In this document: positions 1 to 64,000 of the stretch, piece after piece
Layout: the number at the start of each line of letters is the position of its first letter
How positions within the stretch are numbered: the stretch's first letter is position 1
Assembly: GCA_964016885.1 (NCBI GenBank)
Contig: OZ024764.1
Location: 10,974,001-11,038,000, forward strand
Source of the DNA: Eledone cirrhosa
Lineage: Eukaryota
DNA: 64,000 nucleotides
Direction of reading: 5' to 3'
Translations under genes and position numbers: made by a program
The notes under the pieces: model-generated
Told to the model about the DNA's origin: nothing
Databases searched by the model: none
Seen by the model: only the letters and a program-made list of their open reading frames with translations

Positions 1-1
1 C

Positions 2-367
<366 letters not shown>

Positions 368-617
368 TATCTGTGTTAAATCATCATCTCAGAAGAGATC
401 TATAAAAGTAGCCTTAACAATATCAATGGCCATTGTATGAAAGAAATATTTTATATAACAATAAATATATTCACACATGTATGAAGATATTACAGTGTGT
501 GAATACAACCTCACAACACTATTATAACAGTAGCACGCATGTAACACATGACAACGACTTTGTGTCAGATTTATATCAGAAACAATAATTTAATATCTTT
601 ATCTTTCTCACTCACAC

Positions 618-798
618 AGTGTTGACAAGATGGTTAGTGGAAGAAAAGCAATCATCTCTAGCTATCTATCTATTTTCTTATCTTTGGGCAATAAAAACAG
701 CACCATCTATCTGTAAGTGTTGACAAGATGGTTAGTGGAAGAAAAGCAATCATCTATAGCTATCTATCTATTTTCTTATCTTTGGGCAATAAAAACAG
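618..798 (+). repeat. 98-bp tandem repeat (~1.8 copies) in the ZNF-1 3' region, each unit carrying AATAAA
   Basis: agtgttgacaagatggttag... starts at 618 and 716. Confidence 0.85.
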
Positions 799-1212
799 AG
801 TTATGAGACAAATTAGTCTGGAGACTACATCATGTTCATATAGATCTATATTTTGATTTGGTTGCTATCCCCTTCCTAACACCAACCATATTACAGTGTG
901 GACTGGGAGCTTTTTATCATGACATTGTACCATGCATGTGATTGTCATTTCCTGTGTGAGTCCCAAATTATTGACTTCTGACCTCATAATTTAATAAACA
1001 AAAATATAAATAAAACCGTCTTACTTTGAAATTATTCTCTTACCATTTTATATGTAAAATATCTGAGCAAGGCTTGTCGTGGCACAATAACATGCAGGAC
1101 TATATGTAAGTGAGATGAAAAACCCTGCTTCTGTACAGACACAGTGAGTGAAGTCCTGTCCAACCTTTGCTAGCAGAGAAAGTGAAATTTAAAAGATGAT
1201 TGATTATATATG

Positions 1213-1360
1213 TGAAGCGCATGATTTATTGGTTAGAGCTTTGGGCTTGCAATTGAAAGGTTGTGAGTTCGATTCTCAGACCGAGTGATGTGTTGTGTCC
1301 TTGAGCAAGACACTTTATTTCACATTGCTCCAGTTTACTCAGCTGTAGAAATGAGTTGCG
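1213..1360 (+). mobile_element. tRNA-derived SINE head with a CORE-like central segment
   Basis: A-box/B-box-like (tggttagagc...gagttcgattc) followed by tgtgtccttgagcaagacacttt; copies at 6390, 20710-20838(-), 40720-40852(-), 52443, 60402. Confidence 0.75.
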
Positions 1361-1631
1361 ATACTGCCAAATCAATGGGTGGCAGTAGTTCCAGCTGCCA
1401 CCTTTCCACATCGAAAGACTGGTGTAGTGGTTCTGACAACAATGAGGCTTTGCAGATGATCAATACAAATTAACAATGGAAAGGTGCTCCAGCTCGAGTT
1501 AGAAGAGAACTATTGACCTTCAGGAGAAGCAGTGACCCCTGATTGTATTCAGCAACCAAAACAAATATGAAGTACACCAAATCCAATGCACCTAGGAGTG
1601 GCCCTGCTTCTTCTTATTTGCAAGTGTAAAC

Positions 1632-1952
1632 TCTGCCAGATTAGATTAGATTAGATGTCTATATATATATATTTTTAATGTGGTGTACCCTTCGTGGTCC
1701 CGACTCTTTTCCTATATATGTTATTCCTGGTTCAATCGGGGGTAACCACAGTAAGTAAGGTACTCAATACATAGCAGAGTATAAATGTTTTAATATAGAA
1801 AAGCTTCTACAGGACTAGAACTGTTTAATTCGTGAGAAATCATCAGGAAGCTCATTGTTGATTTCTCACGAATGAAACAGTTCTAGTCCTGTAGAAGCTT
1901 TTCTATATTAAAACTATATATATAGACATCTAATCTAATCTAATTTGGCAGA
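1632..1952. repeat. Nested inverted repeats (outer 1632-1670/1916-1952, inner 1787-1842/1859-1914) containing degenerate hammerhead motifs; Penelope pLTR-like remnant
   Basis: Arms are direct reverse complements; the - strand reads AGCTTC-CTGATGA...ACAG-ttctagtc-CTGT-A-GAAGCT with GAAA mutated to TAAA. Confidence 0.75.
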
Positions 1953-2929
1953 TTATATATATATATATTAATATAATATAATATAGAAATGGCTTCTACA
2001 AGACTAGAACTGTTTCATTTGGAAGAAATCATCAGGATTGTGGACTGTATCCCTGTAATGTAGGCATATGCGGATATATATATATGGTACAAATTATATA
2101 TATATATATATGGTACAATTATATATATATAGATGGTACAATTATATACATATATATACGGTAAAAATTATATATATACGATACAAATTATATATATATA
2201 CATATATATACGGTACAAATTATATCTATACATATATGGTACAAATTAGTTTGTTTTAAATTAAAACAAACTAACTAATTAACAAATGAGACATAAATGA
2301 TAAAGGGATTACACGTCCCACCCCAAACCTATCCTATTTATATAACATAAGGGATTTCTAGTAATGTACTTTTTAGTCATATATAATATTTTTTCATGTA
2401 GAAACAAGATTAATTGTCGCAGGAATGTTACCATTTTAAACTGGCCACACCCGGTCATAATTCTCTCACCTCTTTCTGATCAAACAGGCCACTCATACTT
2501 ATGTTAAGGTATTGTTCTCAGACTAATATCAAAATCTTGTAGATTGGATATTATGTGAGATAATTATTTACTGCGAAAATATAACATATATAGAGTAATG
2601 TAAATGTTAAAGGGTTAAAATAATATTTCACAGGAGATAGATTAGCAAAATTTAAAAAGCAGGGTTGGGGATGGTAAAAATCTGAAAAATTAACAAGTGA
2701 AAACAAGGCAAAACGAAAAATAATTTTTTAAAGGGGAAACCTTAAAAAATTATTTTTTGAAAATAAAAATACATACGAAAAACATAGAACTCCAGGGTTT
2801 CCACCCATCGAGATGGACTTTGGCAGTTTCGACTCCTACTAATTGCTGATGCAATGTATGTCTGGGTTAAACTATGTATTTTAATGTTGAATCTTGTTTA
2901 AAAAATATAATTATCCATTAAAGCTTATA

Positions 2930-2949
2930 ATGTTTCTCTTTTATTTCAG
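2930..2949 (+). other. Conserved 3' splice acceptor of the terminal ZNF exon (also AG at 10121-10122, 18890-18891, 30161-30162)
   Basis: Polypyrimidine + TTTCAG at the left edge of the homology block shared by ZNF-2 to ZNF-5. Confidence 0.7.
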
Positions 2950-3054
2950 AACATCAGATGACATTGGCATTGAAGTATATTTTTACCTTGGATACATCAT
3001 CAATATTTATCATCTTTTAAAGACTAGAAGAAGTTTTTATACAGAGCAGATATA

Positions 3055-3409
3055 CCCTATTTCCCGGCGCCGAAGACGTTTCGTCCTTGAGGGTGGACCC
3101 TAATTTTGACAACCAAAAATTTGAAATAAAATAATTGTTTCTACTATTGGCACAAGGCCAGTAATTCACCAGTACATTACTGGTACTTTATTTTATCGAC
3201 CCCCGTAAGGATGAACAGCAAAGTTAACCTCGGCTGGATTTGAACTCAGAATGGAAAGGGCCGTAACTCTATGCGTCAAAGCATGGCGTCCGACCCTCTA
3301 CCGAGACTGCCAATAAAATAATAAACAACCTTCGGCCTCCAAGACGCATGGTAGACTTTTTAGACTTATTTTAGGAAAAAAGTAGCTTCTTTGACGCCGG
3401 GAAATGCGG
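3055..3409. mobile_element. Tc1/mariner-type (Tc2/pogo-like ends) MITE with TA duplication, carrying a nested SINE, in the ZNF-2 5'UTR
   Basis: TIRs CCCTATTTCCCGGCGCCGAAGA / TCTTTGACGCCGGGAAATGCGG flanked by TA; empty site AGATATAACCCTG in ZNF-4 (~19005) and ZNF-5 (~30260). Confidence 0.85.
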
Positions 3410-3658
3410 TAACCCTGTTTATATAAATCTGTGGTAGAATAACTGAAATATTTCCTCTGACTGAGTTTATTAGCAAGAATTCTCTACTTCACTGTTTGGA
3501 ATGTGTACAAGATGATTTTATATTTAAACTAAACTTGGATTACAAAGGTGCAACATCTTCAGATATCAACAAAGATCACAGTAGTGGAAGGAATATTTGT
3601 TAAGAATAATATATAAAAAAATAAAACATTGGTATATTTTGTCGAGAGAAGAAGCATT

Positions 3659-5446
3659 ATGGAAAATAAATTGTGTGAGAACAAGATTAAATATGAAACA
3701 CAGTCTAAAAGTATTGAGTTACCTGATGAAATGCCAAAGAATACAGGAAAAACATCATACAGGTGTGATATCTGTAAAAAGTCATTCTCTCAAAAATTTA
3801 ATCTCACCACACATCAGGCTATTCATACAGGAGTGAAACCATATCACTGTGATATCTGTGGTAAATCATTTTCTCAAAAGGGTAATGTAAGTATTCACAG
3901 GCGTATTCATACAGGAGAGAAACCCTATTGCTGCAGTATCTGTGGTAAATCATTCTCTGTTAGAAGTGCCTTAACTACTCACCAACATATTCACACAGGA
4001 GAGAAACCATATCACTGTGATATCTGTGGTAAATCATTCCCTGAAAGTGATAACTTAACAAAACATATACGCATTCATACTGGTGAGAAACCATATCATT
4101 GTGACATCTGTGATAAATCATTCTCTCAAAATGGTGTGTTAAACGCTCACAAATATACTCATGCTGGAGAGAAACCATATCACTGTGATATCTGTGGTAA
4201 ATCATTCTCTGTAAAAAGTGTTTTGACTACTCACCAACGTATTCATACGGGAGAGAAACCATATCACTGTGATATCTGTGGTAAATCATTCCCTGAAAGT
4301 GATAACTTAACAAAACATATACGCATTCATACTGGTGAGAAACCATATCATTGTGACATCTGTGATAAATCATTCTCTCGAAATTCTATGTTAAACATCC
4401 ACAAATATACTCATACAGGAGACAAACCCTATTGCTGCAGTATCTGTGGTAAATCATTCTCTGTAAGAAGTGCCTTAACTACTCACCAACATATTCACAC
4501 AGGAGAGAAACCATATCACTGTGATATCTGTGGTAAATCATTCCCTGAAAGAGGTAACTTAACAAAACATATACGCATTCATACTGGTGAGAAACCATAT
4601 CATTGTGACATCTGTGATAAATCATTCTCTCAAAATGGTGTGTTAAACGCTCACAAATATACTCATGCTGGAGAGAAACCATATCACTGTGATATCTGTG
4701 GTAAATCATTCTCTGTAAAAAGTGTTTTGACTACTCACCAACGTATTCATACGGGAGAGAAACCATATCACTGTGATATCTGTGGTAAATCATTCCCTGA
4801 AAGTGATAACTTAACAAAACATATACGCATTCATACTGGTGAGAAACCATATCATTGTGACATCTGTGATAAATCATTCTCTCGAAATTCTATGTTAAAC
4901 ATCCACAAATATACTCATACAGGAGACAAACCCTATTGCTGCAGTATCTGTGGTAAATCATTCTCTGTAAGAAGTGCCTTAACTACTCACCAACATATTC
5001 ACACAGGAGAGAAACCATATCACTGTGATATCTGTGGTAAATCATTCCCTGAAAGAGGTAACTTAACAAAACATATACGCATTCATACTGGTGAGAAACC
5101 ATATCATTGTGACATCTGTGATAAATCATTCTCTCAAAATTATGTGTTAAACACTCACAAATATACTCATGCTGGAGAGAAACCATATCACTGTGATATC
5201 TGTGGTAAATCATTCTCTGTAAAAAGTGTTTTGACTACTCACCAACGTATTCATACGGGAGAGAAAGCATATCACTGTGATATCTGTGGTCAATCATTCT
5301 CGAGCAGAGGTAAATTAATTATTCACAAACGTGTTCATACAGGAGAGAAACCATATCACTGTGATATATGTGGTAAATCATTCTCCCAAGCTGGCCACTT
5401 AACTAGACACAAATACATTCATACAGGAGAGAAACCATATCACTGA
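3659..5446 (+). CDS. C2H2 zinc-finger protein ZNF-2, 595 aa, 20 fingers
   Basis: First ATG at 3659 (MENKLCE...), 28-aa leader, 20 x 28-aa fingers; no KRAB or other effector domain visible. Confidence 0.95.
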
Positions 5447-5694
5447 TATCTGTGTTAAATCATCATCTCAGAAGAGATCTATAAAAGTAGCCTTAACAAT
5501 ATCAACAGCCATTGTATGAAAGATATTTTATATAACAATAAATATATTCACACATGTATGAAGATATTACAGTGTGTGAATACAACCTCACAACACTATT
5601 ATAACAGTAGCACGCATGTAACACATCACAACCACTTTGTGTCAGATTTATATCAGAAACAATAATTTAATATCTTTCTCTTTCTCACTCACAC

Positions 5695-5973
5695 AGTGTT
5701 GACAAGATGGTTAGTGGAAGAAAAGCAATCATCTATAGCTATCTGTCTATTTTCTTATCTTTGGGCAATAAAAACAGCACCATCTATCTGTAAGTGTTGA
5801 CAAGATGGTTAGTGGAAGAAAAGCAATCATCTATAGCTATCTGTCTATTTTCTTATCTTTGGGCAATAAAAACAGCACCATCTATCTGTAAGTGTTGACA
5901 AGATGGTTAGTGGAAGAAAAGCAATCATCTATAGCTCTCTATCTATTTTCTTATCTTTGGGCAATAAAAACAG
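5695..5973 (+). repeat. 98-bp tandem repeat (~2.8 copies) in the ZNF-2 3' region
   Basis: Units start at 5695, 5793 and 5891. Confidence 0.85.
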
Positions 5974-6603
5974 AGTTATGAGACAAATTAGTCTGGAGAC
6001 CACATCATGTTCATATAGATCTATATTTTGATTTGGTTGCTATCCCCTTCCTAACACCAACCATATTACAGTATGGACTGGGAGCTTTTTATCATGACAT
6101 TGTACCATGTATGTGATTGTCATTTCCTGTGTGAGTCCCAAATTATTGACTTCTGACCTCATAATTTAATAAACAAAAATATAAATAAAACCGTCTTACT
6201 TTGAAATTATTCTCTTACCATTTTATATGTAAAATATCTGAGCAAGGCTTGTCGTGGCACAATAACATGCAGGACTATATGTAAGCGAGATGAAAAGCCC
6301 TGCTTCTGTACAGACACAGTGAGTGAGGTCCTGTCCAACCTTTGCTAGCAGAGAAAGTGAAATTTAAAAGATGATTGATTATATATGTGAAGCGCATGAC
6401 TTATTGGTTAGAGCTTTGGGCTTGCAATTGAAAGGTTGTGAGTTCGAGTCTCAGACCGAGTGATGTGTTGTGTCCTTGAGCAAGACACTTTATTTCACAT
6501 TGCTCATTAATATATATATATATATATATATTTGTGGTAAGGTTGCTTAGATGCATCCATAGGCAGTTTGCCGGTTGAGCACTCTTTGCTTCGAAATCAC
6601 TAG

Positions 6604-6696
6604 ACGTATCTGAGGAACTTGCGATTCCAGAGTCAGGTTCAATCCACAAACAGATCACACCTCGAGCTGTTTGCCGGAGAAACACTTGTAATACGT
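6604..6696 (+). ncRNA. Type-I hammerhead ribozyme motif with long stem-II insert
   Basis: ACGTAT-CTGAGGA-(62 nt)-GAAAC-actt-GTA/ATACGT: perfect 6-bp stem I, AATAAA directly downstream. Confidence 0.65.
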
Positions 6697-6807
6697 AATA
6701 AATTTGTGTTTCGATGTCTCACTCATTCTTCGTTTTCCATATTATATATATATATATATGCACAACAAATGAGCAGGATGATATATATATACATATATAT
6801 ATATATA

Positions 6808-7132
6808 TAATATAAGATCAAAAGATGGTTAAAAGAGTTCCAAGTATTTTATTATGCGCATTTCAAAAACAAATATCATCATGGGATGATATCTGCGTTT
6901 TCATCAGGGATACATGATATGAAGCTTAAAAAACACTTGTGAATAGTGAAGTATTAAATCAACATATGTTGATTTAAAACTTCACTATTCACAAGTGTTT
7001 TTTAAGCTTCATATCATGTATCCCTATTTTATCTGATGAAAACGCCGATATCATCCCATGATGATATTTGTTTTTGAAATGCGCATAATAAAATACTTTG
7101 AACTCTTTTAACCATCTTTTGATCTTATATTA
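6808..7132. repeat. ~325-bp near-perfect fold-back palindrome next to (TA)n
   Basis: 6808-6965 is the reverse complement of 6966-7132 apart from an ~8-nt bulge and a few mismatches. Confidence 0.9.
7025..7095 (+). ncRNA. Minimal type-I hammerhead ribozyme motif
   Basis: TATTTTAT-CTGATGA-(stem II ...ATATCATC-ccat-GATGATAT...)-GAAAT-gcgc-ATA/ATAAAATA: 8-bp stem I, palindromic loop 3. Confidence 0.8.
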
Positions 7133-7321
7133 TTTATACTCCAGTCCTACAAACTGTAGAGTGCTACTTATCCGATATCTGCATTGCTTTATTGTGCTAC
7201 CATAAAACTCACTTCCTACATATATATATATATATATATATATAACGAAGGAAATGTGGTAAGGAACCAGGTGGACCATAACGCACCAAAGTACTCAATA
7301 CTTAGGGTAGTAGAGTGGGTA

Positions 7322-8011
7322 ATAGGAACAAGTAAGACCCCGACGGCTGAGCTCAAGCCATTTCGACGGCTAATTCAGTACAGAATTAGCCGTCGAAACG
7401 GCTTGAGCTCAGCCATCGGGGTCTTACTTGTTCCTATATATATATATATATATATATATTTGAATGTATGTCAACGGGAAGCAGCCCCTTGAGCTGTAGC
7501 TATGATTGAATTCTGACAAGGTCTGTCACAACCCATCTAACACTTGATAGCTGGAAAAAGGGTATTGAATGATGATATATATATGGTACACGAAGGAGTT
7601 GTGGTAAGGAACCAGATGGACCATAACGCACCAGAGTACTCAATACTTAGGGTAGTAGAGTAGGTAATAGGAAAAAGTATGACCCTGACCGCAGAACTCA
7701 AGCCGTTTCGACGGCTATTTCTGGAATAAATTCTAATTTAGTCCAGAAATAACTGTCAAAGCGGCTTGAGCTCTGCGGTCGGGGTCATACTTTTTCCTAT
7801 TACCCAATCTACTACCCTAAGTATTGTGTATTTTGATGCCTTATGGTCCATCTGGTTCCTTACCACCACTCCTTTGTGTACCATATATATATATATATAT
7901 AATTCAATACCCTTTTTCCGGCTATCAAGTGTTAGATGGGTTGTGACAGACCTTGTCAGAATTCAATCATAGCTACAGCTCAAGGGGCTGCTTCTCGTTG
8001 ACATACGTTCA
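7322..8011. repeat. Two fold-back structures (7322-7436; 7461-8011 with inner 7583-7885) in (TA)n
   Basis: Arms are reverse complements; 7245-7370 repeats directly at 7590-7715; the 3' half of a hammerhead (GAAAC-GGC...GCC-(G/A)TC) is visible. Confidence 0.85.
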
Positions 8012-8021
8012 CCCCTACCAC

Positions 8022-8064
<43 letters not shown>

Positions 8065-8464
8065 AGTTTATCCAGGGTTCAATTGGGAGTAACCACAGTA
8101 AGTAAGGTACTCAATACATAGCAGAATATAAATATTTAATATAGAAATGGCTTCTACAGGACTAGAACTGTTTCATTCGGAAGAAATCATCAGGATTGTG
8201 GACTGTATCCCTGTAATGTAGGCATATGCGGATATATATATATGGTACAAATTATATATATATATGGTACAATTATATACATATATATACGGTAAAAATT
8301 ATATATATACGATACAAATTATATATATATATATATACATATATATACGGTACAAATTATATCTATACATATATGGTACAAATTAGTTTGTTTTAAATTA
8401 AAACAAACTAACTAATTAACAAAGGAGACATAAATGCGAAAGGGATTCGACGTCCCATTACATC

Positions 8465-8979
8465 TTTGTTATTCACTGCGACCCTGTACTTCCGGTCCCC
8501 ACACAATAACATCTTAATCAGTTCTACCTGTAATTAATATCACAACTCCACCAATTCACACCTTCACCTTATAGATTTAATATTTTCAAGGTATTTTAAC
8601 TTTATTCTAGTAACTTTTACTTCAGTTTATTGTTTTCTTCTTAAAATATTTCTAACTAATTTTCTCTTTATTCTTTCGTCTTCATCTTCTTTCCAGATGA
8701 AATATTTTCAGACTGTCAACCTAATCTTATTGTTTGTTGTTATTTTCTATAAAACACTAAATATTGAACTGATTTATATGTAATTATCATCCTTAACGAT
8801 CTATGTTTACACAGTGTATCTTTCTCTACCAAATTTACAGAATCTACATCTTTATAACGTAGAGAATCCTTGGACAACAGATCGGGAAATAAGAAATCTA
8901 AAATATCTCGTCCGAAAGATTACCCAGTCTTTGTGTACATACATTTTAGGGGTTAAGGTCTCCTCGTCTGCTCGTAAGT
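8465..8979 (+). promoter_or_regulatory. Putative promoter and non-coding 5' exon block of ZNF-3 (Ets motif 8488-8496, acceptor AG 8695-8696, donor GTAAGT 8974)
   Basis: Block conserved upstream of ZNF-4 (17195-18050) and ZNF-5 (23490-24425); ACTTCCGGT is the reverse complement of the Ets consensus. Confidence 0.55.
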
Positions 8980-9054
8980 CAGTGTATGTGTGTATATATA
9001 TATATATATATAATACAAGGACGATTGGTTAACCCCTCATTCCGTTTTTTGGTT

Positions 9055-9129
9055 GGTGACGCGCGTTTCGGTATTGATCAGCTCATGGTTCGATCTGGTC
9101 CGACTCTGGAATCAAAAGCTCGTCGGACC
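9055..9129 (-). ncRNA. Hammerhead-like motif with variant core CCGACGA
   Basis: GGT-CCGACGA...GAAAC-gcgc-GTC/ACC; insert homologous to those at 6617-6678 and 12085-12145. Confidence 0.55.
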
Positions 9130-10227
9130 TCTGTTGTAGTAATGACAGTAACTTCGCGTTACACTCCCTGGATATATATATATTAATACAGGGGCCGGCC
9201 GTCGAACAAACACTACGCATTCGACCAGACCATGTATCATGTAAAGAAAATTTTTTTTTCGGGGAAATTATTCCAAATTGAAAGGTTTCTTAGGAACTTT
9301 CTATGTTTATTTTAGGTTTTGCCGAGTGAAGAGCTCAGGCTCTCATAATTGTCTTTTATACCTTGTTAAATTAGATAACTGAATCACAGCTTTTTAACCC
9401 CTTTGTTGCCTACCTGGCGAAAACAGACTCTGATTCTATGAAATAAAACCACTAGTTTTTTTGTGTTTTTTTAAAACCAGAATTAGTCGTTTAGTTTATA
9501 TATTGAGACCCCAAACCTATCCTATTTATATAACATAAGGGATTTTTAGTCATATATAATATTTTTTCATGTAGAAACAAGATTAATTGTCGCGGGAATG
9601 TTACCATTTTAAACTGGCCACATCCGGTCATAATTCTCTCACCTCTTTCTGATCAAACAGGCCACTCATACTTATGTTAAGGTATTGTTCTCAGACTAAT
9701 ATCAAAATCTTGTAGGTTGGATATTATGTGAGATAATTATTTACTGTGAAAATATAACATATATAGAGTAATGTAAATGTTAAAGGGTTAAAATAATATT
9801 TCACCGGAGATAGATTAGCAAAATTTAAAAAGCAGGGTTGGGGATGGTAAAAATCTCCAAAATTAACAAGTGAAAACAAGGCAAAACGGAATATAATTTT
9901 TTAAAGGGGAAACCTTAAAAAATTATTTTTTGAAAATAAAAATACAAACGAAAGACATAGAACTCCAGGGTTTCCACCCATTGAGATGGACTTTGGCAGT
10001 TTCGACTCCTACTAATTGCTGATCCAATGTATGTCTGGGTTAAACTATGTATTTTAATGTTGAATCTTGTTTAAAAAATATAATTATCCATTAAAGCTTA
10101 TAATGTTTCTCTTTTATTTCAGAACATCAGATGACATTGGCATTGAAGTATATTTTTACCTTGGATACATCATCAATATTTATCATCTTTTAAAGACTAG
10201 AAGAAGTTTTTATACAGAGCAGATATA

Positions 10228-10581
10228 CCCTATTTCCCGGCGCCGAAGACGTTTCGTCCTTGAGGGTGGACCCTAATTTTGACAACCAAAAATTTGAAAA
10301 AAAATAATTGTTTCTACTATTGGCACAAGGCCAGTAATTCACCAGTACATTACTGGTACTTTATTATATCGACCCCGTAATGATGAAAGGCAAAGTTAAC
10401 TTCGGCGGGATTTGAACTCAGAATGGAAAGGGCCGTAACTCTATGCGTCAAAGCATGGCGTCCGACCCTCTACCGATACTGCCAATAAAATAATAAACAA
10501 CCTTCGGCCTCCAAGACGCATGGTAGACTTTTTAGACTTATTTTAGGAAAAAAGTAGCTTCTTTGACGCCGGGAAATGCGG
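10228..10581. mobile_element. MITE plus nested SINE in the ZNF-3 5'UTR (same insertion as 3055-3409)
   Basis: Same TIRs, TA duplication and position. Confidence 0.85.
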
Positions 10582-10842
10582 TAACCCTGTTTATATAAAT
10601 CTGTGGTAGAATAACTGAAATATTTCCTCTGACTGAGTTTATTAGCAAGAATTCTCTACTTCACTGTTTGGAATGTGTACAAGATGATTTTATATTTAAA
10701 CTAAACTTGGATTACAAAGGTGCAACATCTTCAGATATCAACAAAGATCACAGTTGATGGAAATGTAGTGGAAGGAATATTTGTTACAAATAATATATAA
10801 AAAAATAAAACATTGGTATATTTTGTCGAGAGAAGAAGCATT

Positions 10843-12054
10843 ATGGAAAATAAATTGTGTGAGAACAAGATGAAATATGAAACACAGTCTAAAAGTATTG
10901 AGTTACCTGATGAAATGCCAAAAAATACAGGAAAAACATCATACAGGTGTGATATCTGTAATAAGACATTCTCTCAAAAATTTAATGTTACTATTCACCA
11001 ACGTACTCATACAGGAGAGAAGCCATATCAGTGTGATATCTGTGATAAATCATTCTCTCACAAATGTAACCTTATTGTTCACCAACGTACTCATACAGGA
11101 GAGACACCATATCATTGTGATATCTGTGATAAATTATTCTCTCAAAATAGTGACTTAACTCGACACAAACGCATTCATACAGGAGAGAAACCATATCACT
11201 GTGATGTCTGCAGTAAATCATTCTCTCAAAAATGCAACCTCACTGTACACCAATGTATTCATACGGGTGAGAAACCATATCACTGTGATATCTGTGGGAA
11301 ATCATTCTTTAAAAATAATAACCTAACTCAACACCAACGCATTCATACAGGAGAGAAACCATATCACTGTGACATCTGTGGGAAATCATTTTCTAAAAAG
11401 GATAACTTAACAACTCACAAACGCATTCATACAGGAGAGAAACCATATCACTGCGATATCTGTAGTAAATCATTCTCTCAAAATAGTGACCTAACTAAAC
11501 ACAAATGTATTCATACAGGAGAGAAACCATATCACTGTGACATCTGTGGTAAATCATTCTCTCAAAGTGGTGACCTAACTAAACACACACGTATTCATAC
11601 AGGAGAGAAACCATATCACTGCAATATCTGTGGAAAATCATTCACTAAAAGTGATCACTTACCAACACACATACGTATTCATACAGGAGAGAAACCATAT
11701 CATTGTGAAATCTGTGGTGACTCTTTCTCTCGAAATGATTACTTAACTAAACACGTACGCATTCACACAGGCGAGAAACCCTATCTCTGTGATATCTGTG
11801 GTCAGTCATTTTCTCTATATCATAACTTAACTAAACATAAACGTATTCACACAGGAGAGAAACCATACCACTGTGATATCTGTGGTCAGTCATTTTCTCT
11901 ATATCATAACTTAACTAAACATAAACGTATTCACACAGGAGAGAAACCATACCACTGTGATATCTGTGGGAAATCATACTCTCGAAATGCTGATTTGAAT
12001 ATTCACAAACGTCTTCATACAGAAGAGAAACCATATCTCGACTCAGAATCTTAG
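10843..12054 (+). CDS. C2H2 zinc-finger protein ZNF-3, 403 aa, 13 fingers
   Basis: ATG at 10843, leader nearly identical to ZNF-2, 13 fingers, fingers 11 and 12 share SLYHNLTKH. Confidence 0.95.
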
Positions 12055-12070
12055 ACGGACTCATATACTA

Positions 12071-12164
12071 AGCATATCTGACGATCTTTTGATTACAGAG
12101 TCAGGTTCAATCTATAATAGGTCTTGCCTCAAGCTGATCAATAGTGAAACATATGTAATATGTT
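12071..12164 (+). ncRNA. Type-I hammerhead ribozyme motif immediately 3' of the ZNF-3 stop codon
   Basis: AGCATAT-CTGACGA-t-CTTTTGATT...GATCAATAG-t-GAAAC-atat-GTA/ATATGTT; ATTAAA at 12165-12170. Confidence 0.7.
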
Positions 12165-12214
12165 ATTAAATATGTTAAGATGCAACACTGAATCCTTGTT
12201 CCTTATTCTTATAG

Positions 12215-12247
<33 letters not shown>

Positions 12248-12807
12248 TTGTGTGTGTATTTTGAGAAAGGTTACGTGATGACAGAAACAGAATTACTATT
12301 GTATTACTCTGTTGCCATATCGAAATTTGTATAAGAACAAAACCTGCAGAAGACAGGGCTCTAGTTCAATCATGGAAGTGGACACATGTATTGTATGTGC
12401 ATTATACAACTTATTATATAACTTCCAGGGGTCCCAGAAACCTACCTGAGATTTTTTATCGATTATATTGATTTTAATCAATCAAAGATGGTCTTGGTTA
12501 GTTTAAACCTTTCTGTATCTATGATAGTTATGTTATATGTATGGCCATGGCCTTCTGTCCGTTTTCTTGGTGTCACATTTTATAACTGTTCTGTTTACTC
12601 TGGACCTAATGTTTCTAACTTTTGCTCCATTGAGTGCTTTGTGATTGCCTCAAACAAATCGAATAGTGCTTGCTCTGCGACAGTTAGAACTTATATTTAT
12701 ACCTATTATATATATATAGACATACAATTATTATTATATAATATCTATATTGGAGTTGGTCAACATAATTATATCATATATACATACATACAATTATATA
12801 TATATAT

Positions 12808-13000
12808 ATTTAATATAGAAATGGCTTCTACAGGACAAATTGTTTCATTCGAAGGAAATCATCAGGAAATCCGACTGATAATTTTCTTCGAATGAAACCG
12901 TTCTCGTCCTATAGAAGCCATTTCTATATTAGATATTTATACTCTGCTATGTATTGAGTACCTTACTTATTGTGGTTTCCCCCGATTGAACCCGGGATAC
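12808..13000. repeat. Inverted repeat of the 1787/8087/13815 Penelope-pLTR-like family with degenerate hammerheads
   Basis: 12808-12867 is the reverse complement of ~12875-12931; the rest matches 1725-1790 in reverse. Confidence 0.7.
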
Positions 13001-13454
13001 ATATATCTATTAAACAAAGAAGTATATATATATATATCTACAAGTGAAGATACATACAGAGTGTCCAACTTATACTAAGTTTGGTTCTATGAAAGAGTTA
13101 ATAAAATCAACAGATTCAGAGCCTAATCAAATCATATATTGGAAAAGCAAACAAGATAAGAAAAACATCTTTACTTACTCACTTTAATGTCCCTACTGCA
13201 GTTTCATTGAGAAAATAACGATACTCCGAGTAGAGTATCGCGAAAAATCTCAAATCGTCAAGAGACTTTCTCGGTCCAGAAAAAAAATACAAGACAAGAA
13301 TTCCAAGCTGTTCACTATCTATCTATCTCGTTCTGAGATCGCATTTCAGAATTGGTGTTGCTATTAAGGCCAACTAGGGTGCACACCCACGCTAGGGAAC
13401 ATCTCAGGATTGGCGCTGCCATTAAGGCCAACTAGGGCGCAATATGTGCGTAAT

Positions 13455-13730
13455 GTGTGTAATATATGGTAGCCCTTAAGAAAATTAGGTGTAGTAGAAT
13501 GGTTGGTGAGAACAGTGCAAGCCATATACAGAGGAGCTGTCAGTAAAGTGAGAGTAGGAAGTGAGTTTAGTAGGGAATTCAATGTACAGGGAGTTCATCA
13601 AGGTTCAGTTCTTAGACCACTGCTGTTCAGCATAGTTCTCCAGATCATAACAGAAGAGTTTAAAATTCATCTAACCCATGTTATCATGGGAAAATGGAAG
13701 TTAAACGATGTTGATATTGATTATGATGAT
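13455..13730 (+). mobile_element. Internally deleted RTE-clade LINE (RT fragment joined to 3' tail)
   Basis: LRKLGVVEWLVRTVQAIY...GVHQGSVLRPLLF motif, then aacccatg...gttaaacgatgttgat tail. Confidence 0.8.
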
Positions 13731-13814
13731 AAGAAATCTTGTAAAACAAATATATATATACATATGAGGTATATACAGAAAAGGTATAAATACTACCATA
13801 TTACTTGGACAGTC

Positions 13815-13865
13815 GGCTTCCTGATGATTTCTCCCGAATGAAACAGTTCTAGTCCTGTAGAAGAC
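13815..13865 (+). ncRNA. Type-I hammerhead ribozyme motif
   Basis: GGCTTC-CTGATGA-tTTCtcccGAAt-GAA-ACAG-ttctagtc-CTGT-A/GAAGAC; sister copies end in GAAGCC or GAAGCT. Confidence 0.75.
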
Positions 13866-13907
13866 ATTTCTATATTAAATATATATATACATACATATTT
13901 ATATATA

Positions 13908-14205
13908 TATCATCATACGTCCGCTTTTCCCGGTTTGCAAGAGCGGGACGGGTCCTATTCAGCACAGCATCTCTCCACTTGTCACGGTCCTTTGTCATCT
14001 CCTCCGTGAGCTTCAGCGATCTGAGGTCTGCTCTCACCACCTCCGCCCATGTTTTTCGTGGTCTTCCTCCACTGCGTCTTACTGCTACTGGGATTTTTTG
14101 GCACTTCTTTACCCAGCGGTCATCCTCCATGCGCATCACATGTCCATACCATCTCAGTCTTCTCTCCCGCACACTACAACTTATCCCTCTTATACCCAGT
14201 TTCTC
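13908..14205 (-). mobile_element. RTE-clade LINE 3' end
   Basis: RERRLRWYGHVMRM...GGRPRKTW...DRDKWR followed by a (TGA)n tail; further copies at 29890-30027(+) and 54058-54345(-). Confidence 0.9.
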
Positions 14206-14314
14206 ATATATATATATATATATATGTGTATAATGGTAGCTATGGTGATTCCATAGGCGGTATGCCAAAATTAGCACTCGATATTCAGAAGAGTAGAGTG
14301 TAGATAGTATAATG

Positions 14315-14788
14315 AAAACGAAAAATCAGTGATGCATCTGTACTTAATTTATTGCATGTTACAATTGTTTTGCTCGAGACATGGTCCTTGTATGAATCTG
14401 GCTGATTCTACTTCTGCAGGTTCTTTCAGACACGGGTATTTCGTTTGGGGCAAATTTTATCACTGGGGTGTTATCATCAAAAAACACCCTAAAAAAACCC
14501 TACTTCCACTCTTGTCAAGCCATTGGCTGTTTTTACTCTCGACCATGTCTCGAGCTACCTGCCGGCGAAACAATTGTAACACGCAATAAATTAAGTACAG
14601 ATGCATCACTGATTTTTCGTTTTCTTTACACTATATATATATATATAGCTTTCACCGTATTTTTAACTAAAGGAATTTTAGCTTGATAACGGGGTTTAGA
14701 ACCCTCAGATAAATGGAAAAAGATGGGTTCTAAACCCCGTTATCAAGCTAAAATTCCTTTAGTTAAAAATACGGTGAAAGCTATATAT
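14315..14788. repeat. Two inverted repeats beside (TA)n (14315-14386/14546-14622 and 14640-14706/14726-14788)
   Basis: Direct reverse-complement arms; the first carries GAAAC-aatt-GTA followed by AATAAA. Confidence 0.8.
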
Positions 14789-15177
14789 TTTCTAATTTCA
14801 AACTCGCTCACTGTTTCAAAACATACTTATATATATATATATATATTGTGGTAATATATATTTTTTGTGTCCCCCCTGCCTGAATGAAGGGCCAGTTTAA
14901 AAGTGAGCTCAATTATACTGTTGTGATCTCCATTATACAATGGTGGCACATATATGTTGAGTGTATGAAACTTCGTTTATACTATATATATATATCATCA
15001 TCATCGTTTAATGTCTATCTTCCACGCTAGCATGGGTTAGACAGGAGTTGTCCAAATTTGAGGCAAGATTGGTCAGGTGACCGTGTCTCGTTCGTATAGG
15101 ACTGTCTGGCAGGTTTTCTACAACTGGATGCCCTTCCTGATACCAACCACGTTTACAGTGTGGACAGGGAACCTTTT

Positions 15178-15652
<475 letters not shown>

Positions 15653-15782
15653 CACAGGGTGGTCCGAAAGTCTTGTAACATAGTTTTAACTTTCATTGAT
15701 AAAATAAAGTACCAGTAATGCACTGGGTAATTGATGGCCTTGTGCCAAAAGTAGAAACAATTATATATATATATATATATAA

Positions 15783-15831
<49 letters not shown>

Positions 15832-15839
15832 TATACACA

Positions 15840-16805
15840 CAGGGTGGTCCGAAAGTCTTGTAACATAGTTTTAACTTTCATTAATTGGCAGTATCGGTAG
15901 AGGGTCAGACGCCATGCTTTGACGCATAGAGTTACGGCCCTTGCCATTCTGAGTTCAAATCCCGCCGAGGTTAACTTTGCCTTTCATCCTTACGGGGTCG
16001 ATAAAATAAAGTACCAGTAATGCACTGGCTAATTGCTGGCCTTGTGCCAAAAGTAGAAACAATTATTTATTGTTTTAATCCCGCCGAGGTTAACTTTGCC
16101 TTTCATCCTTACGGAGTCGATAAAATAAAGTACCAGTAATGTACTGGGTTCTTGCTGGCCTTGTGCCAAACGTAGAAACAATTATTTATTGTTTTAATAA
16201 TATAATATATAATAATAATATAATTTTCTATTTCAGAGCTCCTACAGTTTGGAAGAGAGGCTGCTTGCAACCATCCTCCGAGGAAACGCCTTCTCCATTT
16301 TGTTTGCAGGGACTGTGGGTAGGCCAACACGTGGAACAACATTTGCTAACCATAAGGAGAGATGGGGAGGGTGAGAGAGATGGAGGCGAAGACAGTGGGA
16401 GTTGGGCTCTTCCACGTTCGGACCATATCGTTGAGGTTGTGTTCATCAAGCCCTAGTGCAGTGACGAAATCTATCTGTATATATAGGAGAAAATTACCCA
16501 CTCTACTACCCTAAGTATTGAGTACTCTGGTCCATCTGGTTCCTTACCACAACTCCTTCGTTATCTGTATATTGTATATATATATTGATGGAGGTATTTC
16601 ACACACAAGTAATTAGTTGTCTTTACGAAAAAAAATGGACACATGATCGTGTGCATTCTGGCACGAGCATGGAGGATGTGCGACATGGCCTCACTGCAAG
16701 ATTCGGCAAAACCAGCTCCTCCGAAGAGGACGATCCTACAATGGGGACATAAACTGTTTCTCATTACTTTTTCGTCGGGGGTGACAAGACTTTCGGACCA
16801 CCTTG
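15840..16805 (+). mobile_element. Degenerate Tc1/mariner element with nested SINEs; left end duplicated at 15655
   Basis: TIR CAGGGTGGTCCGAAAGTCTTGT / ACAAGACTTTCGGACCACCTTG-TA; frameshifted transposase N-terminus-like ...RFGK..PPKRTILQWGHKLF at 16640-16760. Confidence 0.7.
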
Positions 16806-16814
16806 TACATACAT

Positions 16815-16877
<63 letters not shown>

Positions 16878-16939
16878 AAGGTAGGGAATCCATAATGTAG
16901 AGAACATTTTTGACTTGCATTAAAATATATAATAAATAA

Positions 16940-17127
16940 GGGCGGTGGATTGGCAGTATCGGTAGAGAGTCGGACGCCATGCTTTCCAGCATAGTTACGT
17001 CCCTTTACGGTCTGAGTTCAAATCCCGTCGAGGTTAACTTTGCCTTTCATCCTTACGGGGTCGATAAAATAAAGTACCAGTAATGTACTGGGTAATTGCT
17101 GGCCTTGTGCCTAAAGTAGAAACAATT
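16940..17127 (+). mobile_element. Full-length tRNA-derived SINE (family A, (ATT)n tail) with 21-bp target duplication
   Basis: A box TGGCAGTATCGG, B box GAGTTCAAATCC; ATTAAAATATATAATAAATAA at 16919 and 17125; more than 12 copies in the window. Confidence 0.9.
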
Positions 17128-17194
17128 AAAATATATAATAAATAAATTAATGAAAAACAAGGGAGATAACTGTCACTATGATCCCTTTCTTCTT

Positions 17195-18050
17195 TGTCAT
17201 TCACTGCGATCCTGCACTTCCTGTCTCCACCTACTGACATATTTTTAAAAAATTCCACTCCACGTTACATTACTTGCAACTGTACTAATCCACACCTTAT
17301 AGATTTAATATTTTCAAGGTATTTCAACTTTATTCTAGTAATTTTTACTTCAGTTTATTGTGTTTTCATCTTAAAATATTTCTATTTTTTTCTTTAATCT
17401 TTCGTCTTCATCTTCTTTCCAGATGAAATATTTTCAGACTGTCAACCGCATCTTATTGTTTGTTGTTATTTTCTATAAAACACTAAATATTGAACTGATT
17501 TAAGTAATTATCATCTTCAACGATCTTTGTTACACAGTGTATCTTCCTTTATACCAGAGAATATAGATAACAAATGTATATTTATCCCAGTCAGATCATT
17601 AACACCATTTTTCTCTCTCTGGACTGGGTTGTGTGTTGTGTTCTTGAGCAAAACAGTTGATGATGCTTCAGTAGATTCAACTGAAAATGAGTACCAACTA
17701 TAGCTGGGAGTTTAACCCTGCGATGGTCTCGTGTCCTGTCCAGGGGAAAGTATTGTACTCTCAGTCGCTGCACGCCATGGAAACTGGGATCAGCTCCTGC
17801 CTGATGAATCCCCGGGCTTGAGACTGACTTTAGACTTAGACATCCTCAACGATCTACGTTACGCAGTGTATCTTCCTTTATACCAGAGAAGATAGATAAC
17901 AAATGTATATGTATCCCAGCTCTCTCTCTCTCTCACACACTTTCTAAACTACTATCAATCTTTCTCTACCAAATTTACAGAATCTACATCTTTATAATGT
18001 AGTGAATCCTTGGACAACAGATCGGGAAATAAGAAAACTAAAATATCATC
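17195..18050 (+). promoter_or_regulatory. Promoter/5'-exon block of ZNF-4 (Ets variant ACTTCCTGT 17216-17224, acceptor 17421-17422) with SINE insertion 17620-17840
   Basis: Homologous to 8465-8910 and 23490-24355; the GTAAGT donor segment is missing. Confidence 0.5.
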
Positions 18051-18158
18051 CCAGTTCATGATACTGTCGAACCTCATTGATGTTTGGCTCACCTGGGAAA
18101 GTATCGGTCTCTTCCCACATCTAACCTAATTTCCCATGATTGTCTCACCTGCACCAGG

Positions 18159-18239
<81 letters not shown>

Positions 18240-19262
18240 CATCATCGTTTAACGTCCATCTTCCACACTAGCATGGGTTGGACGGGTTTGTCTTACTTGA
18301 GGCAAGATTGATCGAGTGACCGTGACTCGCTCGTACAGAACTGTATCGGGCAGGTTTTCTACGGCTTGATGCCCTTCTTAACACCAACCACATTTACAGT
18401 CTGGACAGGGAACCTTTTTATCGTGTCTGCTACTTAATTAGTTAATTGTTTTACGATTGTTTCAGAAGGTTCATTGATCATGGTATATATATATATATTA
18501 TATAATATACTGTTACACATTTTATAGGTGCCACTGTAGTTTAAGAATATATATTCCAGGCTCTTTATAAATCAACATATAGAGATATGTGTTCAATCAT
18601 AAGGGATAAAAAACCACTAGAATGATGAACATATTACCTATGGAAAGAATATATATATATATATATAATGTTACACAATCTGAAAGTGTAGCTATAATCT
18701 TTAAATATGTAGGATTCACATACAGTAGTGTCATGTAATTTCAATAACAAATTTAAAAGTTAACTTCAGTCGTTCATGTAAAAGTTTATATCTATTATTT
18801 AACAGTGTAAAGATGTAGTAAAAGTTCCTCTCTTGAATCAGACTCATTAAAAATATCTGCTAAAACTTTAAATGTTTCTCTATCATTTCAGAATTCAGAT
18901 GACATTGGCATTAAAGTATGGATACATCTTGGATGTACATCACCTTGGATACATCATCAATATTTATCATCTTTTAAAGACTAAAAGAAGTTGTTGTACA
19001 GAACAGATATAACCCTGTTTATATAAATCTGTGGCAGAATTACTGAAATATTTCCTCTGACTGAGTTTATTAGCAAGAATTCTCTACATCAGTTTGGAAT
19101 GTGTACAAGATGATTTTATATTTTAACTAAACTTGTATTACAAAGGTGCAACATCTTCAGATATTAACAAAGATCACAGTTGATGGAAATATAGTGGAAT
19201 TAATATTGAAAAAAACGTATTCAAGAGAAACATCTGTATATTTTGTCAAGAGAAGAGGCATT

Positions 19263-19925
19263 ATGGATAATAAATTGAGTGAATCTGAGTCTAAAAGTAT
19301 AGATTTTCCTGATGAGATACTAAAAGATACAGGAAAAACATCATACAGCTGTGATATCTGTAATAAGTCATTCCCTCAAAAATGTAACCTCACATCCCAC
19401 TTACTAACTCATACAGGTGAGAAACCATATCGCTGCGATATCTGTGGTAAATCATTTTCTAAGAATGATAACTTAATTCAACATCAACGTATTCATACAG
19501 GAGAGAAACCATATCACTGTGATATCTGTGATAAATCATTCTCTAAAAATAATCACTTAACTACTCACATACGTACACATACAGGAGTAAGGCCATATCA
19601 TTGTGATATCTGTGGTAAATCATTCTCGCAAAGTAGTGACTTCACTAAACACAAACGTATTCATACAGGAGAGAAACCATATCATTGTAATATCTGTGGT
19701 ATATCATTCTCTAGAAATGATCATTTACTTTCACACTTACACATTCATACAGGAGAGAAATCATACCACTGTGATATCTGTGGTAAATCTTTCTCTGTAA
19801 ACAGTACCTTAACTAGACACAAACGTATACATACAGGAGAGAAACCATATCACTGTGATACCTGTGGTAAATCTTTCTCACTTAAAAGTAGCCTGACTAA
19901 ACACAGATATATTCATATGAGATAA
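19263..19925 (+). CDS. C2H2 zinc-finger protein ZNF-4, 220 aa, 7 fingers
   Basis: ATG in the same GCATTATGG context as its paralogues; 7 intact fingers. Confidence 0.93.
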   Translation: MDNKLSESESKSIDFPDEILKDTGKTSYSCDICNKSFPQKCNLTSHLLTHTGEKPYRCDICGKSFSKNDNLIQHQRIHTGEKPYHCDICDKSFSKNNHLTTHIRTHTGVRPYHCDICGKSFSQSSDFTKHKRIHTGEKPYHCNICGISFSRNDHLLSHLHIHTGEKSYHCDICGKSFSVNSTLTRHKRIHTGEKPYHCDTCGKSFSLKSSLTKHRYIHMR

Positions 19926-20551
19926 AAACCATATTCACCCTAAATACTGCCATAAGTCGACACATGTATTTATTTTAGGAAATAAACTGTGATATCTGTG
20001 AGAAATCATTCTCGAACAGGAGTGAGTTAAATTACAATTATATTCATAGAGGAGGGGAACCATGTAAAAAGATACTAGTAATTTGAAAATATGGATAAAT
20101 AGCTGAGAGATTTAATCTCATATATCTGAGACAACATCACTACACAGTGATTATGGTAGAAATACACAAACCATGATAGAATATATTTCATCATACCATA
20201 ATAAAGTTTACATATGTGTGATACAAATAATGAATCAAAACATATCAAATATGTTTAGAATTTTGTGTTTCCCAATAAGCAAGCTCAAGAGACTTTATCT
20301 AGAGCCATAATAACCAAATAAAGAGATATATATTTATAAAGAGAGAGAAAGAGTCATATATCGCGCAAGAAACGTGGTATATTGTATATATACTAAATAC
20401 ATATTCAATAGAATATGTAAACATGTGGAATCATACTAGCGCTATTTCATACCTGGAGAGTATGACTAAAAATCAATCAATATATTCGATCATCGAAGAC
20501 AAACTATCAATTATGATTAAACCAAATAAGACTCAGCTACTAGTCAGAGGT

Positions 20552-20838
20552 TCATCATCATCATTTTATGTCCGCTTTTCTCTGCTTGCAAGGGCGGGAC
20601 GGGACGGGAACTGATTCTGGCTTGATTTCTACAGCTGGATGCCCTTCCTAACACCAACCTCATTTACAGTGAGTGCTGGGTGCTTTTTTCCGTGGCACCT
20701 CCACGACCACATTTCTACAGCTGAGTAAACTGGAGCAATGTGAAATAAAGTGTCTTGCTCAAGGAAACACCACATCACCCGGTCACAACCTTTCGATTGC
20801 AAGGCCAATGCTCTAACCACTAAGCCATATGCCTCCAT
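20552..20838 (-). mobile_element. Composite SINE (tRNA/CORE-like head + 48-bp segment + RTE-type tail)
   Basis: Same architecture at 40508-40852(-), 52443-52845(+) and 60402-60758(+). Confidence 0.8.
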
Positions 20839-21129
20839 GATATATATTCTAGATTTTATATACATTCTATATGTTATGTTTATTATGGTGTGAAGTATAT
20901 TGTATGTATCCCATCATGGGAATAATTTCTGCTTTTTGATAAGATTTATAGAACTATATTTCTTTTAATTTATATACTAAGTTCTTCATAACTTGAAGGT
21001 TAAGCTGTCATTTCCTGTGTGAGTCCCAAAATATTGAGTTCTGACCTCTTCATTTAATAAACAGATGGATTGTTATGTTATGAGACAAATCGGTCTGGAG
21101 ACCACATGAGGTTTATATAGATCTGTATT

Positions 21130-21510
21130 TTGATTTAGTTGCTATGCCCTTCCTGTCGTACGTAAAAGGAGAGTAAGATTTGCTGGCCACTGCCATTGTG
21201 CCATCTCTGAGGCTGTGTCCCCATTAATGCTTTGGAAACCATAAGCAGTCACTAATAACGGGGCACAAGCTCTCCTATCCCAATTTTCTGGCCACTGCCA
21301 TCGTGCCACCTCTGAGGCTGTCCCCCATTAATGCTTTGGAAACCATAAGCAGTCACTAATAACAGGGGGCATAAGCTCTTCTATCTCGATGTCATCTCCA
21401 GAGATTCTGGTATTGAAATCCAGGATTTGACAACAGCAATGAACGACAGACCCACGTGGAGATCAATTGTATATTGATTTTGGCTGAGGCCACTGGATGA
21501 GGATAATGAT
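21130..21510 (+). mobile_element. Degenerate RTE LINE 3' fragment with ~100-bp internal duplication
   Basis: VRFAGHCHCA...LMLWKP; 21183-21277 repeated at 21288-21385; ends in a gat-rich tail. Confidence 0.6.
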
Positions 21511-21854
21511 GCCCTTCCTAACACCAACCACATTGCAGTGTGGACCGGTAGCTTTTTATCATGGCATCATACCATGTGTATGATTGTCATTTCCTGTGTG
21601 AGTCCCAAAATATTGAGTTTTGACCTCATAATTTAATAAACAGATGGGTTATGTTATGTTATGAGACAAATCGGTCTGGAGACCACATCATATTCATATA
21701 AATCTGTATTTTGATTTGGTTGAAAGGCAAAGTTGACCCCAGCGGGATTTGAATTCAGAGAGCAGAGAGACAGAACAAATACTACACTGTATTCTATCTG
21801 ACGTTCTAACAACTCTGTCACATCGCTGCCTATTTAGAAACCCATACACAATCC

Positions 21855-22059
21855 TTAACCCTTTAGCATTCACATTATTCTATATATACTATTGTATTTT
21901 CATGGTAAAGGCTTTACCTCACATAATATCGAATCTATGAGATTTTGTAAGTATTTATTTTGTAAACAATACCTTAACATCAGTTTGAATGACCAGTTAC
22001 AACCAGTTTCAACAGAAAAAGGTAGAGAATTCTGGCCGGTTTGAACACTTAAGGGTTAA
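21855..22059. mobile_element. TTAA-flanked piggyBac-like MITE (second copy ~22497-22712)
   Basis: TTAA-CCCTT...AAGGG-TTAA termini and internal similarity between the two copies. Confidence 0.65.
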
Positions 22060-23049
22060 TAGAAAATATTTCATCATCATTTAACATCTAATTTTCCATA
22101 CTTACATGGGTTAGATGGGTTGTTATGTTATGAGACAAATTAGTCTGGAGACCACATCATGTTCATGTAGATCTGTATTTTGATTTGGTTGCTATACCCT
22201 TCCTAACACCAACCACATTACAGTGTGGACTGGGAGCTTTTTATCATGGCATTGTACCATGTATGTGATTGTCATTTCCTGTGTAAGTCCCAAAATATTG
22301 ACTTCTGACCTCATAATTTAATAAACAAAAATATAAATAAAATTGTCTTACTTTGAAATTATTCTCTTACCATTTTATATGTAAAATATCTCAGCAAAAC
22401 TTGTGTTGACTCAGTTATATGGTATAGTAAATAGTTAGTGATTGAATGTGATGCATTTAATGAAGAATTTGGAGGGATTTACTAAACTAAAACTATTTAA
22501 CACTTTAGCATTTACATTACTCTATTATATTATTGCAGTAAAGGTTTTACCTTACATAGCTATCTCAAATAATATTGAATCTACGTGATTTTAATGATGT
22601 TATTTATTTTGAGAATAATACCTTAACGTTGGTATAAGCAGCTGGTTATGGCCAGTTTGAACAGAAAGAGGTGAGAGAACTGTGGCCGGATATGGCCAGT
22701 TTAAAGGGTTAAAGGAGTAAAGACTCCCTTCGGTCACGAATGACCATGGTATTTGCACCTAGAAAGTTTCCCTCTGAGGCACAAGTCTGGGCAAGGTTGT
22801 TTATGGAGGACCGGCTGTCGTCCATGCATGCCAGCCTTGCCTCATCACGCCACCAATGATGTCCAAGGGAAAGGTAATGGCTGATACAGCTTGACACCAG
22901 TGATATCACAGCATATATATATACTATACATATTAATATATCTATATATATTATATACGCTATATATGATATTGTCCAAAGAAAGGCAATGGCCGATACA
23001 GTTTGACACCAGTGACATCGCAACTCACATATACAATATATATATATAC

Positions 23050-23385
23050 TACTTTTTGGTACAAGGCCAGCAATTAACCAGTGCATTACTGGTACTTTAT
23101 TTTATCCACCCCGTAAGGATGAAAGGCAAAGTTAACCTCGGCGGGATTTGAACTCAGAATGGCAAGGGCCGTAACTCTACCGATACTGCCAATCCACTGC
23201 TTGTGAAGAAAATTGTTTCTACTTTTTGCCACAAGGCCAGCAATTAACCAGTGTATTACTGGTACCTTATTTTATCGACCCTGTAAGGATGAAAGGCAAA
23301 GTTTACCTCGGCGGGATTTGAACTCAGATCATAAAGGGAGGTAACTCTATGATTCAAAGCATGGCGTCCGATACTGCCAATCCAC
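23050..23385 (-). mobile_element. Two tandem family-A SINEs
   Basis: Reverse-complement matches to 16940-17127. Confidence 0.85.
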
Positions 23386-23489
23386 GGAGAAAATTAATGA
23401 AAGGAAAAATTGTTTGATTAATACCTAGAAAAAAACGCCAAGGGGAACAACTGTCATTGAGAACCTCCTCCCTTCCCTCTTGAGCTCTT

Positions 23490-24425
23490 TTGTTATTCAC
23501 TGCGATCCTGTACTTCCGGTCACCACCCACTAACTTCTTTATCAATTCCACCTGTAATTACATTACTTACAACTCAATCCACACCTCCACCTTATAGATT
23601 TAATATTTTCAAGGTATTTCAACTTTATTCTAGTAACTTTTACTTCAGTTTATTGTGTTTTCTTCTTAAAATATTTCTAACTAATTTTCTCTTTATTCTT
23701 TCGTCTTCATCTTCTTTCCAGATGAAATATTTTCAGACTGTCAACTAATCTTATTGTTTGTTGTTATTTTCTATAAAACACTAAATATTGAACTGATTTA
23801 TAAGTAATTATCATCTTCAACGATCTTTGTTACACAGTGTATCTTCCTTTATACCAGAGAATATAGATAACAAATGTATATTTATCCCAGTCAGATCATT
23901 AACACCATTTCTCTCTCTCTGGATAGGGTTGTGTGTTGTGTTCTTGAGCAAAACACTTGATGTTGCTTCAGTAGATTCAACTGAAAATGAGTACCAACTA
24001 TAGCTGGGAGTTTAACCCTACGATCGTCTGGTGTCCTGTCCAGGGAGAAGTATTGTCAGTCGCTTAACGACATGGAAACCAGGATAACCACCGACCTGGT
24101 GAGCCCCCGGGCTTGAAGACTGACTTTAGACTTAGACATCCTCAACGATCTATGTTACGCAGTGTATCTTCCTTTACACCAGAGAAAATAGATAACAAAT
24201 GTATATTTATCCCAGTCAGATCACTAACACAATCTCTCACACACTTTCTAAATTACTGTCAGTCTTTCTCTACTAAATTTACAGAATCTACATCTTTATT
24301 ACTAACATAGAGAATCCATGGACAATAAATAGATCGCAAAACTAAAATATCTCGCCCAATAAATTTTCCAGAGTCATTGTGTACATACATTTTAAAGGTT
24401 AAGGTCCTCTCGTCTGCTCGTAAGT
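23490..24425 (+). promoter_or_regulatory. Promoter/5'-exon block of ZNF-5 (Ets 23512-23520, acceptor 23720-23721, donor GTAAGT 24420)
   Basis: Homologous to 8465-8979. Confidence 0.55.
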
Positions 24426-24596
24426 CAGTGTGTGTGTGTGTGTGTATATACATCTCGGAAGTTGTTTTTCGCTAATTCCAAAGCCGAAATACGATTCTCG
24501 CTAATTTATATTTGTATATATATTTATATATATATATATATACACAAACACACAAATTAAAGCAACGAAGCCAAGTTATTTTACCTATTCATATCA

Positions 24597-24720
24597 TTGT
24601 TTTACGATCGTTTCGGAGGACCGATCATATCGACATATTGTCTGATCTATAGCAGTTATATAACTGTATACTATCAGACCTCATATATAGGTTCGATCAG
24701 ACCATCTTCTTCGGAAACAA
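24597..24720 (-). ncRNA. Hammerhead-like motif with variant core CCGAAGA and long insert
   Basis: TTGTTT-CCGAAGA...GAAAC-gatc-GTA/AAACAA: perfect stem I, palindromic loop 3. Confidence 0.6.
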
Positions 24721-25349
24721 ATATATATATAATTCGTTTTTTTAATGTCTGTGTTTTTATTAACCCTCCCAAAGTATATAAATATATATATATGAAAAAG
24801 TTTGTCCTTCATCAGTGATCTTCCAACTATCATAGGCATTTCATCGCTTTAAAGACCATATACCTCCGGTTGGTGCGAGCAACGGCTAATAAAAGTCGTT
24901 GGGACACGTAAATAAAGGGGACGCGAAGGTAAACAAACAAAATGGTGAGGCAACAGAAAGTGAGGAAGAAGGAGACAAGTATATATATATATATATATTG
25001 TTATACTTCGGGAGGGTCATATTTGTGTAATAATATTGCCAGAATTAATAACAGAACACACTCACTGTTTGGTTGGTTTTCGCTTCTGTATCTTTTATAT
25101 CAGTTAATTCATTCGGTCAAAAATACAGATATAATATAGATATAAACACATATATATAGTCTAACAAAGTTCTTCGGTTGCACATCTGCAACATCGTCAG
25201 TGGAGCTATTATGTTCCGCCTGTTGTATTGTATATTTACACTATCTTTGATTTTATATATATATAAAAGCGGATCATGGTAAATAAACCTGGGGAATACT
25301 AATACTATAACGATTTTATTTTGTTATTTCAAGAGTGGATGTATTTAAA

Positions 25350-26000
25350 TAATGGTTTCTTATATAGGCACAAAGCCAGCAATTTTGGGGGAGTGGGAGA
25401 GGCGATTAAATCGACCTCAGTGCGTTACTTGTTTTTTATTTTATCGACCCTGTAAGTCACAAAGGGCCATGACTCTATGCAGCAAAGCATGGTGTCCGAC
25501 CCTCTACTAATACTGCCAATCCACAGCCCTGTGGTATTTAAATAATAATAATAATAATTGTTTCTACATTTGGCACAAGGCCAGCAATTACCCCAGTGCA
25601 TTACTGGTACTTTATTTTATCGACCCCGTAAGGATGAAAGGCAAAGTTAACCTCGATGGGATTTGAACTCAGACCGCAAAGGGCCGTAACCTTATGCTGG
25701 AAAGCATGGCGTCCGACCCTCTACCGATTCTGCCAATCAACCGCCCTCATTTAAATAATAATAATAATTGTTTCTATATTTGGCACAAGGCCAACAATTA
25801 TTCCAGTGCATTACCGGTACTTTATTTTATCGACCACCCCGTAAGGATGAAAGGTAAAGTGAACCTCGGCGGGATTTGAACTCAGACTGCAAAGGGCCGT
25901 AACTCTATGTTGCAAAGCATGGCGTCCGGCCCTCTAGGCACAAGGCCAACAATTTAAATCGACACCAGTGCATTACTGGTACTTTATTTTATCGACTCTG
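25350..26000 (-). mobile_element. Head-to-tail stack of 3-4 family-A SINEs
   Basis: Repeated units separated by (AAT)n. Confidence 0.85.
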
Positions 26001-26589
26001 CCAAGATGAGATGCATGCCTATTGAGAACAGAAAGGACCCTCCAATACGCCCTGAATAGATGGGGCTGTAGGTAACAGCTTGGTTTCATTTCGGCAAATC
26101 TTCTGGTTAAATAACATCAATGACTGACATATCAAATACAGGATAATTTTTCTAAGCTTTTTATAAACATAATCTTAATTTGCATCATGGTAAACATTTA
26201 ATTTAAAAACATATGCACCATCATCTCATTGCATATAGGACTGCTGCTGCCTGAGGTTGTTGTTGTTTGCCTGATCAAGATCACTGTTCAGCTTCCAGGA
26301 CACACCACTATGAGGTTGACAAGCTGGGCCTCAACATATGCATCATAGGATCTATATCATCTTCGAAAGTATTGACGTACACATAAAATTTAGGGTTGAA
26401 CATCCACACACCACTGGATCGCTCTCTCTACCCGACTTTATGCTAAAAGTAACAGAGGAGAGATCCGTAGACACCAAATTTTACAAATGTACACCCCCTA
26501 CCCCTACTCCATCCCCCCACCCCCTACCAACACCACCCCTTTCTCTGTAAAGTTATGTTGGTACCATAGAACACACAGTCCAAACTAAA

Positions 26590-28650
26590 GAGGTAGTGTA
26601 GGTGTCATGACAAAAAGCACCCAGTCCATTCTGTTAAGTTGTGTAGGTGTCATGACTAAAAGCACCCAGTCCACACTGTAAAATGATCGTGTAGATGTCA
26701 CAACAAAAAGCACCCAGTCGATACTGTAAAGTGGTCATGTAGGTGTCACAACAAAAAGCACCCAGTCGACACTGTAAAGTGGTCATGTAGGTGTCACAAC
26801 AAAAAGCACCCAGTCCACACTGTAAAGTGGTCATGTAGGTGTCACAACAAAAAGCACCCAGTCGACACTGTAAAGTGGTTGTGTAGGTGACACGACATAA
26901 AGCACCCATTCCACACTGTAAAGTGGTCATGTAGGTGTCACGACAAAAAGCACCCAGTCGACACTGTAAAGTGGTCATGTAGGTGTCACAACAAAAAGCA
27001 CCCAGTCGACACTGTAAAGTGGTCATGTAGGTGTCACAACAAAAAGCACCCAGTCGACACTGTAAAGTGGTCATGTAGGTGTCACAACAAAAAGCACCCA
27101 GTCGACACTGTAAAGTGGTCATGTAGGTGTCACAACAAAAAGCACCCAGTCCACACTGTAAAGTGGTCATGTAGATGTCACAACAAAAAGCACCCAGTCG
27201 ACACTGTAAAGTGGTCATGTAGGTGTCACAACAAAAAGCACCCAGTCGACACTGTAAAGTGGTCATGTAGGTGTCACAACAAAAAGCACCCAGTCGACAC
27301 TGTAAAGTGGTCATGTAGGTGTCACAACAAAAAGCACCCAGTCGACACTGTAAAGTGGTCATGTAGGTGTCACAACAAAAAGCACCCAGTCGACACTGTA
27401 AAGTGGTCATGTAGGTGTCACAACAAAAAGCACCCAGTCGACACTGTAAAGTGGTCATGTAGGTGTCACAACAAAAAGCACCCAGTCGACACTGTAAAGT
27501 GGTCATGTAGGTGTCACAACAAAAAGCACCCAGTCGACACTGTAAAGTGGTCATGTAGGTGTCACAACAAAAAGCACCCAGTCGACACTGTAAAGTGGTC
27601 ATGTAGGTGTCACAACAAAAAGCACCCAGTCGACACTGTAAAGTGGTCGTGTAGGTGTCACAACAAAAAGCACCCAGTCGACACTGTAAAGTGGTCGTGT
27701 AGGTGTCACAACAAAAAGCACCCAGTCGACACTGTAAAGTGGTCATGTAGGTGTCACAACAAAAAGCACCCAGTCGACACTGTAAAGTGGTCATGTAGGT
27801 GTCACAACAAAAAGCACCCAGTCGACACTGTAAAGTGGTCATGTAGGTGTCACAACAAAAAGCACCCAGTCGACACTGTAAAGTGGTCATGTAGGTGTCA
27901 CAACAAAAAGCACCCAGTCGACACTGTAAAGTGGTCATGTAGGTGTCACAACAAAAAGCACCCAGTCGACACTGTAAAGTGGTCATGTAGGTGTCACAAC
28001 AAAAAGCACCCAGTCGACACTGTAAAGTGGTCATGTAGGTGTCACAACAAAAAGCACCCAGTCGACACTGTAAAGTGGTCATGTAGGTGTCACAACAAAA
28101 AGCACCCAGTCGACACTGTAAAGTGGTCATGTAGGTGTCACAACAAAAAGCACCCAGTCGACACTGTAAAGTGGTCATGTAGGTGTCACAACAAAAAGCA
28201 CCCAGTCGACACTGTAAAGTGGTCATGTAGGTGTCACAACAAAAAGCACCCAGTCGACACTGTAAAGTGGTCGTGTAGGTGTCACAACAAAAAGCACCCA
28301 GTCGACACTGTAAAGTGGTCATGTAGGTGTCACAACAAAAAGCACCCAGTCGACACTGTAAAGTGGTCATGTAGGTGTCACAACAAAAAGCACCCAGTCG
28401 ACACTGTAAAGTGGTCATGTAGGTGTCACAACAAAAAGCACCCAGTCGACACTGTAAAGTGGTCATGTAGGTGTCACAACAAAAAGCACCCAGTCGACAC
28501 TGTAAAGTGGTCATGTAGGTGTCACAACAAAAAGCACCCAGTCGACACTGTAAAGTGGTTGTGTAGGTGACACGACATAAAGCACCCATTCCATGCTGTT
28601 TAGGGGTTGTGTAGGAGACACGGTAAAAATATTCCCAGTCCACATTGTAA
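26590..28650 (+). repeat. 48-bp minisatellite (~41 copies) expanded inside a SINE whose 3' part continues to 28812
   Basis: Unit aaaaagcacccagtcgacactgtaaagtggtcatgtaggtgtcacaac; followed by ttaggaagggcatccagc...(TGA)n. Confidence 0.95.
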
Positions 28651-28959
28651 GTGTGGTTGGTGTTAGGAAGGGCATCCAGCCATAGAAAACCTGCCAGATA
28701 GTCCTATACGAGCGGCAAGACATGGTCACCCAATCAATCTTACCTCAAGTGGGACAATTCCTGTCTAACCCATACTAACATGGAAGATAGACGTTAAATG
28801 ATGATGATGATGCGGTCTGCAGACACATTTTTGCACACCATGACTCTGTCCTCCCCCACAGTGAAAATGGCCTATATTCAGAATGAGGTATCCTGGATAT
28901 GCAACAGATGAAGTGAGGGTAGCGACAGACATTTAGCACACTGGAATTCCCGAGAGTTC

Positions 28960-29235
28960 TCACCAAAAATAGCTACCCTACTTCTCTTACCAAACACCGA
29001 AAGGCCAAGGCAACAGCAGAAAAAGAACAGGGAGGCCACGTGCTCTGAAGGATAACATTTGCTACCTTAAACCTGCCACATTTCAATGAGAAGATGACAG
29101 CTGCCATCCATAGGGAGGGACTGAATATACAACTGGCACATTCGAGACCCTCATTGAAGAGACTGCTCCATAGACAGCAGCCCACATACAGGTGAGCACT
29201 TCCTAATTGTCTCATCAACAATGCAGAAGTGTACA
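28960..29235 (+). mobile_element. Possible degenerate Penelope-like RT C-terminal/linker fragment
   Basis: NSYP...LNLPHFNEK...GLNIQLAHSRPSLKRLL with stops; resemblance recalled from memory only. Confidence 0.35.
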
Positions 29236-30533
29236 TGAGACCATGTATGTAGTAAAAAACACCCAGTCCACACTTAGTAGTATTCTGAAATGGATGTACT
29301 AATATCTATTATTTATCACTAGCAGAAAAACCACCCAAGGGAGGTTTCCTGCTGGCATGTGTAGTGTGCATATTGATATTATATGCAAATATGTATATAT
29401 GCATGTAGATGTGATTCGTCAAATAAAATCGTAATTGAGAATATACACAGAAATTGAAGAGAGGCTGTGTTACACTGTCTTATGTAATCAGTAAAGTAAT
29501 CCATGATACATTAAAAAAAGACAATATAATATATAAACTGCATTAGGAGAAAATTAGTATCAGAAATATATGAACATTTATATATGCGATGTAATAAGTG
29601 TTATGATATAACGGGCTCTAACCGGAAGTGTTGACATTTGAAAATTTTAAAGAAGTGAATTTTGAAATAAGCAATAAAATTATTTGTATTTAATCAAGAG
29701 TTACGAAATTTAGTAGATAAATTATGTAATATTCATTCATTATTTGTTCAAAGTAATCCAACTTATTTTACAAACGGGATAAAAATAATATATTCTGGAC
29801 GCAGTCCAACATTCCTTCCTTTATTATATTATGATTGTAGAAATGTTGAATCAGACTTATTAAAAATATCTGCTATAGCTTATGATGTTTTGAGAGCTGA
29901 CCTCAGATCGCTGAAGCTCACAGAGGAGATGACGAGGGACCGTGATGAATGGAGAAATGCTGTGCTGAAGAAGACCCATTCCACCCTTGCAAGCAGGGAA
30001 AAGCAGATGTAAAATGATGATGATAATGATATAAATGTATGCATGTGCTCATACACGCACCCACACGTGTCAGTGTGTTGAAAAAAATCCCTAGTGTTGT
30101 AAAGTTTCCATTATTGTATTTTTACTTTCCAAACATCTTACAATGTTTCTCTCTTATTTCAGAATATCAGATGACATTAGCATTAAAGTATGTTTTCACA
30201 TTGGATACATCATTAATATTTATCATCTTTTAAAACTAAAAGAAGTTGTTGTACAGAACAGATATAACCCTGTTTATATAAATCTATGGTAGAATTACTG
30301 AAATATTTCCTCTGACTGGGTTTATTAACAAGAATTCTCTACTTCACTGTTTGGAATGTCTGCAAGATGATTTTATATTTTAACTAAACTTGGATTACAA
30401 AGGTGCAACATCTTCAGATATCAACAAAGATCACAGTTGATGGAAATATAGTGAAAGGAATATTTGTTAGGAATAATATATAAAAAAAAGAACAAGCAAA
30501 ATATCTGTCAATTTTGTGGAAAGAAGAAGCATT

Positions 30534-31214
30534 ATGGAAAATGAACTTTGTGAGAACAAAACTAAATGTGAAACGGAGTCTAAAAGGATCGATTTTGTTG
30601 AGGAGATACTAAGGGGTACGGAAAAAACATCATACGACAGTGACATCTGTAGGAAGTCGTTCTCTCAAACAGACAGCTTCTCTACTCAACAACTTATACA
30701 TACAGGAGAAAAACCATATCACTGTGATCCCTGTGGGAAATCATTTTCTAAGAATGATAACTTAATTCAACATCAACGCATTCATACAGGAGAGAAACCA
30801 TATCACTGTGATATCTGTGGTAAATCATTCTCAAAAAATGGTCATTTAGCTACTCACCAACGTATTCATACAGGAGAGAAACCATATCATTGTGATATCT
30901 GTAGTAAATCATTCTCTCAAAGTAGTGATTTATCTAAACACAAACGTATTCATACAGGAGAGAAACCATATCATTGTAATATCTGTGGTATATCATTCTC
31001 TAGAAATTATCACTTAACTACACACTTACGTATTCATACAGGAGAGAAATCATACCACTGTGATATCTGTGGTAAATCCTTTTCTGTGAATACCACCTTA
31101 ACTAGACACAAACGTATACATACAGGAGAGAAACCATATCACTGTGATACCTGTGGTAAATCTTTCTCACTTAAAAGTAGCCTGACTAAACACAGATATA
31201 TTCATATGAGATAA
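30534..31214 (+). CDS. C2H2 zinc-finger protein ZNF-5, 226 aa, 6 intact fingers plus a degenerate first finger
   Basis: Close paralogue of ZNF-4 with the same ...HRYIHMR* end; finger 1 has C>S and H>Q. Confidence 0.92.
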   Translation: MENELCENKTKCETESKRIDFVEEILRGTEKTSYDSDICRKSFSQTDSFSTQQLIHTGEKPYHCDPCGKSFSKNDNLIQHQRIHTGEKPYHCDICGKSFSKNGHLATHQRIHTGEKPYHCDICSKSFSQSSDLSKHKRIHTGEKPYHCNICGISFSRNYHLTTHLRIHTGEKSYHCDICGKSFSVNTTLTRHKRIHTGEKPYHCDTCGKSFSLKSSLTKHRYIHMR

Positions 31215-31579
31215 AAACCATATCATTCACCCTAAATACTGCCATAAGTCAACACATGTATTTATTTGAGGAGATAAACTGTGATATCTGAAAAATCATT
31301 CTTGGACAGGAGTGACTTAAATTACAATTATATTCATACAGGAGGGATGATACTATTAATTTGAAAACATTGATAAATAGCTGAGGGATTTAATCTCATA
31401 TATCTGAGACAGCATCACTACACAGTGATTATGGTATAAATACACAAACCATGATAGAATATATTTCATCATACCATAATAAAGTTTACATATGTATGAT
31501 ATATATACTAGATCTTATATACATTCTTTCATGTATGTTTAAATGATTATGCTGGTAGTTATCTAGTGAATATGCGATG

Positions 31580-31698
31580 TAACCAGGGCAAAGGAGACGC
31601 TCTAGACAACTATAGAGGCATTAAGTTGGTTAACCAGATCATGAAGGTCACAGAAAGAGTTATTGCACAGCTGATTAGGGACTGAATTAAACTTGATG
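31580..31698 (+). mobile_element. RTE reverse-transcriptase fragment
   Basis: GKGDALDNYRGIKLVNQIMKVTERVI motif. Confidence 0.75.
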
Positions 31699-32703
31699 GT
31701 AAAGTGGTCATGTAGGTCTCACAAGAAAAAGCACCCAGCCCACACTGTAAAGTGGTTGTATAGAAGTCATGACAAAAAGCACCCAGCCCACACTGTAATG
31801 TGGTTGTGTAGAAGTCATGACAAAAAGCACCCAGCCCACACTGTAATGTGGTTGTGTAGAAGTCATGACAAAAAGCACCCAGCCCACACTGTAATGTGGT
31901 TGTGTAGAAGTCATGACAAAAAGCACCCAGCCCACACTGTAAAGTGGTTGTGTAGAAGTCATGACAAAAAGCACCCAGCCCACACTGTAAAGTGGTTGTG
32001 TAGGAGTCATGACAAAAAGCACCCAGCCCACACTGTAAAGTGGTTGTGTAGGAGTCATGACAAAAAGCACCCAGCCCACAGTGTAAAGTGGTTGTGTAGG
32101 AGTCATGACAAAAAGCACCCAGCCCACACTGTAAAGTGGTTGTGTAGGAGTCATGACAAAAAGCACCCAGCCCACACTGTAAAGTGGTTGTGTAGGAGTC
32201 ATGACAAAAAGCACCCAGCCCACACTGTAAAGTGGTTGTGTAGGAGTCATGACAAAAAGCACCCAGCCCACACTGTAAAGTGGTTGTGTAGGAGTCATGA
32301 CAAAAAGCACCCAGCCCACACTGTAAAGTGGTTGTGTAGGAGTCATGACAAAAAGCACCCAGCCCACACTGTAAAGTGGTTGTGTAGGAGTCATGACAAA
32401 AAGCACCCAGCCCACACTGTAAAGTGGTTGTGTAGGAGTCATGACAAAAAGCACCCAGCCCACACTGTAAAGTGGTTGTGTAGAAGTCATGACAAAAAGC
32501 ACCCAGCCCACACTGTAAAGTGGTTGTGTAGGAGTCATGACAAAAAGCACCCAGCCCACACTGTAAAGTGGTTGTGTAGGAGTCGTGACAAAAAGCACCC
32601 AGCCCACACTGTAAAGTGGTTGTGTAGAAGTCATGACAAAAAGCACCCTGCCCACACTGTAATGTGGTTGTGTTGGAATCACGACAAAAATCACACTGTA
32701 AAG
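31699..32703 (+). repeat. Second 48-bp minisatellite (~21 copies) inside a SINE ending at ~32856
   Basis: Unit aaaaagcacccagcccacactgtaaagtggttgtgtaggagtcatgac. Confidence 0.95.
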
Positions 32704-33568
32704 TAGTTGGCGTTAGGAAGGGCATCCAGCTGTAGAAATGCCAGAAACAATCCTATATGAGCAGGACACTGTCATCTGACCCAACTTACCTCAAATGGGA
32801 CAATCTGTCCAACCCATGCTAGTGTGGAAAAAAGTGAATGTTAAATGATGACGATTATATATATATATATATATAATACTGAAATGATGTCATTGGATAA
32901 GACCGAGATACTTTCAATCGTTTGTCCACTCAATGATTTCATTAAGTCTGTATCATTAAGATATCAACCAAAAGGAAAACAGAGTGCACACTAATATGTT
33001 AAACAGTGAGAAAACCGATTTTATGTGGGTAGAGTCTTTGATCTCTGAACCCGGACTAATGCATTAGTTTCTGGTACTCCACCTGCTGGTAACAGTCGAT
33101 ATGGAACTGGTGTGTGCAGAAATTAGGTAATGATATTAAGCATTACGTAATTGGCTAAGAACAGTTTCATCAGCAAGGAATTAGCCTCTTCGAAACAAGT
33201 CATTTAGTCCACTGTCATGGTGTGAATTCACCTTTATACTAGTAAGCTCTACATTCAGTGTCATGTGCTATGTATATGATGGTTGCAAACTCTGCTAAGA
33301 GTACTGCAATCGCTTGTCAGGTTACAGAGTTTGGTGCACTTTTAGGCTACGGCCAGTCACACAAACCTGTAACATATCCTGAACAAGCAATGCCTGTGCT
33401 TTGAAGATTTTTTAAGTGGGGAAAGGCTTTGCACTCGACCAATCCCACTCTCTGAACATCGCAAACACGACCCAAGAAGGAGAACTAGTCAACTTCATCG
33501 GATGCTTCTTCTGAAGCCGCAGGTTTTTTTTTCAGCGTTTCCCTCTCCTAGGTAAAAAACAAAAAATG

Positions 33569-33600
<32 letters not shown>

Positions 33601-33846
33601 TGGCAGGGTTTATAGTAAAACACAAACTATTGAATTTAATAACTCATTGATTACAACATTCTATGTAAAGATACTTGAACACTCAGTTTTCTTTCTCCCT
33701 CAAGTCATAGTTCTATTTCATATATATACATACACACACATATATATATATACACATACATACATGCAGATATATACATATATATTCATACATAAACACA
33801 CACACTTAAGTATATGCATACATTATATATATATATATATATCTAT

Positions 33847-34097
33847 CTAAGGCGGGTAAAATTCCCGAGATCCATGGACGAGTTCTCTCCAGCGGTCTCT
33901 GTCCCTCATTATCGCTGCCATATCCTGCATCTCCAACAGACCAGTGTCTGTCCTTAGGGCATCAACATATGTTAACCTTGGTCTTCCTCTTCTAGTGTGT
34001 CCATGTAGGGGCTCCCAAAGGAGCACTGAGTGCAATGTCAACTCTGGATGTCGGTGAGCATGTCCAGCCAACCTCAGTCTCCTCTGTGTCACTTTTG
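33847..34097 (-). mobile_element. RTE-clade LINE 3' end (second family)
   Basis: QRRLRLAGHAHRH...LLWEP...RGRPRLTYVD...DRDRWR. Confidence 0.85.
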
Positions 34098-34354
34098 TAT
34101 ATATATATATACATGTGGAAGCTTAGTAAAATCGAAGCTTTGGCTGTGAGCAAACAAAAGTCGACCTACAATATGAATGAGTTAGCAAAGCACTCAATAA
34201 GGGTAGGTCTTTAGAGTAACAGGATACGTATAAAAAAAAAAATATATATATACATGTTAAGTATTTCCAAAGAAAACAACATTCTATGTAAAGATACTTG
34301 AATACTCAGTTTTCTTTCTCCCTCAAGTCATAGTTCTATTTCATATATATACAT

Positions 34355-34408
<54 letters not shown>

Positions 34409-34636
34409 ATACATGCAGATATATTCATACATAAACACTTAAGTATATGCATATTCATACCACATGCATACATATATATATTTATATATGTCTAACCCAT
34501 GCTAGCGTGGAAAGTGGATGATGATGATGATGATGATATATATATTTATTTATTAAAATAACAGATTAAAGTTTAAGCAAAGAATCGCTGCTTTCACCCT
34601 TAACAGGATCTTCTGAAACTTTATTATTATTACTAT

Positions 34637-34895
34637 ATCATCATCATCATCATCACCGTTTTACGTCCGTTCTTCCACGCTAGCATGGGTTAGACGGGTT
34701 GTCCTGTTGTGGGCAGTGTCTGGTCGGCTGACCATGCCTTGCTCATACAGGAACTGATCTGGCTTGATTTCTACAGCTGGATGCCCTTCCTAACACCAAC
34801 CTCATTTACAGTGAGTGCTGGGTGCTTTTTCGTGGCGCCTACACGTCCACTTTACAGTGTGGGCTGGGTGCTTTTTTGCCGTGGCACCTCCACGA
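34637..34895 (-). mobile_element. SINE 3' half with two copies of the 48-bp segment (inverse copy at 46226-46480)
   Basis: Shares ttaggaagggcatccagc and the (TGA)n tail. Confidence 0.8.
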
Positions 34896-35087
34896 CCACC
34901 TTGCGGTGGGGGGAGTGGGGGCATATTGTTTATATGCTTCAGCATGTACCCATGGGAGGTCGGGTACTATATATATATATATATACATGTTAAGTATTTC
35001 CAAAGAAAAGGCCAAGGAAAAGAGAGTGCTCTATGAATAATACAGAGCTATTTAATTAGAAAGTGAACAACACAAAATATAACTACT

Positions 35088-35214
35088 CCATTACCAAAGG
35101 TTTCAGGACCCTAAACAATATAAATATATGTCCAGTTCGCTCATCAGATAGAAAGGTTATCTGATGAGCAAACTAGACATGTTAATATTGTCTAGGGCCC
35201 TGAAACCTTTGGTA
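35088..35214. ncRNA. Divergent pair of hammerhead motifs (35088-35151 -, 35157-35214 +); the + copy is split by a SINE
   Basis: CTAT-CTGATGA...GAAACC-ttt-GGTA/ATGG; SINE 35217-35440(-) flanked by a CCTTTGGTAAT duplication. Confidence 0.65.
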
Positions 35215-35833
35215 ATTTTTAAGGAAGGATCGACTTTCGTCAAATCGGACCGAGGAAACAATGTTTCCGTTGGTCTTTCCAATTGCTAATACTATCTATC
35301 GGTTGCAACTCCAGGTAGAAGGAGCAACGTGAAATAAAGTGTCTTGCTCAAGGACATAACGCATCGCCTGGTCCAGGAATCGAACTCACACCCTTAAGAT
35401 TGCGAATCCAAATCTCTAACCACTCAGCCACATGCCTTCTCCTTTGGTAATGGAGTAGTTATATTTTATGTTGTTCATTTTCTAATTAAATATATATATA
35501 TACATACATACATAAACGCACACACATTATCATTATACACATACATACATATATATATAATTAAGTTAAAAATGTACATCTACATATGCATACTGAAATA
35601 CTCTAAAAACCGGTTTGTCTGTGTGTTTACATACAGAATAGCTGGATTACTCACAGTAAAGTAACCAGTGAAAGACTTGGTACATCTACATATGTATACG
35701 TGTGTGTATTCATATGCATTCTAGTATTTCAGTATGCATATGTAGATGTACATTTTTAACTTAATTGTTTAAGCGTCAGTCATACAAAAGTGAGTTACAA
35801 ACGAAACGAAATTTAATTTCGTTTCGTTATTTG

Positions 35834-35873
<40 letters not shown>

Positions 35874-35915
35874 AACACACATACATACACTGGTACACAC
35901 ACATATTAATATGTA

Positions 35916-36258
35916 CCATATTTACTGGCGCCGAAGACGCTTCCACCTCGAGGACGCACCCTAATTTTGACAACCAAAAATTTGAAAGATGATAATTGTT
36001 TCTACTTTAGGCACAAGGCCAGCAATTACCCAGTGCATTACTGGTACTTTATTTTATCGACCCCCGTAAGGATGAAAGGCAAACTTAACCTCGGTGGGAT
36101 TTGAACTCAGAATGGCAAGGGCCGTAACTCTATGCGTCAAAGCATGGCGTCCGACTTTCTACTGATACTGCCAAACAACCTTCGGCCTCCAGCCAACATG
36201 GTGGATTTTTGAGACTTATTTTAGAAAAAAGTAGCATCTTCGACGCCGGCAAATATGG
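35916..36258. mobile_element. MITE with nested family-A SINE
   Basis: Same TIR family as 3055-3409. Confidence 0.85.
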
Positions 36259-36316
36259 TGTATTTTAATGTATATCAAAACATAAAGGCTGTCAAACAAT
36301 AACTGATTAAGTACTC

Positions 36317-38217
36317 AATACATATAAACACACACATATATATATACATACATAAACACACAGACATATATATATACATACATAAACACAGACATATATA
36401 TATACATACATAAACACACAGACATATATATATACATACATAAACACACAGACATATATATATACATACATAAACACACAGACATATATATATACATACA
36501 TAAACACACAGACATATATATACATATATAAACACACAGACATATATATATACATACATAAACACACAGACATATATATATACATACATAAACACACAGA
36601 CATATATATATACATACATAAACACACAGACATATATATATACATACATAAACACACACATATATATATACATACATAAACACACACATATATATATACA
36701 TACATAAACACACAGACATATATATATACATACATAAACACACACATATATATATACATACATAAACACACAGACATATATATATACATACATAAACACA
36801 CAGACATATATATATACATACATAAACACACAGACATATATATACATACATAAATACAGACATATATATATATATACATACATAAACACACAGACATATA
36901 TATATACATACATAAACACACAGACATATATATATATACATACATAAACACAGACATATATATATACATACATAAACACACAGACATATATATATACATA
37001 CATAAACACACAGACATATATATATACATACATAAACACACAGACATATATATATACATACATAAACACACAGACATATATATATACATACATAAACACA
37101 CAGACATATATATATACATACATAAACACACAGACATATATATATACATACATAAACACACAGACATATATATATACATACATAAACACACAGACATATA
37201 TATATATACATACATAAACAGACAGACATATATATACATACATAAATACAGACATATATATATATATACATACATAAACACACAGACATATATATATACA
37301 TACATAAACACACAGACATATATATATATACATACATAAACACACAGACATATATATATATACATACATAAACACACAGACATATATATACATACATAAA
37401 CACACAGACATATATATATATACATACATAAACACACAGACATATATATATACATACATAAACACACAGACATATATATATACATACATAAACACACAGA
37501 CATATATATATACATACATAAACACACAGACATATATATATACATACATAAACACACAGACATATATATATATACATACATAAACACACAGACATATATA
37601 TATATACATACATAAACACACAGACATATATATATACATACATAAACACACAGACATATATATATACATACATAAACACACAGACATATATATATACATA
37701 CATAAACACACAGACATATATATATACATACATAAACACACAGACATATATATATACATACATAAACACACAGACATATATATATACATACATAAACACA
37801 CAGACATATATATATATACATACATAAACACACAGACATATATATATACATACATAAACACACAGACATATATATATACATACATAAACACACAGACATA
37901 TATATATACATACATAAACACACAGACATATATATATACATACATAAACAGACAGACATATATATACATACATAAATACAGACATATATATATACATACA
38001 TAAACACACAGACATATATATATACATACATAAACACACAGACATATATATATACATACATAAACACACAGACATATATATATATACATACATAAACACA
38101 CAGACATATATATACATACATAAATACAGACATATATATATATACATACATAAACACACAGACATATATATATACATACATAAACACACAGACATATATA
38201 TACATACATAAACACAC
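36317..38217. repeat. ~30-bp compound satellite (~63 copies)
   Basis: Unit acatatatatatacatacataaacacacag with variable (TA)n. Confidence 0.95.
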
Positions 38218-38267
38218 CATATACTCGTGCACAAAAATACATACATACACACGCATATTAATATGTA

Positions 38268-38434
38268 CCATATTTCCCGGCGCCGATGACGCTTCGTCCT
38301 CAAGGACATACCCTAATTTTGACAACCAAAAATTTGAAAGATGATAATAAACAGCCTTCGGTCTCCAGCTTGCATGGTGGATTTTTGAGACTTATTTTAG
38401 AAAAAAATAGCATCTTCGACGCCGGCAAATATGG
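38268..38434. mobile_element. 167-bp MITE without SINE
   Basis: TA-CCATATTTCCCGGCGCCGA...TCGACGCCGGCAAATATGG-TA. Confidence 0.85.
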
Positions 38435-39364
38435 TATATTTTAATGTATATCAAAACATAAAGGCTGTCAAACAATAACTGATTAAGTACTCAATACATA
38501 TAAGCAGGGTGTAGAATTTATTTTTACAAGGAAATAGTTAAGAGTGACTTTGAAGTTATATCTGTGGTTGACTTTGTCAAACTGCTGTGTGAGTATAGTA
38601 GGATCCTTGTAGGTTTGGATTATAAACTGATAGATAGAGAGGCATAGATAGGTAGAGAGAGTGAGAGAAAGACACTGAGGTAGATAGAAAGACAGATAGA
38701 TGTGTTAGTAGATATATATAGATATAGATTGAAACAGAGGTAGGTATTTAGGTAGATATAGAGAGAATGAGAGACAGATAGACATGTGTTGGTAGATATA
38801 AATAGATTGATAGATTACGACAATGAAACAGGTAGGTATTTAGGTAGATATACATAGATATAGAGAGAGTGAGAGAAAGACAGATAGAGATGTGTTGGTA
38901 TATATATATAGATAGATTGAAACAGAGGTAGGTATTTAGGTAGATATACATAGATATAGAAAGACAGACGTGTTGGTATATATAGATTGAAACAGAGGTA
39001 GGTATTTAGATAGATATACATAGATATAGATAGGAAGATAGAAAAAAAGGGATAAGATAAAGAGATTCATTGATGAATAGAGAGGAGGGAGTAATCAGAA
39101 GAAGAGATAAATATTGGATAAAATATTGTCTCCTTATTGATTGGTAACACTTGACTTATAGATCATTGGTGGTGGCCATCTGGAAAAAATGGACACTAAC
39201 AACATCAATGGTAGCGGTAGAGATCATGGAATCGAGTGTCGTGGTGTCAGGCGGAGGAATATAGCCATGGAGTCTGCCATAGCTTTTCCTGAAAGTAACA
39301 ACAAAAACATCAGTAACAACAACAGCAATATCAATGATATCTACAACCCTGGGCATGGATACAT

Positions 39365-40345
39365 TGAAGCTGCTACGTCTGGCAACTGACTTGGTAGACA
39401 CCCACAAAATTATTAACCATCTTGCCAACAACAACCCTGAGCACCTTTTTGATTTTCATGTGCCTAACACACGTGGACATACCTACTAAGTCAGAAAACA
39501 GCACAGCTCCTATGTTTTTCGGAAACATCTTTTCACGCTCAGAGTTGCTGAAGCATGGAACAGACTACCTGCATCAGTTGTTAACTGTCGAGACACTGCA
39601 TCCTTTAAAACCTCCATGGAACAAACTACCTGTATCAGTTGTTAGCTGTCGAGACACAGCATCCTTTAAAACCTCCATGGAACAAACTATCTGCATCAGT
39701 TGTTAGCAGTCGAGACACAGCATCCTTTAAAACCTCCATGGAACAAACTATCTGCATCAGTTGTTAGCAGTCGAGACACAGCATCCTTTAAAACCTCCAT
39801 GGAACAAACTACCTGTATCAGTTGTTAGCTGTCGAGACACAGCATCCTTTAAAACCTCCATGGAACAGACTACCTACATCAGTTGTTAGCTGTCGAGACA
39901 CAGCATCCTTTAAAACCTCCATGGAACAGACTACCTACATCAGTTGTTAGCTGTCGAGACACAGCATCCTTTAAAACCTCCATGGAACAGACTACCTGCA
40001 TCAGTTGTTAGCTGTCGAGACACAGCATCCTTTAAAACCTCCATGGAACAGACTACCTGCATCAGTTGTTAGCTGTCGAGACACAGCATCCTTTAAAACC
40101 TCCATGGAACAGACTACCTGCATCAGTTGTTAGCTGTCGAGACACAGCATCCTTTAAAACCCCCATGCTTCCTGAAATTCGCCAACACTACACCTGATAT
40201 TCCCCTTCCATACACACGCACACATGTATATCATGACTCATACACTGTTCACTTTCATGACATTTGTACATTACTCTATGTACTGTACATTCACCTTTGA
40301 TGAGTTGTAGTGCACCTGAGCACTGTACACAGTAATTTCATTAAT
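39365..40345 (+). mobile_element. CR1/L2-clade LINE 3' end containing a 61-bp x10 tandem expansion (39554-40163)
   Basis: NTRGH...FRKHLFTLRVAEAWNRLPASVV motif; single-unit copy at 49760-50016(-). Confidence 0.85.
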
Positions 40346-40955
40346 ATTACTATATAGACACCCATGACCCTTCAGGTCACATTCACATCAAAATATTTTT
40401 TTTAAATCATGTTCACTTAAAAATAATTTTTAAATAATAGAAATATACACAGACATGTATATAATGTGAAATGAAATTGGAAGGTCCATATATATATACG
40501 TGTCATCATCATTTTCATCATCATTTCATTTTACGTCCACTTTTCCCTGCTTGCAAGGGTGGGACGGGAACTGATTCTGGCTTGATTTCTACAGCTGGAT
40601 GCCCTTCCTAACACCAACCTCATTTACAGTGAGTGCTGGGTGCTTTTTTGCCGTGGCACCTACACGTCCACTTTGCAGTGGAATGATAGGGACACGAGTC
40701 CCTATCATCTCATTTCTACAGCTGAGTAAACTGGAGCAATGTGAAATGAAGTGTCTTGCTCAAGGAAACAACACATCACCCGGTCTGAGAATTGAACTCA
40801 CAACCTTTCGATTGCAAGGCCAATGCTCTAACCACTAAGCCATGTGCCTCCATCGTGTGTGTATGTATATATATAAATGTGTGTATGTGTATATATATAT
40901 ATGTGTAGATGTCTGTGATCTATATACGCTGGTCATAGGCACTCACACATACAGA

Positions 40956-41340
40956 CAGGGTGCGGACGATATCTGTTCGCAAGATTACTGTCTAGGAAAA
41001 AATAACACAGTATTTTTTAAGATATATTTATCAAACTTGGGTCAGTTTGTCTTCATGACTTGTTCTTTCGATCTCACTCAATGAACCCACCATTGGCTTT
41101 GATGATGGCCTCGTAACCGGCTACAGGCCTTCGTCACTGTCCCCCGACTTAGGCCCCTAGGGCACTCATGATCCTGGCCTTCAGATCGTCTTTTGTATTG
41201 CAGCTAGATCTGTTGGTGTCTCGGTCCACTGTGCCCCACACAAACAAGTCGAGGGCGTTGCAGTCAGGCGAGCTGGGAGGCCAGATGTCAGGTGAAGTGT
41301 GGTCAACGAAGTTATCTGACATTCTCCTGCTGACGCTGGA
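40956..41340 (-). mobile_element. Tc1/mariner-superfamily transposase C-terminal fragment and TIR
   Basis: PDIWPPSSPDCNALDLFVWG...EAIIKANGGFIE* (frameshifted; stop at 41074); CAGGGTG end at 40956. Confidence 0.85.
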
Positions 41341-42180
41341 AATATAGTCACTGTTTTTATGAAGACAAGAGTACTCAGTAACAGAGAAGACCCGCCTTAC
41401 CTAAATACATAGTAAAACCTACTACAGCCAGTAGGCATCTCTAACAAAATACCCCCCACCCCATCCACACCACCCCGTTCTATGTAAAGTTATGTTGGTG
41501 CCACACCATCCAGGCCGAAACAAATGAGATCGTGTAGGTGTCACGACAATAAAAACACACAGTCCATGCTGTAATGTGGCCGTGTAGGCAACACGGTAAA
41601 AACCTCCCAGACCCACACTGTAAATGTGGTTGGTGTTAGGAAGGGCATCCAACTGTAGAAAACCTGCCAGACAGTCCTATGCGAGCAACACAATCACTCT
41701 TGCCTCAAGTGGGACTACCCCCGTCCAAACCCATGCAAGCGTGGAACACGGACGTTAAACGTTGATGATGATGATGAAGAGTGACAACGGAAGTAAAAAA
41801 AATTTGCATAAAATTAGCAGTTGAAAATTGCGAACAGATGTCGTCCGCACCCCACCCTGTATATATATATATATACACACACACAACAACACTGCCAGCT
41901 CTCTTCCATTGTCCTCTCTCTCCTCTCCTCCTCTTTATGTCTCCCTTTTAATCTACTCTGTCACAACCACTATGTCTTTCTCTCTATGTTTCTCTCTCTC
42001 TCTGTTTATGAGAGTACCCAGAAAAACCCCCTCCTTTGATTTATGTGAAACTTGTTTTATTCCATTTGTATTCCCATTTCAGGGTCAACTTCCTTTCAAA
42101 GTATTTTCCCATTATGCACCCCTTTTGGCTGTATTACATTACAGACAAGCAAGCAAGCAGTCACAGAGTTTTAGTAGTAT

Positions 42181-42327
42181 ACTAGCAGAATGGCCCGGCG
42201 TTGCTTGGGATTTGCTCTAGGGTTCTTATATATTTGATATATATTTATCCTTATCGAGCCTCGTGAAATAAATACGTTTATTTATATTTTGTTATTGTGT
42301 ATGCAAAAATATCTGTACATGAATATA

Positions 42328-42380
<53 letters not shown>

Positions 42381-42564
42381 CAGTACAGAGAAGTACGAAA
42401 TACCTTGGCCAGGATGGTGTCTACATTTTGTGCTTATAAAAAAAATTTGTCGTAGATTACCAGGAGTTTTTTCCGTGCGAAGAAAATCAATACTTTATCG
42501 CGAAATAAATAGTTTTGTTTATATTTTGTTACTGTGTATGCAAAAATATCTGTACACGAATATA

Positions 42565-42605
<41 letters not shown>

Positions 42606-42712
42606 CAGATTAAAGTTTAAGCAAAGAATTGTTGCGTTCACCCTTAACGGGATCTTGTGAAACTAAAATAAAAAAATCAATCTGTGAACGCAAAAGTAAA
42701 TATTTCGATACA

Positions 42713-42752
<40 letters not shown>

Positions 42753-43020
42753 TATACATACACACACACACACCGCGTCATAATGATGTAATGCAGACAG
42801 CCAGGCATACAGACAGATATAAGGGTGCAACGTAATATCTATGTATCTATCTAAAAAGAGAAAGAGATCGCTAAATTGCCTAATGCAGTCCCTAGGGCAT
42901 TGAAAATTTGAAATTTTTTTTGCTCAGAACACTCAATAGGACCATAAGTATTACATGTGTAAAGTTTGAAAACAATCGGTTGGGTGGTTCTCGAGTTTTA
43001 GGGATTGTACAGACAGACAA
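42181..43020 (+). mobile_element. Possible non-autonomous Helitron/Helentron-like element (related start at 29318)
   Basis: ACTAG...CCCGGCGTTGCTTGGG hairpin start; aaagtttgaaaacaatcgg...acagacagaca end; family resemblance recalled from memory. Confidence 0.4.
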
Positions 43021-43243
43021 CATCAGTAACAACAATAATGACATCACTAACAGCAACAATTATAAATATATGAGGAAGCTACTATGTGGTTGCTGGATAA
43101 GCTAAAAACAGCAGTGAAGATCTCCTTCACATAAGAAAGAAAATGATATTGTTGTCGTAGATAAAAAAATAAACAGGATGGTCAGAGTTGGAACGTCTTT
43201 AGTCACAGGACTTTCTCAATCACAGATGGTGTATAATCAACCA

Positions 43244-43607
43244 TTACTACTACTACTACTACTACTACTATAGCTGCTACTGTTACTACTACTACCATCA
43301 CTACTACTGCTGCTGCTACTGCTACTACTACTATTACTACTATGGCTACCACCACCACCACTACTACTACTACTACCATCATCACCAACACTACTACTAC
43401 TACCATCATCACCAACACTACTACTACTACCATCACCATGACCACTACTACTACTACTACTACTACCATCACCACCACCACCTCTAGCACTACTACTACT
43501 ACCACCACCACTACTAATACTACTACCACCACCACTACTAATACTACTACCATCACCATCAGCACTACTACTACTACCACCACCACCACTACTACTACCA
43601 CCACCAT
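43244..43607. repeat. (ACT/ACC/ATC)n trinucleotide tract
   Basis: Visible directly. Confidence 0.9.
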
Positions 43608-43635
43608 AACAACAAGAACAACACAAAATACTTAC

Positions 43636-43793
43636 CCTCCTGAAATACGACCTTTGTATCCTTATCAGAATAGTAGATTGAAGGGAAGGGGCGTGTTTGT
43701 TCCCACTCACAATAGGGGGTACTTTCCTTGAGAACCAACCAACCTTCATCTGTGTTACAAATCTTTGGATTTGCAATATAGAAACGGCGAAAA
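43636..43793 (-). CDS. Secreted-protein gene, coding exon 4 (FRRFYIANPKICNTDEGWLVLKESTPYCEWEQTRPFPSIYYSDKDTKVVFQE)
   Basis: ttttcaatAG acceptor, GTAAGT donor, 158 nt, phase 2 to phase 1. Confidence 0.85.
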
Positions 43794-43818
43794 CTATTGA
43801 AAAAGCAGAGAGAAGATA

Positions 43819-45384
43819 CAAGATGGTTAGCTTTCTGTTTTATGAAGGGTCTAAGGTGTAGGAAATGTGTTTGGATGGGCATGGATGGATTAGATGTAAC
43901 CAAGATGGTTAGCTTTCTGTTTTATGAAGGGTCTAAGGTGTAGGAAATGTGTTTGGATGGGCATGGATGGATTAGATGTAACCAAGATTGCTAGCTTTCT
44001 GTTTTATGAAGGGTCTAAGGTGTAGAAAATGTGTTTGGATGGGCATGGATGGATTAGATGTAACCAAGATTGCTAGCTTTCTGTTTTATGAAGGGTCTAA
44101 GGTGTAGAAAATGTGTTTGGATGGGCATGGATGGATTAGATGTAACCAAGATTGCTAGCTTTCTGTTTTATGAAGGGTCTAAGGTGTAGAAAATGTGTTT
44201 GGATGGGCATGGAAGGATTAGATGTAACCAAGATTGCTAGCTTTCTGTTTTATGAAGGGTCTAAGGTGTAGAAAATGTGTTTGGATGGGCATGGATGGAT
44301 TAGATGTAACCAAGATTGCTAGCTTTCTGTTTTATGAAGGGTCTAAGGTGTAGAAAATGTGTTTGGATGGGCATGGATGGATTAGATGTAACCAAGATGG
44401 TTAGTTTTCTGTTTTATGAAGAGTCTAAGGTGTAGGAAATGTGTTTGGATGGGCATGGATGGATTAGATGTAACCAAGATGGTTAGCTTTCTGTTTTATG
44501 AAGGGTCTAAGGTGTAGAAAATGTGTTTGGATGGGCATGGATGGATTAGATGTAACCAAGATGGTTAGCTTTCTGTTTTATGAAGAGTCTAAGGTGTAGG
44601 AAATGTGTTTGGATGGGCATGGATGGATTAGATGTAACCAAGATGGTTAGCTTTCTGTTTTATGAAGGGTCTAAGGTGTAGAAAATGTGTTTGGATGGGC
44701 ATGGATGGATTAGATGTCACCAAGATGGCTAGCTTTCTGTTTTATGAAGGGTCTAAGGTGTAGAAAATGTGTTTGGATGGGCATGGATGGATTAGATGTA
44801 ACCAAGATGGCTAGCTTTCTGTTTTATGAAGGGTCTAAGGTGTAGAAAATGTGTTTGGATGGGCATGGATGGATTAGATGTAACCAAGATGGCTAGCTTT
44901 CTGTTTTATGAAGGGTCTAAGGTGTAGAAAATGTGTTTGGATGGGCATGGATGGATTAGATGTCACCAAGATGGCTAGCTTTCTGTTTTATGAAGGGTCT
45001 AAGGTGTAGAAAATGTGTTTGGATGGGCATGGATGGATTAGATGTCACCAAGATGGCTAGCTTTCTGTTTTATGAAGGGTCTAAGGTGTAGAAAATGTGT
45101 TTGGATGGGCATGGATGGATTAGATGTAACCAAGATGGCTAGCTTTCTGTTTTATGAAGAGTCTAAGGTGTAGGAAATGTGTTTGGATGGGCATGGATGG
45201 ATTAGATGTAACCAAGATGGTTGGATTTCTGTTTTATGAAGAGTCTAAGGTGTAGAAAATGTGTTTGGATGGGCATGGATGGATTTGATGTAACCAAGAT
45301 GGTTAGCTTTCTGTTTTATGAAGAGTCTAAGGTGTAGAAAATGTGTTTGGATGGGCATGGATGGATTAGATGCAACCAAGATGG
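43819..45384. repeat. 82-bp minisatellite, 19 copies, intronic, abutting an RTE fragment (45385-45460, -)
   Basis: caagatgg starts at 43819, 43901 ... 45377; flank translates ILLYGSEAQTL...LDGTYT. Confidence 0.95.
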
Positions 45385-45536
45385 CAGTGTAAGTGCCATC
45401 AAGGTGCTTTTGTTGTTTGGATAAAAGCGTTTGTGCTTCACTTCCATATAGCAAAATATATTAGGGTTGGGGTCAGTTTATATTTAGGTATGTATGGTAA
45501 ATAATGAAATAATATGAAGTTATAATAATCTCATAC

Positions 45537-45694
45537 TATTTTCCTCTAATTGAGAACACTCCAGCATTATGTAGATCTTTCCATGGAGAACTTTTCAGAT
45601 TTTTAAGAGAGAACCAGCTATGAAGTGTTGTATTTCGTCCATTAAATAACATATTTACCACAGCTGTTTTGTTTTTGTAAAGTACCAATTTCAC
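45537..45694 (-). CDS. Secreted-protein gene, coding exon 3 (VKLVLYKNKTAVVNMLFNG...WFSLKNLKSSPWKDL...FSIRGK)
   Basis: tttgtttcAG acceptor, GTATGA donor, 158 nt, phase 0 to phase 2. Confidence 0.85.
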
Positions 45695-45964
45695 CTGAAA
45701 CAAATAACAATATATGATTCCAAGCATAAGAGTATTTCAGTTCAGTATTTGTGCCAACTTTTATATTGGGTAATGACCGAATAGAAGGTGGCTAAAATGG
45801 GGCTCCTCTGAAGGCTCTTTGAAGTAACGTTACTCAGTAGAGTGCGTAACTTTGAGACCCGAGAGTGATTCCACTTAGAGCCACTACTCCTCTGAATAGA
45901 TCCAGCTTATATATACCCAAGCTGAAATTCTGGCTTAAGTTTAACGTGTATATATATATATAGT

Positions 45965-46177
45965 GAAGGCGTGTGGCTGAGTGGTTAGAGAATTGGATTC
46001 ACAATTTTGAGGTTGTGAGTTCGATTCCTGGACCAGGCGATGCATTATGTCCTTGAGCAAGACACTTTATTTCACGTTGCTCCTTCTACCTGGAGTTGCG
46101 ACCGATAGATAGTACTAGCAACTGGAAAGACCAATGGAAACATTGTTTCCTCGGTCCGATTTGATGAAAGTCGATCG
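45965..46177 (+). mobile_element. tRNA/CORE-like SINE (inverse copy at 35228-35440)
   Basis: A box tggctgagtgg, B box gagttcgattcc. Confidence 0.8.
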
Positions 46178-46224
<47 letters not shown>

Positions 46225-46482
46225 CTCGTGGAGGTGCCACGGCAAAAAAGCACCCAGCCCACACTGTAAAGTGGACGTGTAGGCGCCACGAAAAAGCACC
46301 CAGCACTCGCTGTAAATGAGGTTGGAGTTAGGAAGGGCATCCAGCTGTAGAAATCAAGCCAAATCAGTTCCTGTATGAGCAAGGCATGGTCAGCTGACCA
46401 GACACTGCCCACAACAGGACAACCCGTTTAACCCATGCTAGCATGGAAGAACGGACGTAAAACGGTGATGATGATGATGATA

Positions 46483-46756
46483 CAATATATTAATAAATGG
46501 AAACTATATTTATAAAACCATATTTATTTTATTATACATATTTCAAGGGCAACCAAGGCAAATTATGGTGCACTTTCATCAGATAAAATACAGATTAAGG
46601 TATTTTTTTTTTCCGGGTATGTCAATATTTATTTATAAAACAAATCTGTATTTTATCTGATGAAAGCGCACCATAATTTGCCTTGGTTGCCCTTGAAATA
46701 TGTATAATAAAATAAATATGGTTTTATAAATATAGTTTCCATTTATTAATATATTG
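46483..46756. ncRNA. Inverted repeat with two complete hammerhead motifs (46525-46590 -, 46649-46714 +)
   Basis: TATTTTAT-CTGATGA-AAG...CTT-GAAAT-atgt-ATA/ATAAAATA on both arms. Confidence 0.75.
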
Positions 46757-46862
46757 TATTGTTATACTTTGGGAGGGTCATGTTGCCAATATTGTATATT
46801 TACTCCACTAATTGTTGAGTGCTTTATATCAGTTATAAAAATTTTTAAATTAAATATAACCT

Positions 46863-46864
<2 letters not shown>

Positions 46865-46894
<30 letters not shown>

Positions 46895-49800
46895 GTGTGT
46901 GTGTTTATATGTGTTTGTGTATGTAAATATATATATATTTGTGTGTGTGTGTGTGTTTATATGTGTTTGTGTATGTAAATATATATATATTTGTGTGTGT
47001 GTGTGTGTGTTTATATGTGTTTGTGTATGTAAATATATATATATATTTGTGTGTGTGTGTGTGTGTTTATATGCGTTTGTATATGTAAATATATATATAT
47101 TTGTGTGTGTGTGTGTGTGTTTATATGCGTTTGTGTATGTAAATATATATATATTTGTGTGTGTGTGTGTGTGTTTATATGGGTTTGTGTATGTAAATAT
47201 ATATATATTTGTGTGTGTGTGTGTGTGTTTATATGTGTTTGTGTATGTAAATATATATATATTTGTGTGTGTGTGTGTGTTTATATGTGTTTGTGTATGT
47301 AAATATATATATATTTGTGTGTGTGTGTGTGTGTTTATATGTGTTTGTGTATGTAAATATTATTTCTGTGTGTGTGTGTGTTTATATGCATTTGTGTATG
47401 TAAATATATATATATATTTGTGTGTGTGTGTTTATGTGTTTGTGTATGTAAATATATATATATTTGTGTGTGTGTGTGTGTTTATATGTGTTTGTGTATG
47501 TAAATATATATATATTTGTGTGTGTGTGTGTGTTTATATGTGTTTGTGTATGTAAATATATATATATTTGTGTGTGTGTGTTTATATGCGTTTGTGTATG
47601 TAAATATATATATATTTGTGTGTGTGTGTGTGTTTATATGTGTTTGTGTATGTAAATATATATTTGTGTGTGTGTTTATGTGTTTGTATATGTAAATATA
47701 TATATATTTGTGTGTGTGTGTTTATATGTGTTTGTGTATGTAAATATATATATATTTGTGTGTGTGTGTGTGTGTTTATGTGTTTGTATATGTAAATATA
47801 TATATATTTGTGTGTGTGTGTTTATATGTGTTTGTGTATGTAAATATATATATATTTGTGTGTGTGTGTTTATATGCGTTTGTGTATGTAAATATATATA
47901 TACTTGTGTGTGTGTGTGTTTATGTGTTTGTATATGTAAATATATATATATTTGTGTGTGTGTGTGTTTATATGTGTTTGTGTATGTAAATATATATATA
48001 TTTGTGTGTGTGTTTATATGTGTTTGTGTATGTAAATATATATATATATATGTGTGTGTGTGTGTTTGAGTAGGTAAATATATATATATATATATATTTG
48101 TGTGTGTGTGTGTTTATATGTGTTTGTGTATGTAAATATATATATATTTGTGTGTGTGTTTATATGTGTTTGTGTATGTAAATATATATATAGTTGTGTG
48201 TGTGTGTGTTTGTGTATGTAAGTATATATATATTTGTGTGTGTGTGTGTTTATATGTGTTTGTGTATGTAAATATATATATATTTATGTGTGTGTGTGTT
48301 TATATGTGTTTGTGTATGTAAATATATATATATTTGTGTGTGTGTGTGTGTGTTTATATGTGTTTGTGTATGTAAATATATATATATTTATGTGTGTGTG
48401 TGTTTATATGTGTTTGTGTATGTAAATATATATTTGTGTGTGTGTGTGTTTATGTGTTTGTATATGTAAATATATATATATTTGTGTGTGTGTGTGTGTG
48501 TTTATATGTGTTTGTGTATGTAAATATATATATAGTTGTGTGTGTGTGTGTTTGTGTATGTAAGTATATATATATTTGTGTGTGTGTGTGTGTGTTTATA
48601 TGTGTTTGTGTATGTAAATATATATATATTTATGTGTGTGTGTGTTTATATGTGTTTGTGTATGTAAATATATATATATTTGTGTGTGTGTGTGTATGTT
48701 TATATGTGTTTGTGTATGTAAATATATATATATTTGTGTGTGTGTGTGTGTTTATATGTGTTTGTGTATGTAAATATATATATATTTGTGTGTGTGTGTG
48801 TTTGTGTATGTAAGTATATATATATTTGTGTGTGTGTGTGTGTGTGTTTATATGTGTTTGTGTATGTAAATATATATATATTTATGTGTGTGTGTGTTTA
48901 TATATGTTTGTGTATGTAAATATATATATATTTGTGTGTGTGTGTGTGTGTTTATATGTGTTTGTGTATATAAATATATATATATTTATGTGTGTGTGTG
49001 TTTATATGTGTTTGTGTATGTAAATATATATTTGTGTGTGTGTGTGTTTATGTGTTTGTATATGTAAATATATATATATTTGTGTGTGTGTGTGTGTTTA
49101 TATGTGTTTGTGTATGTAAATATATATATAGTTGTGTGTGTGTGTGTTTGTGTATGTAAGTATATATATATTTGTGTGTGTGTGTGTGTGTTTATATGTG
49201 TTTGTGTATGTAAATATATATATATTTGTGTGTGTGTGTGTGTGTTTATGTGTTTGTATATGTAAATATATATATATTTGTGTGTGTGTGTTTATATGTG
49301 TTTGTGTATGTAAATATATATATATTTGTGTGTGTGTGTTTATATGCGTTTGTGTATGTAAATATATATATACTTGTGTGTGTGTGTGTTTATGTGTTTG
49401 TATATGTAAATATATATATATTTGTGTGTGTGTGTGTTTATGTGTTTGTGTATGTAAATATATATATATTTGTGTGTGTGTTTATATGTGTTTGTGTATG
49501 TAAATATATATATATATATGTGTGTGTGTGTGTTTGAGTAGGTAAATATATATATATATATATATTTGTGTGTGTGTGTGTTTATATGTGTTTGTGTATG
49601 TAAATATATATATATTTGTGTGTGTGTGTGTATGTTTATATGTGTTTGTGTATGTAAATATATATATATTTGTGTGTGTGTGTGTGTTTATATGTGATTG
49701 TGTATGTAAATATATATATATTTGTGTGTGTGTGTGTTTGTGTATGTAAATATATAAAAATAATAATAATAATGAAATTATTGTGTAAAGTGCTCAGGTG

Positions 49801-50773
49801 CACTACAACTCGTCAATATAGTACATAGAATAATACACAAATGCCAGGGAAGTACATGTTTGTATGTGTTAGCTGTAGTGTTGGCGGATCTCGGGAAGCA
49901 TGGAGGCCTTAAAGGATGCAGCGTCTCGACAGCTAACAACTGATGCAGGTAGTTTGTTCCATGCTTCAGCAACTCTGAGCGTGAAAAAATGTTTCCGAAA
50001 GTCATGGGAACTGTGTTGTGTGTGTGTGTGTGTGTTTATATGTGTTTGTGTATGTAAATATATATATATTTATGTGTGTGTGTGTTTATATGTGTTTGTG
50101 TATGTAAATATATATATATTTGTGTGTGTGTGTGTATGTTTATATGTGTTTGTGTATGTAAATATATATATATTTGTGTGTGTGTGTGTGTGTTTATATG
50201 TGTTTGTGTATGTAAATATATATATATTTGTGTGTGTGTGTGTTTATATGTGTTTGTGTATGTAAATATATATTTGTGTGTGTGTGTGTTTATGTGTTTG
50301 TATATGTAAATATATATATATTTGTGTGTGTGTGTGTGTGTTTATATGTGTTTGTGTATGTAAATATATATATATTTGTGTGTGTGTGTGTTTATATGTG
50401 TTTGTGTATGTAAATATATATATATTTGTGTGTGTGTGTGTATGTTTATATGTGTTTGTGTATGTAAATATATATATATTTGTGTGTGTGTGTGTGTGTT
50501 TATATGTGTTTGTGTATGTAAATATATATTTGTGTGTGTGTGTGTTTATGTGTTTGTATATGTAAATATATATATATTTGTGTGTGTATGTTTATATGTG
50601 TTTGTGTATGTAAATATATATATATTTGTGTGTGTGTGTGTGTGTTTATATGTGTTTGTGTATGTAAATATATATATATATATTTGTGTGTGTGTGTGTG
50701 TTTATATGTGTTTGTGTATGTAAATATATATATATTTATGTGTGTGTGTGTTTATATGTGTTTGTGTATGTAA

Positions 50774-50805
<32 letters not shown>

Positions 50806-51507
50806 TTATATGTGTTTGTGTATGTAAATATATATATATTTATGTGTGTGTGTGTGTTTATATGTGTTTGTGTATGTAAATATATATATAGTTGTGTGTG
50901 TGTGTGTTTGTGTATGTAAGTATATATATATTTGTGTGTGTGTGTGTATGTTTATATGTGTTTGTGTATGTAAATATATATATATTTGTGTGTGTGTGTG
51001 TGTGTGTTTATATGTGTTTGTGTATGTAAATATATATATATTTGTGTGTGTGTGTGTTTGTGTATATAAGTATATATATATTTGTGTGTGTGTGTGTTTA
51101 TATGTGTTTGTGTATGTAAATATATATATATTTATGTGTGTGTGTGTTTATATGTGTTTGTGTATGTAAATATATATATATTTATGTGTGTGTGTGTTTA
51201 TATGTGTTTGTGTATGTAAATATATATATATTTGTGTGTGTGTGTGTTTATATGTGTTTGTGTATGTAAATATATATTTGTGTGTGTGTGTGTGTTTATA
51301 TGTGTTTGTGTATGTAAATATATATTTGTGTGTGTGTGTGTTTATGTGTTTGTATATGTAAATATATATATATTTGTGTGTGTGTGTGTGTGTTTATATG
51401 TGTTTGTGTATGTAAATATATATATATATATTTGTGTGTGTGTGTGTGTGTGTGTGTTTATATGTGTTTGTGTATGTAAATATATAAATATATATATATT
51501 TGTGTGT
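46865..51507. repeat. ~4.6-kb compound (TA)/(TG) satellite (~50-bp units), intronic, interrupted by a CR1-like insertion
   Basis: Unit ttt(gt)n ttatatgtgtttgtgtatgtaaa(ta)n. Confidence 0.95.
49760..50016 (-). mobile_element. 5'-truncated CR1/L2-clade LINE 3' end
   Basis: HDFRKHFFTLRVAEAWNKLPASVVSC followed by an (ATT)n tail. Confidence 0.85.
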
Positions 51508-51517
51508 CTATACCTAC

Positions 51518-51696
51518 CTCCTCAATTGGAAGTTTTTCCCAGATGTCAAGGATAGGATGTCGGAATAATTTAGTACAGCTGTCATCTTTGCATCCGTTCA
51601 AATTCCAATCTGAAGGACTTCCAACCTTGGCAAAGGGTCCATAAATTTTGGCGCCAGTTCCTGCTGATACGACAAAGGTTTTGATCCATTTGCTAT
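51518..51696 (-). CDS. Secreted-protein gene, coding exon 2 (SKWIKTFVVSAGTGAKIYG...FRHPILDIWEKLPIEE)
   Basis: tatttcAG acceptor, GTAGGT donor, 179 nt, phase 1 to phase 0. Confidence 0.85.
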
Positions 51697-51700
51697 CTGA

Positions 51701-52300
51701 AATAATAATAATAATTGTTTCTACTTTAGGCACAAGGTCAGTAATTGGGGGGGGAGCGGAAAGTCAATTAAATTGACCCCAATACGTGACTGGTACGTTA
51801 TTTTATTGACTTTATTTTATCGACTCTGTAAGGATGAAAGGCAAAGTCATCCTCGGCAGGATTGGAACTCAGACCGTAAAGGGCCGTAACTCTATGCTGC
51901 AAAGCATGGCGTCTGACGCTCTACCGATACTGCCAATCCACCGCCCAAAGTAATAATAATAATTGTTTCTATTTTTTGGCACAAGGCCAGCAATTACCCA
52001 GTGCATAACTGGTACTTTATTTTATCGACCTCGTAAGGATGAAAGGCAAAGTCATCCTCGGCAGGATTGGAACTCAGACCGTAAAGGGCCGTAACTCTAT
52101 GCTGCAAAGCATGGCGTATGACGCTCAACCGATACTGCCAAACCACCGCCCAAAGTAATAATAATAATAATGGTTTCTTATATAGGCACAAGGCCATCAA
52201 TTTTGGGGGAGGGGAAAGTCAATTAAATCGACCCCAGTGCGTGACTGGTACATTACTTTATCAACCCTGTAAGGATGAAAGGCAAAGTTAACCTCGGCGG
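51701..52300 (-). mobile_element. Head-to-tail stack of three family-A SINEs ending at the exon-2 acceptor
   Basis: Units separated by (AAT)n. Confidence 0.85.
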
Positions 52301-52442
52301 GATATAATGAGAAGAAGAATAGGAAGCAGCAGCAAAAGCCTGCATCTAAGATAGGATTTGCCTGTTTTGATATAAATTACATAAGGTAGTAGCGTTTGTC
52401 ATGAAGAAGATAAGCTCTATAATATTTATTTTTATATTGTAA

Positions 52443-52845
52443 AGGCGCATCGCTTAGTGGTTAGAGCATTGGGCTTGCAATCGAAAGGTTGTGAGTTCAA
52501 TTCTCAGACCGGGTGATGTGTTGTTTCCTTGAGCAAGACACTTTATTTCACATTGCTCCAGTTTACTCAGCTGTAGAAATGAGATGATAGGGACTGGTGT
52601 CCCTATCATTCCACTGCAAAGTGGTTGTGGAGGTGCCACGGCAAAAAAAGCACCCAGCACTCACTGTAAATGAGGTTGGTGTTAGGAAGAGCATCCAGCT
52701 GTAGAAATTAAGCCAGAATCAGTTTCCGTATGAGCAAGACAAGGTCAGCCGACCAGACACTGCCCACAACAGGACAACCCGTCTAACCCATGCTAGCGTG
52801 GAAGAACGGACGTAAAAACGGTGATGATGATGATGATGATGATGT
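52443..52845 (+). mobile_element. Full-length composite SINE with (TGA)n tail
   Basis: A/B boxes, CORE-like segment, 48-bp segment and RTE-type tail. Confidence 0.85.
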
Positions 52846-54457
52846 AAACTAGACCACCCGTGACCGTTGGGTCAAGTTCACTTCAAAATGTTTTTAAAAA
52901 ACGATGTTCACTTAAAAATAATAATTTTTAAATAATTAAAATATACACAGACATGTATATAATGTGAAATGAAACTGGAAGGTCCATATATATATGTGTG
53001 TGTATATATATAAATGTGTGTGTTTATATACATATGTGTGTGTGTGTATATATATATATGTGGGTGTCTGTGATCTATATACACTAGTCATACACACACA
53101 CATATATATATATATATACACAACACCACCAGCTCTCTCTCTTCCATTCTCCTTATCTGTCTCCTTTCCCTCTCTCTCTATGTCTCTCTTTCAATCTATT
53201 CTCTCGCAACCACTATCTCTTTCCCTCTCTCTGTCTCTCTATGTTTATGAAGGTATACTTAGAAAAACCTCATATATTGGGAACCCGTGCCTCGAGTTAC
53301 ACAAAACTTGTTTTATTTCATTTGTATTCCCATTTCAGGGGCACCTTCCTTTCAAAGTATTTCCCCATTATGCACCCTTTTGGCTGTATTACATTACAGA
53401 CAAGCAAGCAATCACATACTTTTAGTAATATATAGATTTGTACACACGCCAAATTCTTTTTTTAACCTGTTGACCGCCACATATGTTTTACACAGTTACA
53501 GTTGCTGCACTAGTTTTTTTTTTCCATTAAAACGACTATTTTTTTAAACAAATATTTATTAACAACACATATCTGAATGATTGACAAGTGTCACATCAAT
53601 AAACTAGTAACCCCATCTAGCTTTGAAGTTATGAACTGTTGGAAAAGAGTTCAAACATGTTACGATGAGTTATCTTGTCCCTGGCACTGGAGTGCATACA
53701 TGTTAAGACGAGATATCTTGTCTACGGCACTGAAGAGGTTAATGGAAAACCCCATCTCAGCCACTGAACAGAACAGCCAAATTTTCATAAAAATTAAAAT
53801 GTCTAGTTTGAATTTTGAGAAGAAAGAAATCTTATTGGTCTGCTTATATATTCCGTAGCGTTTAGCATCACACAAAGAAATGAATCCCTCAGATAAAAGT
53901 AAAATATGGTAAAAATATTTATAGGATAATAAAACAGCAATGACACCACACCAACATGCACCACCACCATTGTTACATGAACACCACCACAAAAGTATAT
54001 GAAACAAGTATCAAAGTTCCACTACTACCACTGCGACAAGAACATCAGCTACAACAACATCATCATCATCATCATACGCCCGCTGTTCCCTGCTTGCAAT
54101 GGTATGATGGGTACTTTTCAGCACAGCATCTCTCCACTTGTCACGGTCCTTCGTCATCTCCTCCATGAGCTTCAGAGATCTGAGGTCAGCTCTCACTACA
54201 TCCACCCATGATTTCCCCTACTGCGTCTTCCTTCTACTGGGACTATTTGGCACTTCTTTACCTAGCGGTCATCCTCCATGCGCATCACATATCCATACCA
54301 ATGCAGTCTTCTCTCCCGCACACTACAGCTTATCCCTCTTATACACAGTTTCTCTCTCAATTCATGTATACTTGCTTGTTCACGTACATTGACATTGCAC
54401 ATCCAACGGAGCATGCTTGCTTCATTTCTCTACAACATAAAATAATATTTTACTTAC

Positions 54458-54782
54458 ATCTATAGTAGCATTTTTCATAGTCGTCTTGTAATTTATCGGC
54501 AGCAACAACACTATTTGGTAAGAAAATCTTGCAAACACTGGTGTTAACGTCATAACTGAAGAGGTCTGACTGACTGTTTAAAGCAGCCATGGCACATTGC
54601 CCTTCACAGTTGTATTTGGTGAATCCATGTGGTGGAGGGTTGATGAGGTACTTGTAGGAATAGCCAGAAGCAAAATAATTGTAGATGGCTTCATTAAATT
54701 CCCCATCTACAGAAATGGTCAGATCTGTTGCAAGGATTAAGAGCATCAGCAACATGTTGGTCAAAACTGGACACTTGGACAT
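54458..54782 (-). CDS. Secreted-protein gene, coding exon 1: signal peptide plus Cys-containing, possibly PAN/apple-like module
   Basis: Acceptor AG at 54789-54788, ATG at 54782, hydrophobic MLLMLLILA stretch, CEGQCAM...FSYD...CKIF, GTAAGT donor at 54457, phase 1. Confidence 0.8.
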
Positions 54783-55132
54783 TGTATCTGTAAATTGGAC
54801 AGAATAAAGAGAGAGAGGGGCTGATAAATAAATAGGAAGTGGATAGATATAGAGGAGGGAGGGATTGACATGAGGAGGGAGGATGTAGTAAGAGAAGATA
54901 TTTGAGAGTGATAGAAAGATAGCAGGAGTTAGACGGGTCCTATTTTGAGGCAAGTTGTATTGGGTGACCGTGTCTCGCTCAAATAGGGGTGGTTCTGGTA
55001 TATATATATATATATACTATGTGGGTGTGTAAATGTATATATGCAGGTATGTGTGGGACTGGTTGCGTGTACCAGAAACAGCCAAGGCTCTGATACCATA
55101 AACACAGAGCTGGCATATCTAAGAACCGACTA

Positions 55133-55186
55133 ACTGCCTGATGAGGTCATAGCCATTCAATGGCTATCATCGAAATATATAGCAGT
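55133..55186 (+). ncRNA. Minimal type-I hammerhead ribozyme motif
   Basis: ACTGC-CTGATGA-ggtc-ATAGCCA-ttcaa-TGGCTAT-catc-GAAAT-at-ATA/GCAGT; AATAAA follows. Confidence 0.75.
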
Positions 55187-55231
55187 AAATAAAGGATTAT
55201 GAGTTCATGCAATTGACTTATGTTTCGTCAC

Positions 55232-55234
<3 letters not shown>

Positions 55235-55262
<28 letters not shown>

Positions 55263-55998
55263 TGTTGGGTGGCTGTTGACTCTCGAGTATTCTTCCACCC
55301 TTTGTGTGTATATATATATATACACATATTGTTGGGTGGCTGTTGACTCTCGAGTATTCTTCCACCATTTGTGTATATATATATATATACACACATTGTT
55401 GGGTGGCTGTTGACTCTCAAGTATTCTTCCACCCTTTGTGTGTATATATATATATATACACGCATTGTTGGGTGGCTGTTGACTCTCGAGTATTCTTCCA
55501 CCCTTTGTGTGTATATATATATATATATACACACATTGTTGGGTGGCTGTTGACTCTCGAGTATTCTTCCACCCTTTGTGTGTATATATATATATATATA
55601 CACACATTGTTGGGTGGCTGTTGACTCTCGAGTATTCTTCCACCCTTTGTGTGTATATATATATATACACACATTGTTGGGTGGCTGTTGACTCTCGAGT
55701 ATTCTTCCACCCTTTGTGTGTATATATATATATATACACGCATTGTTGGGTGGCTGTTGACTCTCGAGTATTCTTCCACCCTTTGTGTGTATATATATAT
55801 ATATATACACACATTGTTGGGTGGCTGTTGACTCTCGAGTATTCTTCCACCCTTTGTGTGTATATATATATATATATACACACATTGTTGGGTGGCTGTT
55901 GACTCTCGAGTATTCTTCCACCCTTTGTGTGTATATATATATATACACACATTGTTGGGTGGCTGTTGACTCTCGAGTATTCTTCCACCCTTTGTGTG

Positions 55999-56029
<31 letters not shown>

Positions 56030-56631
56030 TGTTGGGTGGCTGTTGACTCTCGAGTATTCTTCCACCCTTTGTGTGTATATATATATATATATACACACAT
56101 TGTTGGGTGGCTGTTGACTCTCGAGTATTCTTCCACCCTTTGTGTGTATATATATATATATATACACACACTGTTGGGTGGCTGTTGACTCTCAAGTATT
56201 CTTCCACCCTTTGTGTGTATATATATATATATACACGCATTGTTGGGTGGCTGTTGACTCTCGAGTATTCTTCCACCCTTTGTGTGTATATATATATATA
56301 TATACACACATTGTTGGGTGGCTGTTGACTCTCGAGTATTCTTCCACCCTTTGTGTGTATATATATATATATATACACACATTGTTGGGTGGCTGTTGAC
56401 TCTCGAGTATTCTTCCACCCTTTGTGTGTATATATATATATACACACATTGTTGGGTGGCTGTTGACTCTCGAGTATTCTTCCACCCTTTGTGTATATAT
56501 ATATATATATACACACATTGTTGAGTGGCTGTTGACGCTCGAGTATTCTTCCACCCTTTGTGTGTATATATATATATACACACATTGTTGGGTGGCTGTT
56601 GACTCTCGAGTATTCTTCCACCCTTTGTGTG

Positions 56632-56662
<31 letters not shown>

Positions 56663-56945
56663 TGTTGGGTGGCTGTTGACTCTCGAGTATTCTTCCACCC
56701 TTTGTGTGTATATATATATATATATACACACATTGTTGGGTGGCTGTTGACTCTCGAGTATTCTTCCACCCTTTGTGTGTATATATATATATATATACAC
56801 ACATTGTTGGGTGGCTGTTGACTCTCGAGTATTCTTCCACCCTTTGTGTGTATATATATATATATATATACACACATTGTTGGGTGGCTGTTGACTCTCG
56901 AGTATTCTTCCACCCTTTGTGTGTATATATATATATACACACACA
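55235..56945. repeat. ~70-bp minisatellite (~24 copies) with quasi-palindromic core and variable (TA)n
   Basis: Core attgttgggtggctgttgactctcgagtattcttccaccctttgtgtg. Confidence 0.95.
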
Positions 56946-56952
56946 CATATAT

Positions 56953-59900
56953 AAAGTCTAAAGTCTGTTTTAAGACAGAAGGTTCATTTGGCCAATGTTT
57001 ATCCTGGTTTCATGGCGTGAAGCATCTGAGAGTAGAAGACTTCCCCCTGGACAGGACACCAGTCCATCACAGGGTTAAACCCCCAGCTATTACTGGTACT
57101 TATCCTGGTTTCATGGCCTGAGGCAACTGAGAGTAGAAGACTTCCCCCTGGACAGGACACCAGTCCATCACAGGGTTAAACCCCCAGCTATTACTGGTAC
57201 TTATCCTGGTTTCATGGCGTGAAGCGACTGAGAGTACAAGACTTCCCCCCTGGACAGGACACCAGTCCATCACAGGGTTAAACCCCCAGCTATTACTGGT
57301 ACTTATCCCGGTTTCATGGTGTGAAGTGACTGAGAGTACAAGACTTCCCCCTGGACAGGACACCAGTCCATCACAGGGTTAAACCCCCAGCTATTACTGG
57401 TACTTATCCTGGTTTCATGGCGTGAAGCATCTGAGAGTAGAAGACTTCCCCCTGGACAGGACACCAGTCCATCACAGGGTTAAACCCCCAGCTATTACTG
57501 GTACTTATCCTGGTTTCATGGCCTGAGGCAACTGAGAGTAGAAGACTTCCCCCTGGACAGGACACCAGTCCATCACAGGGTTAAACCCCCAGCTATTACT
57601 GGTACTTATCCTGGTTTCATGGCGTGAAGCGACTGAGAGTACAAGACTTCCCCCCTGGACAGGACACCAGTCCATCACAGGGTTAAACCCCCTGCTATTA
57701 CTGGTACTTATCCCGGTTTCATGGTGTGAAGTGACTGAGAGTACAAGACTTCCCCCTGGACAGGACACCAGTCCATCACAGGGTTAAACCCCCAGCTATT
57801 ACTGGTACTTATCCCGGTTTCATGGTGTGAAGCAACTGAGAGTTTAAGACTTCCCCCTGGACAGGACACCAGTCCATCACAGGGTTAAACCCCCAGCTAT
57901 TACTGGTACTTATCCTGGTTTCATGGCGTGAAGCATCTGAGAGTAGAAGACTTCCCCCTGGACAGGACACCAGTCCATCACAGGGTTAAACCCCCAGCTA
58001 TTACTGGTACTTATCCTGGTTTCATGGCGTGAAGCATCTGAGAGTAGAAGACTTCCCCCTGGACAGGACACCAGTCCATCACAGGGTTAAACCCCCAGCT
58101 ATTACTGGTACTTATCCTGGTTTCATGGCGTGAAGCATCTGAGAGTAGAAGACTTCCCCCTGGACAGGACACCAGTCCATCACAGGGTTAAACCCCCAGC
58201 TATTACTGGTACTTATCCTGGTTTCATGGCGTGAAGCATCTGAGAGTAGAAGACTCCCCCCTGGACAGGACACCAGTCCATCACAGGGTTAAACCCTCAG
58301 CTATTACTGGTACTTATCCTGGTTTCATGGCGTGAAGCATCTGAGAGTAGAAGACTTCCCCCTGGACAGGACACCAGTCCATCACAGGGTTAAACCCCCA
58401 GCTATTACTGGTACTTATCCTGGTTTCATGGCGTGAAGCGACTGAGAGTAGAAGACTTCCCCCTGGACAGGACACCAGTCCATCACAGGGTTAAACCCCC
58501 AGCTATTACTGGTACTTATCCTGGTTTCATGGCGTGAAGCAACTGAGAGTACAAGACTCCCCCCTGGACAGGACACCAGTCCATCACAGGGTTAAACCCC
58601 CAGCTATTACTGGTACTTATCCTGGTTTCATGGCGTGAAGCGACTGAGAGTAGAAGACTTCCCCCTGGACAGGACACCAGTCCATCACAGGGTTAAACCC
58701 CCAGCTATTACTGGTACTTATCCTGGTTTCATGGCGTGAAGCATCTGAGAGTAGAAGACTTCCCCCTGGACAGGACACCAGTCCATCACAGGGTTAAACC
58801 CCCAGCTATTACTGGTACTTATCCTGGTTTCATGGTCTGAAGCATCTGAGAGTAGAAGACTTCCCCCTGGACAGGACACCAGTCCATCACAGGGTTAAAC
58901 CCCCAGCTATTACTGGTACTTATCCTGGTTTCATGGCGTGAAGTGAGTGAGAGTAGAAGACTTCCCCCTGGACAGGACACCAGTCCATCACAGGGTTAAA
59001 CCCCCAGCTATTACTGGTACTTATCCTGGTTTCATGGCATGAAGCAACTGAGAGTAGAAGACTTCCCCCTGGACAGGACACCAGTCCATCACAGGGTTAA
59101 ACCCCCAGCTATTACTGGTACTTATCCTGGTTTCATGGCGTGAAGCGACTGAGAGTAGAAGACTTCCCCCTGGACAGGACACCAGTCCATCACATGGTTA
59201 AAACCCTTGCTATTACTGGTACTTATCCTGGTTTCATGGCTTGAAGCATCTGAGAGTAGAAGACTTCCCCCTGGACAGGACACCAGTCCATCACAGGGTT
59301 AAACCCCCAGCTATTACTGGTACTTATCCTGGTTTCATGGCGTGAAGCAACTGAGAGTAGAAGACTTCCCCCTGGACAGGACACCAGTCCATCATAGGGT
59401 TAAACCCCCAGCTATTACTGGTACTTATCCTGGTTTCATGGTCTGAAGCATCTGAGAGTAGAAGACTTCCCCCTGGACAGGACACCAGTCCATCACAGGG
59501 TTAAACCCCCAGCTATTACTGGTACTTATCCTGGTTTCATGGCGTGAAGTGAGTGAGAGTAGAAGACTTCCCCCTGGACAGGACACCAGTCCATCACAGG
59601 GTTAAACCCCTAGCTATTACTGGTACTTATCCTGGTTTCATGGCTTGAAGCATCTGAGAGTAGAAGACTTCCCCCTGGACAGGACACCAGTCCATCACAG
59701 GGTTAAACCCCCAGCTATTACTGGTACTTATCCTGGTTTCATGGCGTGAAGCAACTGAGAGTAGAAGACTTCCCCCTGGACAGGACACCAGTCCATCACA
59801 GGGTTAAACTCCCAGCTATTACTGGTACTTATCCTGGTTTCATGGCGTGAAGCATCTGAGAGTAGAAGACTTCCCCCTGGACAGGACACCAGTCCATCAC

Positions 59901-60365
59901 AGAGTTAAACTCCCAGCTATTACTGGTACTTATCCTGGTTTCATGGTGTGAAGTGACTGAGAGTAGAAGACTTCCCCCTGGACAGGACACCAGTCCATCA
60001 CAGGGTTAAACCCCCAGCTATTACTGGTACTTATCCTGGTTTCATGGCGTGAAGCATCTGAGAGTAGAAGACTTCCCCTGGACAGGACACCAGTCCATCA
60101 CAGGGTTAAACCCCCAGCTAATACTGGTACTTATCCTGGTTTCATGGTGTGAAGCAACTGAGAGTAGAAGACTTCCCCCTGGACAGGACACCAGTCCATC
60201 ACAGGGTTAAACCCCCAGCTATTACTGGTATTCATTTTCAGCTGAGTATACTGGAGTAACGTGAAATGAAGTGTCTTGCTCAAGAACACAACACGCAACC
60301 CAGGAATCGAACCCACAACATTATGGTCGTAAGTCCAACACCCTTACCACTAGGCTACATGCCTC
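56953..60365 (-). mobile_element. Single SINE (head 60365-60231, tail 56998-56953) whose body is expanded as a 101-bp x ~32 array
   Basis: A/B boxes and CORE-like head precede the array and a GACTTTAGACTT tail follows it; one-unit relatives at 17620-17840 and 23920-24137. Confidence 0.9.
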
Positions 60366-60401
<36 letters not shown>

Positions 60402-60724
60402 GGAGGCACATGGCTTAGTGGTTAGAGCATTGGCCTTGCAATCGAAAGGTTGTGAGTTCAATTCTCAGACCGGGTGATGTGTTGTTTCCTTGAGCAAGAC
60501 ACTTTATTTCACATTGCTCCAGTTTACTCAGCTGTAGAAATGAGATGATAGGGACTGGGGTCCCTATCACTCCACTGCAAAGTGGTCGTGGAGGTGCCAC
60601 GGCAAAAAAGCACCCAGCACTCACGGTAAATGAGGTTGGTGTTAGGAAGGGCATCCAGCTGTAGAAATCAAGCCAGAATCAGTTCCCGTCCCACCCTTGC
60701 AAGCAGGGAAAAGCGGACATAAAA

Positions 60725-60758
<34 letters not shown>
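60402..60758 (+). mobile_element. Full-length composite SINE
   Basis: As 52443, but with the alternative RTE tail (cccttgcaagcagggaaaagcggac). Confidence 0.85.
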
Positions 60759-60759
<1 letters not shown>

Positions 60760-60859
60760 ATATATATATGGCATAACAAGTTATCATTATAGGTTAGAGT
60801 TAGAGGTTGTGAGTACTCTGTATTGTGGATAGTTTTAACGTATGGCGTTGTTTGACTCA

Positions 60860-61140
60860 ACAAGATGTTTCCATAGTTAGGTAGCGAGTTCGAGAATTCC
60901 TATGCTTGTTATACTTGGAGTAATAATTGTGAAAGATTGAAGAATAACATGGTCAGTTGTACAACAAGGGGCTTTATTTCAAGTATTAACAATTGTTTCA
61001 TTAATCAGGTGAGAGTAAAGGCTGCTGATCACTCAAAGTTGTGTCACTCGACCACAAATACAGTGCGTCACTCTGATCAAATCCTAAGAATACTAAAGAA
61101 TTCACATATGGCAATGGTATATATAGAGATACAGCATAGA
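60860..61140 (+). mobile_element. Penelope-like fragment, inverted relative to 62283-62495
   Basis: The two ORF-track translations are near-identical (RGFISSINNCFI...ILKNSHMAM). Confidence 0.6.
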
Positions 61141-61861
61141 AACAAAACAATAACATCAATAATAAAATATAATGATAAATAGAGTTTCTACTTTTGGCAC
61201 ACCACTGGTACTTTATTTTATCGACCTCGTAAGGATGAAAGGCAAAGTTAACCTCGGTGGATTTGAACTCAGAATGTAAAGGGCCATAACTATGCTGAAA
61301 AACATGGTGTCTGACGCTCTACCGATACTGCCAAACCACGATAAATAGGTAAAGAAGTTGCAGATGTAAAAAGTTAAAAAATAAATAAATAAATAAAAAA
61401 TAAGTAAATGTATATAAGTACAGAATACGATAGTTGATAATAGTGATGGTGGTGAGTAAGTGTCGGTATAAGGATGTGGGGGTGGAGGTAGTACTAACAC
61501 GAAAAGCAATATTAGATACATACATACGTGTAGAGAATAAAAGGTAGTATCAAAAATGACATAAAAGAAAAAACAATAAATTAAAAATTAAGCGAGAGAT
61601 AGGATGAGATATAAGGACTAAGGATGGATGGAGAAGGGGAGTTTGATATGTGAGTGGGGTAAATATTTAGCCTGCTGATTATCTTATCTTAATTGGGTTG
61701 ATGTGGCTTCAGGGAGAGTGTGTGAGAGTGAAAGAAAGGTTAAGAGATTTATGATCTAGTGACCAGCTGGTCAGTTGACAGCTGATAACGGTGTGGTGGT
61801 ATGTATTCTGTACATTAACATCTGGGTGGTTCAGTTCGAATTTTGGGATTGCTGGGTCGAA

Positions 61862-62495
61862 TCATGCTGGTTTGAAATTTGTGAACTTGGTAGCTGCTTT
61901 GTGGCTACAGAAAATTGATCTTTCTATTTTGCTGTTAAGCAGCATCTTATCGTACTTTAAAATATGGAATAGCTCCATATTGCAAAGTCCGCAGTGGGAC
62001 ATTCCATTGTTGTAGGCCCTTGCTCCCGATAATTTTGACCAGCTAATCCCATATTCCTGGTTTGTGTTCTTAAACTGCCAGATTTTATTGGTCAGCGTTG
62101 TAGAGTTCTCTAGTCTATGGTTTTTCATGGAGTGTCTGTGAACATACCATCTTTTTTTTAACTCCCCAGCCGTGGAACCTATGTAGTGCCATGTTAAGTT
62201 GCCTGAATTTATAGTACACAGGTACATCGTACTTGAATCCAGGCATCTATTTTGTAGCGCGTACTTATCCGGTAGGTGGCAGTTACCTGTGTGCAGGTTC
62301 TATATATGCCATTGCCATATGTGAATTCTTTAGTATTCTGAGGATTTGATCAGAGGTAAACACTGTATTTGAGGTCGAGTGATGCAACTTCGAGTGATTA
62401 GCGGCTTTTAGACTCACCTGATCAATGAAACAATTGTTAATACTTGAAATAAAGCCCCTTGTACAGCCGACCATGTTATTCTTTAATCTTTCACT
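61862..62495 (-). mobile_element. Penelope-like element GIY-YIG endonuclease remnant
   Basis: NCHLPDKYALQNRCLDSSTMYLC...YIGST...KKRWYVH...NSTTLTNKIWQFK...CGLCNME...LLN...CSH. Confidence 0.85.
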
Positions 62496-62517
62496 ATATA
62501 TATATACATATATATAT

Positions 62518-62870
62518 AAAATAAAGTTAAATAAAAGTCAAATGATTAAAATTTAGCTTCGTTTATTACTGCTATATATATTTCAGTGACAGCCATCTTT
62601 GGCTGTGACCTCTTCAGGCAGTTTGAATTAGTATGGTATAGAAAAGTACATATGACTCCAGTTCCCCAGTGAATTAACAACCCAACAAGGAACTGGGCAT
62701 ATCAGAGTATTGACAATATCATACACCTAAACAACATATGTACTTGTCTATACCATACTAATTCAAACTGCCTGAAGAGATCACAGCCAAAGATGGCTGT
62801 CACTGAAATATATATAGCAGTAATAAACGAAGCTAAATTTTAATCATTTGATTTTTATTTAACTTTATTT
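62518..62870. ncRNA. Inverted repeat with two complete hammerhead motifs (62568-62622 -, 62767-62821 +)
   Basis: ACTGC-CTGAAGA-g(a/g)tc-ACAGCCA-aaga-TGGCTGT-cact-GAAAT-atat-ATA/GCAGT; same family as 55133 with a compensatory stem II change. Confidence 0.8.
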
Positions 62871-63226
62871 TACACTACTCCGGAGTAACCAAACCAACCT
62901 GCGCACTTCGTCGAGTGCTCCAGCCTGCATATTGAGGTGTTGGTATACAACCAACATAAACTCAAAATCTACATATATATATATGTATATATATATGTAT
63001 ATATATATATTATATATATATATATAATATATAAATATATTATACAGATGATACATAAAAGCAGTGAAATTCAAGTACTAAAGTGTAACATAGTCAATTT
63101 ATTTAGCAATAATGAAAAAATACCGTGTTTATATAAATGGTATTTATATGTGTATGTATCTGTACACACACACACACAGACACACACACTACATACATAC
63201 AAAGTATGTAGAAAATTATGAAAAAA

Positions 63227-63245
63227 ACTTACCTTTTCTAGGACT
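63227..63245 (-). other. Candidate splice donor (AAG/GTAAGT) of a non-coding first exon of the secreted-protein gene
   Basis: Perfect donor consensus upstream of the 54787 acceptor; linkage is unproven. Confidence 0.35.
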
Positions 63246-63317
63246 GATAATAGAACGTGTGTTATATATTGTTAACTGAGGAGCTGATGTCAGGACTTCT
63301 GATGATGTTAATATTAT

Positions 63318-64000
63318 CTACAGATGTCAGTAGTGTCTACAGATTTTGGTATTGTCTACAGATGTCAGTAGTGTCTACAGATTTTGGTATTGTCTACAGA
63401 TGTGAGTATTCTCTAGAGATGTCAGTGTGGTCTAGAGATGTCAGTATTAACTACAGATGTCAGTGTGGTCTACAGATGTCAGTAGTGTCTACAGATGTCA
63501 GTATTCTCTACAGATGTCAGTATTCTCTACAGATGTCAGTAGTGCCTACAGATGTCAGTAGTGCCTACAGATGTTGGTATTGTCTACAGATGTCAGTAGT
63601 GTCTACAGATGTCAGTATTCTCTACAGATGTCAGTATTCTCTACAGATGTCAGTAGTGCCTACAGATGTCAGTAGTGCCTACAGATGTCAGTAGTGCCTA
63701 CAGATGTTGGTATTGTCTACAGATGTCAGTATTCTCTACAGATGTCAGTATTCTCTACAGATGTCAGTAGTGTCTACAGATGTCAGTATTCTCTACAAAT
63801 GTCAGTAGTGTCTACAGATGTCAGTAGTGTCTACAGATGTCAGTATTCTCTACAGATGTCAGTAGTGTCTACAGATGTCAGTATTCTCTACAGATGTCAG
63901 TAGTGTCTACAGATGTCAGTATTCTCTACAGATGTCAGTATTCTCTACAGATGTCAGTAGTGCCTACAGATGTTGGTATTGTCTACAGATGTCAGTATTA
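63318..64000. repeat. 19-bp minisatellite (~36 copies, runs off the window)
   Basis: ctacagatgtcagta(gtgt/ttct/gtgc). Confidence 0.95.

Follow-up and report, generated by a model that had tools for sequence, protein, structure and literature searches.

Hammerheads of Penelope-like elements and of mRNA 3′ ends

The closest described relatives of the hammerhead motif treated here are carried by the pLTRs of metazoan Penelope-like elements (PLEs). According to the accessible parts of Cervera & de la Pena (2014, PMC4209133), these are type I ribozymes with a small palindromic helix III and a long helix II, which occur mostly as solo, truncated, dispersed copies and in inverted neighbouring pairs. 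The G10.1-C11.1 pair is described there as highly conserved in PLE hammerheads, and the metazoan alignments of that source may include U.U-like variants. In the same text, single metazoan PLE hammerheads show no cleavage and dimers have low activity. The hammerhead of an anole PLE cut only in the presence of the PLE protein, and its site showed no RNA-seq ends, as stated in the available sections of PMC11167929.

The hammerhead that follows the zinc-finger ORF ZNF-3 of Eledone cirrhosa shares the general architecture and the dispersed, solo habit of this group. Unlike the ribozymes presented in the accessible text of PMC4209133, it has a multi-helix stem II of 61 nt closed by a Y.U pair (A.A or C.A in sister subfamilies) and a stem I of 7 bp, and it abuts a host ORF. 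The signatures of the repeat that carries it match those given for Neptune-type PLEs in the available portions of two reports (bioRxiv 2021.04.23.441226; PMC11167929), the clade being read from these signatures rather than from a phylogeny. It departs from the Neptune and Nematis EN+ PLEs, as they appear in the accessible part of Craig et al. (2021, bioRxiv 2021.04.23.441226), in its optional tail of about 85 nt versus 30-40.

A second reference point is provided by the Clec2 3′UTR hammerheads, which the available parts of two papers (PMC6765202, PMC2950038) describe as conserved across mammals and active in vitro and in reporters, with an 80% reporter drop (PMC2950038). ZNF-3 resembles them in DNA geometry alone, the predicted cut lying between stop codon and poly(A) signal. 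In contrast to the Clec2 ribozymes, the one at ZNF-3 is a predicted motif only, apparently a repeat copy at the species level whose helix III has 2 bp.

The third comparison is with the non-LTR retrozymes (Li et al. 2026, 10.64898/2026.07.22.740005), whose unit, in the accessible part of that report, is likewise a pLTR-derived type I hammerhead. Unlike these, the ZNF-3 copy is solo: no tandem hammerhead units occur at the locus, and the nearest other motifs lie 5 kb upstream, belong to other subfamilies and have different loop 3 sequences. The same portion of the report states that 0.24-0.32% of related copies in Xenopus overlap exons, mostly 3′UTRs; a 3′UTR position has therefore already been described. 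Within the literature on octopus hammerhead ribozymes, no paper on the ZNF-3 locus was found by title or abstract. The element is judged to be of a known kind and to lie at a 3′ end by chance, and hammerhead motifs near genes are to be expected in this genome, given about 1 per 11 kb here. Its value is that of a tidy example of how a retroelement fragment would have given a young zinc-finger paralogue a new 3′ end.

The ZNF-3 gene and its missing tail

The window, a 64,000-nt stretch of the E. cirrhosa contig OZ024764.1, contains the features below, given in window coordinates.

10843..12054, + strand: ZNF-3, a C2H2 zinc-finger ORF of 403 aa with 13 intact fingers
12037..12041, + strand: junction between finger linker and repeat; finger homology extends to 12037, repeat homology starts at 12041
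12041..12214, + strand: dispersed repeat (short solo copy, 174 bases), likely a pLTR from a PLE of the Neptune type
12052..12054, + strand: TAG stop codon, inside the repeat; GG>TT at 12051-12052 relative to the commonest letters of the family
12071..12164, + strand: type I hammerhead; stem I 12071-77/12158-64, core CUGACGA 12078-84 and GAAA 12146-49
12085..12145, + strand: stem II domain of 61 nt closed by U.U, with four CpG transitions (12090, 12109, 12131, 12140)
12149..12156, + strand: palindrome ACAUAUGU, forming helix III (2 bp in the monomer, 8 bp in the dimer)
12165..12170, + strand: ATTAAA, candidate poly(A) signal, a feature of the repeat family
12215..12241, + strand: (TA)n microsatellite, the usual 3′ neighbour of the family and its likely target
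12259..12750, + strand: older, unrelated dispersed repeat beyond the (TA)n, in the place of a paralogue-like 3′ flank

ZNF-3 is one of eight C2H2 zinc-finger ORFs in a 284-kb region made up of the window and its surroundings, and its 5′ region is a 96% duplicate of that of ZNF-2. Recent tandem duplications with 96-98% identity are also seen elsewhere among the zinc-finger paralogues (window 1-1330 versus 5440-6505, and 2320-3776 versus 9508-10960). The last finger of ZNF-3 finds its best match in its own genome at 88% identity, and none of the 58 matches contains the finger-repeat junction. The exact ZNF-3 protein is absent from the protein collection searched, and a homologue search returned generic C2H2 proteins, none of them named cephalopod in the best 120 of 147. 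Neither search gave an orthologue for the comparison among related species that the initial annotation of this locus had proposed.

That annotation had also pointed out that ZNF-3 lacks the 3′ flanks of its paralogues, which is borne out. Finger remnants are present in the tails of ZNF-2, -4 and -5; the 6.6 kb that follow ZNF-3 (12216-18800) hold neither a finger remnant (best blastn match with finger DNA, E 0.48) nor a paralogue tail (blastn matches to low-complexity sequence only, E at least 0.016), and a tblastn search for finger or tail remains gave nothing better than E at least 3.2. An ending in a broken linker is common in this gene family, as most of 20 paralogous ORFs stop a few residues past a finger.

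Across the eight zinc-finger ORFs there is no sign of a recurring association with hammerheads. Only ZNF-3 has a motif within 1 kb of its stop codon, and the two sense motifs of ZNF-2 lie 1.2 and 1.6 kb away from its stop.

Sequence and fold of the hammerhead

The motif is not a product of chance, since a strict descriptor retrieved 25 hammerheads in the 284 kb and none in each of 10 shuffles; a complete hammerhead behind the stop codon of ZNF-3, as first annotated, is real, and the positions assigned to it and to the TAG are correct. The core follows the type I consensus (CUGANGA, GAAA and NUH), with GUA at 12155-57 as the cut triplet and a predicted cut after A12157. The description of the motif as a minimal hammerhead was wrong in view of the length of the stem II domain. 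This domain is closed by U12085.U12145 instead of G10.1-C11.1, and family members have C or U opposite U.

The stems are supported by covariation: in 18 sequences from three subfamilies, 95.3% of the cells are paired, against 27-42% in slid controls, and 6 of 31 pairs show a two-sided change, figures which do not amount to a probability, as the sequences are related and the structure was derived from them. No Rfam hammerhead model matched, either at the gathering score or at E values up to 10. Furthermore, the predicted free fold differs from the hammerhead fold (z 0.37). Helix III is unstable in the monomer, with a pair probability of 0.02, and is predicted only for the dimer, where the 8-bp palindrome duplex reaches -7.0 kcal/mol; the caveat that activity could depend on dimers was well placed.

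Eight more hammerhead motifs, from several repeat families, are scattered over the window (6610+, 7033+, 46582-/46657+, 55138+, 62338+ and 62617-/62772+, two of these being inverted pairs). The one at 6610 represents a sister subfamily with 2589 candidates genome-wide and covarying stems, and that at 62338 also has a stem II closed by U.U.

A dispersed repeat family

Far from being confined to ZNF-3, the hammerhead belongs to a family with hundreds of copies. A search of the 3.0-Gb genome yielded 49 matches from the 40 scored of 1566 candidates, including nine neighbouring inverted pairs, and three exact patterns matched 91, 166 (a 30-mer) and 137 times genome-wide, with no match in reversed controls. 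Among 30 copies chosen by a pattern on the 3′ side, a set with one spurious alignment and a few duplicate loci, 16 have their 5′ ends at 12039-12054, and longer family copies reach at least 260 nt further upstream. The 3′ ends are of two kinds, one near 12214 and the other about 85 nt beyond it (near 12298), with a microsatellite mostly next. The window copy has the usual 5′ end of the family, its short 3′ end and a (TA)n target. In the family loci L137-L196 the 5′ ends concentrate in a zone 25-40 nt ahead of the ribozyme core; this zone may mark the transcription start of the element, most copies then being short cDNAs of the RNA 5′ end. The short 3′ end (12196-12214) is a pyrimidine tract ending in AG, similar to a 3′ splice site, which, by analogy with Drosophila Penelope, may act as acceptor for an intron in the pLTR.

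Link to a probable Penelope-like parent

The repeat is likely the pLTR of a Neptune-type PLE. It is a dispersed hammerhead repeat with inverted, 5′-truncated neighbours, an optional 3′ tail and a microsatellite target, all as in PLEs, and in five loci (L057, L073, L086, L096 and L144) it adjoins a family of ORFs with RT and GIY-YIG domains, all of them broken or partial. The RT was recognised by Pfam RVT_1 with an E value of 8.5e-5, which is below the Pfam cut-off, and shares 59% identity with an RT protein of Octopus vulgaris. The C-terminal endonuclease was assigned to the GIY-YIG type by its motif, Pfam giving no match for it.

The most complete copy of the likely parent is L096 (G000:C2:345310000-345319000), in which the hammerhead repeat is followed by RT, thumb, cysteine linker and endonuclease, the coding parts being spread over four broken frames. 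Its linker (CTNRKCIIC, CX4CxxC) agrees with the CX2-5CxxC linker of the Neptune clade. The ORF follows the repeat in L096 and precedes it in L073 and L086, and among the loci seen there was no intact pLTR-ORF-pLTR copy nor any single locus with both ends. The assignment to PLEs is therefore likely rather than proven, the link to the parent being drawn from broken loci.

Two other candidates were discarded. L071, considered as a full element, is a local duplication with another PLE fragment, and a GIY-YIG remnant in the window (62299-61865, - strand) was rejected as parent at a blastp E value of 0.045. The latter, an ORF remnant that adjoins the 62338 hammerhead, comes from another Penelope-like family.

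Junction, stop codon and 3′ end

The repeat starts at 12041, within the modal 5′ ends of its family. As finger homology stops four bases earlier, the last four residues of ZNF-3 are repeat-derived. The insertion had been credited with both the stop codon and the 3′ end of the gene, and only the second part stands, given the position of the boundary and the ATTAAA of the repeat. At the stop-codon site the family mostly reads TCG GAG ACG, 24 of 57 copies having TCGGAGACG, and TAG is found in the window copy and in one of the 56 others (a set selected for similarity to either the window copy or the long form). In a near-intact family copy the same frame stays open until the TGA of the CUGA ribozyme core, where the ZNF-3 frame would also stop if it had no TAG. 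A stop beside the insertion needs no special explanation, since inserted DNA in a frame soon brings one.

The present poly(A) signal of ZNF-3 may be this ATTAAA, with about even chances for and against. A U-rich tract follows at 12196-12211, and the next poly(A) signals downstream are at 13009 and 13100.

Probable origin and fate of the insertion

Taken together, 12041-12214 is best explained as a copy of a dispersed PLE-type hammerhead repeat that became fused to the last linker of ZNF-3 and that is, with good confidence, a tolerated relic with little or no cleavage. The endonuclease of the element would have nicked the (TA)n tract 3′ of the gene, and reverse transcription on uncut RNA would have begun at the short internal start of the family (about 12214). 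The cDNA would then have been extended to the usual 5′ end (about 12041) and joined in the terminal finger linker, with loss of the gene's own tail. The frame would at first have reached the TGA in the ribozyme core, and two substitutions, during or after the insertion, would have produced the current TAG. That all 13 fingers are intact indicates that the allele is tolerated.

Self-cleavage at ZNF-3 is predicted to be negligible, because helix III needs a second copy, the G10.1-C11.1 pair is missing, and CpG decay frees a GUCAG (12100-12104) with which the CUGAC of the core is predicted to pair in both the monomer and the dimer. The window copy has kept its core, stem I and palindrome fully intact, and the two-sided change at 12090/12140 keeps the pair (C-G to U-A). 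Weakened by its four CpG transitions, the stem II domain reaches -11.4 kcal/mol versus about -17 in near-intact copies, ranking 43rd of 51 in stability. In the monomer prediction, the pair probability of stem I is 0.11-0.14, and only 2.2-2.9 kcal/mol separate the hammerhead fold from the minimum, a value typical of the family (11th of 27). A pattern located 3′ of the cut site was used to pick 30 copies, and none of them starts at that site, which indicates that genomic copies come from uncut RNA, although cut RNA may simply serve poorly as a template.

There is likewise no sign of selection on the ribozyme of ZNF-3 at the sequence level. The window copy carries 6 differences from the column majority over 139 positions, exactly the family median, so that its within-genome divergence gives no conservation beyond the neutral expectation. 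Nor is the intact core a sign of selection, because 22 of the 56 other copies are just as intact over the 28 positions of core, stem I and helix III. CpG decay in the window copy affects four of seven sites versus a family median of one. Gene-body methylation is known in invertebrates, and this high decay would fit, as a hint, a methylated and transcribed context.

The stretch 12051-12214 has no cover in two runs of raw RNA reads or in three sets of RNA-like contigs (X21, X22, X2, X6, X9), which give partial matches to finger DNA only; X21 has no reads and X22 four at 99% or more identity. As these sets apparently come from other species, the lack of cover carries no information about expression. 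Near-identical pieces of the flanks are present in the DNA-like runs X18 and X19, and none of the matches listed bridges the junction.

Regulatory exaptation of the hammerhead is possible but unlikely. The proposal that the ribozyme tunes the mRNA is unsupported, with hundreds of copies in the genome, no extra conservation, a weak stem II and no dimer partner in cis. In its Clec2-like version, the mRNA would end after the ATTAAA at 12165, and cleavage in cis or in a dimer would remove the poly(A) and lower expression. The intact catalytic core and the position of the cut site between stop and poly(A) signal, the geometry given in the accessible parts of PMC6765202 and PMC2950038, speak for such a role, as does a two-copy co-fold that favours an intermolecular helix III (-40.4 versus 2 x -16.4 kcal/mol). 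However, the core is still mispaired with GUCAG in the predicted dimer, the mRNA of a transcription factor is likely too dilute to dimerise, conservation is not in excess, and the other seven zinc-finger ends have no hammerhead within 1 kb, so this role is improbable. A ribozyme that was active in this mRNA would give Clec2 an invertebrate counterpart and would directly test the role of PLE hammerheads in vivo, which the cited papers call unclear.

An equally small chance is left to the idea that the motif was never part of an mRNA, either because a later deletion fused the fingers to a repeat copy downstream or because the gene is a young duplicate that is silent. ZNF-3 has lost its native tail, and no target-site duplication turned up at the insertion beyond 5-6-mers, which keeps a later deletion in play; the similarity of the 5′ region to that of ZNF-2 would suit a duplicate. 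Nevertheless, the junction falls in the modal 5′ range of the family, as a primary insertion predicts, and the ORF is open with all of its fingers preserved.

Even less probable is conditional cleavage, with the mRNA cut only when RNA of the parent Penelope family (as a trans-dimer through the palindrome) or its protein (by assisted folding) is present: ACAUAUGU is common to 34 of 57 copies with an intact core, and the anole PLE hammerhead is protein-assisted in the available text of PMC11167929, yet the parent ORFs seen are all broken, cleaved templates have left no genomic trace, and there is no conservation signal. Were it true, and the chance is very slight, the locus would act as a transposon sensor, tying a candidate transposon-repressing zinc-finger gene to the activity of its parent element.

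Other repeats of the window

Apart from the hammerheads, the window contains tandem arrays whose repeat units measure about 48 bp and 101 bp (26634-28703, 31610-32752 and about 57100-60134). A weak tRNA match of 29.3 bits at 52452-52507 is probably the head of a tRNA-derived SINE, of which the window holds several copies.
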